Positions 1 through 64,000 of a stretch of DNA of 64,000 bases are shown one piece after another. Both the position numbers and the translations under genes were made by a program. The stretch covers positions 337 to 64,336 of the forward strand of contig JBJXFH010000198.1 in the NCBI GenBank assembly GCA_046155365.1, read 5' to 3'. Source of the stretch: Acidimicrobiales bacterium. GTDB taxonomy: Bacteria; Actinomycetota; Acidimicrobiia; Acidimicrobiales; CAIXPF01. The notes beneath the pieces are model-generated. The model searched no databases, was not told the DNA's origin, and saw nothing but the letters and a program-made list of their open reading frames with translations. Every line of letters begins with the position of its first letter. Within the stretch, counting starts at the first letter, position 1.

Positions 1-500
1 GCGCATCCGGCGGCGGGGCGGTCTGCGCCGGGCTCGGGCTGTTGGCCCGTGACCGCGCCGAGGTGCCGGTCTGCTACCAGTTCCTGGTGTTCCCGATGAT
101 CGACGATCGCAACGAGACGCCGATGTCACACCAGATCCTCGATCCTCGCTTGTGGAACCGCACCGCCAACCTGATCGGTTGGAACTCCTATCTCGAAGGC
201 CGCGCCGGCGCACCCGACATCCCCATCTATGCGGCGGCGTCGCGGGCCACCATTGAGCAGTTGGCGGGCCTTCCTCCCACCTACATCAACGTCGGTGACC
301 TGGACCTTTTCGTTGACGAAGACGTGGAGTACGCCCGCCGGTTGCGCCTGGCCGGGGTACCGGTTGAGCTGCACGTCTACCCCGGGGCATTCCACGGGTC
401 GAACAACTCCGTCTCGCGTTCGGAGCTCTCCCGCCGCTGGAAGGCCGACGAACGCGCCGCGCTGCACCGGGCACTGCACGGTCGCGAGCTTGACTCCTAG
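1..500 (+). CDS. alpha/beta-hydrolase fold-3 (HSL-type) esterase/lipase, C-terminal part; 5' end lies outside the window
   Basis: Frame 3 is open from nt 3. The translation begins inside a nucleophile-elbow-like segment (ASGGGAVCAGLGLLARD). It continues through the acid/His region (VGDLDLFVDEDVEYARRL, YPGAFHGS). Stop at 498-500. Confidence 0.75.
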   Translation, partial: ASGGGAVCAGLGLLARDRAEVPVCYQFLVFPMIDDRNETPMSHQILDPRLWNRTANLIGWNSYLEGRAGAPDIPIYAAASRATIEQLAGLPPTYINVGDLDLFVDEDVEYARRLRLAGVPVELHVYPGAFHGSNNSVSRSELSRRWKADERAALHRALHGRELDS

Positions 501-566
501 CCAACCGGAGAGATAGCTCGGCTAGAAGGTGGTGGTTGCTAGCCTTTCTCACGGGAGGGCGGTACG

Positions 567-1163
567 GTGGTGGTCATGGGTGACGCGGCGATCGTGGAGC
601 TGTCCGCTGCAGAGGTGGAACGGCTGCGCAAGCGATATCCGGACCTGCGTCATTGGGGTCGGGTTGTGGCCGTCGGTGTGGATGACGACCCTGCCGCGGA
701 CGTGCTGGCCGCGTTGGGGTCGGGGCCGTTGAGCGCGGTCCGTAAACCGGCGTCATGGGAGCAGGCTCGCCGCAACTTGGCGATGCGCCAGCGGATCGTT
801 GAAGAGTTCGGTGCGCTCAGCGCGGCGGAGCTGGGGGAGTGGGCCACCCCGGGGGCCGCCAACTCCCACCAGTACGCCAGCCGGTTGCGCAAAGCGAACC
901 GTGTGTTCTCCGTGCCGTTCGAGGGGCGCACCATGTTCCTGGGATTTCAGTTCGATGGGGATGGCCGACCGTTGCCGGCGCTGGCGGACACGTTGGCGCT
1001 GCTGCGGACACGTTTCGTTGAGGGGGACTGGGCCGTTGCCAGTTGGTTCACGTCCCCGAACCCGTACCTGGCCGGTAAGGGGCGGCCGGTTGATCTGCTG
1101 GTCACAGACCCCGAGGCGGTTATCGCCGCCGCCGGGCGGGGCGCTCATCGCGTCGCCAGCTGA
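567..1163 (+). CDS. Xre/MbcA/ParS-type antitoxin (DUF2384-like C-terminal toxin-binding domain)
   Basis: 198-aa ORF ending 11 nt before the RES gene. The C-terminal segment DWAVASWFTSPNPYLAGKGRPVDLLVTDPEAV fits the antitoxin signature that partners RES toxins. Confidence 0.6.
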   Translation: MVVMGDAAIVELSAAEVERLRKRYPDLRHWGRVVAVGVDDDPAADVLAALGSGPLSAVRKPASWEQARRNLAMRQRIVEEFGALSAAELGEWATPGAANSHQYASRLRKANRVFSVPFEGRTMFLGFQFDGDGRPLPALADTLALLRTRFVEGDWAVASWFTSPNPYLAGKGRPVDLLVTDPEAVIAAAGRGAHRVAS

Positions 1164-1174
1164 GCAGGTTCTCC

Positions 1175-1834
1175 GTGCCTGTGGGCGTGCCGCCGGCGGA
1201 TCCGGCGTTGGCGGTGCAGGTGTGGAAGGCCGGTCGGCGTCTGTTGCGGGTGGCCGATGATCAGTTCGGTGCGACCGAGTTCAACCCGTGCCTGGGGGAA
1301 CCGAGCCGGTTCGCGCCGATGGTGATCGACGGGCAATGCGTGCCCACGCTGTATGCCGCGGAGACGCTCGACGCGGTGCTGATGGAGTCGGTGTTCCGCG
1401 ACGTCGTGCTTGAGCGGGCTGAGGGGCCGCCGGAGGTGTACCTCGCTGATCTGGCCACCGTCAGACGGTCCACCATCACCGCCCGGCGTGATCTTCGCCT
1501 CGGCCGGCTCGACGATGACGCCCTGGAGGCCCTGGGCGTGCCGCGTGCCGAGCTGATCGACACCGACGCCGACACCTACCCCGACACGGTCCGCTGGGCG
1601 GTGCAGGCCCACGGTCTTGGCGCCGCTGACGGCCAGCCCCTCGATGGGCTCATCTGGCATTCCCGCCGGGCCGCCCTGGGATTGCGCACCCGGGACCTTG
1701 TCCTGGTGCTGTTCGGTGACCGGGTAGCCCGCAAGGATCTACGCAGCATCGGGACCCCCGTGCCCCTCCTCACCACCGGTCTCAGCGAGCTCGACGCCGT
1801 CGCCGACCGCCTCGGCGTCACCCTGGTCCGCTGA
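1175..1834 (+). CDS. RES-domain toxin (NAD+-targeting MbcT/ParT family)
   Basis: GTG start. The R/E/S hallmark residues appear in the expected order: EPSRFAP, LYAAETLDAVLMES, GLIWHSRRA followed by VLVLFG. Confidence 0.65.
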   Translation: MPVGVPPADPALAVQVWKAGRRLLRVADDQFGATEFNPCLGEPSRFAPMVIDGQCVPTLYAAETLDAVLMESVFRDVVLERAEGPPEVYLADLATVRRSTITARRDLRLGRLDDDALEALGVPRAELIDTDADTYPDTVRWAVQAHGLGAADGQPLDGLIWHSRRAALGLRTRDLVLVLFGDRVARKDLRSIGTPVPLLTTGLSELDAVADRLGVTLVR

Positions 1835-1974
1835 CCTCAGGCGTATGCATTCGGGGCGTCGCTGTGGCTCCTATGGAATTTGGCGGATGTCCCACCCTTC
1901 CTCCAGCGTGGCGGACGTCCTTTGGTGGAGGAACCTGCAAACGAGCCAGAAGTGGCGCTTACCTGAAGGGCGGG

Positions 1975-3240
1975 TCATGACAGGAGCGCGGCGATCTCGA
2001 CGAAGCCCTGCGATCGAGCATGATCAAGGGCGGTGACGCCGTTGTGGTCGGCGATTGCGGGGTCAGCGCCGGCATCGAGCAGGACGCGCACGATCTCCTG
2101 GTAGGGCTTCGTGCCGTCGCCGAGGATCACCGCTTCGAGCAGCGCGGTCCAGCCCAGGTCGTTGACGTGGTTGATATTGATGCCGAGACCAGCCACCCGA
2201 CGCACGTACTCGACGTGACCGCGTTCACTTGCGGGGATAATGGAGATGCCCCCGAAACGGTTGCGAAGGGTGAAATCCGGCTTGGCGGGCAGCAGCACGT
2301 CCACCATGGCCACGCTGCCGGTGACGCCGGTGACGAGCCACGGCGTATCCCGCTGGGCGTCCACCGCATCGGGGTCCGCGCCGTACCCAACCAACAGCCG
2401 CGCCACTGCGACGCGATCCTCGGTGACCGCCAGCAGCAACGGTGTGCGCTGACGGCTGTCACGGGTCTCGATATCGGCGCCGTTGCGAAGGGCGATGGCG
2501 GCCGCATCGGCATCTCCGCTGGCGGCGGCGGCGAGCAAGTGCTGGTTCGGGTCCAGGGGGGTATTCGAGCCCAATGCGGTCTGCAACGTGGTGACGATTG
2601 CTTGCTGTTGCCGGCTCTGGGCATGGTCGAGGGGGGTCACGCCATCCTCGGCGGATCGCAGCGCGAGGTCGGCGCCCCCTGCGACGAGCAAGCGAACCGT
2701 GTCGACATACCGATCGGTACCGTTGCCGAGGATGATCGCCTCGTGTAATGCCGTCCAGCCCAGGCCGTTCACGTGGTCGGCGTCGATGCCCTCCCGCAGC
2801 AGCCGGCCCACAATGGTGGCGTGACCCCGCTCGGCGGCACGTATGAGCCCGGTCCCGTTGAATCGGTCAAGGGACGCCACGTCAGCCCCGTGCTGGAACG
2901 TGAGATCGAGCAGCTCGTCGTACCCGTCGCTGGTGGCGATGAGGTACGCGCTCTGCTGGGTTGAGTCCTTGGCGTTGACGTCAGCGCCATCGGCAATCAG
3001 TTGCCGGGCCCGCGGCACATCGTTGGCCCACGCAGCCGCGATGAGCGCGTTGTCCAGGTCCACCTGTGACCCGGTGCTCGGTGTCGGCAACGCAACGTCC
3101 GCGGTAGAGGTGGAGGTGGAAGCTGCCGGCGCCTCTGTTGCCGATGCGCATCCGCCAACGGCCATCAGCGCGCCCACGGCAAGGGTCAGCCAACGTCCGC
3201 CTGGCCGTTCCTGATTGATGCGGCTGATCCCGGTCTTCAT
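1975..3240 (-). CDS. ankyrin-repeat lipoprotein (two blocks of ANK repeats)
   Basis: Signal peptide with lipobox (LTLAVGALMAVGGC). Repeated ANK consensus is present (G-A-D-x-N / TPL..A / LL..GAD), e.g. LIADGADVNAKD, RNGADIETRD, LLDAGADPAIADHNGVTALDHA. Confidence 0.8.
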   Translation of the reverse strand: MKTGISRINQERPGGRWLTLAVGALMAVGGCASATEAPAASTSTSTADVALPTPSTGSQVDLDNALIAAAWANDVPRARQLIADGADVNAKDSTQQSAYLIATSDGYDELLDLTFQHGADVASLDRFNGTGLIRAAERGHATIVGRLLREGIDADHVNGLGWTALHEAIILGNGTDRYVDTVRLLVAGGADLALRSAEDGVTPLDHAQSRQQQAIVTTLQTALGSNTPLDPNQHLLAAAASGDADAAAIALRNGADIETRDSRQRTPLLLAVTEDRVAVARLLVGYGADPDAVDAQRDTPWLVTGVTGSVAMVDVLLPAKPDFTLRNRFGGISIIPASERGHVEYVRRVAGLGININHVNDLGWTALLEAVILGDGTKPYQEIVRVLLDAGADPAIADHNGVTALDHARSQGFVEIAALLS

Positions 3241-3527
3241 CGCTGCGCGGAGAATGTAGCCCGGGCGCTGGCACCCATGGCGGCCGAGGTCTGACGCGCC
3301 CCAAGCGGATGCGTAGTTTCCGGTAAAGCCAGGAAACGCGGAGGCAGTAAAGACGACCCTGAAAGACGCCTTGGTTGATACGCATTCTTGAGCAATGGGC
3401 TACTCGGGCAAACTACGACGCCTACTTCAAGTGGCGGACTGGCACCGGAGTGATTGCAGCTGTAAGTGAGCTGTGTACGAAACCACTGGAGCCCAAGTAC
3501 TTCGACTTTGTTCGAGTCTGATCTGAG

Positions 3528-4420
3528 GTGATCCCGGCCGTTTGGGCCGTTCGTGGTCGGTCAAACAACCCGGCGCATGGGGTAGATCCCATTCGTCTGC
3601 TCCATGGGCTGAGACGACACGAGCAGAGGATCGGTGAGCTGCGGGCGCTCACCGCCGAGCACCCCCTGAGAGAGTCGCTTCACGCCCGGCTGGCGTTGGC
3701 CCTCTACCGCAGCGGCCGCCAATCCGAAGCGCTCCGAGCCCTGGCCGACGCCCGGCGTCTGCTGCGCGACGAACTCGGTCTCGAACCGAGTCGGCCACTG
3801 GCTGATCTAGAGCTCGCCATCCTCAATCAGGACCCCACCCTCGACCCGCCGCCGCCCGTCCTGGTTCGGGCGGATACGGACAACACCAGTGCCTTCGTGG
3901 GCCGCGACCAGGAGTTCGAAGCCCTTGTTGCGTCGTACAACGCTGCCGATCAAGACGCGCGGTTCGTTGTGATCGAGGGAGATCCGGGCATCGGTAAGAC
4001 CACGCCCGCTGGGACGCGCACTCCCGCCTCGTTGAACAATCACGCCAACTCGGCGTGGCCGGCCAGTTCGCCTTCTTCGGGGGTCAGATCCTGATGTACC
4101 AAGCGCTCATCGACGCCCAGCGAGGCGAGCTTGACGCGGCGCTGGCCACCTTCGCCAACGGGCGAGCGGGCTTCCGAGCCAACGGCGGCCGCACTGGCAT
4201 CGCCACCTGCCAAGCGCTACTGGCCGAGCAGCTGGCGCGGTCAGGGCGCATTAGCGACGCGGCCGCGCACGTCGCAGCTGCACGGCAGGACATCATCGAC
4301 ACCGGCGAAGGGACCAACGAGCTACCGGTCCGCATTGCCGAAGGCGTCCTCGCCCACGCCCAAGGTGACACCGACCTGGCCCGCCAACACTTCATCACCG
4401 CCATCCGAGCCGGCCGCTAA
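3528..4420 (+). pseudogene. remnant of a BTAD/SARP + P-loop NTPase + TPR regulator (no wHTH, internal deletion/frameshift)
   Basis: ORF 3528-4094 carries the BTAD tail (LALALYRSGRQSEALRALADARRLLRDELGLEP..LELAILNQDP) and Walker A (GDPGIGKTT), then turns to nonsense. A second frame (4055-4420) encodes only a short helical TPR-like C-terminus. About 600 aa expected between the two parts are missing. Confidence 0.6.
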
Positions 4421-4677
4421 CTCCGCGTCCTCGGGTCGTACTTCCTCCTCCCCGCAACCGTCATGCAGATGACATACCTCGCGGCTCACGCGCTGCCCTG
4501 AGCCCCCGGTTCAAGGTGGCTTGTCTCTGGCGAAACCACAAAGAGTTCGCAGTCGAAGGTCCTAAGACTGGACTTCATTGTGGACTAAAACAGTAGAGAC
4601 GCTGTCCGCTCGGTGCGTTGCTCGGTCCCCGATGTTGCTATAGCGTGGCGTTGCGTAGTTCACCAGAAGGCGGCGGC

Positions 4678-7600
4678 ATGGCAGGCGGATCAAGAAACTT
4701 CGACGCGTCCTCGCGCGCCGGCGGCCCTAAGCGGGGCATCAGTCGACGGGTGATGCTCAAGGGCATGGCCGGTACGGCGGTGGTCAGCGCCAACCTTGCC
4801 GGCGTCGCTGATCTCGCGGGAGCAGCCGGCCCTACAAACTCCGTCGCGGCCGAAAACAGCCTGCCCGGCTCGCCGCCCTCAGAGTGGGAGTCGTTTCGAT
4901 CATCCAACATCGTCGGATATGCCTCCGGGTTCACGTTTCTTCCGGGTGAGACGGTTCCGTTCAAGATCGACACGGCATCGACGAATTACCGAATCCGTGT
5001 GTACCGCCTCGGCTGGTATCAGGGCAACGGAGCCCGACGAGTTGCGGATCTCTCGCCCTCGGTTCCGCTTCCTCAAAACCAGCCAGCGCCGATCTTCGAG
5101 CGTGCCACGAACCTGGTTGACGCCGGGAACTGGGCCGTCTCCGCTTCTTGGACGATCCCGGCCACGGCCGTCTCCGGAGTGTATTACGCGTTGTTCGAGC
5201 GCCTGGACGCTCCCGAGGACAGTAACCACACCTTGTTCGTAGTGCGCCGGCCGGGGCCCTGCGACATCTTGGTGCAAACCTCAGACACGTCCTGGCAGGC
5301 GTACAACCGTTGGGGTGGGACCAGCCTCTATTGGGGTGACGCCGCCCACGGTGACAGCCGGGCCTACAAGGTGAGCTACAACCGCCCGCTCGTGCCGGAT
5401 GAGCAGGAGAACGATTTTCTCAATATCGAGTACAGCTTGGTTCGCTTCCTGGAGCGTAACGGCTTTGACGTGGCGTACTGCACAGGGTTGGACGTGCATC
5501 GGCGGGCCTCGGTCCCCGCCAACACCAGGGTGTTCGTCTCCTCAGGCCACGATGAGTATTGGTCGGGACAGATGCGCTCCCACGTCGAGGCGGCTCGTGA
5601 CGCTGGGGTTCACCTCATCTTCATGACCGGAAATGAAGTCTTCTGGAAAATACGCTTCGAGCCGTCCGTTGACGGTGCCGGTGCGGCCGACCGGACGTTG
5701 GTGTGTTATAAGGAGACCCTGGACGGCGCCAAGATCGACCCTCATCCCGAGTGGACCGGGACCTGGCGCGATCCCCGCTTCAGTCCGCCGTCTGATGGGG
5801 GGAGGCCGGAAAACGCGCTCACCGGCCAGCTCTTTCGCTGCATCAATCCCACTAGCGCCCCGGACTTCGCGATAGAGGTTCCCTGGATCTATTCCGCATT
5901 GAGGTTCTGGAGAAACACCGCGGTGTCGGCCTTGGCGCCTGGTGGGGTGACCAGCCTCATCTCCAACAGTCTGGGCTACGAATGGGATCAGGATGTCGAT
6001 AACGGGCACCGGCCCGCCGGGATGATTCATCTGTCCCAAACCACCGCGACGGCGCAGGACGTGCTGCAGGACTTTGGTCGTTCCTATCGGCCGGAGTCCG
6101 TCACCCATCACATGACCCTCTATCGGGCCAGCAGTGGCGCCTTGGTGTTCGGTGCCGGGACGGTCCAATGGGCGTACGGATTGGACTCCTACCATTTCAC
6201 CGACCCCTCGGCCTTCATCGATGGAACCATGCAGCAGGCCACCGTGAACCTGCTGGCTGACATGGGCGTGCAGCCGGCAACGCTGCAGTCCGACCTGTTG
6301 GCTGCCGCTGCGTCGACCGATGTGCTGGCGCCGGTTTCAGTGCTAGGCGCCCCGCTGTCAGGTGCAGTGGTTCCTGCGGGTGTCCCGCTCACCGTCACCG
6401 GAACCGCAGTCGATAGCGGCGGGGGCACGGTGGCCGCGGTGGAAGTATCCGTAGATGGTGGCGCCACGTGGCGGATGGCGACGGGTACGTCCTCCTGGAG
6501 CTTTGTGTTCACGCCGCTCACGTTGGGTCCCCTCACCCTGCGGTGCCGGGCGGTGGATGACAGCTTGAACTTGGAAAGCCCCGCTCCTGGCGTGGTGATC
6601 CAATGCAGCCCCCGTGCCCTACCGGCCCCGCTGTTCGCCTCGGGCTCGACACCGGCGCTGCCGGACTCCGGTGACGCCAACCCCATCGAGGTGGGGATGA
6701 AGTTTCGGACGCTCACGGACGGGTTCATTACCGGCTTCCGGTTCTACAAGGCTCCCGCCAATACCGGTGTGCACGTGGGGCGGCTGTGGACCAGCGCTGG
6801 CGTTGTGTTGGCCACGGCCACCTTTGCTGGAGAATCTCCCAGCGGATGGCAGACCGTGGCCGTCCCACCCGTGCCTGTCGCCGCCGGGGTGACGTACATC
6901 GTGTCCGTGTACATGCCGAACGGCCGATACTCCGTTGACGCCGGCTTCTTCAATGCGCCCTATGAGCTGTGGCCCCAACGCGCGCTGGCCAACGGGGAGG
7001 ACGGGCCCAACGGGCTGTATCGGTACGGATCCAGCGGCTTTCCGCTCAGCAGTTTCGGGGCGTCGAACTACTGGGTGGACGCTATCTTTGACCTCGATAA
7101 CCAGGCCGCTCCCACCGTCGTTGACCACGATCCGGCTAACGGCGTCGAGCTGGTGGCACGCAACCAGAGCGTCACGGCGACCCTCAGCGAAGCAATGAAT
7201 GCGGCCTCGCTGGTGCTCGAACTGCGGGGGCCCGGGTCTCAGCTGGTGGCAGGTGGCTCGAGTTATGATGCCAGTTTCCGGCGCTTGACGTTCACGCCCA
7301 GTGGCGCGCTGGCGGCGCACACGTACTACACCGCCACGGTGGTGGCCGCAGTGGACCGCTCGGGCGATGCCATGGACGCACCGTACTCGTGGACGTTTAC
7401 CACGACGGGAGACCCCGGCACGGTGCCGACCGGCCTATGGGACGGATCCGCAGTGCCGGGCACAATCGCGGCCACGGAGACCAGCGCGGTGGAACTCGGT
7501 GTGCGGATCCGAAGCTCGGTGGATGGGCAGATCACCGCCCTGCGCTTCTATAAGGCGCCCGGCAGTCCCGGACCCCACGTAGGTCATCTTTGGACCGAGG

Positions 7601-9498
7601 CCGGGGTACTGCTGGGAACGGTGCAATTCAGTAACGAGACCGCCTCGGGCTGGCAACAGGCGGTGCTGCCCACCCCGGTGCCCATTCGACGGAACCAGGC
7701 CTACATTGTGTCCTGTTATAACCCCGGCGGCGTTTTTCCCTATTCCACGGGCTATTTCACCGGTACCGGCGTGACCCGGGGGCCGTTGAACGTGGATCCG
7801 AGCGTGGATGGGGCACGCAGCGGGCTGTACGTCTACGGGCCTAGCGCCATGCCCACCAGTGTGTACCTCAACTCCAATTACTGGGTTGACGCGGTGTTCG
7901 CTATCCCGCCTGACACCGTCGGACCGGAGGTGGCCAATGTGGTTCCGGCGCCGGGCCTGCTGGCAGTGGCACCAAACGATGCCATCGCCGCAACGTTCAA
8001 CGAGCCGATTGATCCGGCCGGGCTGAGCATGATCCTGAGGGACTCGCTGGGCGTCAACGTGGCCGGCACCGTGACCTACGATGCGGTGGGCTTTACCGGC
8101 AGGTTCGCTCCGTCGGCGCCGCTGTCGCCGGGAAGTGTGTACGCGGCGTCGGTATCGGCTCGGGACGCGGTCGGTAACGTGATGGCGTCACCGTACAGTT
8201 GGAGCTTCACCACCGCCGTGCCTTCCGGCCACACCCCGGTGACGCTGTGGGAGAGTGCGATCACGCCCGCCGTCGCTGCGGCCAATGACAACGCGGGCCT
8301 GGAGTTGGGGGTGCGGTTCGCGGTTGACCGTCCGGGGGTGATCAGCGGGATCCGCTTCTATAAGGGAGTGGGCAACAGCGGCGTGCACATCGGTCATTTG
8401 TGGCGGGATGACGGTACCTTGCTGGCGACCACCACCTTCGCTGCTGAGACGGCAGTGGGCTGGCAGCAGGCGCTGTTCGCCACACCAATCGCCGTGGCAC
8501 CGGGTGCGATGTATGTGGCGTCCTATTACGCGCCTGTGGGGCGATACTCGGTGGACGTGGGGTACTTCAATGCCGCCTCGGCCGGGAGTTCGCCATTGCG
8601 TGCGCCGCTCAGCACCGCCGAAACCAGAAACGGGGTGTACGCCTACGGCAACGGGGCCTTTCCCTCCAACAGCTGGAATGGTTCAAACTACTGGGTCGAT
8701 GTGATCTTCGCGGACAACGTCGGCCCCAGCGTCAGCAGCCAGATCCCGGCCCCGGGTTCAGTGGATGTGCTTGCCGATGCAACCGTCGTGGCCGGATTCG
8801 ACGAACCAGTCACCCCGGCGTCGATATCGTTCACCCTCCGAGATGGCGGCGGAGCGACGCTCGGCGGGACGCTCGCCTATGACGGCGCCACCCGCCGGGC
8901 GACGTATACCCCTGCATCGGCCTTGATCAGCGGGGCGTCCTATACCGCCGCGGTGTCTGGGGCGCGGGACCTGGCAGGCAATCCGATGGTGGCGCCCTCG
9001 GTATGGAGCTTTACGGTGGCATCCGCCGGCCTGAACTCGTTGTGGCCGCTCTCGGCGGTGCCTGCCGTGGCGTCCTCGGGTGACACGGAGCCGATCGAAC
9101 TGGGGGTGCAGTTCGAGGCCTCGACGCCGGGCGTGGTGCGCGGCGTGCGCTTCTACAAAGGCAGCGGCAATACCGGTGTACACGTGGGTCGTCTTTGGAC
9201 CCAAGATGGGGTGCTGCTGGCCGTCACCACCTTTACAGGCGAGTCGGCGAGCGGCTGGCAGTCCATGTCTTTCCCCACGCCGGTCCGGATCCAGCCGGGT
9301 CAGCGCTATGTGGCGTCCTACTTTGCGCCGCGCGGTAACTACTCCGTGAGCAGCGGCTACTTCGCCACCGATTACACGGCCGGACCGCTGAGCGCGCCGG
9401 GCGCGGTCAACGGGTTGTTCCGGTATGGGGGAGGTTTCCCCACGGGCACCTGGGCGGCGAGCAACTACTGGGTGGACCTGGTCTTCGCAGCGGACTGA
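4678..9498 (+). CDS. Tat-secreted giant protein: DMFase-beta-subunit-like N-domain, Ig-like domains and four DUF4082 modules
   Basis: Twin-arginine motif ISRRVMLKG. The N-domain shows YRIRVYRLGWYQG and DTSWQAYNRWGGTSLY. The DUF4082 signature occurs four times (ELGV.F....G.I.G.RFYKG.GNTGVHVG.LW....GWQ....NYWVD..F), separated by SbsA-type Ig-like domains. The ORF opens at 4618; the ATG at 4678 is preferred. Confidence 0.85.
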   Translation: MAGGSRNFDASSRAGGPKRGISRRVMLKGMAGTAVVSANLAGVADLAGAAGPTNSVAAENSLPGSPPSEWESFRSSNIVGYASGFTFLPGETVPFKIDTASTNYRIRVYRLGWYQGNGARRVADLSPSVPLPQNQPAPIFERATNLVDAGNWAVSASWTIPATAVSGVYYALFERLDAPEDSNHTLFVVRRPGPCDILVQTSDTSWQAYNRWGGTSLYWGDAAHGDSRAYKVSYNRPLVPDEQENDFLNIEYSLVRFLERNGFDVAYCTGLDVHRRASVPANTRVFVSSGHDEYWSGQMRSHVEAARDAGVHLIFMTGNEVFWKIRFEPSVDGAGAADRTLVCYKETLDGAKIDPHPEWTGTWRDPRFSPPSDGGRPENALTGQLFRCINPTSAPDFAIEVPWIYSALRFWRNTAVSALAPGGVTSLISNSLGYEWDQDVDNGHRPAGMIHLSQTTATAQDVLQDFGRSYRPESVTHHMTLYRASSGALVFGAGTVQWAYGLDSYHFTDPSAFIDGTMQQATVNLLADMGVQPATLQSDLLAAAASTDVLAPVSVLGAPLSGAVVPAGVPLTVTGTAVDSGGGTVAAVEVSVDGGATWRMATGTSSWSFVFTPLTLGPLTLRCRAVDDSLNLESPAPGVVIQCSPRALPAPLFASGSTPALPDSGDANPIEVGMKFRTLTDGFITGFRFYKAPANTGVHVGRLWTSAGVVLATATFAGESPSGWQTVAVPPVPVAAGVTYIVSVYMPNGRYSVDAGFFNAPYELWPQRALANGEDGPNGLYRYGSSGFPLSSFGASNYWVDAIFDLDNQAAPTVVDHDPANGVELVARNQSVTATLSEAMNAASLVLELRGPGSQLVAGGSSYDASFRRLTFTPSGALAAHTYYTATVVAAVDRSGDAMDAPYSWTFTTTGDPGTVPTGLWDGSAVPGTIAATETSAVELGVRIRSSVDGQITALRFYKAPGSPGPHVGHLWTEAGVLLGTVQFSNETASGWQQAVLPTPVPIRRNQAYIVSCYNPGGVFPYSTGYFTGTGVTRGPLNVDPSVDGARSGLYVYGPSAMPTSVYLNSNYWVDAVFAIPPDTVGPEVANVVPAPGLLAVAPNDAIAATFNEPIDPAGLSMILRDSLGVNVAGTVTYDAVGFTGRFAPSAPLSPGSVYAASVSARDAVGNVMASPYSWSFTTAVPSGHTPVTLWESAITPAVAAANDNAGLELGVRFAVDRPGVISGIRFYKGVGNSGVHIGHLWRDDGTLLATTTFAAETAVGWQQALFATPIAVAPGAMYVASYYAPVGRYSVDVGYFNAASAGSSPLRAPLSTAETRNGVYAYGNGAFPSNSWNGSNYWVDVIFADNVGPSVSSQIPAPGSVDVLADATVVAGFDEPVTPASISFTLRDGGGATLGGTLAYDGATRRATYTPASALISGASYTAAVSGARDLAGNPMVAPSVWSFTVASAGLNSLWPLSAVPAVASSGDTEPIELGVQFEASTPGVVRGVRFYKGSGNTGVHVGRLWTQDGVLLAVTTFTGESASGWQSMSFPTPVRIQPGQRYVASYFAPRGNYSVSSGYFATDYTAGPLSAPGAVNGLFRYGGGFPTGTWAASNYWVDLVFAAD

Positions 9499-9814
9499 GG
9501 TCGGCTGGCGAATGGGCTACTGAACCAATAACCCTTGCCGCGGGTTGGTAGTTGTGGCCACTCCCACAGCATTCGCATGAAGGACCTCAGTTGTGCCCAT
9601 CGGACATCGGAATGCTGTTGCAACACCGGATGGATCTCCGGCGAGGTCACCAACAAACGTGGGGGATACGATAGAGGAGTCGGGAGCAGCTGTCCCCGGT
9701 ATTGGGTTAGGCGGAGAACAACCCGTGGGGCCAGAAGTGGAACGAGTCAACCATGCCCGTTGTCCCGTAACGTCCCTCGTATCTGCACGTTCGGCGGGCT
9801 CTACACATGCGGGC

Positions 9815-11443
9815 ATGGCGTTCAACGCCAAGCGGGTGCGAGACGGCGTGCTTTGGAGTGCCGGCCGCGCTATTTTCGTTCGGACCGCTGGAATGCTCAC
9901 CATGATGGCGGCGGTGCGCATGGTGTCACCGGAGGATTTCGGTGTATGGGCGGTGGCGCTGACCGTCCACGCCGTCACCGTGAACTCAGCAGAACTTGGG
10001 GTGGGCTCGCTCCTCATCCGCCGAGATACCGATGCGGAGGCCCTGGCGCCCAGCGCGTCGTTCATCGCCCTGGCATTCAGTGCGATCTTGGGCACGACGT
10101 TGGTGTTGTTCGCGCCGATGCTGGCTTCCGGTCTTGGGGCGCCCGCCGCCGCGCCGGTGATCCGCATCATGGCGGTGTCGGTGGTGCTGGCGGGGTTGGT
10201 AGCAGTACCTAGCGCGCTGCTGGCGCGAGAGTTTCGCCAGCGAGCGGTCTTTGTGGCCCAGCTGCTGTCCACCGTGGTGAGCGGCACGGTGCTGATCATC
10301 ATGGCCACCAGGGGAGCAGGGGCGGCCGCCTTTGCCTGGTCTTTGGTTTGTGGGCAACTGGTGGGGGCGGTCGTCACCATGCATCTGGCCGGTCGTTGGT
10401 ACCGGCCGCGGTTGGACACCGCCGCGGCGGGCTTGCTGCTGCGGGTCGGGGCTCCGCTCGCTGGTGCCAACGTGTTGAACTACGCATTTCTCAACCTGGA
10501 CTACGTGATTGTCGGTCGGGACCGAGGTGCCGCAGCGCTGGGCGTCTACTTGCTGGCCTTCAGCGTGTCCTCATGGCCCTACTCCATTCTGGGGGCCTCG
10601 ATCAACAGCGTGAGCATGCCGGCCTTCTCAGACGTAGCGGGTCCCGCACTTCAGGCGCGGATGGAGTCGACCGTGCAAACAGTGGCCATGGTGGCCTTTC
10701 CAGCGGCGGCCATGATCGCCGCGCTGGCGGGACCGCTCATCGGCACCGTCTACGGACCACGGTGGTCTGCGGCCGCGCCCACCCTCTCTGTCCTGGCGCC
10801 TTATGGGGGTCTCTTCCTCATGACGCTGGTCATGGGCAGCGCACTGGTGGGGGTTGGGCGCTCGGGCACGTTGTTGATGCTCCAGGCTCTTTGGCTGGCA
10901 ACGCTGCTACCGGTGATGATCGTCCTGGTGCGGTCGGAGGGTCCAACGGGAGCGGCGATTGCGCACCTTCTGGTTGTCGTGATCGTGGCCCTGCCGGCTT
11001 ATCTGCTCGCGGTGCGAAAGGGCTCGGGAGTTGAACCTGGCGGAGTGCTGCGGGCGATGGTGGGCCCGGCGGTTATCGCCGCTCTTGCCGGGCTCTGCGC
11101 CTGGCTGGCCGCCATCCAGTTGCGGGAACCGGTCCTTGGGCTGCTGGTGGGGGGAAGCGTCGGGACGCTGATCTACGGGGTGTTGGCGAGTCCACTGCTG
11201 TTGGCCCGGTTGGGAGGCGCCAGCGGTTCGATCAATCGGCGTCTCGGTCCACCCGCCGGTGCGGTGTTGGCGCTCGCCGGACGCTGCGGCGTCGGTGGGG
11301 TGTTGTTCAACAGTCGTTGGCAACGGGTCCAAAGCGAGTCGCCGTGTGAAGTTCGCTGCCGCGGGGACCAACCAGAACTGGTCGAACCACGCCGTGGCAA
11401 CCATCAGGTGCCTCGTCCGCGAGATGGAGAGATAGACCTTTGA
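9815..11443 (+). CDS. polysaccharide biosynthesis protein / Wzx-like flippase (MOP superfamily)
   Basis: Polytopic membrane protein. It starts MAFNAKRVRDGVLWSAGRAIFVRTAGMLTMMAAVRMVSPEDFGVWAVAL, which is typical of PST-family flippases. The ATG at 9815 is preferred over the ORF opening at 9593. Confidence 0.8.
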   Translation: MAFNAKRVRDGVLWSAGRAIFVRTAGMLTMMAAVRMVSPEDFGVWAVALTVHAVTVNSAELGVGSLLIRRDTDAEALAPSASFIALAFSAILGTTLVLFAPMLASGLGAPAAAPVIRIMAVSVVLAGLVAVPSALLAREFRQRAVFVAQLLSTVVSGTVLIIMATRGAGAAAFAWSLVCGQLVGAVVTMHLAGRWYRPRLDTAAAGLLLRVGAPLAGANVLNYAFLNLDYVIVGRDRGAAALGVYLLAFSVSSWPYSILGASINSVSMPAFSDVAGPALQARMESTVQTVAMVAFPAAAMIAALAGPLIGTVYGPRWSAAAPTLSVLAPYGGLFLMTLVMGSALVGVGRSGTLLMLQALWLATLLPVMIVLVRSEGPTGAAIAHLLVVVIVALPAYLLAVRKGSGVEPGGVLRAMVGPAVIAALAGLCAWLAAIQLREPVLGLLVGGSVGTLIYGVLASPLLLARLGGASGSINRRLGPPAGAVLALAGRCGVGGVLFNSRWQRVQSESPCEVRCRGDQPELVEPRRGNHQVPRPRDGEIDL

Positions 11444-11558
11444 TGTGTGCCTTTCTGATGCGCTCCGGGTCCGCATCCCTCGGTGCGCCCGCCAGCCGTT
11501 CTGCTGACCCGTCGCTCGCCGAGGTTGCGGCGGCCCCGTCTCCGAGGAGGGCCTCCTG

Positions 11559-12482
11559 ATGCCAAGTCACGAAACGATTGCGGTGGTGGTGGTGACCTAT
11601 AACAGCGCGCCGCTCATCTCGGGCCTCGTTGAGTCGCTCGGTCCCGGCCTGGCGGGCCTCGAATGGCACCTCACGGTGGTCGACAACGCATCACATGACG
11701 ATACGGTGGCGCAGGTCAACGCTGCGGCCCCCTACGCCACGGTGGTGCAAACAGGCCGGAATGCGGGCTACGCCGCCGGGATCAACGCCGGGTTGGCCGC
11801 GTGTGCCCACCACACCGCGGTACTGGTCCTGAACCCCGACGTTCGTCTCGGCCCTGGGTGCGGTGCGATATTGCTGCGGGAACTCCGCGTATCGGGCACC
11901 GGGATCGCCGTGCCGCTTCTCCTCGACCGGTTCGGTAAGCGCATCGACTCGCAGCGGCGGGAGCCGACAATCATGCGTGCGGTGGGAGATTTGCTGCTGG
12001 GCTCTCGTCGTGCGGGACGCTTTGCCCGACTTGGACAGGTGGTGACGGCGGCTGAGGAGTATGAACGTCCAGCGGTGGTGGACTGGGCCGAGGGCTCCAC
12101 GCTGATGATCAGCGCGGAGTGCCTCGAGAAGGTGGGGTCATGGGACGAGTCCTTCTTCCTGTACTCGGAGGAGACCGAGTTCGCCTTACGGGCTCGTGAC
12201 GGCGGGTTCGTAACTCGTTTCACGCCTCATGCATGGGCCGTGCATCTCGAAGGTGGCTCGGCGACGTCCCTGTCGTTGTGGCCGCTCGTGGTCACCAACT
12301 GGGTTCGGCTCTTCCGGCGCCGCCACGCTCTGGCGCCCTCGATCATGTTCTGGACCGTGATCCTGCTTCGCGAGACCTCTCGGGCCGCCATCGGAAAGAA
12401 GACCAGCCGACGGGCGTTGCGGGTGTTGCTCAACCCGAAGCGCCTTTGCGAGGTTCCAGGGCCCCACTCAATTCGGCCCTAG
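11559..12482 (+). CDS. family 2 glycosyltransferase
   Basis: IAVVVVTYNSAPL..., VVDNASHDDT and GRNAGYAAGINAG form a GT-A fold signature. Confidence 0.85.
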   Translation: MPSHETIAVVVVTYNSAPLISGLVESLGPGLAGLEWHLTVVDNASHDDTVAQVNAAAPYATVVQTGRNAGYAAGINAGLAACAHHTAVLVLNPDVRLGPGCGAILLRELRVSGTGIAVPLLLDRFGKRIDSQRREPTIMRAVGDLLLGSRRAGRFARLGQVVTAAEEYERPAVVDWAEGSTLMISAECLEKVGSWDESFFLYSEETEFALRARDGGFVTRFTPHAWAVHLEGGSATSLSLWPLVVTNWVRLFRRRHALAPSIMFWTVILLRETSRAAIGKKTSRRALRVLLNPKRLCEVPGPHSIRP

Positions 12483-12500
12483 CGCTTTATGCTGCCAGGT

Positions 12501-12520
12501 CCTGATCAAATCAGATCAGG
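12501..12520. terminator. short hairpin between convergent GT2 and deacetylase genes (possible bidirectional terminator)
   Basis: CCTGATC-aaatca-GATCAGG, a perfect 7-bp stem. It lacks a clear U-tract and overlaps the deacetylase stop codon. Confidence 0.3.
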
Positions 12521-13167
12521 CGTTTGTAGATGGACTTGACGTTGGTAGTGAGGCGACGGGAGGCCGGAGGTTGACCAAGCACCTCAGCGCGGAGGTTGGA
12601 CACGGTGTCCTGCTTCCGAACGCTGAAGCGGGGTTGGAGCCAAGCGTCCGGGGAGCAGCTGTGCCGGCGGTCGCTTGTGTAGACCCTGCGGTATCCCAGC
12701 CGCTTTAGGTCGTTGAGCAGTCGCCGATTGTATCGACCAAGCGGGACCGCGGCCGTGTCGACCTTCGCGTCGAGCAGCTCCTCGAGGCGGTGTCTCGCAC
12801 CTTCGAGTTCGTCGTGGCGAGCCTCGTTCCTGAGATCTGGCCACGGGCGATGATCCATACCGTGGCTGCCGATCTCCATACCCTGCCTCTGCAGTTCTCG
12901 CAGCTCGTCCTGGCAGAGGCTTCCAGCCCCCCCCACTCGTCCAGCCACGACGAAGAAGGAGGCGCTCAGGCCCCGCTCGAGCAGACCCGGTAGGCCGATC
13001 TCCACGTCCGAGGCGTTGCCATCGTCAAATGAGACGTGGACATCGGAGCGGGATGCGATCTCATCGAGCAGGGTGTAGTACGTGTCGCTCCTGATCCAAT
13101 AACGGTCCTCGCCCGGTTCAAGCCGGCGTCCGGGGATGCCGATTCCGTGAAAGCAGATGTTGATCAT
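12511..13167 (-). CDS. polysaccharide deacetylase (NodB-homology) family protein
   Basis: FHGIG..., VSFDDGNASD, FFVVAGRVG and GMEIGSHGMDHRPW are present. The ATG at 13167 is preceded by GGAGG. The ORF opens at 13242. Confidence 0.8.
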   Translation of the reverse strand: MINICFHGIGIPGRRLEPGEDRYWIRSDTYYTLLDEIASRSDVHVSFDDGNASDVEIGLPGLLERGLSASFFVVAGRVGGAGSLCQDELRELQRQGMEIGSHGMDHRPWPDLRNEARHDELEGARHRLEELLDAKVDTAAVPLGRYNRRLLNDLKRLGYRRVYTSDRRHSCSPDAWLQPRFSVRKQDTVSNLRAEVLGQPPASRRLTTNVKSIYKRLI

Positions 13168-13273
13168 TCTTTGACCTCCGTGTTCCGATGGTGATCCAGC
13201 GCAGCACCCGTAGGTCTCGTCGCAGGACCGGCCGGTCCGCAAACCTCCAGAGCCGCCGGGCTACCCTGGGCGC

Positions 13274-14146
13274 ATGTCCAAGGACGCGCCTGCGATCGTG
13301 GCCCCCATCGGCCCCGACGATGTTGGTGTCGTTGCGTCGTTTCTTCATGACCATCTGAACCCGCGGGTTGGCACCCAAGCATGGGAGGCGGCCATGCGAG
13401 CACCTTGGCAGAACGACCCCCCGAACCATGGATACTGCCTGCGGGTGGGGGATCGAATCGTAGGTGCGTATCTTGCGCTCTACGCCACCCGGATGGTGGA
13501 GGGCGAACCGGAGCGAGTGTGCAACCTTGCTGCGTGGAGCGTGCTGCAGGAGTACCGCTTCAGTAGTGTGCGGCTTCTGAGAGCGTTGTTGGCGCAGGAT
13601 GGTTATCACTTCACGGATCTGTCCCCGAGCGGGAGCGTCATCGCCCTGAATCAGCGTCTTGGATTCCAGTTTCTCGACACCAGTACCGCGTTGATGCCCA
13701 ATGTTCTCTGGCCCACCTGGCCCGGGGCGGGGGCCATCACCGCCGAGGTCTCGCAGTTGCAGGCAACCCTTCGCGGTGCTGATCTGGAGATCTACCGCGA
13801 TCATGCGCTGGCCCCTGCGGCACATCATCTGCTCCTGACGGGATCCGGTGAGGGCTACTGCTACGTGATCTTCCGTCGGGATCGACGGCGCAACCTGCCC
13901 GTGTTCGCCAACCTGCTGTACGTGAGCAACGGACCATTGTTGGTTCAACTTCGCCGTCAGTTCGCCCGGTACTTGCTCGTACATCATCGCCTGCTCGGAA
14001 CCTTGGCGGAGTTGCGAGTGGTGGGGGAGCGGATAGGCCCCTCGGTGATGATGCGCTCGCCCCGCAGGAAGATGTTCCGTAGTGACTCCCTGCGTCCGGA
14101 ACATATTGACTACTTGTACAGTGAGCTGGTGGCAATCGCTTGGTAG
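13274..14146 (+). CDS. GNAT-like acyltransferase family protein (two-domain, function unknown)
   Basis: 290-aa ORF with coding-like composition. The N-terminal half resembles a GNAT fold (RIVGAYLALY...NLAAWSVLQEYR...LNQRLGF). It is divergent from the deacetylase gene. Confidence 0.5.
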   Translation: MSKDAPAIVAPIGPDDVGVVASFLHDHLNPRVGTQAWEAAMRAPWQNDPPNHGYCLRVGDRIVGAYLALYATRMVEGEPERVCNLAAWSVLQEYRFSSVRLLRALLAQDGYHFTDLSPSGSVIALNQRLGFQFLDTSTALMPNVLWPTWPGAGAITAEVSQLQATLRGADLEIYRDHALAPAAHHLLLTGSGEGYCYVIFRRDRRRNLPVFANLLYVSNGPLLVQLRRQFARYLLVHHRLLGTLAELRVVGERIGPSVMMRSPRRKMFRSDSLRPEHIDYLYSELVAIAW

Positions 14147-16437
14147 GCCAGGGCCAAACGTCGCAGCGGTCGCACTGCAGCGGGCGGCGTGGTGGCGATG
14201 GCGGTGTCCCTCGAACTCTCATCGCGTAACCAGGTGCTGTAGTCGCCGGCCTTGATCGGTCGACGGGCGCTGAAGCGGGCCGCGGCGGCAACCGCTAGAT
14301 AGACCGGAGAGCGAACCAACAAGCGCGGGTCCGTCGCCACGGTGCGCAACGCCGACCGAGTGGAGGTGTTGCGGCTACTCTGCAGGCCCGCCAGCTTGAC
14401 CTGTGCGTTGCCGGTGGCGGTACGAACCCGTCGCCGGTGGAGGTCTCGCAGGGTTCGTGGCGGGAACACCACCACCTGTGCCGAGTCCACTATGGTCCGT
14501 TCACTGGGGCCGAAGGCTTCGGAAACCACCAAGTCGTCGGCCATCATCTGCGGCAAGGCCGCCACCCGCTGGTTCCCACGCTCGGAGAGGGCAATGACGC
14601 CCCGCCCGAACAGGCCGTCTTGCACCCGGGGCAGCCGCTCCCACACGTCGTAGTAACAACGGACCAAGAACCCAACCCCGTCACGGGAAATCACCCGACG
14701 CGGGCCTCCTGCGTCGAGAGCGCCCGAAGTTAGGGCGTTGGCCAACTGACGCACAGACTGACCGGAGATTTGCACATCGGCATCGATAAACAGTCGGGGA
14801 AAGCCCAGCGCGGCGTCATCGCCCAAGCGCAGCGCGGCGCTTTTTGAAGCCTCAGGCGTCTCGATCACGCGGACCTCGGGGCTCGCGAGCCGCGCCAACT
14901 CTGCAGTCCGGTCTTCGCAGCCGTTGCAGACCACCACAATGTCGAACTCGCCCGGCCGGCTGTCAGCCAGCAAACCATGCAGCAAGCGCTCGATGACGCG
15001 CTCCTCGTTGTGCGCTGGAATGACGATACTGGCGAGTGTCCTCGGACCACCACCGCCCATTACAGGCACGGCAGCGGGTCTCGCCACCGCGGCAGGCTCG
15101 ATCGGCGGAACGTGCAAGTCCGGCGCGGAAGGGCGACGGAGCACGAAATCTGCCAGCCTGGCGGAATCATCGAGCGGCACGGGTTTCAGCGGGCTCACAT
15201 CGGCCCTGCCCAAGAGCCGGTCGTAGACCCCAACGTAAGCGCGAGCCTGCGGTTGCCAGTCGAGTGCCCGCACGACCCGCTCCCGGCCCAGCACGCCCAT
15301 CCGCACCCGCAACTGATCGTCGTCGAGCAGGCGTTCAATCGCATCCACATAGCCCGTCAGATCACCCGATGGAACGTACAACGCGGTAGCCCCGGCCGAG
15401 AGGCGGGTCTCTGCCAGGTCGAAACAGACCGACGGAAGGCAATAGCACATGTACTCCATCGTCTTGTTCATGGTGGAGACATCGTTCAGGGGAGTCTTGA
15501 GATCAGGACTGAGCCCGATGTCGGCGGCGCTGAGGTAACTGGCGATCTCGCCGGGCCCGACACGGCCCGTGAACTCCACGTAGTCCTCGAGGCCGAGGCG
15601 TTTGGCCTGGAGACGAAGTCGCTCAAGGCAATCGCCATAGCCGAGCAAGGCCGCCCGCACATCGGTGCGTCCCCGGCTGTACACGAGATCGTGCATGGCC
15701 TCGACGATGACGTGCACCCCGTCCTGGGGGCCCATGACGCCCAAGTAGACAAGCAGGTGCTTCGCCCCCCGCCGGACCTCCGCGGGAGGATAGATCGGAC
15801 GCATACGGGTGGTGTCGGGGCCGCTTCGTACCACTGTCACGTTGCTTTCGGTTCGTGACCCGCGGTGCAGGGCGATGCGTTTGTAGGACTCGTTTGGTGA
15901 GATGACCTCGTCGGCCAGGCGGTAGGTCATACGCTCGAGCCATTGCAGGCCCTGGTATTGAACGGTGGCGCTTCGCCCTTTCGGCGGTCCGAATCGGGAC
16001 ACGAACAGCTCCGGGTTGAGGTCGTGTTGGTCGTACACGAACCTGACCCCGCGGGAGCGCCACAGCGCCGCCAGCAGCCAGTAGGTGTCGGGCGGATTGC
16101 AGGCCTGTATGACCCGGAATGGGCGCTGCCGCCAGACCACTAGTGACAGCCATGCGGTGCGGAGCCAGCAGTAGAGAAACTCGAAGGCGAAGCTCAAGAC
16201 CCCCTCCGTTGGTGGCGCAGGGCGGTACTTGTAGATCGACACGCCGTTGATCTGCTGACGGGAAGGGTCCTCGGCACCCTTCGGGCAGATGACGCTGACG
16301 TTATAGCCAGCAGCAATCAGCGCGTTGCACTCCTGCCACACTCGGCGATCGAGTGGGACCGGCATGTTCTGCACGATGATGAGGACATGCGAGGCTCGGG
16401 CGTCCCCGGTAGGAGTAGGGTTGTGTCTCAATGTCAT
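14110..16437 (-). CDS. bifunctional glycosyltransferase (N-terminal GT4 fused to C-terminal GT2)
   Basis: The N-terminus HVLIIVQNMPVPLDRRVWQECNALIAAGYNVSVICPKG is GT-B/GT4 type. The C-terminal half SIVIPAHNEERVIERLL...FDIVVVCNGCEDRT...FIDADV is GT-A/GT2 type. Confidence 0.85.
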   Translation of the reverse strand: MTLRHNPTPTGDARASHVLIIVQNMPVPLDRRVWQECNALIAAGYNVSVICPKGAEDPSRQQINGVSIYKYRPAPPTEGVLSFAFEFLYCWLRTAWLSLVVWRQRPFRVIQACNPPDTYWLLAALWRSRGVRFVYDQHDLNPELFVSRFGPPKGRSATVQYQGLQWLERMTYRLADEVISPNESYKRIALHRGSRTESNVTVVRSGPDTTRMRPIYPPAEVRRGAKHLLVYLGVMGPQDGVHVIVEAMHDLVYSRGRTDVRAALLGYGDCLERLRLQAKRLGLEDYVEFTGRVGPGEIASYLSAADIGLSPDLKTPLNDVSTMNKTMEYMCYCLPSVCFDLAETRLSAGATALYVPSGDLTGYVDAIERLLDDDQLRVRMGVLGRERVVRALDWQPQARAYVGVYDRLLGRADVSPLKPVPLDDSARLADFVLRRPSAPDLHVPPIEPAAVARPAAVPVMGGGGPRTLASIVIPAHNEERVIERLLHGLLADSRPGEFDIVVVCNGCEDRTAELARLASPEVRVIETPEASKSAALRLGDDAALGFPRLFIDADVQISGQSVRQLANALTSGALDAGGPRRVISRDGVGFLVRCYYDVWERLPRVQDGLFGRGVIALSERGNQRVAALPQMMADDLVVSEAFGPSERTIVDSAQVVVFPPRTLRDLHRRRVRTATGNAQVKLAGLQSSRNTSTRSALRTVATDPRLLVRSPVYLAVAAAARFSARRPIKAGDYSTWLRDESSRDTAIATTPPAAVRPLRRLALAYQAIATSSLYK

Positions 16438-16470
16438 TGGTTGTCCCCCCAGTTGTGTTGGGTTGAGCGC

Positions 16471-16773
16471 TCAGAGGTATTTACATTCAATGAACTGCGA
16501 GAGCGACCCGATCGAGGTGAATACCTCGGCGGTGACCTCGCTCTCGTCAAACTCGATGTCGAAGTGATCCTCCAGAGCCACGATGAGTTCCACGATTGCC
16601 ATCGAATCGAGCTCTGGGAGACTGTCGAGCAGGCGGGTCTCGGAATCGAACCGCATGGCTCGGTCCTCGATGCCAAGTGTGCTCGACACGATGCAGATCA
16701 CGTTGTTGAGAACCGTGTGGGTCAATGTGATGCTCCTGGTCAAAGAGGTCGGTTGGGGGTTGGGGTCCATCAA
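16471..16773 (-). CDS. acyl/peptidyl carrier protein (phosphopantetheine attachment)
   Basis: The LDSLPELDSMAIVELIVALEDHFDIEF motif contains a DSM/DSL-type Ser. The start overlaps the upstream decarboxylase stop (ATGA). Confidence 0.75.
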   Translation of the reverse strand: MMDPNPQPTSLTRSITLTHTVLNNVICIVSSTLGIEDRAMRFDSETRLLDSLPELDSMAIVELIVALEDHFDIEFDESEVTAEVFTSIGSLSQFIECKYL

Positions 16774-18005
16774 ACCAGCACCTCGGCTGGCGTCGGGTGG
16801 CTGAGAAACCCTGTCGGGCTGGCACTCAGCCCATAGGCCCCGGCCTGGAACACGCAGACCAAGTCACCTAGATCCGCAACAGGCAGAAGGACATTGTCCC
16901 CCAGCACATCAAGTGGAGTGCAGAGACACCCCACCACGTTTACGGTTTCTACTGCGGTCTCCGCCATTCGGTTGCCGATAGCCAAGGGGTAGTTGCGCCG
17001 AATCACCTGACCCAGGTTTCCGCTGGCCGCAAGCTGGTGATGCATCCCGCCGTCCACCACTAGATACGTGCGTCCGCGAGATACCTTTCGATCAACGATC
17101 TTGGTAACGTAAACTCCACATTCACCAACGATGTATCGCCCGAGTTCAATCACGACCCGTGCGTCCGGTAGCTGTGGGCGCATGGCTTCCGAAAGCAGCT
17201 GTTCAAGGTTGGCGCCGACGCGGGCAATGTCGAGAGGACGATCCTTGTCGAAGTACGGAATGCCGAAGCCGCCTCCCAGGTTTACGTAACGAACCGGGCT
17301 GGGTGCCCGGGCGGCGAGACGCAGCACCAGCGCCACGGTCTGTCGTTGCGCCTCGCAAAGGACCTCGGCCTGGAGGTTCTGGGATCCGGCAAACACGTGG
17401 AAGCCCACAACATCGACGTCTCGCCGCGCCAGATCCTTGAGGAGGTGGGGTACGCATTCGGCATCCACACCGAAGGGTTGGGCCCCGCCGCCCATGCGCA
17501 TGCCTGAGCCCTTGACGGAGAAGTCAGGGTTGACCCGTACCGCTACCTGTGGCGCCACACCGAGGCGGTCTCCGGCGCAGGCCACAACCTGGGCCTGGAC
17601 AGCGGACTCCACCTCGATGATGATCCCGGCCGCTACCGCCCGGGCGATGTCCTCGGGTGTCTTGCCCGGCCCGGCAAAGCTGACATGCCCCGCCGGGGTG
17701 GGGGTGTCCAACGCGATGCGCATCTCGGCACCCGAGGCCACGTCGAAGCCGTCGACCAGGGTCGCGAGATGTTGGACGACGGCGGGCATAGGGTTGGCCT
17801 TGACCGCATAGCTCAACTCGACGTCGCTGGGGAGAGCCCGTCGCAGCCATGCCACCCGAGCGGTGATGGCGGCGCGGTCGTAGGCGAAGAACGGCGTGGA
17901 TCCCACCCGAGCCGCCAAGCGGTCCAGAGCGACGCCGCCTACGGTGAGCATCCCACCATCGCTCACAGATCCTGCAAGGCCGGGAGGTCCGCCCATGTGG
18001 CTCAT
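16770..18005 (-). CDS. PLP-dependent decarboxylase, Orn/DAP/Arg decarboxylase family (fold type III)
   Basis: YAVKANP (PLP Lys), GFHVFAGSQ, NLGGGFGIPY and CTPLD are present. There is a 4-nt overlap with the ligase gene. Confidence 0.85.
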   Translation of the reverse strand: MSHMGGPPGLAGSVSDGGMLTVGGVALDRLAARVGSTPFFAYDRAAITARVAWLRRALPSDVELSYAVKANPMPAVVQHLATLVDGFDVASGAEMRIALDTPTPAGHVSFAGPGKTPEDIARAVAAGIIIEVESAVQAQVVACAGDRLGVAPQVAVRVNPDFSVKGSGMRMGGGAQPFGVDAECVPHLLKDLARRDVDVVGFHVFAGSQNLQAEVLCEAQRQTVALVLRLAARAPSPVRYVNLGGGFGIPYFDKDRPLDIARVGANLEQLLSEAMRPQLPDARVVIELGRYIVGECGVYVTKIVDRKVSRGRTYLVVDGGMHHQLAASGNLGQVIRRNYPLAIGNRMAETAVETVNVVGCLCTPLDVLGDNVLLPVADLGDLVCVFQAGAYGLSASPTGFLSHPTPAEVLV

Positions 18006-19687
18006 CTGGTCAGCTCCTCTCGGATTCGCTGTCGATCGAATTTGCCATTGGGCGAGCGGGGCACCTCAGCTCGAACCACGATGGTCTTGGGAACCATGTA
18101 GAGCGGAAGGCGGTGTCGAAGCTCACGGATGAGCCGGTGCTCGTCGAGGCTGCAGCCGGCTCCGACCTCGACGGGTCCGGTGACCACCAGGGCGACGTGT
18201 TGTCCGAGCCGCTCGTCGGGCAATCCCAGCGCTACCGCGTCGCGCACCATGCCGGTGTCGTATGCCGCTTCTTCGATCTCGGTAGGGCTGACCCGGTAAC
18301 CAGAGGTCTTGATCATGTCATCGTTGCGTCCGACGAAATAGAGGTATCCCTCTTCGTCGGCGAAGACGATGTCCCCTGACCACACCGCCATGTCCGGGGT
18401 GCAGCGCCATGGCTGGCACAATCCCGGAGCTGGACGGAACCGGGAGCGGGTCCTGTCCGGATCGTTCCAGTAGCCGAGGGCCACCAAGGCGCCACGGTGG
18501 ACCAACTCGCCGTGCTCGCCGGGAAGACATGGAGTTCCGTCGGGCCGAACAACCAAGATTTCGGCATTGGGAATGGCCCTGCCGATAGAGTCCGGCCTTC
18601 GATCGATCTCCGCAGGGTCGAGGTACGTTGAACGGAACGCTTCGGTCAGCCCATACATGAGGTAGGGCCGGGCGTTCGGAAAGCAGCGGCGCAAGCGATC
18701 CAGGGTCTGTTTGGGTAGACGTCCTCCGGTGTTGGCGAAGTAGCGCAGGCGAGCACCGACCGCAGCGGGCCAGTCGCGTTCAGCCAGCTGAATCCACAAC
18801 GGCGGTACGCAGGTCAGGCCGGTCACACCATGGCGTTCGCAGAGCCGGATGACCTCACCTGGGAGCAGATAGTTGTGCAACACGACGTGGGCGCCGACCC
18901 GGAACGCAGTGGACAGTTGGCTGAATCCGGCGTCGAAGCTGAGGGGTAGCGCGGCCAAGATGACGTCATCGGGCCGGTTGACCAGATAGTCGCTGACACT
19001 TTCAGCGCCAACAATCATGTTGCGGTGACTGAGCACCACGCCTTTAGGGTCACCGGTGCTCCCGGATGTATAGAAGATGGCGGCCATGTCGACGTCTACG
19101 CCGCGGGCCACGGGGGCACCGGGTCCGCTCAGCGTGGTTAGGAGCGCCCAGCTGATGACCTTCGCCGCGCCCTTGCCGCCGGGCGCTGAGCTCAGCTGAT
19201 CGGCCGGAGGGCCCGGTGTGACCCCGTCAGGAACAACCACGATGTGGTCGAGTTGGTGAGTCCCGTGATCAACACCAAGCTCCAACGCGGCGAGTCTGTC
19301 GGCGGTGGTGACCAGGATTCGGACCGAGCAGTCATTGAGGATGTACCGCACCTGTCGGGAACGAAGGAGGGGGTTGATGGGAACGAACACGCCCCCCGCA
19401 GCGCTGGTGGCGAACATGGCAGCAACGCTTTCCACGCGCTTGTCGAGGTAGATCCCGACTCGATCGCCGCGGGCCAGGCCAATGCCGCGGAGGCCTTCGC
19501 TGGCTGCTTGGATAACTGACCACATCTCGCCGTAGCTGAGGGTGGTGGTGCCTGAGGTGAGCGCCGGTCGATCGAGGTGCTGGTATGCCTGCTCGGCGAT
19601 GAGATCGTGCAGGAGGGCTGTCATCGAGCCCGCCTTGGCGTGGGTGATCCGCTGGGAGCACCGAAGCACCTGGTCCTCATGACGCAA
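18002..19687 (-). CDS. AMP-dependent synthetase/ligase (adenylate-forming enzyme)
   Basis: Adenylation core motifs are present: IFYTSGSTGDPKGVV, YGLTE and SGDIVFADEEGYLYFVGRNDDMIKTSGYRVSPTEIE. Confidence 0.9.
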   Translation of the reverse strand: MRHEDQVLRCSQRITHAKAGSMTALLHDLIAEQAYQHLDRPALTSGTTTLSYGEMWSVIQAASEGLRGIGLARGDRVGIYLDKRVESVAAMFATSAAGGVFVPINPLLRSRQVRYILNDCSVRILVTTADRLAALELGVDHGTHQLDHIVVVPDGVTPGPPADQLSSAPGGKGAAKVISWALLTTLSGPGAPVARGVDVDMAAIFYTSGSTGDPKGVVLSHRNMIVGAESVSDYLVNRPDDVILAALPLSFDAGFSQLSTAFRVGAHVVLHNYLLPGEVIRLCERHGVTGLTCVPPLWIQLAERDWPAAVGARLRYFANTGGRLPKQTLDRLRRCFPNARPYLMYGLTEAFRSTYLDPAEIDRRPDSIGRAIPNAEILVVRPDGTPCLPGEHGELVHRGALVALGYWNDPDRTRSRFRPAPGLCQPWRCTPDMAVWSGDIVFADEEGYLYFVGRNDDMIKTSGYRVSPTEIEEAAYDTGMVRDAVALGLPDERLGQHVALVVTGPVEVGAGCSLDEHRLIRELRHRLPLYMVPKTIVVRAEVPRSPNGKFDRQRIREELTR

Positions 19688-20405
19688 TCCCTTGCGCGTT
19701 CACTGCGGATGAGTGGGGTGGGCACGAGGCGTCGCGGAGATAGCGTGCCGGGTTGCCGCACCACACCTGACCGGGCGGAACGTCACGTAGGACCACTGCG
19801 CCGAGGCCCAGCAGCGAACCGGCACCGATGGTGCATCCGGCGCCGACCAGCACGCCGGCGCCGATGTAGGCACCGGGTTCAACCCGAACTCCACCGGCGA
19901 AGCTGGCACCGGCGCCGATGGTGACGAAATCCCCGATGACGTTGTCGTGGGTGAAGACCACGCCCGGCATCACGAGGACGTGGTTGCCCAACACGATGTC
20001 GGCGGTAGCCACGACTCCGGCTTGGAGCACACAGCCGACGCCGAGCTGCACCGACAGTGGGACCGCCGCAGAGGGGTGGACCAACGTCGCGTAACGGTCG
20101 GGGGATAACCCGAGGCGTTGGGCGATGTGCTGCCGCGAGGAATAGTTCGCAGGGCTGCCGGTGCACAGCGTGACCGAGGCCGTCTGAAGGTGGGCGGCGT
20201 CACCGATGGACCCCAACACCGACACGCCGCTCACCCGGCGACCTTGCAATGTGGTGGCGTCATCGAGGAACCCCAGCAGGTTCCAGGTGCGCTGCTGGTT
20301 GTTGATGGCCCGCACGACCTCGATCGATTCCCGGCCGAAACCGCCGGCGCCGACGAGAACGAGGTCACGGGGCTGTACTTCGAGTTGAAGAGACCGCAAC
20401 CTCAT
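19677..20405 (-). CDS. NeuD/PglD-family sugar N/O-acyltransferase (hexapeptide left-handed beta-helix)
   Basis: N-terminal Rossmann-like LVLVGAGGFGRESIEVV...LGFLDD is followed by hexapeptide repeats (IGAGVLVGAGCTIGAGSLLGLGAVV). Confidence 0.8.
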   Translation of the reverse strand: MRLRSLQLEVQPRDLVLVGAGGFGRESIEVVRAINNQQRTWNLLGFLDDATTLQGRRVSGVSVLGSIGDAAHLQTASVTLCTGSPANYSSRQHIAQRLGLSPDRYATLVHPSAAVPLSVQLGVGCVLQAGVVATADIVLGNHVLVMPGVVFTHDNVIGDFVTIGAGASFAGGVRVEPGAYIGAGVLVGAGCTIGAGSLLGLGAVVLRDVPPGQVWCGNPARYLRDASCPPHSSAVNAQGIAS

Positions 20406-21445
20406 CAGTAGCTCCTCAGCGGCTGCACGGACCCACCGGTGGTAAGGCTTCGTGAGGCCGCTTCCAAAATGTCCAGCACCCGGAGACCCGATGCGCCTGA
20501 AGTGCGGGGCTCGCGACGCTCTGTAATGGAACGAGCGAGCTCGGCCAGCGCCTCGCCGAGCGCTTCGTGTTCCTTGATGGCGGGCGCAAGCATGTCTCCA
20601 GATCGGTAGGAGACCATGGCTTCGCGACGTTCCTCACGGCCCACATCTGCCGCGTGGGCCATATCCACACCTCGGTCATAGAGACAGAGCCGCTGCGTGG
20701 GATTGAGGTCATCCCACACCAGTGTCTTCTTGGAGCCCCCGATGATGGTGGTCCGGACCTTGGTGGGACTGAGCCAATTGACGTGGGTGTGGGCCATGGC
20801 ATTGCCCTGCAACGGCAAGGTGAGGTAGGCCATGCAAGCCCTGCCGGCGCCGATGGGATCAGCCCCGTGAGCGGCCACCGCGATGGGCGCACGGTCCTCC
20901 GGGAGGATGAAGTCAAGGATTGAGAGGTCGTGCGGTGCGAGGTCCCACAGCACGTCGATGTCGCGTTGGACCAGTCCGAGATTGATGCGCACCGAATCCA
21001 CGTAGAGAATGTCACCCAGCTCTCCCGTACGCACCAGGTCTCGGATGTGTTGCACCGCCGGCGTGTAGCAGTACGTGTGATCGCAGAAAAGCACCCGGTC
21101 GTGCTGCTCGGCGAGCTGCACCAGCTCCAGGCCCTCTTGGTAGGACATGGCCAGCGGCTTCTCCACCAGGACGTGCTTGCCCGCTTCAAGGGCTGCGCCC
21201 GCGATCTTGCGATGGGTGTGCGCCGGCGTCGCCACCGCTACCACCTGGACCTCCTCGTCGTTGAGGACGTCATTCAGGGTGTCGGTGGTTTTGACGGTGC
21301 TATAGCGACCGACGGCGCAACGGGCCCGGTCTGCTTGGAGATCGCACACCCACCGCAGGTCGTAATGGGGTGATCCCTGAAAGTTGCGAATCAGGTTGGG
21401 GCCCCAGTAGCCCGCTCCGATCACGGCGGCGCCGAATGGATTCAT
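20405..21445 (-). CDS. Gfo/Idh/MocA-family NAD(P)-dependent sugar oxidoreductase (WbpB-like)
   Basis: AVIGAGYWGPNLIRNF, HVLVEKPLA and the C-terminal Gfo/Idh/MocA region are present. The ATG at 21445 has AAGGAG upstream. The ORF opens at 21529. Confidence 0.85.
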   Translation of the reverse strand: MNPFGAAVIGAGYWGPNLIRNFQGSPHYDLRWVCDLQADRARCAVGRYSTVKTTDTLNDVLNDEEVQVVAVATPAHTHRKIAGAALEAGKHVLVEKPLAMSYQEGLELVQLAEQHDRVLFCDHTYCYTPAVQHIRDLVRTGELGDILYVDSVRINLGLVQRDIDVLWDLAPHDLSILDFILPEDRAPIAVAAHGADPIGAGRACMAYLTLPLQGNAMAHTHVNWLSPTKVRTTIIGGSKKTLVWDDLNPTQRLCLYDRGVDMAHAADVGREERREAMVSYRSGDMLAPAIKEHEALGEALAELARSITERREPRTSGASGLRVLDILEAASRSLTTGGSVQPLRSY

Positions 21446-22018
21446 GGTTGGGAACTGCTCCTTGGTGAGAACGGTCTGGTGGATCGGCGTCCGGGGGGAA
21501 GATCCGCCAGGGAAGGGGTGACGTGACAATCGCGATTTGGCGCGGGATGCTGGTGGGTACGCGGCGAGGTAGCCATCTCCCTGTTGCAGCGATCGTGACG
21601 CTTCAACGCGTTCTCCGGTCCCCGTGGAGAAACGGGGCGCGAGAAAGTAGAAGCGTCGGAGCTTGCGCTCGGTGACATGTTTTCCGCCTTGGACTGACAG
21701 GGGGTGCCCATCGGTTTCGCTTGTCGGTATCCGGGTGCTGCTAGATGTCCGACGTCGTCAGAAAGGTAACACGGCACTTCCTGACGGCGATAGGTCGGGG
21801 TTAAAGGTTTCCGCGTAACTTCCCCGGGATCGCGGAAAAGTGGTCGTGGCCTGGGAGTTTGAAAGTTGCCCTAGCTCGGGTTAGCTGGTCTGTGGACCAA
21901 AGGAGATTTAGTAGGAACTAAGACTTCACGGCTCAGGCTGACGGTAGCCGCCAGGGGGCTGGATGCGGAGGTGGTCGTAAGTGAGTCAGGGTCTGGCGGG
22001 GTTGCAGTCAGCTCGCGT

Positions 22019-22071
22019 GGGGCCGATGGACCTGCGGCGCCGGGGGGCTTCGCAGGGACCCGGTCGGCCCC
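22019..22071. other. strong nested GC hairpin inside the 1.2-kb non-coding gap (function unknown)
   Basis: GGGGCCGA...TCGGCCCC is an 8-bp outer stem. It encloses CCTGCG...CGCAGG, a 6-bp inner stem. The loop is G-rich on the plus strand and reads CCCCCC on the minus strand. Confidence 0.5.
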
Positions 22072-22642
22072 GGGCGCGGCCGAGCCGATTAGGCGGCCCG
22101 GTGCTAAACGTGCAGGTCGAATCGGGTGGACCAACCTGACGCAGCTTTGAGCTTGGTTGGCCAGGTGCTCTATGGCGGCGGGTGCGCCGCTCCCTTTTGG
22201 GGCAATCTTGAAGCGGGCCGGAGCTGTGAGCACGAACGCAGCAACTGGCATAGACGTTGGTCCGGTAACGGCCAACGGGCGCACTAAGACTGTGGTCGTA
22301 GAGCCTCATGTCCGACTTCTGGTCCACCCATGTGGAGACGGTCGCAGGACCCACCTGGAAATGTACTAGGACCGTCTGCGGAGGACCTGCAGGCGGCACC
22401 GGGGGCTCCACCCCCGCTCTATCGTTCAGGGCGCGTGCGCCGAGGGCGGATGCCGAGGTTGGTGATGTACGAAGGCCTGGAGCCGAGCCAAGTTCCTTTG
22501 CGGAGAACAGCAGCCAGCCGAGTCCGGTTCCCTGAGATGGGGGATTGCGCCGTTCCAGACGGGTTGGTTTGGTTGACAGGAGTTTGTGGGGCCACCTAGC
22601 CTGACCCTTAAGGGCGGCGTTACCTTGGCGGGAAGCTGGCGC

Positions 22643-24847
22643 ATGTATAGAAGTCTCCTTGGGTTCACGGGCTCTAGGTGCCGCAGCCGAATATGGTTCG
22701 CAGCGCTGAGCGTGGCGCTGGTTTTTGTTCACCCAGCTGTGGGATCCTCACAAGCATCGGGTGTGTCCGGGTTCGCGCCCTCACCTGAAACCACAGGTGT
22801 CCCTGCGGGTTGGACCCCGGTTCGCTCTGTGACGGGTGACGTGCGGGTGGCCACCCCCGGGGCAGTGGTAGAGGATCTGAGAATCACGGCGGGGAATCTG
22901 GTGATCACCGCCGCCAACGTGACGGTGCGTCGGGTGGAGATCCGCGGCGGACGCATCGACAACTTCAGTGGAGCCACCTGTGCTGGGGGCCTGATCATCG
23001 AGGACACCTCGCTGCTCAAACATCCCGACGTGAGGACCACGGCCAGCACGCCGCCGGCGCTCCAAGCTGGTGGCTACACCGCTCGCCGTGTGAAGATCGA
23101 CGGGTTGCCGGAGGGCTTTCGTGTCGGAGGACGTTCAGTCGGCTGCGGACCGGTGGTGATCGAGGACTCCTTCGCTCGGGTTGTGAGTCCCGATGTGTGT
23201 GGTGATTGGCACGGGGACGGAATACAGGGCTACGACGGGCCGGCGCTCACCCTGCGTAACGTCACATTGGAAATGGTGGAGAGCAGCGGCTGCGGCGGCA
23301 CCGCACCATTCTTCTATCCAGCAGGGCAGGACAACAGCACCGTCACCATCGATGGGCTGGTGGTCAAGGGCGGCGGCTTTCCGTTCCGTCTCGGCACCCC
23401 GGGCTCAGTGGTCGGTCTCCGCATCGTTGACCGGTCCTGGTCCTACGGTCCGACGGACGTGAATTGCTCCTTGTTGAGCGCCTGGGAGGCGGAGATCGTC
23501 ACTGTGGACGCCCGTTACCAGCCGACCGCGACGGTTCGCAAGCAGACCTGCAATGGCGCGCCGCCCCCAGTGGGGGGAGGGGGAGGAACACCTCCGCCGT
23601 CGGACGATAGGGTGCCGCCGACAATCGCGTTCAGTCAACCGCAGAGTGGGCCGGTTCGGGGCGTCGTGACCGTCCAGGCCGAGGTCACCGACGCCGTTGG
23701 TGTGGCGGGCGTCCAGTTCAGCGTGGATGGGCGGAAGCTTCGCCGGGAGGATGTTTCCCCCCCGTATAGGGTGCGCTGGGATGCCAGACAGGTGCGGTCG
23801 GGGCCCCACACCATCAGCGCCACCGCACGTGACGCAGCCGGGAACACCGCCACCGCAACGATGCAGGTTGTCGTGAACGGAATCGGTACCGCGCCTCCGG
23901 CGACCACGACCACCACGCTTCCGGCAACCACCACTACCACGACCACCCAGCCGTTGCCCACGACCACCACCGCGGCGACCACGACCACCACGACCACCGC
24001 CACCACCTCGCCAACATCGCTTCCCGCCCCGACGACCACGGCGCTACCTTCCGGGGGGCGGCCCGTGCCGTCGCCATCGTCCACCGGTGTGCCTGCGGGC
24101 TGGGCTCCAGCACGGTCGGTGAACGGGGATGTCCGCGTCACCACGCCGGGAGCGGTTATCGAGGACCTACGCATCACTGAGGGCAGCTTGGTGATCGCCG
24201 CACCAAACGTGACCGTACGCCGGGTGGAGATTCGGGGCGGGAACATCGACAACTTCTCCGGTGCGACGTGCGCTGGTGGTCTGGTAGTGGAGGACACGTC
24301 GGTGCTGAAACAAGCCGGCGTGGCGACCACGCCCCTGGACCCACCTTCGCTGCAAGCGGGCGGGTACACGGCCCGGCGGGTCAAGATCGACGGTGTGCCG
24401 GAGGGCTTCCGGGTTGGAGGAAGCCACACTGGGTGTGGTCCTGTCCTCATCGAGGATTCCTTCGCCCGGGTGGTCAGTCCCGACGTGTGTGGAGACTGGC
24501 ATGGCGATGGCGTGCAGGGCTACGACGGGCCTAAGCTGACCATGCGTAACGTCACGTTGGAAATGGTGGAACGAGACGACTGTGGCGGAACCGCGCCGTT
24601 CTTCTACCCTGCGGACCAGGGCAACACCTCGGTGGCGATCGATGGTCTGCTGGTCATCGGTGGTGGCTCTTCGTTCCGGCTGGGGACGAGTGGATCGGTC
24701 ACTGGATTGAAAATTGTCAGCGGCTCGTGGTTCTACGGGCCGGTATCGGTGAACTGTTCGCTGCTGAGCTCTTGGGACGCTCAGATCGTCACCATCAACG
24801 CCAGCTACCAGCCCACCTCGATTGTCCGGACCCAGCCGTGCGCGTAA
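22643..24847 (+). CDS. secreted protein with two copies of a ~260-aa Cys-rich (beta-helix-like?) domain, an Ig-like domain and a Thr-rich linker
   Basis: Signal peptide MYRSLLGFTGSRCRSRIWFAALSVALVFVHPAVG. Copies span 22778-23550 and 24067-24844. Both contain GDWHGDG(I/V)QGYDGP, CGGTAPFFYP and NCSLLS. The Ig-like domain spans about 23600-23880. Confidence 0.75.
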   Translation: MYRSLLGFTGSRCRSRIWFAALSVALVFVHPAVGSSQASGVSGFAPSPETTGVPAGWTPVRSVTGDVRVATPGAVVEDLRITAGNLVITAANVTVRRVEIRGGRIDNFSGATCAGGLIIEDTSLLKHPDVRTTASTPPALQAGGYTARRVKIDGLPEGFRVGGRSVGCGPVVIEDSFARVVSPDVCGDWHGDGIQGYDGPALTLRNVTLEMVESSGCGGTAPFFYPAGQDNSTVTIDGLVVKGGGFPFRLGTPGSVVGLRIVDRSWSYGPTDVNCSLLSAWEAEIVTVDARYQPTATVRKQTCNGAPPPVGGGGGTPPPSDDRVPPTIAFSQPQSGPVRGVVTVQAEVTDAVGVAGVQFSVDGRKLRREDVSPPYRVRWDARQVRSGPHTISATARDAAGNTATATMQVVVNGIGTAPPATTTTTLPATTTTTTTQPLPTTTTAATTTTTTTATTSPTSLPAPTTTALPSGGRPVPSPSSTGVPAGWAPARSVNGDVRVTTPGAVIEDLRITEGSLVIAAPNVTVRRVEIRGGNIDNFSGATCAGGLVVEDTSVLKQAGVATTPLDPPSLQAGGYTARRVKIDGVPEGFRVGGSHTGCGPVLIEDSFARVVSPDVCGDWHGDGVQGYDGPKLTMRNVTLEMVERDDCGGTAPFFYPADQGNTSVAIDGLLVIGGGSSFRLGTSGSVTGLKIVSGSWFYGPVSVNCSLLSSWDAQIVTINASYQPTSIVRTQPCA
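22778..23550 (+). repeat. intragenic duplication, copy 1
   Basis: Alignable by eye over its full length with 24067-24844 at both protein and DNA level (e.g. GVPAGWTPVRSVTGDVRV vs GVPAGWAPARSVNGDVRV). Confidence 0.85.
23901..24009 (+). repeat. ACC/ACG-rich low-complexity tract encoding a poly-Thr linker
   Basis: The translation reads TTTTTLPATTTTTTTQPLPTTTTAATTTTTTTATT. Confidence 0.9.
24067..24844 (+). repeat. intragenic duplication, copy 2
   Basis: See copy 1. Six Cys positions and the DWHGDG motif are conserved between the copies. Confidence 0.85.
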
Positions 24848-24859
24848 CATGGCTCGGCG

Positions 24860-26068
24860 ATGTCCGAGGCCATGAGCATCCTGGTCTGCCCCGAGACCAT
24901 GGAGCTGGCCGGGAGCCAACTCAACGCCATCGAACTGGCTAAAGGGGTTCAGGATCGTGGCCACCGGGTGGTGCTCTTCGGCCGTGACGGTGATCTGGTG
25001 CCGTTGGCCCGGGACCTCGGTTTGGAGTTCATCCTCGCTCCGCCATCGGCTGGCGTGCGTCTGTGGGCGAACGCCACTGAGCTCATCGAGGTGGTACGCA
25101 GCCGCAACATCGGGCTGGTGCACGGCTATGAGCGGGGACCATCGTTGGAGCTGGCCTTCGGTCCGCATCTCCGTTGGTCCACACCACTGGTCATTACCGT
25201 GCAAGCCATGTCGGTGGCCTCGGAGCTACCCCGTCACGTTCCCCTGATCGTGGGCACCGAGGAGTTGGCGCAACGTCAACGCCGGAAGGGTTACCAACAC
25301 GTCGAGTTGCTCGAGCCGCCCATCGATCTGAACGCCAATCGTCCGGGTATTGCGGGGGGGTGCGCTGCTCGGGCCGGCTTCGGGTTCGGTGCGCAGGACA
25401 TCGTGGTCGTCATCGTGGGCCGCCTCACCGACGAGCTCGACAAGCTGGCCGGGGTCGAGGCGGCGATGGCGGGTGTGGGCCGGCTGACCCGGCGGGCCGC
25501 GGTACGGCTGTTGGTGGTGGGCGGCGGCCAGGGTGAGGCCCGGGTGCGCGCCTTGGCGGCCGAGGTCAACCGCCACGCCGGACGCCCGGTGGTCACCGTG
25601 GCGGGCCAGTTGCTGGATCCTCGGGCCGCCTACGACTGCGCTGACATCGTGGTTGGCATGGGGGGCTCGGCACTCAAGGGTCTGGCTTTTGGAAAGCCGG
25701 TGGTGGTGGTTGGTGCCAGCGGCTTTGTCCGTTTGGTGGAGGAGACCTCAGCCGCCACGTTTCTCTTCAATGGCTGGTATGGCCATGGTGAAGGCAGCGG
25801 TTATGTGGATGAACTCGAACGCGTGCTGCACGCGTTGATCGAAGACGCCCACCTTCGGGTGAGATTGGGTAACTACGGGCTCGGTGTCCTCGTGCCACGG
25901 TTCGCACTGACGGGGGCCATTGAGCGCCAGATCGACATGTACCGGGCGGCGATTCGTGCCCCGGCGGGAGGCGTGGCGCGGCTGCGCGGTTTGGCCCGAT
26001 CGGCGCAAGCGGTAGCCCGGGGTCGGGTTCGCAGGGCGCCGAATCCCCAGCAGGATCTGTCGGACTAG
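24860..26068 (+). CDS. family 4 (GT-B) glycosyltransferase
   Basis: MSILVCPETMELAGSQLNAIELAKGVQDRGHRVVLFG is a GT4 N-terminal domain. A C-terminal GT1/GT4 region follows (VVGGGQGE..., GGSALKGLAFGKPVVV). Confidence 0.8.
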   Translation: MSEAMSILVCPETMELAGSQLNAIELAKGVQDRGHRVVLFGRDGDLVPLARDLGLEFILAPPSAGVRLWANATELIEVVRSRNIGLVHGYERGPSLELAFGPHLRWSTPLVITVQAMSVASELPRHVPLIVGTEELAQRQRRKGYQHVELLEPPIDLNANRPGIAGGCAARAGFGFGAQDIVVVIVGRLTDELDKLAGVEAAMAGVGRLTRRAAVRLLVVGGGQGEARVRALAAEVNRHAGRPVVTVAGQLLDPRAAYDCADIVVGMGGSALKGLAFGKPVVVVGASGFVRLVEETSAATFLFNGWYGHGEGSGYVDELERVLHALIEDAHLRVRLGNYGLGVLVPRFALTGAIERQIDMYRAAIRAPAGGVARLRGLARSAQAVARGRVRRAPNPQQDLSD

Positions 26069-26099
26069 CGGTGACCGCTGGCTGCGGGGGAGTGGCACC

Positions 26100-26873
26100 T
26101 CAGCTGGTTCGGACGCCCTTGACGATGAGCCAGGCGAAGAAGGACAGTTCGGCCACGGCAGAGACCGGGAGGGTTGCCGTGGCGATGATGTCGGGTGCGT
26201 CGAGGAGGTGAGCGAACATCTCGATCAGCAGGCTGCAGCCGGCAATACTCAGCAGGATGGCGAATACTTTCGGGACGTATCCGGACTTGCTGACCAGGTA
26301 TCCGAGGGGGAGTAGCCACAGCGCGAAGGTCATCTGGGCCAGGAAGAACCCGTTGGTCTTGAGGTCGGTGAACAACAGCGCCAACTGGTCGGATTGCGTT
26401 GCGCCGAACACACCGGTGAGGGCGTTGTCGGTCGCAATCTTGAGCGCGGCGTAGTGGTTGAGGAGGTTGAAGCTCATCATCGCCGCGCTGACGGCCACGG
26501 TGATGACCATCGCTGCCGCCACCAACCGGTCGACGTGGGCGAGCAGCAGGTACAGGGCCATGGCGGTGAACAGGAACGCCGTGGCTGCCACCAGTTCGAC
26601 GGTCAGACCGACTCGGAACAGCGTTGCCGAGGAGCGGATGTTGTCAGCGGTGGCGGTGGCGTCCTCGCTTTTGACGATGCCGGAGGACACCCAATTGCCG
26701 AAGAAGCTGCCGACCAGCAAGATGAGGTACAGGCCCCCCGCAATTCTCGCCAGTGCCTGCTTGGAGACTCGCACCTCAATGCTGGCGGGCGGCCCAGTGC
26801 TTGGTTCCGGAGCGGTGTTGTGTCGCTCCAACAACAATCCATCCGGCCCCGATCTCGGGAACGCCATGCTCAT
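26100..26873 (-). CDS. DUF4386-family integral membrane protein
   Basis: ARIAGGLYLILLVGSFFGNWV is followed by about 5 further TM helices, a pattern typical of DUF4386. Confidence 0.6.
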   Translation of the reverse strand: MSMAFPRSGPDGLLLERHNTAPEPSTGPPASIEVRVSKQALARIAGGLYLILLVGSFFGNWVSSGIVKSEDATATADNIRSSATLFRVGLTVELVAATAFLFTAMALYLLLAHVDRLVAAAMVITVAVSAAMMSFNLLNHYAALKIATDNALTGVFGATQSDQLALLFTDLKTNGFFLAQMTFALWLLPLGYLVSKSGYVPKVFAILLSIAGCSLLIEMFAHLLDAPDIIATATLPVSAVAELSFFAWLIVKGVRTS

Positions 26874-27047
26874 GTCGACCTCCTAGCCCTACGAGTGTTT
26901 GTTCCGCTATCCATCTCCTCGATGCCGAGCGGGGTCATCGCCGGTGGCAGCGCTGGAGTGAATCATCGCGGTGGCCATCGAGGCCTCCTGGTCGCGTTGA
27001 TCGTGCCCACCTCGTCCCTTCTACGGCCAGGACGAGATGTCCTCACG

Positions 27048-29279
27048 ATGACGGCCAAAGGTCCCATGCGCGCCGACTGGAACCCGAGCGTCAGCGGCAA
27101 CAGGGCGCGTCAGCGCGGTTTGTGGGCCAATCTGATCACGGCGCGGTACCGGGCGGGTCGACAGGTTGACGCCCTTGACGCCTTTCAGCGCCTCCGCCGA
27201 TTGTTCGCCGAAGAACTCGGCATCGTGCCATCGCCAGAGCTCGTGGCGCTTGAAGGAGCGGTCCTGCGACACGATCCGTCGCTTTCGGCGTTCCCGTCGC
27301 CGGAAATGTCAGGGTCCGGCCCTTCGGACAGACCGGGGCACGTGCCGCGTCCACTCGACCGTCTCTTTGGCCGCGAGGTAGACCTGGCAGCCTTGTCTGA
27401 TCTGCTGGCCACCAAGCGGCTCATCACCGTGACGGGACCAGGTGGGAGCGGCAAGACACGCCTGGCGAACGAACTGGCCCTGGCCCACGCCCATTGCTTC
27501 AGCGCTGGTGCCTGGTTCTGCGAGCTGGCGCCGGTGCCGGATGCAACCAGCGTGGGCTTCACGGTGGCGGAACGGCTGGGCGTCAAACAGGCAGCGGGTC
27601 AATCCATCATCGAAAGTTTGGCTGACTGGGCCGCTCCACGCCGTTTGCTCATTGTGCTCGACAACTGCGAACACGTCAGCTCCGCCGCCGCCGAGCTCAC
27701 CGCAACCCTGCTGCGACGCTGTCCCGACCTGGTGGTGGTAGCGACGAGCCGCGAACCTTTGGACATTGCCGGCGAGCAGGTGTGGCGGCTCGCCCCGCTG
27801 CATGCCGGCGCGGTGGCGTTGTTCGAGGATCGCGCCGCACATGCCGGCAGCCCAATGAGTGATCGAGCGGCCGTCGAGGCGATCTGTGAACGGCTCGATC
27901 ACCTGCCGCTGGCCATCGAGTTGGCTGCGGCCCGATGCCGATTCCTCAGTCCCGCCGAGGTACTGGACCGGCTCGACCGCCAGATGGACGTGCTCAAGGA
28001 CCGTTCATGGGCGAAAGACGAGCGGCACGCCACCATGGCCGCCGCCATTGCCTGGTCCTATGACACGCTCGATGGGACCGAACAACGGATGTTGCGGGCC
28101 GCGTCGGTGTTCCGGGGTGGGTTTACGCTCGAGGCCATTGCCGACATCACCGCGGGTGACGTGTTCGCCGTGGCGGATGCGGTTGAAACGCTGGTCAATC
28201 GATCGTTGGTGAGCGTTGAACGGCGTGGCGTCGGGTCCCGCTACCGGATGCTGGAGCCGCTGCGGCAGTTCGCCGCCGATCGGCTTGAGGGCGAGGAGTC
28301 GGCGCGGTTACCGCAACGTCATGCCGCGTACTTCACCACCGTCGCCCGCCGGATCGGCATCGGTTATGAAAGCGCGGACCACTTGGCGGCGTTGGAGTTG
28401 TTCGAAGCCGAATTCGCCAACCTGCGACTCGCCCAGCAGTATGGCGTCAACACCGGAGACCTTGACGCAGCCTCGGCGCTGGTGGGGGGTATCGGGGAGA
28501 TCGCCGCCTACCGCATGCAGTTCGAGGTGCTCGCCTGGTTCGATGCCGAACAAGCCGCCTGGTCCCTTGCCAATACCGGCCACCTCGACCAGGTGATCAA
28601 CCACATCGACGCCGCGGTGCGTGGCGCGCTGGCGGCCCACCTCGACTACTGGATCATCGAAGCGGTGGCGTCGCGTTCGCAAATCGCGGCCCGTATCGGC
28701 GCCAGGCCCGACATCGCCAGCGGGGCCGGCCTCCAAGCGATCGCCAGAGCTGAGGCCTACGGTAACCAAAGCCAGCTCACCCTGGCCTACGCGCTGGGCC
28801 ACCACGCCGCCACCAGCAACGCCGAACGTCTGGAGTTGCTGCGCCGTGGCGTTGACTACGGCCAAGCCAGCGGCAACCTCCTCATGACCGCAGTGTGCGC
28901 CTATCAGCTCGGGGACTATCTGGCACGCGACGATGGAGCGCTCCACGAAGCAGCGGGCCCATTCCTGCTCGCTCTTGACCAGCTCAGCCGAGCAAGAGTG
29001 CTCACGCAGATCTGGAACGTGCTTGAGATCGTTGCCCAGCGATGGGCGGACCACAACCAACTCGAGCTGCCCCTGATCATCTGGGGTTGCGCCACTGCCC
29101 ACAATGTGCAACCGATCACTACGGTGCTTCCCACTACGCCCACGGCACGCGAACGTACGAATATCATCGCCGCCGCCCGAGCCAGACGCGATCAGACGTT
29201 TAGCCACGGACAGCGCCTCACCCTGGACCAACTCGTGGCCCACGTCAGCACCGAACTCACCCGCACCGCAGCCTCGTAG
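27048..29279 (+). CDS. BTAD-tail + NB-ARC/P-loop NTPase + TPR regulator lacking the wHTH DNA-binding domain
   Basis: LITARYRAGRQVDALDAFQRLRRLFAEELGIVPSPEL (end of BTAD), GREVDLAAL...VTGPGGSGKTRLA (Walker A) and LLIVLDNCEH (Walker B), then a helical repeat region. The 961-aa ORF opens at 26394, but that part is antisense to the DUF4386 gene. Confidence 0.7.
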   Translation: MTAKGPMRADWNPSVSGNRARQRGLWANLITARYRAGRQVDALDAFQRLRRLFAEELGIVPSPELVALEGAVLRHDPSLSAFPSPEMSGSGPSDRPGHVPRPLDRLFGREVDLAALSDLLATKRLITVTGPGGSGKTRLANELALAHAHCFSAGAWFCELAPVPDATSVGFTVAERLGVKQAAGQSIIESLADWAAPRRLLIVLDNCEHVSSAAAELTATLLRRCPDLVVVATSREPLDIAGEQVWRLAPLHAGAVALFEDRAAHAGSPMSDRAAVEAICERLDHLPLAIELAAARCRFLSPAEVLDRLDRQMDVLKDRSWAKDERHATMAAAIAWSYDTLDGTEQRMLRAASVFRGGFTLEAIADITAGDVFAVADAVETLVNRSLVSVERRGVGSRYRMLEPLRQFAADRLEGEESARLPQRHAAYFTTVARRIGIGYESADHLAALELFEAEFANLRLAQQYGVNTGDLDAASALVGGIGEIAAYRMQFEVLAWFDAEQAAWSLANTGHLDQVINHIDAAVRGALAAHLDYWIIEAVASRSQIAARIGARPDIASGAGLQAIARAEAYGNQSQLTLAYALGHHAATSNAERLELLRRGVDYGQASGNLLMTAVCAYQLGDYLARDDGALHEAAGPFLLALDQLSRARVLTQIWNVLEIVAQRWADHNQLELPLIIWGCATAHNVQPITTVLPTTPTARERTNIIAAARARRDQTFSHGQRLTLDQLVAHVSTELTRTAAS

Positions 29280-29380
29280 CCATCTGTTGCACGGTGGGGC
29301 CTGCAGCGCCGAACACTGCGGTGAGGCTGGCGATGTGCTCGTGGTCGCGGGTGCGGATGTCGCGGCTGGAACCCTTGGCT

Positions 29381-29412
29381 GTGCCAACGTGCCAACGTGC
29401 CAACGTGCCAAC
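29381..29412. repeat. perfect 8-bp tandem repeat (GTGCCAAC)x4 in a convergent intergenic spacer
   Basis: The sequence gtgccaac gtgccaac gtgccaac gtgccaac is read directly. The unit length is not a multiple of 3. Confidence 0.95.
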
Positions 29413-29431
29413 TGGACGGCGCCCCGGGGGC

Positions 29432-31690
29432 TCAGCCGGGTGTGTCACGCAGCAGATGGCATGCGACATTGGCCATACCGGCGCGTTTGAGGATCGGTAC
29501 CTCCACCTCACAGCGATCGGTGGTGGGCAGGGGGCATCGTGACCGGAAGGCGCAACCCTTGGGGGCGTTGAGCGGGCTGGGGGGTTCACCGGTGAGCGTT
29601 GGTGCCAGCCGTCCGGGTTCGGTGGTGGGCACCGCGGCCAGCAGACCCTGGGTGTAGGGGTGAGCGGGTTGATCGAACAGCGTGTCGGCGTCGGCGTGCT
29701 CCACGATGCGGCCCAGGTACATCACGGCCACTTCGTCCCCCAGGCGGCGGGCGGCGGCCAAATCGTGGGTGACCACCAGCAACGCCACCCCGAGTTCCGC
29801 TCGCAACTCCTCCAGCAACGCCAGCACCCGGGCCGCCAACGAGGCGTCGAGAGCGCTCACCGGCTCGTCGCACACCAGCAGGCTGGGGCCCGACGCCAGC
29901 GCCCGGGCGATGACCGCTCGTTGGCGTTGACCACCCGACAACGCACGGGGTTTGGCCCCCGCGGCGCGCCCGTCCAGCCCCACCCGGCCCAGCAACGCCA
30001 TAGCCGCGTCCACCCGCTCGGATCGCTCCACCCCGGCAAAGCGCAACCGCTCCACCACCTGGTCCAGCACCGACATCCACGGGGTGAGCGAGGAGCCGGC
30101 GTCCTGGAACACCAGCTGCGGCCGGGCCGCTCCTGTCGCCCACTGCACGGCACCGCTATCGGGTTTGAGTAATCCGGTGGCCATGCGCAACGTGGTGGTC
30201 TTCCCGCAACCGCTCTCACCCACCAGCGCCACCGCGCCCCCCGCCGGTACCACCAGCGAGACCTCCTCCACCGCCTTGAGCTTGGCCGGCGGGGTGCTCC
30301 ATCGGTCCCGCCGCAGCCGGAAGGACTTCGAGACGCGATCCAGGATCAGCGCCGGTTCCGCGGTGGGACCCTCGGACGGCTCCACCGTGGGGAACGGTCC
30401 TGCCCGGTCGCGGACCCGGATCGAGAGGGCCGGAGTGGGTCTCGTAACCATACCATCTGGTTGGGTATGTCCGTTGGGTACGGGCTTCACGGTGGGGAGC
30501 GCGGACGCTACGGCCAGGTGGTCGCGCTGCTCGCCGGCTGGCAGCGGAAAGAAGCAGGCCACCCCATCAGCGAGCTGGGGGAGGGCATCGGCGCAGGACG
30601 GTTGGGCGGAGCCGCAGCGAGCTTCGAAGGCGCACCCGGCGGATGGGACGCGAGGATCGGGGGGATTGCCGGGCAAGGGGTCCTGCGCCGGGCGTTGCCC
30701 GTCAATGCTGAGTCGGGCGTCGAGCAGCGCCCGGGTGTAGGGATGGCGGGGACGTTGCAGCACGTCCGCCGCGGATCCGATCTCACACAACCGCCCGGCG
30801 TACAGCACCGCGATGCGATCAGCGATGGACGCCGCCACTCCCAGGTCGTGGGTGACCAGCAACACCGCGCATCCGTGTTGGTTCCGCAATCGGTTCAACA
30901 ACAACACGATCTGGGCCTGGACGGACACATCCAGGGCGGTGGTGGGCTCGTCGGCAATAATCAGCTTGGGTGTGCCATCCACCCCGGTACCGGGCTCGTC
31001 GGTATGGCCCGAAGGGGGTTCCGCGGACACCGCCAGCGCGATCATGGCCCGCTGGCGTAGTCCGCCGGAGAGCTCGTGGGGAAACTGTTTCAGGCGGCGT
31101 TCCGGCTCGGGAACGCCGATCTCCCGCAGCCGGCGGGTGGCCGAGCTGACGGTGGATCCCTTCTCGGTCAACTGCCGGCCCACCCGCATGGTGGGGTTGA
31201 GCGAGGTCAACGGATCCTGGAACACTGCGCCCACGACCTGGCGCAGCACCCGTCGCCGTTGCCGCGCCGTACCGTTGAGCATGTCCACCCCGTCCACCAA
31301 CACCTGACCGCTGGTCTCCGGACGAGCCGCGGCCGGCAGTAGGCCCAGCAGCGTGGCGCCCAGCACCGACTTGCCGGAGCCCGATTCGCCAACCAGCGCC
31401 ACCACCTCGCCCGGAGCGATGTCGAGCGAAACCCCTCGCAAGGCGTGCACCAGCCCATCGGGACTGTGCAAGCTCACATGGAGATCCACCACCGCGGCCA
31501 CGGCTGATACCCCTGCCACTGCTGTGGCCGCTGTCGGCGCGGTAGCCGGCACGGTCGCGGATGCCGTGGCGCGCACTGAGGCGAAACCCGCCGCCTCGCG
31601 ACCGGGGGCGGCGGGGGAGGGGCGACCCGGCTCACCGGCGCCGGTCTCGATGGTGGCTCCCGGTTCGGGGGTGGCGCGCCTGAGGCTCAT
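29432..31690 (-). CDS. fused double ABC ATPase of a Dpp/Opp-type importer (DppD-DppF-like)
   Basis: Two Walker A motifs (GESGSGKS, GESGCGKT), two LSGG signatures (LSGGLRQR, LSGGQRQR) and C-terminal oligopeptide-type Cys-rich tails. The ATGA overlap with the permease gene supports the start at 31690. The N-terminal ~65 aa are low-complexity. Confidence 0.9.
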   Translation of the reverse strand: MSLRRATPEPGATIETGAGEPGRPSPAAPGREAAGFASVRATASATVPATAPTAATAVAGVSAVAAVVDLHVSLHSPDGLVHALRGVSLDIAPGEVVALVGESGSGKSVLGATLLGLLPAAARPETSGQVLVDGVDMLNGTARQRRRVLRQVVGAVFQDPLTSLNPTMRVGRQLTEKGSTVSSATRRLREIGVPEPERRLKQFPHELSGGLRQRAMIALAVSAEPPSGHTDEPGTGVDGTPKLIIADEPTTALDVSVQAQIVLLLNRLRNQHGCAVLLVTHDLGVAASIADRIAVLYAGRLCEIGSAADVLQRPRHPYTRALLDARLSIDGQRPAQDPLPGNPPDPRVPSAGCAFEARCGSAQPSCADALPQLADGVACFFPLPAGEQRDHLAVASALPTVKPVPNGHTQPDGMVTRPTPALSIRVRDRAGPFPTVEPSEGPTAEPALILDRVSKSFRLRRDRWSTPPAKLKAVEEVSLVVPAGGAVALVGESGCGKTTTLRMATGLLKPDSGAVQWATGAARPQLVFQDAGSSLTPWMSVLDQVVERLRFAGVERSERVDAAMALLGRVGLDGRAAGAKPRALSGGQRQRAVIARALASGPSLLVCDEPVSALDASLAARVLALLEELRAELGVALLVVTHDLAAARRLGDEVAVMYLGRIVEHADADTLFDQPAHPYTQGLLAAVPTTEPGRLAPTLTGEPPSPLNAPKGCAFRSRCPLPTTDRCEVEVPILKRAGMANVACHLLRDTPG

Positions 31691-32694
31691 CCGCGGCTCC
31701 GATTCCGTAGGCGGGGATCGGCCACAACTTGGCCGATGTCAACCAGCGCGTTCACCACGACATAGGCGGTGCCCATGACCAACACGATGCCGATCACCGC
31801 CGGGAAGTCCGCCTGCTGGATGGCCTGGGTGGTGTACAACCCCAGCCCGGGCCAGGCGAAAACCAACTCGATTACCACAACCCCGGTGAGCAGCAGGCCC
31901 ACCTGCAGGCCGGCCATGGCCAAGGTGGGTTGCAGCGAGTTGCGCAGACCGTGACGAAGCATGATCCGCCATTCGCCCAGCCCTTTGGACCGGGCGGTAC
32001 GGACGTGATCCTGCCGCAGCACCTCACTCAACGTACCGCGCAGTACCCGGCCGATGGCCACCGCCGGTCCGATGGCCAGACAGAAGCTGGGTAGCGCCAG
32101 ATGCCGCACCGTGCTCCAGAACCAGCTCCAATTGCGGTGCAGGACCGAATCGAGCAGGTAGAACCCGGAGGGACCGGCGGGTACCTTCATGCGGTCCAAC
32201 CGCCCCGAGGCCGGCAACCATCCGAGCTTTCGGTAGAACACCAACACCCCCAGGATGGCCACGAAGAACGTCGGGGCCGAGGCCGCTCCCAGCATCACCA
32301 CCCGGGCCACAGCTGAGGCCTTGCCGCCACGAGCGGACCACACCCCCAAGGCCAGGCCCATGCCCATGGCCAGCATCGCCGAGAACGCCGCCAGTTCGAA
32401 GGTGGGCTTGGCGAAACGGCCCAGGTCACTCACCACCGGCCGTTTGGTTCGTAACGAGGTGGAGAGATCACCTTGGCTCAACTTGCCAAGGAAGGTGACG
32501 TATTGGGTGGTGATGGGGTCGTTGTAGCCCAGTTCCTGGCGCTTCTGCTCGACCAGTTCGGGCGAGGCGTTGGCTCCCAGCGAGGCCCGCACCGGGTCCG
32601 CTGGCAGCACCGACTGGATCAGGAACACGGCCATGCTCAACACCAGCAGCACCCCCACCAGGCTGACCAAGCGGCGCATGACGAACTCGGTCAC
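31687..32694 (-). CDS. ABC transporter permease (DppB/OppB-like)
   Basis: The N-terminus MRRLVSLVGVLLVLSMAVFLIQSVLPADPV is typical. An EAA-like loop is present (TARSKGLGEWRIMLRHGLRNSL). Confidence 0.9.
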   Translation of the reverse strand: MTEFVMRRLVSLVGVLLVLSMAVFLIQSVLPADPVRASLGANASPELVEQKRQELGYNDPITTQYVTFLGKLSQGDLSTSLRTKRPVVSDLGRFAKPTFELAAFSAMLAMGMGLALGVWSARGGKASAVARVVMLGAASAPTFFVAILGVLVFYRKLGWLPASGRLDRMKVPAGPSGFYLLDSVLHRNWSWFWSTVRHLALPSFCLAIGPAVAIGRVLRGTLSEVLRQDHVRTARSKGLGEWRIMLRHGLRNSLQPTLAMAGLQVGLLLTGVVVIELVFAWPGLGLYTTQAIQQADFPAVIGIVLVMGTAYVVVNALVDIGQVVADPRLRNRSRG

Positions 32695-32697
32695 CGC

Positions 32698-33570
32698 TCA
32701 GGCCTCCGTCAGATCGGCCACGGCGTCCCCGCACAGATTGGCCACGAACGCCAGCAGGCACACACCCAGCGCCGGGAACACCGGGATCCACCACCCGGTG
32801 AACAGGTAGGTCATGCCCCGGGCGCTCATGGCCCCCAGCTCCGGGGCCGGCGCCGGGGAACCGAGACCCAGGAAGGACAGCCCGGACAGCGTGATGAGCA
32901 GGGCGCCCACGTCCAAGCTGGCAGTGACCAGCACCGTGCCCACCGTACCGGGCAGTACGTGCCGGCGGGCCACGGTGAACCAGCCGGCGCCACCCATGCG
33001 GGCCGCCTCGATGTGGGATCGGCTCATGATGGCCCGTACCTCTGATCGCACCACCCGGGAGTAGAACGGCCACCACACCACCATCACGGCCAGCAGGGTG
33101 TTACGCAGGCTGGGCCCCAACGCTGACACCACCGCCAGCACCAGCAGCGGGCCGGGTAGGGCCAAGAACACGTCGGTGATGCGCATGAGCAGGCCGTCAA
33201 CCCAACCGCCCACCATGCCGGCCACCGCGCCGATGGAACCGCCGATGATCACTCCCGAGGCGATTACCCCGAACGCCGAGAACCACGAGGTGCGCATACC
33301 GGTCAGTACCCGGCTGAGCACGTCCCGGCCCTGCTCGTCAACGCCCATCCACTGCCCGGCGCCGGGGGCCTGCAGCGGGGCGCCCACCGCGGTGGTGACC
33401 GAGTGGGGCAGGTACAGCGGCACCAACACCAAGGCCACGGTGAGCGCCACGAAGGACGCCAGCGCCACCTTCTCCAGGTGACCCAGCGAACGCAACCGGG
33501 CCGAGGTGGCCGAGCCCAGCGGCACCCGGCGCCCGAATAGACCGCTGCGGGCCAGCGTCACTGAAGCCAT
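32698..33570 (-). CDS. ABC transporter permease (DppC/OppC-like)
   Basis: Six-TM BPD-type permease with the loop HIEAARMGGAGWFTVARRHVLP. Confidence 0.9.
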   Translation of the reverse strand: MASVTLARSGLFGRRVPLGSATSARLRSLGHLEKVALASFVALTVALVLVPLYLPHSVTTAVGAPLQAPGAGQWMGVDEQGRDVLSRVLTGMRTSWFSAFGVIASGVIIGGSIGAVAGMVGGWVDGLLMRITDVFLALPGPLLVLAVVSALGPSLRNTLLAVMVVWWPFYSRVVRSEVRAIMSRSHIEAARMGGAGWFTVARRHVLPGTVGTVLVTASLDVGALLITLSGLSFLGLGSPAPAPELGAMSARGMTYLFTGWWIPVFPALGVCLLAFVANLCGDAVADLTEA

Positions 33571-35207
33571 CAGGGCGCCTTGCGGGTCAGCCCGACCGGT
33601 TCCAGGTTGAACGGTGCCGGTGACTTGTGGGTGAACCCACCGATATCGGGTCCGGCCACGAACACGTCGCGCACGTCGGCCAGGGTGATGAACGTGGCAT
33701 CATCCACCCACAGATCACCGGCTTGCCCGTACAGGGACAGCATCTTGTCCCGATCAGTGCTGGAAAGACCCTCATCGATCAGGGCGTCCGCTGCGGGCAC
33801 GCTGGCTCCCAGGTAGTTGAGGGCCCCGCCGCTGTAATGGAAGATCCGGGCCCAGGTGTCGGGGTGAGCGGCGTCAGGGTTCACCGTTCCCACGTACACG
33901 TTGGGTCGGGTGTCGGGTTGGTTCACGTACTCGAACACCGTGGCCAGCACGTCGGATTTGATGGTGACCTTGAACCCGGCCTCCGTCAGCACCGTTTGGA
34001 TGGCCTCCGTCAGGCGCTGGTCATTGGTGGAGCCGGTGGTGTAACCCAAAAGGATGGTGCGATCGGCCTCAGGCAACTTCGAAACCATCGCCTTGAGCGG
34101 CTCCACGCCCTTGTAGCTATAGGCATCGTCGGCCATCGCGTCGGGTAGCTCGCCCACCGGGTACAGCTGCTTGGAGACCACTGCATCCTCGCCGAACACC
34201 TGCGCCACCAGCGCCTCACGATCCATCGCTTCACGCAGAGCGACCCGCACGGCCTTGTTCTTCAGCGCGCCCCGGTTGGGATCAACCCAGATCATGGTCT
34301 TGAACAACACCGGGAAGTCAATGACCTGGAAACCCTCCTTGGTGCGGAACTCCTTGGTGGTGGAGGACGGTACCTGGTGCAAGATGTCCAGATCGCCGCC
34401 TTCGAGCTGCAACTGCTGGGTGGCGGCGTCGGGGACGATGTTGATCACGATCTCCCGGAAGAACGGCTTGTCACCCCAGTAGCTGTCGTTGCGGGAGAGG
34501 ACGTAACGCTGACCCAGGCTGAACTCGCTCAGCGCGTAGGGGCCGGTACCGGCGGAGTTGGACTTGATCCAATCCTGCGCTGCGTCGCCGTCCTTCTCGT
34601 TGGCGGCGATGAGGGCCGGGCTGACCGCCTTGGGTCCGTACGGCGCAGCCAGATAATCCAGAAACGCTGAAACCGGTTTGGTCAACTTCACCACGAACGT
34701 CAGCGGGTCCGGCGTCTCATAACCGGTCACGTCAGCCAGCATGTACGCCGGCGCCGAGTTCACGCCGGTGCGCCGCTCGAAGCTGAACTTCACGGCCTCG
34801 CTGTCCATCGGGGTGCCGTCCACGAAGGTCACCCCCGAGCGCAGCTTGAACGTGTACCTGAGCCCGTCGGCGCTCACCTCGTAGCTCTCCGCCAGCCACG
34901 GTTCGATGGCATTGTCGGTGCTCTTCCCGCCGGGAGACTCCGGGACGTAGCGCAACAGACCCTCGTACGTGGACAGCACCACCTGATTGCCCTCAATCTC
35001 GTAGAAGATGTCGGGGTCGGGCACCTGCATGTCGGTCCAAAAGGCCATGCGCAACACATCGGCCTCACCGGCAGCGGTTTGCGTGGCGTCCTCGTTGGCG
35101 GTGTCACTGCTCGAGCACGCGGCCAGGAACAGTGCCATCACCGCGCCTATCGCCAGGAGCCACCGCCTACCCCGGGGAAGGGTGCGTCGCTGTGCTGCAG
35201 TCGTCAC
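33570..35207 (-). CDS. ABC transporter substrate-binding lipoprotein, family 5 (peptide/nickel/opine type)
   Basis: Lipobox LFLAACSS. The size (545 aa) and motifs fit SBP family 5 (WGDKPFFREIVINIVPDAATQ...). Confidence 0.9.
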   Translation of the reverse strand: MTTAAQRRTLPRGRRWLLAIGAVMALFLAACSSSDTANEDATQTAAGEADVLRMAFWTDMQVPDPDIFYEIEGNQVVLSTYEGLLRYVPESPGGKSTDNAIEPWLAESYEVSADGLRYTFKLRSGVTFVDGTPMDSEAVKFSFERRTGVNSAPAYMLADVTGYETPDPLTFVVKLTKPVSAFLDYLAAPYGPKAVSPALIAANEKDGDAAQDWIKSNSAGTGPYALSEFSLGQRYVLSRNDSYWGDKPFFREIVINIVPDAATQQLQLEGGDLDILHQVPSSTTKEFRTKEGFQVIDFPVLFKTMIWVDPNRGALKNKAVRVALREAMDREALVAQVFGEDAVVSKQLYPVGELPDAMADDAYSYKGVEPLKAMVSKLPEADRTILLGYTTGSTNDQRLTEAIQTVLTEAGFKVTIKSDVLATVFEYVNQPDTRPNVYVGTVNPDAAHPDTWARIFHYSGGALNYLGASVPAADALIDEGLSSTDRDKMLSLYGQAGDLWVDDATFITLADVRDVFVAGPDIGGFTHKSPAPFNLEPVGLTRKAP

Positions 35208-35250
35208 GTCTGTTGACCTCCGTGGTGGGATTCGGGAAGAAGTGAAACCA

Positions 35251-36027
35251 TCAGTGCAAGACCGTGGCCCCGTTGACGCAGATCGATTGGCCGGTCACGA
35301 AACCGCCGGGGTCCGTGGCCAGCCAGGCGACCACCTCGCCCACATCGGCGGGGGTTACGAACCGACCGACGGGTATGTCAGCCAGGTAGCGTTGGCGGAC
35401 GGTGTCCCGCGTGTGGCCGGTGAGGTGCATCTCGGTGGCCCATTCCTGTTCGTTCATGTCGGTCTCGGCGGTGCCGGGGCAGACCGCGTTGACCGTGATG
35501 TTGAGGGCGGCCAGTTCCAGCGCCGCGGTCTGGGTCATGGCCCGCACCGCGAACTTGGTGGCCGAATACGCCCCAAGCAACGGGAAGGCCACCAGCGCCG
35601 CGTCACTGGCCACGTTGATGATCCGTCCCGGTCGCCCGGCGGCCTTCATCACCGTCACCGCCGCTTGCATACCGTGAAGTACGCCAAGGACGTTGGTGTC
35701 GAACAGGTGGCGGAACGTGTCATCGCCGGTGTCGAGCAGGGGTCCGATGGTGGAGACCCCGGCGTTGTTGACCCAGATGTCGAGCGAGCCGAACTGTTCC
35801 AGCGCCGCCTCAGCCAGCTCCGGGCACTGTCCGGGCTGGGCCACGTCGGCGGCGAGGACCACGGCGCGCCCGCCCACCTGGCGGCAACGCTGGGCCGTTT
35901 GTTCGGCGGCATCAGCGCTGGTGTTGTGGCGGTGGTTGATGACCACGTCGATGCCGCGTTGGGCCAGGGACACGCAGATGCCAGCGCCCAGGCCCCGGCT
36001 GGCCCCGGTAACCACCGCCGCGGTCAT
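35251..36027 (-). CDS. short-chain dehydrogenase/reductase (SDR)
   Basis: TGASRGLG cofactor motif, NNAG and catalytic YSATK. The ATG at 36027 overlaps the upstream stop (ATGA). Confidence 0.85.
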   Translation of the reverse strand: MTAAVVTGASRGLGAGICVSLAQRGIDVVINHRHNTSADAAEQTAQRCRQVGGRAVVLAADVAQPGQCPELAEAALEQFGSLDIWVNNAGVSTIGPLLDTGDDTFRHLFDTNVLGVLHGMQAAVTVMKAAGRPGRIINVASDAALVAFPLLGAYSATKFAVRAMTQTAALELAALNITVNAVCPGTAETDMNEQEWATEMHLTGHTRDTVRQRYLADIPVGRFVTPADVGEVVAWLATDPGGFVTGQSICVNGATVLH

Positions 36028-36716
36028 CGTCCGGCCTCCAGCAACCAACGGAAGGGGGCCAGATGGCGGGCGTCGCCGGTGAAGAGCCGTTCGGGATGCC
36101 ATTGCACGCCCAGGACCGCACGGCTGTCGGTGGACTCGACAGCCTCGATGACCCCGTCCTCGCTCCACGCCGTGGCCACCAGCTGGGGTCCGGGGTCCGC
36201 CACCGCCTGGTGGTGGATGGAGTTGACCCGTTGGGCGCCGGCCAGCGCCGTTTCAGCCAGCGAGCCGGGTGTGGCCCGAATACCGTGTTTCGGTTCGTAC
36301 TGTTCCTCGAGGTTCCAGTGGCCCTCGTACCCGGCGGTGGGAAGGTCCTGTACCAGCGTTCCTCCCAATGCCACCGCCAACAGTTGCGCACCACGGCAGA
36401 TGCCCAGCACCGGTCGTCCTTGCGCGATGGCCCACCGGCTGATCTGCAGCTCCACGTGGTCTCGTTCGGGGTCCACCTCGTCCAGGGTGTCGGTGGTGGG
36501 CGCGGCCCGGTAGGAGGCGGGATCCACATCGCCACCACCGCTCAGGAGCACCGCATCGCAGCGTTCCAGTAACGGTTGCGGATCGGACCGACTCCACGCC
36601 GCCCCCGCCGGGACGAGCACCGGATGGGCGCCCAGGCGGGCCAGGGCATCCACATAGCCCCGATGCACCGAGTACCGCTCCTCGGGGTGACGGCCGATCA
36701 GCACCGCGACCAACAT
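36024..36716 (-). CDS. class-I glutamine amidotransferase-like gamma-glutamyl hydrolase (PuuD / peptidase C26 family)
   Basis: LSGGGDVDP, GICRGAQLLAVALGGTL (nucleophile Cys), HHQA and LGVQWHPE are present. The start at 36716 overlaps the GS-like stop by 1 nt. The ORF opens at 36779. Confidence 0.8.
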   Translation of the reverse strand: MLVAVLIGRHPEERYSVHRGYVDALARLGAHPVLVPAGAAWSRSDPQPLLERCDAVLLSGGGDVDPASYRAAPTTDTLDEVDPERDHVELQISRWAIAQGRPVLGICRGAQLLAVALGGTLVQDLPTAGYEGHWNLEEQYEPKHGIRATPGSLAETALAGAQRVNSIHHQAVADPGPQLVATAWSEDGVIEAVESTDSRAVLGVQWHPERLFTGDARHLAPFRWLLEAGR

Positions 36717-38101
36717 CAGAACAGGTTCAGGTACTTGGCGCGTTCCCATTCGCTGACCTGCGCGTGGTACTCGTTCCATTCGTTGTTTTTCAGCTCGGCA
36801 TATTCCTTCACGAAGGTGGCGGGGAACACCTCGTGGGTCAACGGATCAGCCTCGAAGGCGTCAATGGCCTCCAGCAGATTGCGTGGTAGCCGCACGGCGT
36901 CGGTCTTGGTCGACCAGTCATAGGTGGCCCGCTCAACGGGGTCACCGGGATCGAGGCCCTCGGCAATGCCTTCCAGCCCGGCGGCCAGGATGAACGCCGC
37001 CGCCAGGTAGGTGTTGGAGGAGGAGTCCACGGCCCGGTTCTCCAACGCCGGGCGGTTGCGTGGCAGCCGGAGCATGCAACTACGGTTGTTGTCCCCATAG
37101 GCCGCCCAGATCGGCGCCCAAGAGATGGTGCCGTCGGAAAGGCGGGGTTGCAGCCGCTTGTAGGAGTTCACGGTGGGGGTGGCCACTGCGGCGATGGCCC
37201 GGGCGTGGCGCATGACCCCGGCGATGAACCCGTAGGTCAGCTTGGACCATCCGGTGGTGGCGCCGTGGTCCCGGAACAGGTTGGCGCCATTGTCCAGACT
37301 CTCCAGGCTCATGTTGAAGTGGTTCCCGGACCCCCATCCCTCGGTGTAGGGCTTGGGCATGAACGTCACCGCCAGGCCGTTCTGTTTGGCCACCTGTTTG
37401 GCCAGGAGCCGGAACAGGGTGATCTTGTCGGCCATGGCCAGGGCGTCGTCATAGGTGAAGTCAAACTCGAACTGCGCGTCGCCTCCCTCGTGATCGAAGC
37501 TGAACAGCCCGAACCCCAGTTCCTCCATGTATTTGGCCATGGGATCAAGGAATCGCAGCGCATCCAGGGTTGATTCGATGTCATAGGCCGGGGTGGGGTT
37601 GGCCTTGCCCGATGCCGCCATCGGCTCCAGATAGCCCTTGACCTCGCCCCTGCCGCCGAGCTCGGTGGCCACGGGGTCAAAGCAGTAGATCTCCGTTTCT
37701 ACACCGAGGTTGAACTTCCAGCCGGCATCAGCGACCCGGGCCAGTTGTTTCTTGAGGATGGTGCGGGGGCACAACGGCCAGTCGGTGGTGCCACCGAAGC
37801 GCAGATCGGCGGCCATCCAGGCGATGCGACGGTCCCACGGCAGGATCTTCAGCGAGGCCGGGTCCGGCAGCGCCACGCACTCGTCCTCGTTGGGCGTCAT
37901 CGATCCCAGATCGCCCATACCGCGTGGTGTGTAACGCTCCGAGCCGGCCAGCAGGTTGGGGAGGTGATCGATCGGCACCATCTTGGACTTGGACCGACCC
38001 TGGATGTCGATGAAGCCGCCCAGGCAATACTCCACGCCCTGTGCCTTGAGCGATGCGGCCAGGGCGCGGTGGTCCTCGGTTATGTCGTGCGTGGTATCCA
38101 T
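36716..38101 (-). CDS. glutamine-synthetase-like gamma-glutamyl-amine ligase (GlnA2-4/PuuA type)
   Basis: GS catalytic-domain motifs are present: FEFDFTYDDAL, AVTFMPKPYTEGWGSGNHFNMSL and NRSCMLRLP. Confidence 0.9.
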   Translation of the reverse strand: MDTTHDITEDHRALAASLKAQGVEYCLGGFIDIQGRSKSKMVPIDHLPNLLAGSERYTPRGMGDLGSMTPNEDECVALPDPASLKILPWDRRIAWMAADLRFGGTTDWPLCPRTILKKQLARVADAGWKFNLGVETEIYCFDPVATELGGRGEVKGYLEPMAASGKANPTPAYDIESTLDALRFLDPMAKYMEELGFGLFSFDHEGGDAQFEFDFTYDDALAMADKITLFRLLAKQVAKQNGLAVTFMPKPYTEGWGSGNHFNMSLESLDNGANLFRDHGATTGWSKLTYGFIAGVMRHARAIAAVATPTVNSYKRLQPRLSDGTISWAPIWAAYGDNNRSCMLRLPRNRPALENRAVDSSSNTYLAAAFILAAGLEGIAEGLDPGDPVERATYDWSTKTDAVRLPRNLLEAIDAFEADPLTHEVFPATFVKEYAELKNNEWNEYHAQVSEWERAKYLNLF

Positions 38102-38898
38102 GGTCCTCCTTGGGGTCCATAGGCGCCACCCAATGCGGGTGGTGGGGCGACGCCGAGCGGTGGTTCCTCCCGGCGGCCGCGTTCGATGAGATCCGCCAGT
38201 GCCGATACCGTGAGCTCCACCAGTTTGTGGCCCAACTCGGCGGTGGCTTCCGACGGCCGGCCGGTGACCCCGTTTCGGCTTAGCGATGCCGCCGTGTAGC
38301 GAAAGACCAACCCGGCGGTACGGTCGGGGTCATCGGCGGACTGCATGGCGGTGGTGTCAACCAACTGCGGTGCCAGGGCCAACATGAGGGCGGTCTCGGC
38401 CCGGTTGGCGTGCACGTCCTCGCCGTCAGCCACACACTCCGAGCTCACCGTGGGATCCAGGCCGTACCAGCTGACGTACGCCACCCGCAGATCCGGCCGG
38501 TGAAGGCGCAGATGGTCCGTCGCCATGGACAGCGCCGCCACGTTGTTGAGATGCGCGTTCAGGAAGATCAGCCGTCGCAACCCGCTGGTGGCAGCCCAGG
38601 CGGCAACCTGCGCCACGGTGGCGGCCAGTAACTCCGGCGGAAAGGACAGCGTGCCCGGCAGGCTGGTGCCGTGGCCGTAGCTGGCCCCGAACGTCAGCGC
38701 CGGAAGGACCGGGCATCCGGCCCGCTCGGCGGTCAGCTCGCACAGCCGTTCGGCGATGATGGTGTCCGTTCCCGATGGCAGATGCGGGCCGTGCTGTTCG
38801 ATGGCGCCCACCGGCACCAACCCCACTTCTCTGCCCCCGTGGCGCTGGTGGTAGTCCAGCGCCGGGGAGGGGAGGTCAAACCATCGCTCGAAGGGCAC
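38080..38898 (-). CDS. creatininase-family amidohydrolase
   Basis: VPVGAIEQHGPHLPSGTDTII is the metal-binding signature of the creatininase/MftE family. The gene overlaps the GS-like gene by 22 nt. Confidence 0.8.
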   Translation of the reverse strand: MPFERWFDLPSPALDYHQRHGGREVGLVPVGAIEQHGPHLPSGTDTIIAERLCELTAERAGCPVLPALTFGASYGHGTSLPGTLSFPPELLAATVAQVAAWAATSGLRRLIFLNAHLNNVAALSMATDHLRLHRPDLRVAYVSWYGLDPTVSSECVADGEDVHANRAETALMLALAPQLVDTTAMQSADDPDRTAGLVFRYTAASLSRNGVTGRPSEATAELGHKLVELTVSALADLIERGRREEPPLGVAPPPALGGAYGPQGGPWIPRTT

Positions 38899-39007
38899 CG
38901 GTGATGTCTACGGGATTTCGATTTCGTATCCGTTTCCCTGAGGTGCTGGTTCGTGAACGGCATCTGACCACAATCTGTCAACGTTCCGGGGTTGCTACGG
39001 TGACCTG

Positions 39008-39769
39008 ATGAACGCATCGTCCAGACGGGTGGGAAGGCCCCGGGTGAACCCGCTGCCCCGTGATCAGTCGCCGCGGGAGGAGGTGGTGGCGGTGGCCAGC
39101 CGCATGTTTGCGCTGCACGGGTTCGCGGCGGTGAAGATGAGCGAGATCGCCGCTAGCTCCGGATTGCGTCAGTCTTCGATCTACTATTACTTTAATAATA
39201 AAGAAGAGATCCTGGCGGAGATCGTGGGTGAAGTGAACCGGTTGGGCCTGGAGCGGCTGCTGCAGGTCAATTCCCAAGGGGAAAGCGCGGGTCTGCGGCT
39301 GTTCCGGACGCTGCGGTTCGATGCGGAGATGTTGTGCCGGCTGCCCTATGACGTCAATGAGATCCTGCGGATGACCGCGCTGCAAGAGGAGCGATTCTCC
39401 CGCTACTGGAGCGATCGGCAGGACCTGAATGACGGGGTGGAGGCGTTGGTGGCCGAGGGCATCGCCGCCGGGGAGTTCCTTGAGCTTGACGCCCGTCTGG
39501 CGGCCCTCACGCTGCTGTCCAACGATGAGGCGGTGCAGAACTGGTACCGACCTCTGGGGACGCATCGGTTGCAGGGGGACTACCAACCGCACGAGATCGG
39601 TGCCTTCCTGGCCACCATGGCGTTGCAGGCGTTGCTGGCCGATCGGCGGCGGTTGCCGCTCATCCGGCGCCTGGCGGACCGCCTCGACGCGGACCTCGAC
39701 ACTGACCTCGACACTGACCTCGATGAGCGCTCAGCCGGTGCGCTCCTCCAGCGCCCACAACAGCCCTGA
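39008..39769 (+). CDS. TetR-family transcriptional regulator
   Basis: N-terminal HTH: FALHGFAAVKMSEIAASSGLRQSSIYYYFNNKEEIL. It is divergent from the creatininase operon. The acidic repeat tail reads DADLDTDLDTDLDE. Confidence 0.85.
   Translation: MNASSRRVGRPRVNPLPRDQSPREEVVAVASRMFALHGFAAVKMSEIAASSGLRQSSIYYYFNNKEEILAEIVGEVNRLGLERLLQVNSQGESAGLRLFRTLRFDAEMLCRLPYDVNEILRMTALQEERFSRYWSDRQDLNDGVEALVAEGIAAGEFLELDARLAALTLLSNDEAVQNWYRPLGTHRLQGDYQPHEIGAFLATMALQALLADRRRLPLIRRLADRLDADLDTDLDTDLDERSAGALLQRPQQP
39677..39727 (+). repeat. in-frame 12-bp tandem repeat (GACCTCGACACT-like) in the TetR 3' end
   Basis: The tract gaccgcctcgacgcg / gacctcgacact / gacctcgacact / gacctcgatgag encodes (D-L-D-T)n. Confidence 0.85.
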
Positions 39770-39976
39770 CCACGCCACCGACACGCCGGGCCCGTGATCG
39801 GCGGCCACCTCATGGGGTGGAGCAGCCGGCAACGCCGCCGCCTCTGGTCCCAGCAGCAGGCCGTCGTGCCAGCTTCCGTTGATCAGTTGGCGGTAGGCGG
39901 CATGATAGTGGCCACTGTGGGCCCTGCTGTCCCGCACGGTCAGGCAATGGGGTCCCACCCGCACCAGGCGGGCCTG

Positions 39977-40372
39977 TCAGTCCAACGTCCGCATCGACAG
40001 CCGTGGGGTGGTGGCCCCAGCCTCCCGTCGCCATACCTCAACGTATGGTGTGGGCTGACCGCCGAAGGTGAAGATCCCGGTTTCGATGAGGTCCTCGCCG
40101 TCCCAGGTGATCGAGCCCTCATCGGCTTCGATCACCTGATGCAGGTCCAGGTCCCGATGCCAGCACAGCGCGGTCCCGTCCCAGGTGGTGACCCCGGCAA
40201 AGGACAACGGGGCCGACATCGGCTGGGGGTCGGTGTCCTCAAGCGGCACCCGCATATCGGCAAAGCCCTCGCCGGCTTGCAGCCACAGCACATGTTGGGT
40301 TTCTGTCGGTGGGCCGCCATCGAGGGCCAGGGATCGGCGGCGCCACAACCCCACGAAACGCTCCGGTATCAC
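39977..40372 (-). CDS. hypothetical 131-aa protein, translationally coupled to the Rieske oxygenase (beta-barrel/lipocalin-like?)
   Basis: ATGA overlap with the upstream oxygenase gene. The composition is coding-like (FVGLWRRRSLALDGG...VLWLQAGEGFADMRVP...). I recognise no named motif. Confidence 0.5.
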   Translation of the reverse strand: MIPERFVGLWRRRSLALDGGPPTETQHVLWLQAGEGFADMRVPLEDTDPQPMSAPLSFAGVTTWDGTALCWHRDLDLHQVIEADEGSITWDGEDLIETGIFTFGGQPTPYVEVWRREAGATTPRLSMRTLD

Positions 40373-41469
40373 GCCAGGTGGCCCAACAGCAGTCGGTGGA
40401 ACTGCGTGATCGGTGCTTCGTGGGCGCTGGCCAATGGCCCCACCTCGAAGCGGGGGGAGCGCAACACCCGCTGGATGCGTTCCACCGCGCTGCCGTCCTC
40501 GTCCCGCAAAACCGCCAACAACATGGCCTCCGCTTCCTCATCGAAGCGCGAACCTGGCTCGGCCTTCACCCTGATGTCCAGCACGCTGGTGATGGGCCCG
40601 GTGGGTACCACCTGGAAGGTCAGCCACATGTTCTCCGAGGAGGATGTGGGCACGTTCGGGAAGATCAGGTTGGCCCGCAGCACCTCTCGCTCCTCGTCAG
40701 GTAGGTGGCCGATGGGCAACATGGCGCTGCCCTGCTGGGGGTCCTGGTGGGCCCGCAGGCGTTCCTCGGACACCCAGTGAGGACCCACCCAGGTGTGGTC
40801 GAACTGCGCGTGGTCGTACATGCCCAGGGATTGCTCGTGCAGGTACCACAGGTGCAGCACGTCAACGTGGTTTTCGATGTACAGCTTCCAGTTGCACGCC
40901 AGCGGTACCTGGATGCGGGCCACCTGGGGAAGCTCGTCGGGCTGAAACGGACCGATGCGGTTGGGGTACGCACCCAACCACTGCGACAGTGGCGCCGCGC
41001 CCGGGTCCGGATGCACGAAGATCAGCCCGGCCCACACCGCCACCGATACCGCCAGCAAACCCCACTGCGCAGGGTCCACCTCAGCGAACTGGGCGCTGCG
41101 CTGAGGGATCCGAACCAGCGTCCCGTCTTCGGCTGCGAACTCCCACCCGTGGTACGGGCAGCGCACGGTGCCCCCTGGCGCCTGGGCTCCGCCGTCGCTC
41201 AACCGCCCGGGGCCGCACGCCAGCGCCATACCCCGGTGGCGGCACATGTTCAGGTAGCCGCGGATCTCACCATCAGCGGCTCGAACCAACAGGACGGGCT
41301 CCGGACCCACCTGCACCGGGAGCACGTCCCCGGCATGGGGCAGGTCCTCCACTGCCGCCACCAGGTTCCAGATTTTGCCGAACAGCAGCCGCTGCTCGCG
41401 CTCATACCATCCGGTATCGAAATAGGCCTCCTTGGGCAGCAGGAAGGTTGCCGGTTCGGCCAGCGTCAT
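40369..41469 (-). CDS. Rieske [2Fe-2S] non-heme-iron oxygenase, alpha subunit
   Basis: Rieske motif CRHRGMALA...CPYHGWEF. Mononuclear-iron motif NWKLYIENHVDVLHLWYLH. Confidence 0.85.
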   Translation of the reverse strand: MTLAEPATFLLPKEAYFDTGWYEREQRLLFGKIWNLVAAVEDLPHAGDVLPVQVGPEPVLLVRAADGEIRGYLNMCRHRGMALACGPGRLSDGGAQAPGGTVRCPYHGWEFAAEDGTLVRIPQRSAQFAEVDPAQWGLLAVSVAVWAGLIFVHPDPGAAPLSQWLGAYPNRIGPFQPDELPQVARIQVPLACNWKLYIENHVDVLHLWYLHEQSLGMYDHAQFDHTWVGPHWVSEERLRAHQDPQQGSAMLPIGHLPDEEREVLRANLIFPNVPTSSSENMWLTFQVVPTGPITSVLDIRVKAEPGSRFDEEAEAMLLAVLRDEDGSAVERIQRVLRSPRFEVGPLASAHEAPITQFHRLLLGHLA

Positions 41470-42590
41470 GGCGTTAGGTCTCCCAGGATGGTCAGCAGGT
41501 GGTGTTGGAAGGTGGTGATGGGCGCCTCGTGTGCACTGGCCAACGGACCCACGGCGAAGCGGGGTGAGGACAATGCTCGTTGGGTTTGCTCGCAGGCGAA
41601 GACGTCCTCGTCGATGAAGGCCCGGGCGGCCGAAACCAACGCCTCGGGGTCCGCGTCGGGCTCGGCCCGCACCCGGAGATCGATCACCGAGCGGTCCGGG
41701 GCCAACGGGGTGACGGCGTAGGAAATCCAGAAGTCCGCCGCGGAGGCGAACAGGATGTTGGGAAACAGCATATGGGCCCCGATGCCGTCACGATCGCGCT
41801 GCTCGATGTGACCGATGTGACCGATGTGGTCCTGTCGCCCGTGCCGCGACTGCCGCGCCTCAAGCACGGAGGCCTTCAACGGCTCGTAGCTGGCCCAGTG
41901 TGGTCCCACGTGATGATGCTCGAAGCGGGGATGATCGAACGCGCCCAGGGTTCCGTCGTGGAGATACCACAGGTGCAACACGTCGATGTGGTTCTCCACG
42001 AACAATTTCCAGTTGAACCGACCCTCGATGCGCACCCGGGCCCGCTGAGTGAGCAGTTCCGGGCGGTAGCTGCCCACCTTGTCGAACAGGTCGCCGGCAA
42101 ACTCGCTGAACGGGGCCGCCTCGGGGTCGGGGTGGGCGAAGATCATGCCGCCCCATTGCCCCACCGAGGCTGCGCGCAGACCCCAGCATCCGGTGTCGAT
42201 TCCTGCGAACTGCTCCGCTCGCTGCGGGACCTGCACCAAGGTGCCGTCCTCCAACCCGTAGCGCCATCCGTGGTAGCCGCAGCGGATCGAGCCCTCCAGT
42301 CGACCAGACCCGCTGACCAGCGCCATCCCTCGGTGTCGGCACAGATTGTGGAACGCCCGCAGGCCATTCTGCTCGGTACGCACCACCATCAGCGGGCAGC
42401 GGCCCACCACGGCCTCCACGTAGTCGCCGGGAACCGCCAGCTCTTCTGCCGCCGCCACCAGCGCCCAGGACCGGTCGAACAACGTGGCTTGCTCGTGTTC
42501 GAGCCAGCTCGCATCCAGATAGGCGCGGGGCGGGACCAAGAAGCGGGCCGGGCCCGGGGCGGCGTCGGTGGCCGGGTTTCGAGGAGGCAT
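41466..42590 (-). CDS. Rieske [2Fe-2S] non-heme-iron oxygenase, alpha subunit (paralog)
   Basis: CRHRGMALV...CGYHGWRY and NWKLFVENHIDVLHLWYLH are present. ATGA overlap with the downstream paralog. Confidence 0.85.
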   Translation of the reverse strand: MPPRNPATDAAPGPARFLVPPRAYLDASWLEHEQATLFDRSWALVAAAEELAVPGDYVEAVVGRCPLMVVRTEQNGLRAFHNLCRHRGMALVSGSGRLEGSIRCGYHGWRYGLEDGTLVQVPQRAEQFAGIDTGCWGLRAASVGQWGGMIFAHPDPEAAPFSEFAGDLFDKVGSYRPELLTQRARVRIEGRFNWKLFVENHIDVLHLWYLHDGTLGAFDHPRFEHHHVGPHWASYEPLKASVLEARQSRHGRQDHIGHIGHIEQRDRDGIGAHMLFPNILFASAADFWISYAVTPLAPDRSVIDLRVRAEPDADPEALVSAARAFIDEDVFACEQTQRALSSPRFAVGPLASAHEAPITTFQHHLLTILGDLTP

Positions 42591-42715
42591 CGAAACGAAT
42601 GCTCCCCTGTGAGGAGGCGTCGGGTCAAGGTAGTCAAGGAGATGTTCACCTGGGGGAAACGAACGGCCGGCTGGTTGGCTGGGACCGCTGGCAGGAATGT
42701 GCCACAGTGCCGGGC

Positions 42716-43486
42716 ATGCTTGCGGTCGCAGAACGTTGGTTCGAACGCCATACCGTGTCGGACGGGCTCACCTTGTTGGTGGAACCTCACGTGGATCCGT
42801 TGATCCGCTGCAACATCTGGCACCTGCGCGGCGCTCACGGTGACCTGCTGATCGACAGCGGTCTGGGCATCATGAGCCTCCGCCGCGCTGCTGAGGACCT
42901 GTTCGGAGGTTCGGTGGTGGCGGTGGCCACCCATAGCCATTACGACCACATGGGCGGTTTCGCGGAGTTCGACCAGCGGGTGGCCCATCCTGCCGAGGCG
43001 TCCACGTTTGAGGCCGGTACCCCGGGGGCACCGCTGCGGCGGGCCGATTTTGACCCCCAGCTGCTGGTGGGCATCGAGAAGGGGTACCCCTTGGGGGAGC
43101 TGCTGATCACCGCCATGCCCTACGCCGGCTTCGATCCGGCCCACTTTGATCAGCCGCCGGCGGCACCCACGAGGTTGGTCCAAGACGGCGACGTGATCGA
43201 TCTGGGCGATCGGGCGTTCGAGGTGCTGCACCTTCCCGGGCACTCGCCGGGCTCCATCGGGTTGTGGGAACCAGCCACCGGCACGTTGTTTTCCGGCGAC
43301 GCGGTGTACGACGGGCCGTTGTTGGACGAGGTACCCGGCGCTGACATTCAGGCCTACGTGCGGACCATGCGCCGGCTGCGGGAGTTACCGGTGGCGGTGG
43401 TGCACGCCGGGCATGATCCCAGCTTTGACCGTCGGCGGCTGATCGAACTGTGCGATGGCTACCTGGCCCGCCGGGATGCTGCGTGA
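42716..43486 (+). CDS. MBL-fold metallo-hydrolase
   Basis: The HSHYDHMGG (HxHxDH) motif and later HLPGHSPG and HAGHD are present. The ATG at 42716 is preferred over the ORF opening at 42599. Confidence 0.8.
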   Translation: MLAVAERWFERHTVSDGLTLLVEPHVDPLIRCNIWHLRGAHGDLLIDSGLGIMSLRRAAEDLFGGSVVAVATHSHYDHMGGFAEFDQRVAHPAEASTFEAGTPGAPLRRADFDPQLLVGIEKGYPLGELLITAMPYAGFDPAHFDQPPAAPTRLVQDGDVIDLGDRAFEVLHLPGHSPGSIGLWEPATGTLFSGDAVYDGPLLDEVPGADIQAYVRTMRRLRELPVAVVHAGHDPSFDRRRLIELCDGYLARRDAA

Positions 43487-43667
43487 ACGTGGTCAGGCTC
43501 GCCGGTGCTGGCTGATGATCGCTTCCACCCGAGAAAGGCAGGAGAGGTCCGTGACCGCCGTCAGCGTCAGCGCTCGTGTGATCATCTTTTTCCAGAGCCA
43601 CCGGCCTGACCACGGCAGGATCGCTATGGAGGCCATCACGCCGCGAACGTCCACCTCCTGAGCGAGC

Positions 43668-44630
43668 TCAAGCCCGGGCCAGATCTCGTGGGGCGTCGAT
43701 TCCGCCAGCAGCGCCGCTCACCTGGTCCTCCGCTTGGCGCGCCGCCACCCGTCGGGCTGCCCTGGCGCTTCTGGTCATCCGTTTCAGCAGGCGATCCCGT
43801 GCTACTTCGGCGTCGGGGTCCAATCCGTTGAGGTGCTCGAGACGCCATTGGCGAAGCACCAACGGCACCAGGATCTGCTCATGGTGCAAGCTGAGGTCGT
43901 AGATGCCGGCCCTGGCAATGGCCCGGGCATGATGCGCGAAATCAGGAATGCCACCGCCGGGCATCTTGAACGTGGTCACCTGGCGATGCAACGCCATCAC
44001 CATGGCGCTGGGGTCTATCTCAAAGGCGGCGGTGGCCAGGTCCCGGTAGAAGAGGTGGTGCAGGTTTTCGTCGGTGGCCACTCTTCGCATCACCGCGGCT
44101 CCCACCGGATCGGTGAGAAGTCGGCCGGTGTTCCCATGGGCAATGCGGGTGGCCAGCTCCTGCATCGCCAGATAGATGAACCCGTCAGCCACACTGTCCA
44201 GTATCGGGGTATCGCCGCTTGAGACCTGCACCATCCGGGATCGTTCCAGCGCCACCGGGTCAACCGCTCTGGTGGTCATCAAGTAGCCGTAGATCACCAT
44301 GGCGTGGCGGCCTTCCTCTGCCGTCCACCGACGGGCCCAAGCCCCCCAGATCCCGCCGGCACCGAACAGTTGCTCCACCGTCCTGAAATAGAAAGGAAGG
44401 TTGTCCTCCGTGAGCAGGTTGACCATGAGCGCACTGCGAACCGCGTCGCTGAGCGCCACATCGCCGAGGTCAGCATCGGCCTCCGCCCACGCCGCGGTGG
44501 GATCGAAATCCTGTCCGCGGCCGTAGGGCACGAAGTGATGGGGAAACCACTCTTTGGCGGCTTGGTCGTGCCGTTCAAACAACCCCTCTGCAACCGGGCC
44601 AAGCTCCGCGAGCAATGCGACATCATCCAT
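43668..44630 (-). CDS. acyl-ACP desaturase (soluble di-iron, DesA1/DesA2-like)
   Basis: NLLTEDNLPFYF, WTAEEGRHAMVI and QELATRIAHGN are di-iron ExxH motifs. Confidence 0.85.
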   Translation of the reverse strand: MDDVALLAELGPVAEGLFERHDQAAKEWFPHHFVPYGRGQDFDPTAAWAEADADLGDVALSDAVRSALMVNLLTEDNLPFYFRTVEQLFGAGGIWGAWARRWTAEEGRHAMVIYGYLMTTRAVDPVALERSRMVQVSSGDTPILDSVADGFIYLAMQELATRIAHGNTGRLLTDPVGAAVMRRVATDENLHHLFYRDLATAAFEIDPSAMVMALHRQVTTFKMPGGGIPDFAHHARAIARAGIYDLSLHHEQILVPLVLRQWRLEHLNGLDPDAEVARDRLLKRMTRSARAARRVAARQAEDQVSGAAGGIDAPRDLARA

Positions 44631-44741
44631 CTCGTGGTACTACCCATCTGGTTCCGCTCCTTAAGCGAGGGCCGCTTGACCGCTGTGCCTCTCGCCCCGA
44701 GCATCCATCTCACAGAGAGGAATTTCCGGTGCGATCAGTGA

Positions 44742-45185
44742 TCAGACCGAGTTTGCCGTTGCCCCTGCCCGGCTCACGACGTGGGTCACTGGCAGAGTGG
44801 TGTTACGCCGTATTCGGTTTGGAGCGTCGAGGCGGATCCAACGGGACATGGCGTGGGGCAAGGTGGACACGATGACCCCGTCGAAGGCCTTGGGCCCGTC
44901 GCGACGCAACACGTCGAGCACGGCGTAGACCGGGTTGGCGTCTCCGACCTCGCCACTCACTGGCAGTCCCTCGGCCAGAAATCGCAGCAGTGCGTTGTCG
45001 AGGTTGTGGGCGGCTGCGGTACGCGCTCTTCCCTCGGTCCAGCTGAGGCCCTGCCCGTCATGGGTCGGCGGGACCACCAGGTGAAAGAGGCACGGATTTT
45101 CGTTGAACCGCTCCCGCATGACCTCCAAGAGCTCGGCAGCCTCCAAGGTCTGATGGGCGACAACGAGATACTGGCGCATGGTCAA
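44742..45185 (-). CDS. small conserved hypothetical protein (USP/Rossmann-like fold?), paralog A
   Basis: AAGGAG RBS. RQYLVVAHQTL...FHLVVPPT...DGVIVSTLPHAMSRWIRLDAPNRI is alignable with the next gene. Confidence 0.6.
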   Translation of the reverse strand: MTMRQYLVVAHQTLEAAELLEVMRERFNENPCLFHLVVPPTHDGQGLSWTEGRARTAAAHNLDNALLRFLAEGLPVSGEVGDANPVYAVLDVLRRDGPKAFDGVIVSTLPHAMSRWIRLDAPNRIRRNTTLPVTHVVSRAGATANSV

Positions 45186-45209
45186 CTCCTTTCGGGGATC
45201 AGTGACCCG

Positions 45210-45767
45210 TCAGTGGGTGACCATCGGGTCCATGTCATGGTGGTGCACGTTGGGGCGACGGAGATTGCGAAGGGCGTCCGGGGGAACCGCGATGTGCACC
45301 GTGATCGGATCATCGTTATCGCCGTGGCTCTCGAGCCATTCCACGGGAAGCTTGAACTCCCGTACCACCCGGTGTGGAAGGTCCATGCGAAGCCATCGCG
45401 AGATGGGCCGAGGGAGGGTCGAGATGATGATGCCGGTGAAATGCCCAGTGGCCAGTTGCTCCTCGATGGCTTCCATAGGGTCCGCCGGGCCCACGTTGCC
45501 GGTCGCGGTGACCCCCGCTGCCGCCAATCGCTCGAGCTCTCGGTCAAGCCGATGTTGCGCGATCCGCTCCGGCGTGTGTCCCTGTAGGTCATAGCGGTCG
45601 ATCTCGCTGGCGGGAACGGTGACGTGCACCGAGGCGCCCTCACGGACGTGGTCGACGACCGTGTCGATCAGGTGGCGCCCGCCCAGGGTCTGGTTGGCCA
45701 CCACGAGATATCGGCGCGCGGTCAGCGGAGGTTGATGCTCGTTCGTTACGCCCGATTCCTCCGGCAC
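45210..45767 (-). CDS. small conserved hypothetical protein, paralog B (start uncertain)
   Basis: RRYLVVANQTLGG...VHVTVPAS...TGIIISTLPRPISRWLRMDLPHRV is present. The candidate GTG at 45767 is preceded by no clear RBS. The ORF opens at 46043. Confidence 0.5.
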   Translation of the reverse strand: MPEESGVTNEHQPPLTARRYLVVANQTLGGRHLIDTVVDHVREGASVHVTVPASEIDRYDLQGHTPERIAQHRLDRELERLAAAGVTATGNVGPADPMEAIEEQLATGHFTGIIISTLPRPISRWLRMDLPHRVVREFKLPVEWLESHGDNDDPITVHIAVPPDALRNLRRPNVHHHDMDPMVTH

Positions 45768-45908
45768 AATTGGCCCCCCAATCCGAGACGGCCCCGATGG
45801 TAGATCGGAGCAAAGTACGCCGCCGGGGTGTGACCGAACGTGTGACAAAGCGGGTGACATCGTGATCGTGGTGTGGATCTTGGTCCGGCACGGCGCGAGA
45901 GTGGGGCG

Positions 45909-47768
45909 GTGCGTCTCGTCATCCGGCTCCTCGGATCGCCGTCGGTGGAACTCGATGGCGGCGCGCTTCGGCATTTGCGGGGCCACAAGTCCTGGGCGCT
46001 GCTGGCCTACTTGTTGCTCAGTGAACGCCCGCCGTCGCGCCACGAGCTCGCCGGTTTACTCTTCTCCGAAGCTGACGACCCGCTGGGGGCGTTGCGGTGG
46101 TCGGTGGCGGAGATTCGGCGGGGACTCGGCCCGGCGGCCAAGTTGGGTGGGGACCCATTGCGTTTGGAGCTTTCTCCTGAGGTTCGGGTCGATGCGCTGG
46201 AGATCGAGCGGGGTCGGGGTCCCACCGAAGCGGGGTTGCCGGGGGAGATCTTGGAGCGGATGTACTTTCCCCATTGCCCCGGGTTCGAAACGTGGTTGCT
46301 GATGGCCCGCCGCCGGGTGAACGGCCTAGCCGAGGCGGCCATGGTTGAGCGGGTCCACGAGGCGATCGCTGCGGGTACCGCGGCTGAGGTGACCGAACTC
46401 GCCGCCAGCCTGGTTGAGCACAGCCCCCTTGATGAGGACTACCAGGCTCTTTTGGTGCGCTGTTTGTGCGACAGCGGTGATCACGGCGCCGCGGTCCGCC
46501 AGCGCGACGCCGCGCTGGCGCTGTTCAAGGCCGAGCTCGGATTGGAGGGTTCGGAGCTGGTTGACGAGGCGCTGCGGCCCACGGTGACGGCCAAACGTGC
46601 ACAACAGCCGGGTGGGGCCGAGGTACTGGCCAACATCGACGCCGGCCGCGCCGCCATAGCTGCGGGCGCTATGGCCGCGGCCTTACATTGCCTGCGTGCC
46701 GCCGTGCACGACGCCGAGGATCGGGACGATGGTGCGCTCGTTGCCCGGGCGTTGACCAGCCTGGGCGCCGGCCTGGTGCGGGTGGGCGTCAGCGCCATGG
46801 ACGCCGAGATCACGCTACGACGGGGCTTGGTCGCCGCCCGGGCCGGGGGTGACCGCCAGAGCATGGTGGTGGCGCACCGGGAGTTGGGTTTCTTGCACGT
46901 GCAGGGCGGCTTCCACGTGGAGGCTGAGACGCACATACAGGCCGCTTCCGAGCTTGCCGGGGACGATGACAGCCAGCAGTCAACTATCTTGGGCATCCTG
47001 GGCATGAGCTTGTCCGACCGCGCCCGCTACCCCGAAGCCGCGTCGGTGCTGACCGAAGCCATCGCTCGGGCCCGACGATGTGACCGGCACCAGAAGGCGG
47101 CGTGGGCGGCAACCATGCTGGGTCGTGTGCATTTGCTACGCGGTGAGTTCGTCGAGGCCGCCGACCTGTTGGACGAGGCCCGGCGAGTGTCCCGCTCTGA
47201 TCGGTGGTCGGCGTTTCTGCCTTGGCCGGAGATCCTCAGAGCCGAGGTGGATTTCGAAGTGGGCGACGCCGGCCGAGCATCGGAGGACCTGCAGCATTCC
47301 CACGCCCTGGCAGTTCACCTGGGCGACGTGGGCTTGCAGGCCCTGGCGCTGGCCGGCCTGAGCCGCGTGGCCGCCCGCCGCGCTGAACCTGTGGTGGCTG
47401 CGCAGCATCTGGCCGCGGCGCGGTCCTTGCTGAGCGCCCGGCCGCGTCCGTACGTGTGGATTCAATCGCGGGTGTTGGCTGCGGCGGTGGCGGCGGCCCC
47501 GGTGGTGGGAGCTTCCCTGGCGTTCGGCCGCCCTCGTAACGTCGCCGTACCAAATAGCACGGGAGTAGGCGTTGGTGACCTACTCGACGCCTGGATCGGG
47601 CTGGCCATTCGGGCTGATCTGCGCGAGGAACTGGTCCGAGCACAGCTGGCGGCGTCCGCCCTTGGCCGATCGGGCGCGCTGGAGGCGGCACAATCACTGG
47701 CGGCGGCGATTGACAACCCGCGCCTGTCTCTCGACGTGGCTGCGGCGAGACTGCGCTGGTCCTGCTAG
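45909..47768 (+). CDS. SARP-family regulator (OmpR-type wHTH + BTAD + TPR-like repeats, no ATPase)
   Basis: VRLVIRLLGSPSVELDG...KSWALLAYLLL...RHELAGLLF (wHTH) and a BTAD (YQALLVRCLCDSGDHGAAVRQRDAALALFKAELGLE) are present. The start is GTG 45909 or 45873. Confidence 0.75.
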   Translation: MRLVIRLLGSPSVELDGGALRHLRGHKSWALLAYLLLSERPPSRHELAGLLFSEADDPLGALRWSVAEIRRGLGPAAKLGGDPLRLELSPEVRVDALEIERGRGPTEAGLPGEILERMYFPHCPGFETWLLMARRRVNGLAEAAMVERVHEAIAAGTAAEVTELAASLVEHSPLDEDYQALLVRCLCDSGDHGAAVRQRDAALALFKAELGLEGSELVDEALRPTVTAKRAQQPGGAEVLANIDAGRAAIAAGAMAAALHCLRAAVHDAEDRDDGALVARALTSLGAGLVRVGVSAMDAEITLRRGLVAARAGGDRQSMVVAHRELGFLHVQGGFHVEAETHIQAASELAGDDDSQQSTILGILGMSLSDRARYPEAASVLTEAIARARRCDRHQKAAWAATMLGRVHLLRGEFVEAADLLDEARRVSRSDRWSAFLPWPEILRAEVDFEVGDAGRASEDLQHSHALAVHLGDVGLQALALAGLSRVAARRAEPVVAAQHLAAARSLLSARPRPYVWIQSRVLAAAVAAAPVVGASLAFGRPRNVAVPNSTGVGVGDLLDAWIGLAIRADLREELVRAQLAASALGRSGALEAAQSLAAAIDNPRLSLDVAAARLRWSC

Positions 47769-47889
47769 TGCTGTGCAAGGAAGTGTGATCGCCGCTTCAC
47801 ACGATGGGTCACACGCCATGCCGTCATGGTGGGCGCAGAGGTGGAGCACCGGGTTCCCACGGCTTGACGCACCGCGCCGCGGTCCTTTA

Positions 47890-48243
47890 TCAGTCTGATC
47901 CGGGCTCGTAGAACGCAACGACGAAGCGGCAGCCAGGACCCGGCTCCACCCGGTGGGCGGTGTCGGGAGGGATGTCGATGGTCCCGCCGCTGACAAGGTC
48001 CCGGCCTCCAGCGGGCTGGTCAGGACCTGGCTGGTTGGTACCTGGCTGGTTGGTACCTGCGTGGTCGGAGGCGGTGGGATGCTCGAACACGAAGCGGAGG
48101 CCGCCTTCCAACACGCGCAGCCGTCCCCAGACCCCGGGAGCCACCCGGTGCGCCCGGCGGAGCCCGGCGGGGGTGGTGACATCGGTGAACTCCGGCGTGG
48201 TGCGGACCAGCCGGAAGCCGTCGGGCATGTGGGACCCGTTCAT
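47890..48243 (-). CDS. DUF1971 (TehB-N-terminal-like, cupin-type) protein with a repeat insertion
   Basis: TPEFTDVTTPAGLRRAHRVAPGVWGRLRVLEGGLRFVFE fits DUF1971. The domain is interrupted by GTNQPGTNQPGPDQP. Confidence 0.7.
   Translation of the reverse strand: MNGSHMPDGFRLVRTTPEFTDVTTPAGLRRAHRVAPGVWGRLRVLEGGLRFVFEHPTASDHAGTNQPGTNQPGPDQPAGGRDLVSGGTIDIPPDTAHRVEPGPGCRFVVAFYEPGSD
48011..48055 (-). repeat. in-frame 15-bp tandem repeat (about 3 units) inside the DUF1971 gene
   Basis: cctggctggttggta occurs twice perfectly (48026-48055), with a degenerate unit at 48011-48025. Confidence 0.9.
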
Positions 48244-48628
48244 TGCAAACCTCTCGGAACGTCATCGTTTGCGCCGACCAACGAAGGATACCAAATGGTA
48301 TGGAAGGCGTGGGCGGCCGGAGCGCGAGGGTGGCCTGTCAGCCCGCTTCGACCGGAACCAAGGCGCAATTGCGGCGTGCCGTGTGTGTGGCCCTGGGTCA
48401 GCAGCGGTCGCATGACCCTGGCCAGATCCACCGTGGCCGGATAGCGGCCGAGGTAGCGAATAAGTTAGGCCACCGTGGTTGGCCGGTAGCGTCCCATGGT
48501 GTCTCCCCCCATTGCGCTGGTGGGTTCATCGAGCGCCCTTTCGTGGGCACTACGCAGGGCTATAAGGCTCTAGTTATGGCCCCATTTCCCCTTGGTCCTC
48601 GTAGGACCGTGCTTTCCCCGAACCGGTT

Positions 48629-50137
48629 TCACGAAACCAACTGGCAGGCCGCGTCGATCGTGGCGTCGAGCGGCCCGTCGGTGCGGACCAACCGGGCCTC
48701 GGGCCAATGTGCAGCCCGGATGCGGAGCGCTTCGGCCACCGCCGCGGTGGCATCTGAGGCTCCACGGCCGGCGAGCTGGCGGGATTCGATGCGGGTTCGG
48801 GCGGCGAGCGGGTCGGTGTCCAGACGGATCTCGATCAGGTCGGCGAAGCGCTCATCGGCCAGGGAGCGGGCCGTGATCCGCTGGGCTTCATCGGTCCACG
48901 ACGCGTCCAGGATGACGTGTTCACCCATGGCCAGCAACATCCCGGCGCGGCGCAGCAGCTCCTGATAGGTGGCCATGGTTGAGGCTGGGTCGTACAAGCC
49001 TTGGTCCACGTCGGTTATGGCTCGGTCCGTCGGGGCCATACCGGCCAGTTCCTTCCGCACCGTGTCGCTGTTGAGCACGGCCCAACCCAGCCGGTCGCCC
49101 AAACCGTTGGCCACGGTGGTCTTGCCGGTACCGGGGGCGCCTCCCACCAGGACCAGCCGAACCCGCCCTTGGTCCAGGTGGCGTTGGCAGCGACGCAGGT
49201 GATCGACGGCCTCAGCGGCGGCGGTGGGGTCGCCCTGGGACCAGCGAAGGCAGGCGACCTTGCAGCGCACCTGTGCCCGATAGGCCACGTAATGGTGGGC
49301 CAACGATGCCGGGTGGGCTTCCCCGGAGAACTCGCCGTACCAGCGGAGGAATTCATCGGCCAACGAGACGCCGCCCAGCCGTTCGATGTCCATGGCCAGA
49401 AACGCCGCGTCGAGCAGGACATCGCCGTAACGCAAGCGATCATCGAAGGCCAGGCAGTCGAGCACCCGGGGACCGTCGGGAAGACAGAAAATGTCCTCGC
49501 ATTGCAGGTCACCGTGACCATCGATGGCCCGACCGGCGGTGATGCGGGCGTTGAACAGCGCCTCGCGGCCGTCAAGGTAACGGCGGAAGCGTTCGCCGAT
49601 GGCCTGCACCGTTGCTTCGTCCAGCACAACCCCGGCGTGGTGGCGCAGGGTCTCATGGTTTTTGTCCCAGTTGGCGCCAACCGCGGACCGGGTTGCGGCT
49701 GCCGCGGCGCCGATGGGGCGTGGGGCCTCGGCGTGCAGCACGGCGATCCTGCGGGCCAGCGCCATGGTCAATGGGCCCGCTTCGGAGGTTCCCAGAAGCC
49801 GGGTGAAACGCCGATCCTCGGGCATCCGGCGCATGATCAGCACCGGCTCGCCTGGCGCGTCCGTTTCGCCGTGTTCGTGCTGTGTTCCGACAAGTTCCAC
49901 CACGTCCAGATAGACGTCGGGGGCGAAGCGTCGGTTGCACTGCAGTTCGGTGCGCAACGCCGCCGCCCGAAGTTGCGGGGTGGAATAATCGAGAAAATCC
50001 AATTTCACGGGTTTGCAGAACTTGAAGGCTCTGCTCCCGGCGAACAGCAGGACCGACACGTGGGTCTCCGTGCCTCCCGGTGCATTGGAGTGATCGGCCA
50101 TGAGCTCCACCAGCGGCGCCGGGGTGGGCGGTTTCAC
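48629..50137 (-). CDS. bifunctional aminoglycoside-phosphotransferase-like / P-loop ATP-binding protein (Rv2004c-like)
   Basis: An N-terminal APH/kinase-like region (IDGHGDLQCEDIF) is followed by a C-terminal P-loop (LVGGAPGTGKTTVANGL). The start overlaps the upstream USP stop (ATGA-type). Confidence 0.8.
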   Translation of the reverse strand: MKPPTPAPLVELMADHSNAPGGTETHVSVLLFAGSRAFKFCKPVKLDFLDYSTPQLRAAALRTELQCNRRFAPDVYLDVVELVGTQHEHGETDAPGEPVLIMRRMPEDRRFTRLLGTSEAGPLTMALARRIAVLHAEAPRPIGAAAAATRSAVGANWDKNHETLRHHAGVVLDEATVQAIGERFRRYLDGREALFNARITAGRAIDGHGDLQCEDIFCLPDGPRVLDCLAFDDRLRYGDVLLDAAFLAMDIERLGGVSLADEFLRWYGEFSGEAHPASLAHHYVAYRAQVRCKVACLRWSQGDPTAAAEAVDHLRRCQRHLDQGRVRLVLVGGAPGTGKTTVANGLGDRLGWAVLNSDTVRKELAGMAPTDRAITDVDQGLYDPASTMATYQELLRRAGMLLAMGEHVILDASWTDEAQRITARSLADERFADLIEIRLDTDPLAARTRIESRQLAGRGASDATAAVAEALRIRAAHWPEARLVRTDGPLDATIDAACQLVS

Positions 50138-51111
50138 GGAACCACGACCACCGGCGTGCGGGCGTGGCTGATCACGTGTTCGGTGACGCGTCCCAGGACC
50201 GCCCGTACCGCTCCGTCGGCGCCGACCGCCCCGATGATTAGCAGGTCGCCCGGCTCGGTGGCGGCCACCAATTCGTTGGCCACCATGCCCTGCGTGACGC
50301 GATGGTGCACCTCGCTGTCAGGGGCAACGTCGTTCACCACGGCTCGCGCTTGGAGGCACAACCGCTCACCCAGCGCCGCGAGTTGCTCGGCGGCGTCGGG
50401 CGGGGTCAGCAGGCTCATCGGGTTGGTCAGCTTGGGCACCTGGAACACGTTGAGCAACAGCACCCCGGCCTGATCACGCTGGGCATGTTCGGCCGCCCAA
50501 TGCACGGCCCGCAGTGACTCCGGTGACCCGTCGATACCCACCACGAGCCGCCGGATCGGGCACGGCTCGGTGTCAGGGGCGCGGTCGCGGTGGTGGTGGC
50601 GGTCGTGGTCAGGGACGATGGCCACGGGCACGGTGGCGTGGTGCACGACTTGGTGGCTCACCGATCCCAACAGCAACGAGGTGAACCCGCCGCGACCTCG
50701 AGATCCCACCACGATCATGCAGTGTGCGCTGTCCCCTCCGTCCCCGCTGTCCCCGCTGTCCGCGCCGGCGCATTGGTGCAGCAGGGCGCCGGCGGCGTTG
50801 CCCTGTGTCAACAGTGTGGCGATGGGGATGTCGGGGCCGCAGCGGACCCTAGCCCGGGCGGCGGCGGATTCCAGCAGGCGATGAGCGGCGCTGAGGATCT
50901 CGGGCACGATATCGGGCAGTGCCCCCATGGCACCGCTGTAGGGATAATCCCAGCCGTGGACCAGCAGCAACGATCCGCCCCAGCGTCGAGCCTCCTCGCA
51001 GGCGAAGTCCACGGCGCGTTCCGACGGTGCGGATCCGTCCACACCCACAACGATGCGAAACGCCGGTGGTGCCGGGTTGGTGAGGGTTGCCGGGTCCTGC
51101 GGGCGGCTCAT
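50134..51111 (-). CDS. tandem-domain universal stress protein
   Basis: Two USP domains (IVVGVDGSAPS...GSRGRGGF; LVVGIDGSPES...). The ATG at 51111 is preceded by GGGAGGG. The ORF opens at 51387. Confidence 0.85.
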   Translation of the reverse strand: MSRPQDPATLTNPAPPAFRIVVGVDGSAPSERAVDFACEEARRWGGSLLLVHGWDYPYSGAMGALPDIVPEILSAAHRLLESAAARARVRCGPDIPIATLLTQGNAAGALLHQCAGADSGDSGDGGDSAHCMIVVGSRGRGGFTSLLLGSVSHQVVHHATVPVAIVPDHDRHHHRDRAPDTEPCPIRRLVVGIDGSPESLRAVHWAAEHAQRDQAGVLLLNVFQVPKLTNPMSLLTPPDAAEQLAALGERLCLQARAVVNDVAPDSEVHHRVTQGMVANELVAATEPGDLLIIGAVGADGAVRAVLGRVTEHVISHARTPVVVVP

Positions 51112-51252
51112 AGGAGAACCCTCCCTGTCCGCGGCGTGCTCCCCAAGGGCTAAGGGACCATCAAGGGAAGGACCTTTGGCCGGTGACGGGCCGACGGGAA
51201 TCGGGTGAGATGAACCCGCTGCTCCCACCAGAGCGACGAGAGGAGACCATCC

Positions 51253-53097
51253 GTGCGCTCGATCGCACCCCCACCGACGGGGAAGAGCACCCGGCGAGAG
51301 CAGATCGCCTGGACGATCGGGATGATCGTCGTACTGGGCGGTATCTGGGCGGCGGTCGCCTTGACCACTCCCCGCGACGCCGATCAACCCTTGGATCTGA
51401 GCTACAGCGCACTGACCGCGGCCATTGACGAGGGCCGGGTGCGTACGCTCGATCTCGCCGATGATGGGGCGGTCAGCGGCGAATTCTTGAACGGGACCCG
51501 GTTACGCAGTCGGGTCCCGATGGCGGCCTCGCTGGAGGACTTCCTCGGGCGGGTGGAGCGCGCTGAGGTGGATTTGCGGGTGGTGCGCGCCGATGGGGAT
51601 TCCCTGGGGTGGCTCGTCGGTCTGGTGTTCTGGGTGGTGCCGATAGGCCTGATCGTGTTGTTGTGGCGCAGCAGTTCGAAAGCCGGTAGTGGTCTGGGGG
51701 CTTCGGCGTTCGGCCGTTCCAAGGCCAAGGTCATCGATGAGCAACGGCCGGGGACCACCTTTGCTGACGTGGCCGGTTACGAGGGGGTCAAGGACGAGGT
51801 CTGGGAGGTGGTGGACTACCTGCGCCATCCCGAGCGGTATCACGAGGCCGGCGCCGTGGGTCCCGGCGGGGTGTTGATGGTGGGGCCGCCCGGTACCGGC
51901 AAGACCCACATCGCCCGGGCCATCGCCGGTGAGGCCGATGTGCCGTTTTTCTCGGTGACGGGATCGAGTTTTGTGGAGATGTTCGTGGGGGTGGGGGCGT
52001 CGAGGGTGCGTGACCTGTTCGCGCAGGCACGCACGCGAGCCCCGGCCATTGTGTTCATCGATGAGATCGACGCCATTGGCGGCCGCCGCGGTGTGCGCCA
52101 GGCGGTGTCCAACGATGAGCGGGAGCAGACACTCAATCAATTGTTGGCGGAGATGGACGGCTTTGACCCGGCGGTGGGTGTGGTGGTGTTGGCCGCCACC
52201 AACCGACCCGACGTGTTGGATCCCGCCTTGTTGCGGGCCGGCCGCTTTGATCGTCAGGTGGTGGTGCCGTTGCCCAACCAGTCCGAACGGGGGGCCATCC
52301 TGGCGGTGCATTGTCGCTCGAAGCAGCTGGGTGAGGACGTGGTGTTGACCCGGGTGGCGCGGTCCACTCCCGGCTTTTCCGGTGCGGATCTGGCCAACTT
52401 AGCCAATGAGGCGGCCATCGTAGCGGTGCGGGACCGGCGGGTGGTGGTCAGCGCCGCCGATTTCGACGAGGCCCGCGATCGCATCATCTTGGGCCGTCGG
52501 GACAAGGGTCATGTGCTGTTGGAGGACGAGCGTCACCTGGTGGCGGTGCACGAGGCCGGTCACGCGGTGGTCGCCGCGTTGTCCGCCCACGCCGATCCGG
52601 TGTCCAAGGTGTCCATCCTGCCGGCCGGAGCGGCGTTGGGAGTGACCCACCAGCTTCCGATCGATGAGCGCCACCTGTATACCGAGGGGTATCTGCAGGA
52701 CGCGCTGGCGGTGCGCCTCGGTGGTCGGGCGGCGGAGCGTTTGGTGTTGGGGGAGCGATCCTCGGGTGCAGCTGATGATCTGGCTTCGGCCACGGCGCTG
52801 GCGGGGCGGATGGTGAGGGAACTCGGCCTTTCCGATGTGGTGGGACCGGTGGGGTACTCGTCGCGACACTCGGCGTATCTGGGGGAGAGCACCAGCGAAC
52901 GGGATTTCAGCGAGGCCACCCAGCAGCTGATGGACGGGGAGGTGGCGGCCTTGTTACGCCGGGCGGAGAAACGGGCCTCAGAGCTGTTGTGCTCCCGAAG
53001 GACAGAACTGGACCGGCTCATTATCCTGCTGACCGAGGAGGAGGTACTGGACGGTACGCAGGTCTACCAGGTGCTGGGTTTGGGCTCACCGGGATGA
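51253..53097 (+). CDS. ftsH: ATP-dependent zinc metalloprotease FtsH (paralog in the stress island)
   Basis: Two N-terminal TMs, an AAA module ([26 protein letters not shown]) and the zinc motif HEAGHAV. GTG start. Confidence 0.9.
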
Positions 53098-55631
53098 GCG
53101 GTTCGACTGCTGGTTGGACGGGGCTGAGCGCCGCCGAGGTTGAGGTGCGCCGGCGGGCGGGCCACATCAACCGGGCACCGCGATCGCCGGGGCGCACCAT
53201 CGGCCAGATCCTCCGGGCCAACGTTCTGACCGGCTTCAACTTGGTGTTGGGCGCCATCTTCGTGGTGGTGATCCTGGTGGCGCCTCCGCAGGACGGGCTG
53301 TTCGGGGTGGTGCTGGTGGCCAACGCCGCCATTGGGGTCACCCAGGAGTTACGGGCCCGGCGGACCTTGCGTCGGCTGGCGGTGTTGGCCGCCCCCGGCG
53401 CCATCGTGGTGCGCGACGGCGTCGAGACCACGGTGGCGGCCACCGAGGTGGTGGTGGATGACGTGGTGGTGCTGCGAGCTGGCGCGGCGGTGGTGGTGGA
53501 CGGTCCGCTGCTGCACACCGCGGGGCTGGAGCTGGACGAGTCACCGCTTACCGGTGAATCGGAGCCCGTCCCCCACAACATCGGGGACGTGGTGCGCTCC
53601 GGTAGCGCGGTGGTGGGTGGTTGGGGCCTGCAACGCGCCGAAGGAGTGGGAGAACAGGCCTACGCGGTGCGACTGGCATCGGAAGCACAACGATTCCGGG
53701 CCGTGCCCTCCGAGTTGCAGCAGGGTCTCAGCCGGGTGCTGCGCTGGGTGGGGGTGGGCTTGGTCCCCGCTTCGGTGCTGTTGGTCTCCGGCCAGATGCG
53801 AGCCGGCCTCGGATGGCGGGAGGGTGCCCAGCGTTCCGCCGCCGGCATCATCGCCCTCGTACCGGAGGGTTTGGTGTTGCTCACCAGCGTGGCCTTTGCC
53901 GTGGGGGTGGTTCGGCTGGGTCGGCGGCACTGTCTGATCAAGGAACTCCCCGCGGTGGAGGTGCTGGCCCGGGTGGACACGTTGTGTGTGGACAAGACCG
54001 GGACCCTGACTGAGGGCACCCCGACCCTCTGCGAGGTGGTACCGCTCGGTATGTTCGATCAGGAGCGGGCTCGCCGGGCGATGGCGGAGTTCGCCGCGGC
54101 GGACCCGACGCCGAACGCCACCGTGCTCGCCGCCCGTAGCGCCCTGGCGGTGGGGGAGACCGCCACCGTTGGGACCATCGTTGCTACCGCCGATGCTGTG
54201 GATGCCATCGCGTTCTCGTCGATCCGCAAATGGTCCGCGCTGGCCCTGTCGAAGCCATACCGGGCTGGTGACCCCGAGGGCGCCGAGGACGGGACCTGGT
54301 GGTACCTGGGCGCCCCGGAGATCCTCGGGTCCGGGAGCGGCGAGGGCGATGAGGGTGTGGCCGCGCTGGTTGCGGCCCGAACCGGACGCGGTCAACGGGT
54401 GGTGCTGCTGGGCCGGGGGTCCGCGCCGCGGCGTCACCACGATGATGAGCCGCAGCTCCCGCCGGGGGTGGAACCGGTGGCGCTGGTGGTGTTCGAGGAA
54501 CGCGTCCGCGCTGACGCCGCCGCCACCGTTGCCTGGTTCCAAGATCAGGGGGTGACCCTGAAGGTGATCTCGGGCGACAACGTGGACACGGCCTCCGCGG
54601 TGGCCCGCCGAGTGGGTGTTGCCGGAGCAGACCGGGCCGTGGATGCCCGAACCCTGCCCGGGGGGACCAACGGCGGCGGTGGGGCCGGGGACCTCGAGGA
54701 CCCCGAGAGCGTTGAGGCCCAGCAACGGCTGGCGGCGGTGATGGAGGGGGCCGCGGTGTTCGGCCGGGTCACCCCGGACCAGAAGCGGGCCATGGTGGCG
54801 GCCCTCCAGCAGCGCGGTCATGTGGTGGCCATGACCGGGGACGGTGTGAACGACATCAGCGCCTTGAAAGAAGCCGATCTCGGCATCGCCATGGGCAGCG
54901 GCAGCGACGCCACCAAGGCGGTGGCCCGGGTGGTGTTGCTCGACGGCAACTTCGCCTCGCTGGCGGCGGTGGTGGGTGAGGGTCAGCGGGTGCTGGCCAA
55001 CATGGAACGAGTGGCCAACCTCTTTCTCACCAAGACGGTGTGTGCCTTCGTGTTGTCGGTGGTGGTGGGCGTGGCGGCTCAGCCCTACCCGCTGCTGCCG
55101 CGCCATCTGAGCCTCATCTCGGCCATCGGGATCGGCGTGCCCGGTTTCGTGCTGGCGTTGGCTCCTGCCCGCCAGCCGGCCCGGCCCGGCTTCGTCCGAC
55201 GAGTGTGTTCCTTCGCGATGCGGTCGGGGACCGTGACCGCGGCCGCGGTGCTGGTGATTCACGGTGCCCGCGGCTCCCACGATGCAACCAGCGAGCTTCG
55301 TCAAACCGAGGTGGCGCTCACCTGGGCGCTCATGGCGCTGGTGGTGTTGGTCATCGTGGCCCGACCCCTCAACGCCGTCAAAACCGTGTTGATCGGTTCG
55401 ATGGCGCTGATGTTGGGCATCGCCGTGCTTTCACCGGTGACCCGGGACGTTCTGGCGCTGAGCCGTCTCGACACCCGCGGCTTGGCCGCGGTCACCCTCG
55501 CCGTACTAGTAAGTATGCTACTGGTCGGTAGGCCCGGCGGGGCGGGGGGATGGATGAAGGGGCAGGACCACCACCGGCACCTCGGCCTGCGCCAGCACCC
55601 ATTCGCTGGTGGAGCCCAGTGGCCGAAGTGA
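53094..55631 (+). CDS. cation-translocating P-type ATPase (P2-type, PEGL motif; CtpF/CtpE-like)
   Basis: TGESEPV, VPEGLVLLT, CVDKTGTLTEG and MTGDGVNDISALKEADLGIAMG are present. The ATG overlaps the FtsH stop (ATGA at 53094-53097). Confidence 0.9.
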   Translation: MSGSTAGWTGLSAAEVEVRRRAGHINRAPRSPGRTIGQILRANVLTGFNLVLGAIFVVVILVAPPQDGLFGVVLVANAAIGVTQELRARRTLRRLAVLAAPGAIVVRDGVETTVAATEVVVDDVVVLRAGAAVVVDGPLLHTAGLELDESPLTGESEPVPHNIGDVVRSGSAVVGGWGLQRAEGVGEQAYAVRLASEAQRFRAVPSELQQGLSRVLRWVGVGLVPASVLLVSGQMRAGLGWREGAQRSAAGIIALVPEGLVLLTSVAFAVGVVRLGRRHCLIKELPAVEVLARVDTLCVDKTGTLTEGTPTLCEVVPLGMFDQERARRAMAEFAAADPTPNATVLAARSALAVGETATVGTIVATADAVDAIAFSSIRKWSALALSKPYRAGDPEGAEDGTWWYLGAPEILGSGSGEGDEGVAALVAARTGRGQRVVLLGRGSAPRRHHDDEPQLPPGVEPVALVVFEERVRADAAATVAWFQDQGVTLKVISGDNVDTASAVARRVGVAGADRAVDARTLPGGTNGGGGAGDLEDPESVEAQQRLAAVMEGAAVFGRVTPDQKRAMVAALQQRGHVVAMTGDGVNDISALKEADLGIAMGSGSDATKAVARVVLLDGNFASLAAVVGEGQRVLANMERVANLFLTKTVCAFVLSVVVGVAAQPYPLLPRHLSLISAIGIGVPGFVLALAPARQPARPGFVRRVCSFAMRSGTVTAAAVLVIHGARGSHDATSELRQTEVALTWALMALVVLVIVARPLNAVKTVLIGSMALMLGIAVLSPVTRDVLALSRLDTRGLAAVTLAVLVSMLLVGRPGGAGGWMKGQDHHRHLGLRQHPFAGGAQWPK

Positions 55632-56009
55632 GCCTCCCACGCCGCGCTGGCCCACCACGATCAGGTCCACGTCCTGTTCCCGGGCCGCCGTCATCAGTGC
55701 TTGGGCGCCGGGGCCAGGGTGGGTGAGGATGATGGTTGGGGGCCGGGAGGACCCTTCACGTTCAAGGGATGCCAGCGTGTCCTCCACGAAGCGTTCGATC
55801 TCGAAGCGGGGTCGAAGTCCCGAGCCTTCCAGCAATCCCTGCCCGTGCACCACCACCAAGGACGCGCCGCAACCCGCGGCCATCTGAGCGGCCCAACGAA
55901 GGGCGCTGGCGGCGTGCGCTGAGGGGTCCACACCCACCACGATCCGGCGGGGCGGCACGGCCGGCTGGTGAGGCACGTCGTTGTGGTCGTGCTCGGTCTC
56001 AAGGGGCAA
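55518..56009 (-). CDS. universal stress protein (single domain)
   Basis: RIVVGVDPSAHAASALRWAA...LIVVGQRGVGG...VPVVVL is present. The start is TTG 56009 or GTG 55976. Confidence 0.8.
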   Translation of the reverse strand: MPLETEHDHNDVPHQPAVPPRRIVVGVDPSAHAASALRWAAQMAAGCGASLVVVHGQGLLEGSGLRPRFEIERFVEDTLASLEREGSSRPPTIILTHPGPGAQALMTAAREQDVDLIVVGQRGVGGSLRPLGSTSEWVLAQAEVPVVVLPLHPSPRPAGPTDQ

Positions 56010-56030
56010 CGTTGTCAGCTCCCGGCGAGG

Positions 56031-56585
56031 TCAGGGTTCGCGGCGATGCAGCGGTCTGGTCTGGTTGTGGGGCCATCCGAAGCGACGTCCGGTCACGAAG
56101 CGGACCTCGATGCCGACCACGTGCAGCATCCCCGGGTTGGTTGCGGGGCGGACGCCGAGTTGGGCCACCGTAGCCAGCAGTTCGGGGTTGGTGCTGGTTC
56201 GAGCGGGGCCGGTGGCCAGCACACTCCAGCCGGAGCGGTGGCCCCGGGCCTGGCCCGCCTCGATCCGTTCCTCGAAGTGGTCGATCTGGAAGGTCATCAC
56301 GCAGCCGGACTCCACGGCGTGCAGCTTTGAGCCGGAGCCGGTGAGAAACACGATCTCCTGACCGTGCAATACGGTGAAGTCCACCGGGAGGACCACGGCC
56401 ACGCCGCCAACAGCGAACGCCACCCGGCCCACCCCGCCGCGTTGAAGGTAGCTCAGGCATTCTTCAGTGGACAGTGCCTCGAGTTGACCGTCGGCGTCGC
56501 CAAAAAGGTGACGGGTGACCACCTCGCCGGTCAGGATCCACGCTTCCCGCTCGTGATGGGTATCCATTGGTTCACCCCGGAACAT
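56031..56585 (-). CDS. pyridoxamine 5'-phosphate oxidase (PPOX/FMN- or F420-binding split-barrel) family protein
   Basis: EECLSYLQRGGVGRVAF...VLPVDFTVLHGQEIVFLTGSGSKL...GWSVLATG is present. An alternative ATG lies at 56567. Confidence 0.75.
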   Translation of the reverse strand: MFRGEPMDTHHEREAWILTGEVVTRHLFGDADGQLEALSTEECLSYLQRGGVGRVAFAVGGVAVVLPVDFTVLHGQEIVFLTGSGSKLHAVESGCVMTFQIDHFEERIEAGQARGHRSGWSVLATGPARTSTNPELLATVAQLGVRPATNPGMLHVVGIEVRFVTGRRFGWPHNQTRPLHRREP

Positions 56586-56667
56586 CAGATCGGCCGGCGG
56601 ATTTCACCACCCTCCGCAGTGTGCGGCAGCGTCGGTCTCCCAGGGTAGGGCCCCACGGCGCCATCGC

Positions 56668-56683
56668 GGGGGACCAAGGTCCT
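56668..56683. promoter_or_regulatory. candidate DevR/DosR-type operator (GGGGGACC-AA-GGTCCT) in a divergent promoter region
   Basis: GGACC-AA-GGTCC is a perfect palindrome. It matches 11 of 14 core positions of the M. tuberculosis DosR consensus GGGACTWWAGTCCC. It lies between the PPOX/USP and USP/response-regulator operons. Confidence 0.3.
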
Positions 56684-56770
56684 GCGCCACGGAGGGGTGG
56701 GACCTCTGACCGTGGCGAAGGGGTCCGTCGGCTCTGGGGGATCTGACAACGGTTCCGTACCGTCCATGGC

Positions 56771-57649
56771 GTGACCTCTGTGATCGACCCCCAACAGCCC
56801 GACCCCGCCGTTGCCGGGACCGCGGGTACCGTCGGTGGCGTCATCGGGGAGGTGGTGGCCTGCAGCGACGGGTCCACCTCAACTGCTGCGCTCTTGCAGT
56901 GTGCCGCGGCCGTCGCCGCCGCGTTGGGTGTGCCGATGCGGGTCTTGCACGCCCGTCAGGGGCCGTTGCCGGACAAGGAGTTCGAGTCCGCACGTCGCGC
57001 CGCGTCTGCGCTGGGCTTGGCGTTGGACACCGTGGAGGCCACCGAACAGATACCGTGGGAAGTGAACGAGGCCATCGTGGGCTACTTCACACAGCGGCCC
57101 CGCGCGCTGCCGGTAGTGGCGGCACACGCCCGCCACGGCGCGGCCAAAGCGCTTCTGGGCTCCGTCAGCTCGGTGATGATCCGGGAGTTGGGTCGCCCGG
57201 CGCTGGTGATCGGTCCTCACGCCGCGGCCCCCGAAACCGTGCGCCGGGTGATGGTCACCGTGGACGGCAGCCGATTCTCCGAGCAGGCCATCGCCGCCGG
57301 TGTGGCCTTCGCGGGCCAACTCGGGACTGAGCTGTGGTTGGTCGAGGTGCTGGAGCCGGGTACCGCGTCTGCCACCAACCTGGCCGGTATGGCGCGGAAG
57401 CTCGGCGTGACCTATCCCCGCCTTCGCCTGGGTTGGGAGACCTTGCACGGCGCCCGGGCCGAGCGAGCCATCCTGGACTACGTGGGCCCCGATCCCTCCA
57501 CCGTTGTGGTGGCGGCAACCCACGGCCGCACCGCCCTGTCGGAGATGATGCTGGGATCAGTGGCCAATGCTCTGGTCCGCCATGCCGCCGGGCCGGTACT
57601 GCTGGTGCGCCCGTCCCTGCGGGTGCTCGAACCCACCCCCGATGACTGA
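56771..57649 (+). CDS. tandem-domain universal stress protein
   Basis: Two USP domains (VVACSDGSTST...; VMVTVDGSRFSE...ATHGRTAL...GPVLLV). GTG start; the exact start is uncertain. Confidence 0.8.
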   Translation: MTSVIDPQQPDPAVAGTAGTVGGVIGEVVACSDGSTSTAALLQCAAAVAAALGVPMRVLHARQGPLPDKEFESARRAASALGLALDTVEATEQIPWEVNEAIVGYFTQRPRALPVVAAHARHGAAKALLGSVSSVMIRELGRPALVIGPHAAAPETVRRVMVTVDGSRFSEQAIAAGVAFAGQLGTELWLVEVLEPGTASATNLAGMARKLGVTYPRLRLGWETLHGARAERAILDYVGPDPSTVVVAATHGRTALSEMMLGSVANALVRHAAGPVLLVRPSLRVLEPTPDD

Positions 57650-57664
57650 TCGGATCATTCCACC

Positions 57665-58390
57665 ATGTCTGCGGGTACCTACGCACAACCAAAACCCCAA
57701 CGGTTCGACACGGCGGCGCGGCCACGCTCGGCGCAGGATCCGGTGCGGGTCTTCCTCTTGGATGATCACGAGATCGTGCGGGCCGGGCTGCGGGAACTTC
57801 TCGAGTCTGCCGGTGGTTTCGAGGTTGTCGGTGACGCTGGCACCGCGGCGGAAGCGGTGCAGCAGATCGTGCGCTTGGCGCCGGACGTGGCGGTGCTTGA
57901 TGTCCGGCTGCCGGACTCTTCGGGGGTGGACGTGTGCCGGGAGTTGCACACCACGATGCCAGCGGTGAGTTGTCTTATCCTCAGCGCGTACAACGACGAA
58001 GAAGCATTGATCGACGCCATCATGGCCGGTGCTGCGGGGTTTGTGCTCAAACAGTTACGAGGTGGTGACCTGGTGAACGCCATTCGCCGGGTGGCGGCGG
58101 GGCATTCGTTGCTGGATCCGGCGGTCACCACCCAGGTGTTGGATCACATCCGCTCCGGCACCACTCGGGGCGACGCGTTGGACGCGCTTTCCGAGCAGGA
58201 GCGGCGGGTCCTCGATTTCATCGGGCAGGGCTTCACCAACCGTCAGATCGCGCAGGAACTGGCGCTATCGGAGAAATCGGTAAAGAACTCCGTGTCCAGT
58301 CTGCTGTCCAAGCTGGGGATGCATCGCCGGACGGAGGCTGCGGCCTATGTGGCCAGAGCGGGGGAACGGTCCCGCCGGCGCAGCCAGTGA
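57665..58390 (+). CDS. NarL/LuxR-family response regulator (DevR paralog)
   Basis: Receiver domain VRVFLLDDHEIVRAGLRELL...DVAVLDVRLPDSSGVDVCREL. LuxR HTH LSEQERRVLDFIGQGFTNRQIAQELALSEKSVKNSVSSLLSKLG. Confidence 0.85.
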   Translation: MSAGTYAQPKPQRFDTAARPRSAQDPVRVFLLDDHEIVRAGLRELLESAGGFEVVGDAGTAAEAVQQIVRLAPDVAVLDVRLPDSSGVDVCRELHTTMPAVSCLILSAYNDEEALIDAIMAGAAGFVLKQLRGGDLVNAIRRVAAGHSLLDPAVTTQVLDHIRSGTTRGDALDALSEQERRVLDFIGQGFTNRQIAQELALSEKSVKNSVSSLLSKLGMHRRTEAAAYVARAGERSRRRSQ

Positions 58391-58395
58391 AGGCA

Positions 58396-59070
58396 TCAGT
58401 TCTCGTAGCGTCGCCGTTGTTGTTCGGTGGTCTTCACGATGTAGGCGGCGGCCTCGGTGCGGCGGCTCATGCCGAGCTTTTGCAGGACGTTCGACAGGTA
58501 ATTCTTGACGGTCTTCTCGGCCAGGAACATGCGTTCGGCGATCTGGCGGTTGGTGAGGCCTTCGCCGACGTGGCCGAGCAGCACGCGTTCTTGGTCGGTG
58601 AGGCGGGACAGCAGCGCGTCCTGGGGTGCGCCGTTACGGATTCGTTCGAGGACGGTGCTGGTGAGTTCGGGGTCGAGCAGTGATTGGCCGGCGGCGACGG
58701 CGCGCAGGGCGTCGATGAGGCCGGCTCCTCGTATCTGTTTGAGGACGAACCCGGCGGCTCCGGCGAGGATGGCGTCGAACAGGGCGTCGTCGTCGCTGTA
58801 GGAGGTGAGCATGATGCAGCGCAGCCCGGGGATCTGTTCGCGTAGCTCGCGGCACAGCTCGATGCCGTTGCCGTCGGGTAGGCGGACGTCGAGCACGGCG
58901 AGGTCGGGTTCGGTGCTGCGAGCGAGTCGTAGGGCGTCTTCAACGGTGGCTGCTTCTCCAACCACGGTGAATTCGCCGGTGGCCTCGATCAGGTCTCGCA
59001 CCCCGGCCCGTACGACTTCGTGATCATCAACGAGGAACACCTTCACCGGTGCGCTCGGGCGGTCGGCCAT
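58396..59070 (-). CDS. devR: DevR/DosR-like NarL-family response regulator
   Basis: As far as I recall the M. tuberculosis DevR sequence, this ORF aligns with it along its whole length. Examples are VKVFLVDDHEVVR, LAVLDVRLPDGNGIELCREL and LTDQERVLLGHVGEGLTNRQIAERMFLAEKTVKNY. It is translationally coupled to the kinase gene (TGATG). Confidence 0.85.
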   Translation of the reverse strand: MADRPSAPVKVFLVDDHEVVRAGVRDLIEATGEFTVVGEAATVEDALRLARSTEPDLAVLDVRLPDGNGIELCRELREQIPGLRCIMLTSYSDDDALFDAILAGAAGFVLKQIRGAGLIDALRAVAAGQSLLDPELTSTVLERIRNGAPQDALLSRLTDQERVLLGHVGEGLTNRQIAERMFLAEKTVKNYLSNVLQKLGMSRRTEAAAYIVKTTEQQRRRYEN

Positions 59071-60614
59071 CAGTTCATCCTTGTGGAGGGGTCTTGGGTG
59101 GTGTCACCGTGGTGAACCGCCGCAGGAATGCTCCAGTACGCCACGCTGCCTTTGGGTGAGCGGCCGATGATGGTGAAGGTCCCGCCATGGCGAGCGGCTC
59201 GGGCGGCAATGTTGGCCAACCCGTTTCCCCCGGTGGTCGTCGTGTCGGTCGTGCCCGTCGTGTTCATGGGGGCCGGTATGCCCTTTCCGTCGTCGCGCAC
59301 CTCAAAGCTGAGGGCATGCTCATCGCAGCGCACCACCACCTCCACGTGCTGTGCGGCTGCATGGCGGGCCACGTTGGTGAGACATTCACGCAGCGAGGCC
59401 AGCATATCGGTACGGGCGAACTGCCAAGTCATGTCATCGAGCGGGCCGATCAGCTCGGTGTGAGCCGGTTGGGGCAAAATCCGGTTCAACTCCGCCACCA
59501 AGGCGTTGATGGCAGTGACGAATGAGGTGGATCCGCTGTTGGGGCGGCGACTGGCGAAAATGGACGTACGCAAGTGGCGGATGGCCTGATCGATCTGGTC
59601 CACCACGGAGCTGATGCGTTGCTGGCCTATCTCGTCCGGTACCCGTGACAAGGTGGCCTCCAACGTCATGCCGGCGGCGAACAGTTCTTGGATGACCGTG
59701 TCGTGCAGGTCTCGTGCCACCCGCTCGCGCTCCTCAGCCAGCGCCATGGCGGTTTCGGCTCTTTGGCGTTCGACATCCGCCTCCCGACGTTCGCTGATGT
59801 CCCGCGCCACGGCCACCACCCTGTGCTGTCCGTCTTCTCGGACGGGGTAACTCAAGGACACCTCGATCGGGATCATGGAGCCATCGCGATGCTGCAGCAC
59901 ATCCTCGTAGCGCACCACCTGCTGGTGGCCTTGCAGCAGCGGGCGGACCACCGTTTCGAACCGATCGTGTTCGGCCATTATCAGATCTTCCGGCGTGAGG
60001 TCGATCAGTTCCGCCCGGCTGTATCCGCTCTGTAGGGCCGCGCCCATGTTGGCGTATTCGATATGGAAGCTGTCGGCGGCGAACACATACACCCCGTCGC
60101 TGGTTCCGTCCAGAAGTTGTTGCACGTAGCGAACGTGCGCTTCGGCTGCCAACCGGTCCGTGATATCCCGGATGTTGGCCAGCGCGAGGTCCTGGGAACG
60201 GATTCGCAATGGGCTGAGCGCGACCTCCACCGGGAACACGGTGCCGTCCCGTCGCCGTCCCGCCAAGCGCCGATCCTGACCCATGGGCCTCGTCGATGGG
60301 CGCGCTGCGAATTGCTGACGGTGAGCCTGGTGGCCTGATCGAAGCGGCTCCGGTAGCAGCACCTCCACTGGCCCGCCCAGCAGCTCGGCGCGCTGGTAGC
60401 CGAACAGCGACTCAAGCTGGCGATTCACAAACAGGATCTGACCGGCCCCGTCGCACAGCACCGACGCATCAGGCGCCGCGTCCAGCATGGCCCACACCAC
60501 CGCCAGGTCCAAGGCGATGTCCCCAACCATGAGATCCTCGGTAGCAGAGCCCGCACCGGTGGATCCCTTGGGGTTAGGGGGGATGGTCCCGATGGGCAAG
60601 GTCATGGTGGCCAT
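59070..60614 (-). CDS. PAS-PAS sensor histidine kinase (HisKA_3 + HATPase_c), cognate of the DevR-like regulator
   Basis: Two PAS domains, an H-box (ERERVARDLHDTVIQELF) and ATPase motifs (LTNVARHA, DDGKGI, GNGLANI). PAS1 contains LLPEPLRSGHQAHRQQF...RRDGTVFPVEV. Confidence 0.85.
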   Translation of the reverse strand: MATMTLPIGTIPPNPKGSTGAGSATEDLMVGDIALDLAVVWAMLDAAPDASVLCDGAGQILFVNRQLESLFGYQRAELLGGPVEVLLPEPLRSGHQAHRQQFAARPSTRPMGQDRRLAGRRRDGTVFPVEVALSPLRIRSQDLALANIRDITDRLAAEAHVRYVQQLLDGTSDGVYVFAADSFHIEYANMGAALQSGYSRAELIDLTPEDLIMAEHDRFETVVRPLLQGHQQVVRYEDVLQHRDGSMIPIEVSLSYPVREDGQHRVVAVARDISERREADVERQRAETAMALAEERERVARDLHDTVIQELFAAGMTLEATLSRVPDEIGQQRISSVVDQIDQAIRHLRTSIFASRRPNSGSTSFVTAINALVAELNRILPQPAHTELIGPLDDMTWQFARTDMLASLRECLTNVARHAAAQHVEVVVRCDEHALSFEVRDDGKGIPAPMNTTGTTDTTTTGGNGLANIAARAARHGGTFTIIGRSPKGSVAYWSIPAAVHHGDTTQDPSTRMN

Positions 60615-60731
60615 GATGGCTCACGCGGAGGGGCGAGGTCGGGGCGGCGGCAGGATCGGGGCCCGCATGGTTCTGCGGAAAGGGTCCTCCGGCCCTGATC
60701 AGCGGGCGCTGGGACGGTATACGAACAGGCA

Positions 60732-61367
60732 GTGAACCACATCGGCTCCGCGAGCCCACGCATAGCGATCCGCTTCACCGCCAAACAGCTGATGGAGGCC
60801 ATCGACCACATGGCCGACGGCACCCTTATCGTCAACGGCGATGGTCGTATCGTGCATGCCAGCGGGCAGGTGGCGGCGCTGTTCGGCTATACCCCCGAGC
60901 AGCTGATCGGTCAGCCGATGGAGCTGCTGGTGCCGGAGGATCAGCGGTCACCCCATCGGCGGGCCCGAAGCAAATACGGCCGCGCACCGACGGTTCGACC
61001 CATGGGCGGCTCGCTTGACATCGTGGGTTGCCGGCGCGACGGATCCCAGGTCCCCCTTGATGTCTGGTTGGCGCCGTTGGGGGCCGGGCTGGTGCTGGCC
61101 AATGTGCGTGACATGACCGACACCCGCCAGCAGGAAGCCGGTCGGGCCGCGGAGTTGGCGCGCCTGCGCAACGCCGAGGCCCGGGACCGGACCGCTCAAG
61201 CCACCCATGACATCGTGCTACAACTCTTGTTTGGCGTCGCGGCCGGCCTGCAGGCGCTCCGCGGGCGCAGCGACGAGGTCACCGAAGGCGCGCTGGCCCA
61301 CGCCATCGAGCTCATCGATGACACCATTCAATCGGTCCGCCACGAGGCATTCGGCGGCGGCTCCTGA
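60732..61367 (+). CDS. orphan PAS + DHp (HisKA_3-like) protein with no ATPase domain
   Basis: PAS domain LVPEDQRSPHRRARSKY...RRDGSQVPLDVWLAPL. An H-box-like helix follows (RDRTAQATHDIVLQLLFGVAAGLQAL), then a stop about 45 aa later. Confidence 0.6.
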   Translation: MNHIGSASPRIAIRFTAKQLMEAIDHMADGTLIVNGDGRIVHASGQVAALFGYTPEQLIGQPMELLVPEDQRSPHRRARSKYGRAPTVRPMGGSLDIVGCRRDGSQVPLDVWLAPLGAGLVLANVRDMTDTRQQEAGRAAELARLRNAEARDRTAQATHDIVLQLLFGVAAGLQALRGRSDEVTEGALAHAIELIDDTIQSVRHEAFGGGS

Positions 61368-61500
61368 CCTCGTTCCCCTTAACCCCGGGGTACCGGCTGG
61401 TACGGGAGCGGCCACTGCGGATCAGCGGTGACCCCGGGTCCCCTGGCGGGAGCAGGCGCCTCAGCTCAACGGATGGCGCGTGATGACGGCGAGAACAAGG

Positions 61501-64000
61501 TCAGGCGGCTGACACCGTGGATCCGGCGAAGCGGCGCAACGCTTCACCCATCGCCACTCGGGCTGACGCGCCCGACAGCACCACGTCCACCGCCGGCAGG
61601 GAGGTGTGGATCTGGCCCCGCTGGGGGAGGTGGACGGCCTCAACCCCCGCAGCCGTGAGGGCCTCGGCGTAGGCCGCCCCTTCGTCCCGCAGCGGATCGA
61701 ACTCACAGGTCACCACCACCGCCGGCGGCAGACCGGAAAGGTCCTTGGCCCGCAGCGGGGAGGCCCTGGGGTCATCGCGATCCGCAACATCGGCGTAGTG
61801 ATCCCAGAACCACTGCATCAACGCGGTGGTGAGAATGTAGCTTTCGGCGTTGTCGGTGTAACTGGCACGGGAGAAGTCCGCGTCGGTGACCGGGGTGATG
61901 AGCAGCTGCCCGTTGATGGCCGGACCGCCCGCATCCCTCGCCATCTGACAGACCACCGCGGCGATGTTCCCGCCGGCGCTCCAGCCCGCCACTGACAACT
62001 GGCCGGGAACCGCACCGAGGGACGCGGCGTTCTCCGCCAGCCACTTCACGGCGGCGAACCCGTCCAGCGGGGCGGCAGGAAAGCGGTGCTCGGGGGCGTG
62101 ACGATAATCCACCGACACGATCACCGAATCGGACTGCACGCACAGGTCCCGGCAGAACGGATCATCGGACTGCGAATCGCCCAGTACCCAACCGCCGCCG
62201 TGGAAATAGGCCACCATCGGGTGTGGCCCCGCCGAAGCCGGTCGGTACAGGCGGTAGGTCAGGTCCCCGGCCGGTCCGGGCAGGGTGCCGTCGATGATCG
62301 CACCGACCTCGGGTCCGCGGGGGCGTGCTGCGTTGCCCTCAGCCACGAACGCCCTCGCCTCCGACGGGGACATCGATTCCAGCGCCGGCAGGTCCATCCC
62401 GGCGATGGCGTCAAGCACCAACTGCACGTCCGGTTGCAGCCGGCGGATCACCCCGTCGTTGCAGTGGGACCCCTTCGGACCCGCCAGCGAGAACCCGAAG
62501 TAGCCCTGATCCACCACCTCGGTGCAGATGTGGCGATAGGTGTCCACCCCACCCACGAAGGGCAGGAACACCCGTGGCTTGCCGGGGACGTTGGCGCCCA
62601 TGTACCAAGATTTTGCCTTGGGGAACAACGTGATGTTGCCCCAATCGGAGTTGTACTGCACCCACCCGGCCTGCGCCGTCTCGGTGGCCTCGATGGTGTC
62701 GTAGCCGCCGTCACGGAGATGGGTGATGGCATCGCAGATCCACTCGACGTGCTGCTCGATGGAGACGGACATATTCGACAGCACCGAGGGGCTCTGGGGG
62801 CCGGTGACCATGTAGAAGTTGGGAAAGCCCACGGTGGCCACACCGAGGTAGGTCTCCGGACCGTGCTGCCACTCGTCTTTGAGCTTGCGCCCGTCCCGAC
62901 CGGTGATGTCCACGTTGACAATGGCCCCGGTCATGGCGTCGAATCCGGTGGCGAACACGATGGCGTCAAATTCGTGGCTGGTGCTCGCCGTATCGATCCC
63001 GGTCTCGGTGATGGTGACGATGGGGTCGGTCTTGAGATCCACCAGCCGCACGTGGGGCTCGTTGAAGGTTTCGTAGTACCCGGTGTCCAGGCACATGCGC
63101 TTGGTGGCCAGCGGGAACTCGTAGGGGCAGAGCAGTTCGGCCACGGCGGGGTCGGTGACCTTCTGGCGGATCTGGCGGCGCACGAACTCGGAGGCGTAAT
63201 CGTTGGCGGTCTGGTTGACGATAATGTCGTTGAACGCGCTGAACGGACCGTAGAGCGTGCCGTCATCCCAGCCCTGCTGGAAGCGGCGGTTGCGCTCCTC
63301 CTCGGAGACCGAAAGGGCGCTTTCGGTAGCGGGAGGAAGCGGCACACCGATCTGTGACCATTTCGCCGCCTCGCGATACTTCGCGCGATCGGCCTCCACT
63401 GCATCAACCATTCCCTGCGGTATGGGACCGTTGCCGGCGGGAACGGAGAAGTTGGCGGTGCGCTGGAAAACCGTCAGGGCCGAAGCTTGTTTGGCGATGA
63501 TCGGTATGGACTGGATCGCCGAGGAGCCGGTGCCGATCACGCCGACGCGCATGCCAGAGAAATCAACGCCCTCATGGGGCCAGCGGCTGGTGAAATAGAC
63601 CGCACCACCGAAGCGCTCAACGCCGTTCACATCGGGGGACTTCGGTGCGGAAAGACAACCGGTGGCCATGATGTAATGGTGTCCGCTGACGGTGTCGCCG
63701 TCTCCGGTTCGGATCATCCAGCGCGAGGTGTTCTCATCCCAGGCGGCGCTTTCCACCCGGGTGGAGAACCGGATGTCCCGACGCAGGTCGTGCTTGTCGG
63801 TTACGAACTGGAGGTATCGCAGCACCTCGGGTTGGGTGGCGTACTTTTCGGACCAGTGCCACTGTTCCTCCAGCTCTGGATCGAAGCTGTAGGTGTAATC
63901 GGTACTGGGGATGTCCACCCGGGCGCCCGGGTAACGATTCCAATACCACGTTCCGCCCACGTCATGGCCGGTTTCCAGCGCCACCGCCGACAGGCCCAGC
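61501..64000 (-). CDS. type I Baeyer-Villiger monooxygenase fused to a C-terminal alpha/beta-hydrolase fold-3 esterase; 5' end outside the window
   Basis: BVMO motifs: [27 protein letters not shown] (fingerprint) and [12 protein letters not shown]. Esterase motifs: [16 protein letters not shown] and DPLRDEG. The frame is open to nt 64000. Confidence 0.85.

Follow-up and report, generated by a model that had tools for sequence, protein, structure and literature searches.

A predicted guanidine uptake and assimilation operon in an Acidimicrobiales bacterium, centred on a creatininase-like and glutamine synthetase-like gene pair

Background

Papers and reviews of 2025 describe only two routes of guanidine degradation, GdmH and Gca/CgdAB, and the only direct guanidine hydrolase known is a Ni-dependent ureohydrolase; many guanidine riboswitches govern detoxification genes. 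GimABC, of the NitT/TauT family, is a proven guanidine importer (PMC12704784). In the single case tested, a Guanidine-I aptamer bound guanidine but did not bind methylguanidine, and carbinolamides such as N-(hydroxymethyl)guanidine can require a lyase (PMC12508155). Pairs of a glutamine synthetase (GS)-like ligase and a C26 hydrolase define known gamma-glutamylation routes (PMC11335346), and RhGmaS takes ammonium weakly (PMC7948447). A literature search returned no description of a creatininase-like and GS-like combination with the operon content reported here, in agreement with the initial annotation of the locus, which knew of no characterised pathway for it.

Results

Structure of the operon

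The window is the whole 64,000-nt stretch of DNA analysed, and all coordinates are positions within it; families were assigned with Pfam and NCBIfam. Eight coupled genes occupied the minus strand at 29432-38898, with a divergent TetR-family regulator at 39008-39769 on the plus strand (TetR_N and TetR_C_24); gene content and coupling were as annotated initially. The first gene encoded a creatininase-family metallohydrolase (38080-38898; Creatininase PF02633, 200 bits), and the second a GS-like ATP-dependent gamma-glutamyl ligase of the GmaS type (36716-38101; Gln-synt_C, 312 bits). These were followed by two accessory genes, for a Peptidase_C26 protein resembling the gamma-glutamyl-amide hydrolases PuuD and SpuA (36024-36716; PF07722, 189 bits) and a classical SDR oxidoreductase (35251-36027; adh_short, 180 bits). 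The remaining genes specified an ABC importer, comprising a family-5 solute-binding lipoprotein (SBP5, 33570-35207; SBP_bac_5, 236 bits; lipoprotein signal LAAC), a DppC/NikC-like permease (32698-33570; BPD_transp_1), a DppB/NikB-like permease (31687-32694; BPD_transp_1_N and BPD_transp_1) and, last, a fused double ATPase of the DppD-DppF type (29432-31690), a single polypeptide that has two ABC_tran and also two oligo_HPY domains.

Neighbouring genes overlapped by 22 nt (creatininase-like/GS-like), 1 nt (GS-like/C26), 4 nt (C26/SDR), 1 nt (SBP5/permease) and 4 nt (permease/ATPase), and were separated by 43 nt between SDR and SBP5 and by 3 nt between the permeases. Terminator-like sites within the operon numbered three, against 4.7 expected from shuffles, and so were not in excess. 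The sequencing runs that contained this sequence were DNA runs only, and co-transcription of the eight genes is a prediction. The closest PDB matches of the C26 protein were Lin1909, the SpuA-like 7d4r and PuuD (6vtv), and its sequence carried the GICRG and WHPE motifs. The SDR reached no NCBIfam equivalog cut-off, while the nearest NCBIfam models to SBP5 were NikA and opine binders, all with scores far under cut-off; its ligand may be guanidine or a small substituted guanidine.

Conservation of the core pair

A neighbourhood survey of 96 related subfamily loci (given L numbers below) placed the creatininase-like and GS-like genes side by side on the same strand in 80; the other 16 were mostly contig ends. 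The pair spanned Actinomycetota, Verrucomicrobiota and Gammaproteobacteria, and was found in Acidimicrobiia, Kineosporiaceae, Mycobacterium, Akkermansiaceae and Ectothiorhodospiraceae. The eight families, their order and the divergent TetR recurred in L081, where the creatininase-like protein was 83% identical, and all eight families were present in L147, within an operon led by a Guanidine-I aptamer. Comparison of loci therefore confirmed the predicted operon as real and conserved, rather than a chance juxtaposition.

The accessory genes were less constant. C26 was present in 29 of the 96 loci and SDR in 22, and an isochorismatase-family hydrolase replaced or joined the SDR in L082, L083, L085 and L087; by gene content, the nearly invariant core is the creatininase-like and GS-like pair, with C26 and SDR optional. 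A gamma-glutamyl amine route through C26 and SDR, initially taken as the defining feature, is thus not supported in that role. Nor was an order in which the hydrolase acts first to expose an amine established, since the creatininase-like gene preceded the GS-like gene in 61 loci and followed it in 19. Transporters also varied: orthologues of SBP5 in aptamer-led operons were 49% (L147 and L164) or 36% (L093 and L139) identical, while in Verrucomicrobiota and Gammaproteobacteria the pair was served by a NitT/TauT-type transporter instead of the Opp-like one, such genes flanking it in L007 and L041.

Guanidine-I riboswitches and the TetR regulator

Aptamers were sought with Rfam model RF00442 (gathering threshold 63) and with a covariance model of our own. 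Of the 87 subfamily loci scanned with the latter, 15 contained aptamers, 21 in all, which lay ahead of the pair, of the complete operon or of just the Opp-like transporter. A further 1.29 Mb, drawn mainly from the surroundings of other creatininase-family genes, contained none. The Rfam threshold was passed by 19 of the 21: one in L084 (78.9 bits), 37 nt upstream of a bare creatininase-like/GS-like unit, and 18 others spread over 12 loci. The aptamer of L086 scored below it (56.8 against 63), and that of L114 was detected only by our own model. As L092 and L093, and likewise L126 and L139, were near-duplicates, about 13 independent populations bore aptamers.

The gene order in L147 and L164 was aptamer, GS-like, creatininase-like, C26, SDR and SBP5 onward, and the addition of the ATPase and both permeases in L147 completed the gene set of the window. 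L093, L126, L137 and L139 had a second aptamer directly before a series of ATPase, two permeases, agmatinase-like enzyme, isochorismatase, SBP5 and MBL-fold genes, in which the orthologue of the fused ATPase was the first gene after the aptamer and orthologues of both permeases of the window came behind it. At the other extreme, the aptamer-led units of L084 and L098 consisted of the creatininase-like and GS-like genes only. The same genes that make up the operon thus stand behind guanidine-sensing riboswitches in relatives, which makes a guanidine-type substrate most likely. The initial proposal of an amide, lactam or peptide is difficult to reconcile with this, or with the guanidine and methylguanidine genes that surround these loci.

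A search of the window itself yielded no Guanidine-I aptamer; its link to guanidine rests on orthology, a point against the assignment. Of the 96 loci, 20 had a TetR gene, and none of these had an aptamer as well; the orthologues of the window's regulator in L081 and L082 were 68-73% identical. From this distribution, TetR seems to occupy the place held by the guanidine riboswitch in other lineages. A conserved 31-nt block, GGAAAC(G/A)GATACG(A/C)AATCGAAATCCCGTAGA (38907-38937, minus strand), lay 9-40 nt ahead of the operon's first start codon; across the window, L081 and L082 it was near-invariant, although the remaining spacer diverged. It contained no clear palindrome and is a candidate operator or leader element.

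Active sites of the two core enzymes

The GS-like protein matched TIGR03105 best among NCBIfam models (437 bits, under the cut-off of 469.6), and the nearest PDB structures were the glutamate-methylamine ligases 9qur and 7cql. When its amine pocket was mapped onto RhGmaS, the Asp50' position was Thr and the flap Glu was Trp, so that the ammonium-binding residues of true GS were absent, whereas the GmaS catalytic residues D177, E179, E186, K30' and Y147 were kept. A signature of K40, T58, Y173, S201, D203, E205, E212, D214, F215 and W328 was present in 56 to 58 of 58 creatininase-linked GS-like proteins at each position; the few departures were an alignment gap or a Phe-to-Leu change at position 202. 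Both solved GmaS share Q175 and N188, but all 58 GS-like proteins had Q175S and N188D, changes that would give a roomier, more acidic pocket. The protein accordingly resembles a GmaS-type ligase with an invariantly altered amine pocket, a putative gamma-glutamyl-amide synthetase and not a bona fide glutamine synthetase, as had been suspected; its amine substrate may be guanidine. Identity among GS-like proteins was 63.7% across regulatory types (TetR against aptamer) and 67% within types, so that the two types resembled each other about as closely as members of one type did.

The creatininase-like enzyme scored under the NCBIfam cut-offs for creatininase (112.6 against 235) and MftE (126.8 against 172). 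The metal ligands E34, H36, D45, H116 and E168 were retained, as were H163 and W144; the metal site and the catalytic His were thus kept. Tyr121, Glu122 and Trp174, which bind creatinine in creatininase, were not kept. Given its score and the loss of these residues, 38080-38898 was rejected as a creatininase proper.

Neighbouring genes

Beyond the regulator, on the minus strand, was a gene for a homologue of N-(hydroxymethyl)guanidine lyase (39732-40372), identified through BLASTP against V. boliviensis MgdL (31% over 137 aa, E 2e-10), in which D39-M-R41 aligned with the catalytic D49-x-R51; the L081 orthologue gave 27% over 175 aa (E 2e-9). In the window the gene was broken by an in-frame TGA (39977-39979), which counts against its part in the scheme proposed below; this codon was also seen in contigs from two runs, and it fell at a site that is not conserved. 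Two Rieske genes followed on the same strand. The first (40369-41469; Rieske and Ring_hydroxyl_A), an alpha-only non-haem-iron oxygenase, matched GbcA best in NCBIfam (93.5 bits, far under cut-off) and may be an N-alkylguanidine (methylguanidine) hydroxylase supplying the MgdL-like lyase; the second (41466-42590) was its paralogue (46-47% identical). Of the 96 loci, 34 had a Rieske gene linked with the core pair, and in most cases the MgdL-like gene came directly after it. On the plus strand, an MBL-fold hydrolase (42599-43486; Lactamase_B, 70 bits) was syntenic with the module, having orthologues in equivalent position in L081 and L082 (67-71% identical), and MBL genes were also present in the aptamer-led transporter operons.

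Frequent neighbours of the related loci were CgdAB, allophanate hydrolase, a guanidine-type carboxylase, an agmatinase-like enzyme and oxygenases. CgdA and CgdB exceeded NCBIfam cut-offs in L086, as did allophanate hydrolase in L087; L101 had a 1205-aa biotin carboxylase-type gene, six loci had an EFE-like 2OG oxygenase between aptamer and creatininase-like gene, GFA-family genes occurred in L006-L008, and urease genes lay near the pair in L126 and L139 (5_ureB_sRNA matches). A complete Gca/CgdAB/AtzF pathway adjoined the pair in L101, L102, L127 and L148, and for this reason the substrate of the pair may be a compound different from free guanidine.

Discussion

The connection of the module with guanidine metabolism is well supported and can be held with considerable confidence. 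That this operon is a TetR-controlled version of a widespread, guanidine-responsive module for uptake and assimilation of guanidine-type nitrogen compounds is the reading we favour, by a modest balance of probability. Guanidine, methylguanidine or both would be imported through the SBP5-type ABC system. Methylguanidine would then yield guanidine and formaldehyde through the adjoining Rieske oxygenases and MgdL-like lyase, the Rieske enzyme standing in place of the 2-oxoglutarate enzyme MgdH; homology with the characterised lyase makes this step reasonably probable. Next, the GS-like ligase would use ATP to join guanidine to the gamma-carboxyl of glutamate, and gamma-glutamylguanidine (5-oxo-arginine) would result; the inert guanidinium would be activated as it is by carboxylation in guanidine carboxylase. 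Guanidinium has a pKa of about 13.6 and is a poor nucleophile, which tells against such a ligation, and acceptance of guanidine by GS-like enzymes is only predicted. The creatininase-like protein, as a binuclear metallohydrolase whose relatives open the cyclic acylguanidine creatinine, might cleave this acylguanidine to glutamine and urea, or to gamma-glutamylurea and ammonia. Against this, by analogy with creatininase, the hydrolase could just return gamma-glutamylguanidine to glutamate and guanidine, a futile cycle. C26 might hydrolyse a residual gamma-glutamyl amide from this cleavage, or act as a safety valve, as AtdA2 reportedly does for gamma-glutamylanilide; the SDR would be accessory, and its want of an obvious role in guanidine breakdown is a further point against. 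TetR would serve as sensor in place of the riboswitch. Import, gamma-glutamylation, acylguanidine cleavage and the C26/SDR step are, taken jointly, tentative.

Among other explanations, the creatininase-like enzyme might be an amidinohydrolase splitting methylguanidine to methylamine and urea, with the ligase trapping methylamine as gamma-glutamylmethylamide, the Rieske and MgdL-like enzymes demethylating this to glutamine and formaldehyde, and C26 acting as a glutaminase. The ligase's nearest characterised relatives are indeed glutamate-methylamine ligases and the pocket is mostly kept, the Rieske, MgdL-like and GFA genes suggest that a methyl group is removed from nitrogen and leaves as formaldehyde, and carbinolamides can need a lyase. 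Yet we consider it improbable: the minimal units of L084 and L098 lacked oxygenase and lyase, the residues shared by GmaS were altered in all 58 ligases, and guanidine, the ligand of the single aptamer tested, would never be formed. Known methylguanidine amidinohydrolases are, moreover, described as being of the ureohydrolase and not the creatininase type.

Somewhat less probable again is the scheme of the initial annotation, in which an amide, lactam or peptide-like compound enters the cell and the creatininase-family enzyme hydrolyses it to a primary amine, which is gamma-glutamylated and oxidised by the SDR before C26 frees glutamate. The order of genes in the window, the peptide/opine type of transporter and the precedent of GS-like/C26 pairs all suit it. 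However, members of the family can do without C26 and SDR, 19 loci have the reverse order, and the riboswitches, the guanidine-pathway neighbours and the MgdL homologue indicate guanidines; the Opp-like transporter of relatives is itself under a guanidine aptamer, and is exchanged for the NitT/TauT type in Verrucomicrobiota and Gammaproteobacteria. Gene content, coupling, conservation and the identity of the GS-like protein were supported, while substrate class, C26/SDR route and step order were not.

It is very unlikely that the creatininase-like enzyme converts free guanidine to urea and ammonia, with the GS-like protein as a dedicated ammonia-assimilating synthetase. For this, two genes behind a guanidine aptamer would be enough, RhGmaS does use some ammonium, and urease genes occur near two of the pairs; but Asp50' and the flap Glu, with which GS binds and deprotonates ammonium, are missing from the ligase, GlnA is already available to cells, the target of creatininase-type sites is an acyl carbon rather than free guanidinium, and the one direct guanidine hydrolase known is of another type. 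Gamma-glutamylation for tolerance or storage, with guanidine freed by hydrolases when needed, would agree with the detoxification genes under many guanidine riboswitches and with the joint presence of a ligase and hydrolases able to reverse it, but is scarcely credible for an operon with a high-affinity-type importer and no exporter, whose neighbours are the assimilation genes CgdAB, allophanate hydrolase and urease.

If the guanidine assimilation reading is true, the pair of uncharacterised enzymes conserved from Actinomycetota to Gammaproteobacteria may provide a possible third route of guanidine utilisation.

Organization of the operon and its surroundings

The initial annotation described an operon of eight minus-strand genes with a divergent TetR gene; comparison with Pfam and NCBIfam returned the same families and confirmed their coordinates. 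From its 5' end, the operon comprised a creatininase-family protein (38080–38898), a glutamine synthetase (GS)-like protein (36716–38101), a C26 peptidase (36024–36716), an SDR (35251–36027), a family-5 solute-binding lipoprotein (SBP5; 33570–35207), two permeases (32698–33570 and 31687–32694) and a fused double ATPase with two oligo_HPY tails (29432–31690), all on the minus strand, and was preceded by the TetR gene on the plus strand (39008–39769). Adjoining genes overlapped or were separated by 43 nt or less, and terminator-like sites within the operon showed no excess over the shuffled expectation. Judged from this anatomy, the genes are likely to be co-transcribed; the sequencing runs containing the window sequence, which has a G+C content of 63–70%, were DNA only, from biofilter and drinking-water metagenomes.

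Just 5' of the first gene, a block of 31 nt (38907–38937) was near-identical in the window and two related loci (L081 and L082), the rest of the TetR spacer having diverged, and is a candidate operator or leader. An operator search of the spacer found no inverted repeat, the block itself had no clear dyad symmetry, and a sigma-70-like promoter was sought in the spacer and not found.

Further upstream lay three more genes on the operon's strand: an MgdL-like gene (39732–40372), known in relatives as Pfam 'HRI1', and two paralogous Rieske alpha-only oxygenases (40369–41469 and 41466–42590; 46–47% identical), followed by a divergent MBL-fold hydrolase (42599–43486, plus strand). In L081 and L082, both Rieske genes and the MBL gene kept synteny with the operon. 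Only 8 nt separate the annotated start codon of the MBL gene from that of the second Rieske gene, and one of them may be miscalled. An acyl-ACP desaturase-like gene (FA_desaturase_2; 43668–44630, minus strand) lay beyond the MBL gene, and large BTAD/AAA/TPR regulators (SARP/LuxR-like) bracketed the island at 26394–29279 and 45873–47768, both on the plus strand; none of these showed a link to the operon.

The importer belonged to the peptide/opine/nickel family (PepT, Dpp/Opp-type), with an SBP_bac_5 protein, two BPD_transp_1 permeases and ATPases with oligo_HPY tails. The binding protein and permeases reached no substrate-specific equivalog cut-off in NCBIfam. The fused ATPase passed two models only: NF008453, which describes dipeptide ATP-binding proteins generically at subfamily level, and TIGR02770, the NikD equivalog (343.4 against 318.7), whose score was summed over three discontinuous parts of this doubled protein. 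The C26 peptidase matched PF07722 at 188.8 bits and contained GICRG and WHPE, the motifs of the Cys-His-Glu triad, while falling below the PuuD equivalog cut-off (83.7 against 266); it was therefore interpreted as a family member rather than PuuD itself.

Conservation of the creatininase/GS-like pair

The creatininase-like protein had more than 1,500 database relatives at E ≤ 1e-20, those among the matches listed being mostly from metagenome-assembled genomes of Acidimicrobiales and other Actinomycetota. The GS-like protein had more than 6,000 matches at E ≤ 1e-60, a count that includes broader GS relatives (solved GS enzymes matched at about 1e-57 and solved GmaS at about 1e-82). Among the best 120 matches of each protein, those that were named were solely 'creatinine amidohydrolase' or 'glutamine synthetase'.

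Loci containing the creatininase subfamily of the window protein (n = 96) were collected by scanning genomes, by retrieving contigs that encode it, and by scanning metagenomes with a subfamily-specific alignment. Run with a full-length alignment, the genome scan mostly picked up the generic EQHGPHLP motif, and only 9 of its 80 loci were of the true subfamily; in the metagenomes, patterns derived from the single window protein were overly specific and recovered zero relatives, and a C-terminal subfamily-specific alignment was successful.

In 80 of the 96 loci, a GS-like gene was the immediate same-strand neighbour, with the creatininase-like gene first in 61 and the GS-like gene first in 19; most of the other 16 were at a contig edge. 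Real exceptions to pairing were few: at L090:4858–5661 and L097:1671–2474, where the subfamily gene was 68% identical over the matched part, a GS-like gene was absent for more than 4 kb either side. Accessory genes were present less often (C26 in 29 loci, SBP5 in 28 and SDR in 22), although short contigs limit these counts. The initial annotation had taken the GS-like/C26 couple as the defining unit; these frequencies show instead that the core is the creatininase/GS-like pair. Among approximately 70 sampled loci of other creatininase-family members, a GS-like match occurred only in L009, and this was weak, at 28% identity, and lay on the other strand at a distance of 3 kb.

The expectation that the cluster would be conserved in relatives was borne out. 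The complete eight-gene order with its divergent TetR gene recurred in L081 (creatininase-like protein, 83% identity), and variants in L082, L083, L085, L086 and L087 lacked the SDR or C26 gene, or had gained an isochorismatase-family hydrolase. The pair was also found in Akkermansiaceae, in one Ectothiorhodospiraceae genome and in Mycobacterium (L004, from the cultured Mycobacterium sp. BK086), where the order was Rieske-GS-creatininase-TetR; an MBL gene beside the Mycobacterium cluster was considered as a module member and rejected, being RNase Z and unrelated.

Active sites of the paired enzymes

The GS-like protein scored 283 bits against the GlnA equivalog TIGR00653 (cut-off 429) and 437.3 bits against TIGR03105 for GmaS (cut-off 469.6). 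At the position of GS Asp50', which binds and deprotonates ammonium, there was Thr58 in 57 of 58 creatininase-linked proteins, and the flap Glu (Glu304 in B. subtilis, Glu327 in enteric bacteria) was replaced by Trp328 in all 58. Five of seven residues in the methylamine pocket of GmaS were kept (Tyr147, Asp177, Glu179, Glu186 and Lys30'), as were the residues binding ATP and phosphate; the roles of Asp50' and of the RhGmaS residues are those defined in PMC7948447. Relative to both solved GmaS enzymes, Gln175 was replaced by Ser and Asn188 by Asp in 58 of 58 proteins. Every position of this signature was conserved in 56 to 58 of the 58 proteins, across three phyla, the exceptions being a gap or Leu for Phe. 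These substitutions show that the enzyme is not a glutamine synthetase, as the initial annotation had allowed it might prove to be, and that it is GmaS-like, though probably not GmaS itself. The family as a whole probably acts on a single amine, and the roomier, more acidic pocket predicted from these residues would fit guanidinium.

Methylamine capture is one rival reading. GmaS enzymes (gamma-glutamylmethylamide synthetases; RhGmaS, 7cql; 9qur) are the closest solved structures (278 and 266 bits), and they share the five pocket residues, the loss of Asp50' and the flap Glu, and Trp at the flap. Unlike GmaS, the GS-like enzyme is partnered by a creatininase-like gene, with a guanidine riboswitch in relatives, and no mgs or mgd genes of the N-methylglutamate pathway were present among the annotated neighbours of the pair, as judged by annotation only.

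In the creatininase-like protein, the binuclear metal ligands and catalytic His of creatininase (EC 3.5.2.10; Glu34, His36, Asp45, His120, Glu183 and His178) were matched by E34, H36, D45, H116, E168 and H163, all invariant in the subfamily alignment A1, and the equivalent of Trp154 was kept. The creatinine-binding residues Tyr121, Glu122 and Trp174 were not: H-Y-E was replaced by H-L/F-N/G and the Trp174 stretch was missing. Scores fell below the cut-offs for both creatininase (TIGR04448; 112.6 against 235) and the mycofactocin peptidase MftE (TIGR03964; 126.8 against 172), and no mycofactocin gene was seen among annotated neighbours in the window and related loci. Creatinine/N-methylhydantoin catabolism, suggested by hydantoinase, cyclase and isochorismatase genes in L082, was dropped because those genes occurred in L082 only and the creatinine-binding residues are absent.

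Guanidine-I riboswitches in orthologous operons

In L084, a Kineosporiaceae genome, the pair stood alone with a Guanidine-I aptamer (RF00442; L084:9866–9964) 37 nt upstream, which scored 78.9 bits against a threshold of 63 and possessed all signature nucleotides. A motif scan followed by Rfam identified 18 further aptamers above threshold in 12 metagenomic loci, and one in L086 was sub-threshold (56.8 bits). A covariance model (R1), built from the Guanidine-I aptamers of subfamily loci, detected 21 aptamers, distributed over 15 of 87 subfamily loci, including one in L114 that was absent from the model-building set; applied to 1.29 Mb, mainly around other creatininase-family genes, it returned zero. 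The window contained no Guanidine-I aptamer at the Rfam gathering threshold, nor with R1 at E ≤ 0.1.

The genes following the aptamer took four forms. L147 (aptamer at 1374–1491) had a complete GS-creatininase-C26-SDR-SBP5-ATPase-permeases unit, i.e., the gene set of the window, and L164 had the same set up to the contig end at SBP5; parts of this set occurred in L103, L114, L130 and L155. The creatininase-GS pair followed alone in L084 and L098, and after a 2OG oxygenase in L092/93, L126/139, L133 and L137. The best PDB relative of this oxygenase was deposited as an ethylene/succinate-forming enzyme, a family that releases guanidine from arginine. A second aptamer led Opp-like transporter genes with agmatinase-like, isochorismatase-family and MBL genes. 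Rfam '5_ureB_sRNA' matches (69 bits) at L126:2377–2670 and L139:6288–6581, just upstream of the aptamer-led 2OG oxygenase-creatininase-GS unit, lay within urease genes and are probably mere similarity to urease coding sequence.

A TetR gene and an aptamer were found together in none of the 96 subfamily loci. Mean identity of the GS-like proteins was 63.7% between the two regulatory types and 67% within them, which shows that they form one orthologous family; the window enzyme was 66–67.5% identical to those of the aptamer type. The window island is best read as one for guanidine or methylguanidine uptake and assimilation. The initial annotation had proposed that an amide, lactam-like or peptide-like compound is imported, hydrolysed and gamma-glutamylated. 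Its operon is real, and more interesting than described, but the reason most likely lies in the guanidine context rather than in amides or lactams.

Rieske/MgdL module and guanidine-pathway neighbours

MgdH is a 2OG dioxygenase, encoded in a riboswitch-led guanidine operon, that hydroxylates methylguanidine (PMC12508155). BLASTP against the MgdL of that paper, an N-(hydroxymethyl)guanidine lyase, aligned the window MgdL-like protein at 31% identity over 137 aa (E = 2e-10) and its L081 orthologue at 27% over 175 aa (E = 2e-9). Both catalytic residues of Asp49-x-Arg51 were aligned, D-x-R being invariant in four homologues. No PDB relative of the MgdL-like protein was found by sequence, and PDB matches for the Rieske protein covered the Rieske domain only, which is uninformative on substrate. 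Rieske and MgdL-like genes adjoined the pair in many loci, often in one operon (e.g., L086, L101, L115), and a Rieske-type alkylguanidine hydroxylase would be expected to act with an MgdL-family lyase. The window MgdL-like gene had an in-frame TGA (39977–39979), with the same letters in contigs from two independent biofilter runs. It fell at a non-conserved position and the protein downstream was still conserved; a nonsense mutation of recent origin and a site of read-through are both candidate explanations.

Other schemes drawn from the combination of Rieske, GmaS-like and GFA genes (dimethylformamide/N-methylformamide, trigonelline/homarine and arylamine dioxygenase-like) were set aside in view of the riboswitch and MgdL evidence. 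GFA-family genes were present in L006–L008.

Genes of established guanidine pathways were recurrent neighbours. CgdA and CgdB exceeded NCBIfam cut-offs in L086, as did allophanate hydrolase in L087; urease genes adjoined the pair in L126 and L139. In L086 (6757–12184), L151 (4128–9065) and L100, cgdA-cgdB-Rieske-(MgdL)-creatininase-GS formed one unit, with no carboxylase in the available sequence, which in L100 starts inside cgdA. This is consistent with the pair occupying the carboxylase's place, and the substrate of the CgdAB-like pair here might be a product of the GS-like enzyme instead of carboxyguanidine. Queries with CgdA, CgdB and AtzF (tblastn) found no match in the 64-kb window.

NitT/TauT-type ABC genes flanked the pair in L007 and L041; GimABC, a proven guanidine importer, is of this family (PMC12704784). 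The NMT1/NitT-TauT-type binding proteins of L007 (an Akkermansia genome; 5001–6134) and L041 (an Ectothiorhodospiraceae genome; 7022–7999) were 64% identical, far above the 42–46% identity of the flanking enzymes to the window, which suggests that the transporter or the whole cluster was laterally transferred.

A proposed route and its alternatives

Conservation of the pair, control of orthologous operons and of the transporter by guanidine riboswitches, the guanidine-pathway neighbours and the MgdL homology were all observed, and a mechanism may be outlined from them. Guanidine or methylguanidine would be imported by the Opp-like importer, and methylguanidine converted to guanidine through Rieske/MgdL-like demethylation. 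The GS-like enzyme would join guanidine to glutamate, using ATP, to give gamma-glutamylguanidine (5-oxo-arginine), a step that would parallel ATP-dependent carboxylation by Gca. The creatininase-type enzyme would cleave this acylguanidine to glutamine and urea, or to gamma-glutamylurea and ammonia; C26 could carry out the last hydrolysis or serve as a relief valve, with the SDR as an accessory. That the pair thus forms a third route by which guanidine is assimilated, hitherto unrecognised and fed by the importer and the Rieske/MgdL module, is proposed tentatively, with somewhat less than an even chance of being correct.

Some points count against this model. In L101, L102, L127 and L148, the pair had a complete Gca pathway beside it, CgdA, CgdB and AtzF genes included; in L101 a 1205-aa biotin carboxylase-type gene was present. 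Furthermore, the creatininase-like hydrolase might merely reverse the ligation. Besides methylamine capture and the amide/lactam scheme, a hydrolase-first route would have the creatininase-type enzyme act before the ligase. Lastly, ligation could be conjugation for tolerance. Only in recent years has guanidine come to be seen as a stress metabolite and a nitrogen source of wide occurrence; four riboswitch classes sense it, and cyanobacteria and ammonia-oxidising bacteria use it. Guanidine also arises from the drug metabolite guanylurea.

Comparison with known systems

The Vreelandella boliviensis Gca/CgdAB/AtzF and MgdH/MgdL operon (PMC12508155) was similar in having an SBP-dependent ABC importer, an ATP-dependent first enzyme, and an oxygenase with an MgdL-family lyase; its CgdAB and allophanate hydrolase are the frequent neighbours of the pair, and it has Guanidine-I/II riboswitches where the window's orthologues have Guanidine-I. 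It differed in using a biotin carboxylase in place of the GS-like ligase and creatininase-like hydrolase (L086), and MgdH in place of a Rieske, EFE-like or TauD-like hydroxylase; the importer here is Opp/Nik-type and the window copy is under TetR. Cyanobacterial GdmH with GimABC (PMC12704784) shares Guanidine-I control (in relatives), an ABC importer and a nitrogen-scavenging role, along with the NitT/TauT-type transporters of L007 and L041 and the agmatinase-like gene of aptamer-led transporter operons. Unlike that system, no ureohydrolase or Ni maturases were among the annotated window genes (about 24–48 kb), and the window transporter is from another family.

A GS-like ligase adjoins C26 in PuuA/PuuD (E. 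coli), AtdA1/AtdA2 (aniline), NpaA1 (1-naphthylamine) and Pseudomonas Ipu, and the two arylamine systems also have Rieske oxygenases close by. Here, however, C26 is optional, the ligase is a member of the GmaS branch, an MgdL-like lyase accompanies Rieske proteins of alpha-only type, and guanidine is the signal in relatives. The creatininase-like protein is of the same fold family as creatininase (Pseudomonas putida, 1j2t) and other PF02633 members (MftE, ArfB, IolN), but Tyr121, Glu122 and Trp174 are creatininase's own and the pairing with a GS-like gene is found here. Creatinine is itself a cyclic acylguanidine. The window system therefore has its lyase, transporter logic and regulation (in relatives) in common with the Gca operon, its ligase ancestry with GmaS and its ligase/C26 couple with Puu/Atd/Npa/Ipu.

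Novelty and implications

Within the library searched, no paper mentioned the pair, with creatininase also sought as creatinine amidohydrolase and its partner under GS-like, gamma-glutamyl and Rieske terms, and none named the predicted intermediate gamma-glutamylguanidine. 'Creatininase' reportedly may already appear in the ykkC riboswitch gene list of Nelson et al. 2017, and the bare creatininase-ykkC RNA association may thus have been listed there. The core enzyme pair is part of no described pathway. Papers from 2025 give only two routes of guanidine degradation, Ni-dependent GdmH and guanidine carboxylase with CgdAB. There is a substantial chance that the window system is a new guanidine pathway.

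If so, gamma-glutamylation of guanidine would be a new reaction type for the GS superfamily, the creatininase family would gain a new substrate class, and riboswitch-controlled genes without an assigned role would acquire one. Guanidines would also be among the cargo of peptide-type ABC importers, and demethylation of methylguanidine would be a Rieske reaction. Given the source of the samples, guanidine turnover in biofilters and drinking water may matter for nitrogen removal. Thousands of genes annotated as 'glutamine synthetase' or 'creatinine amidohydrolase' would belong to a guanidine route, and their annotation would need correcting.
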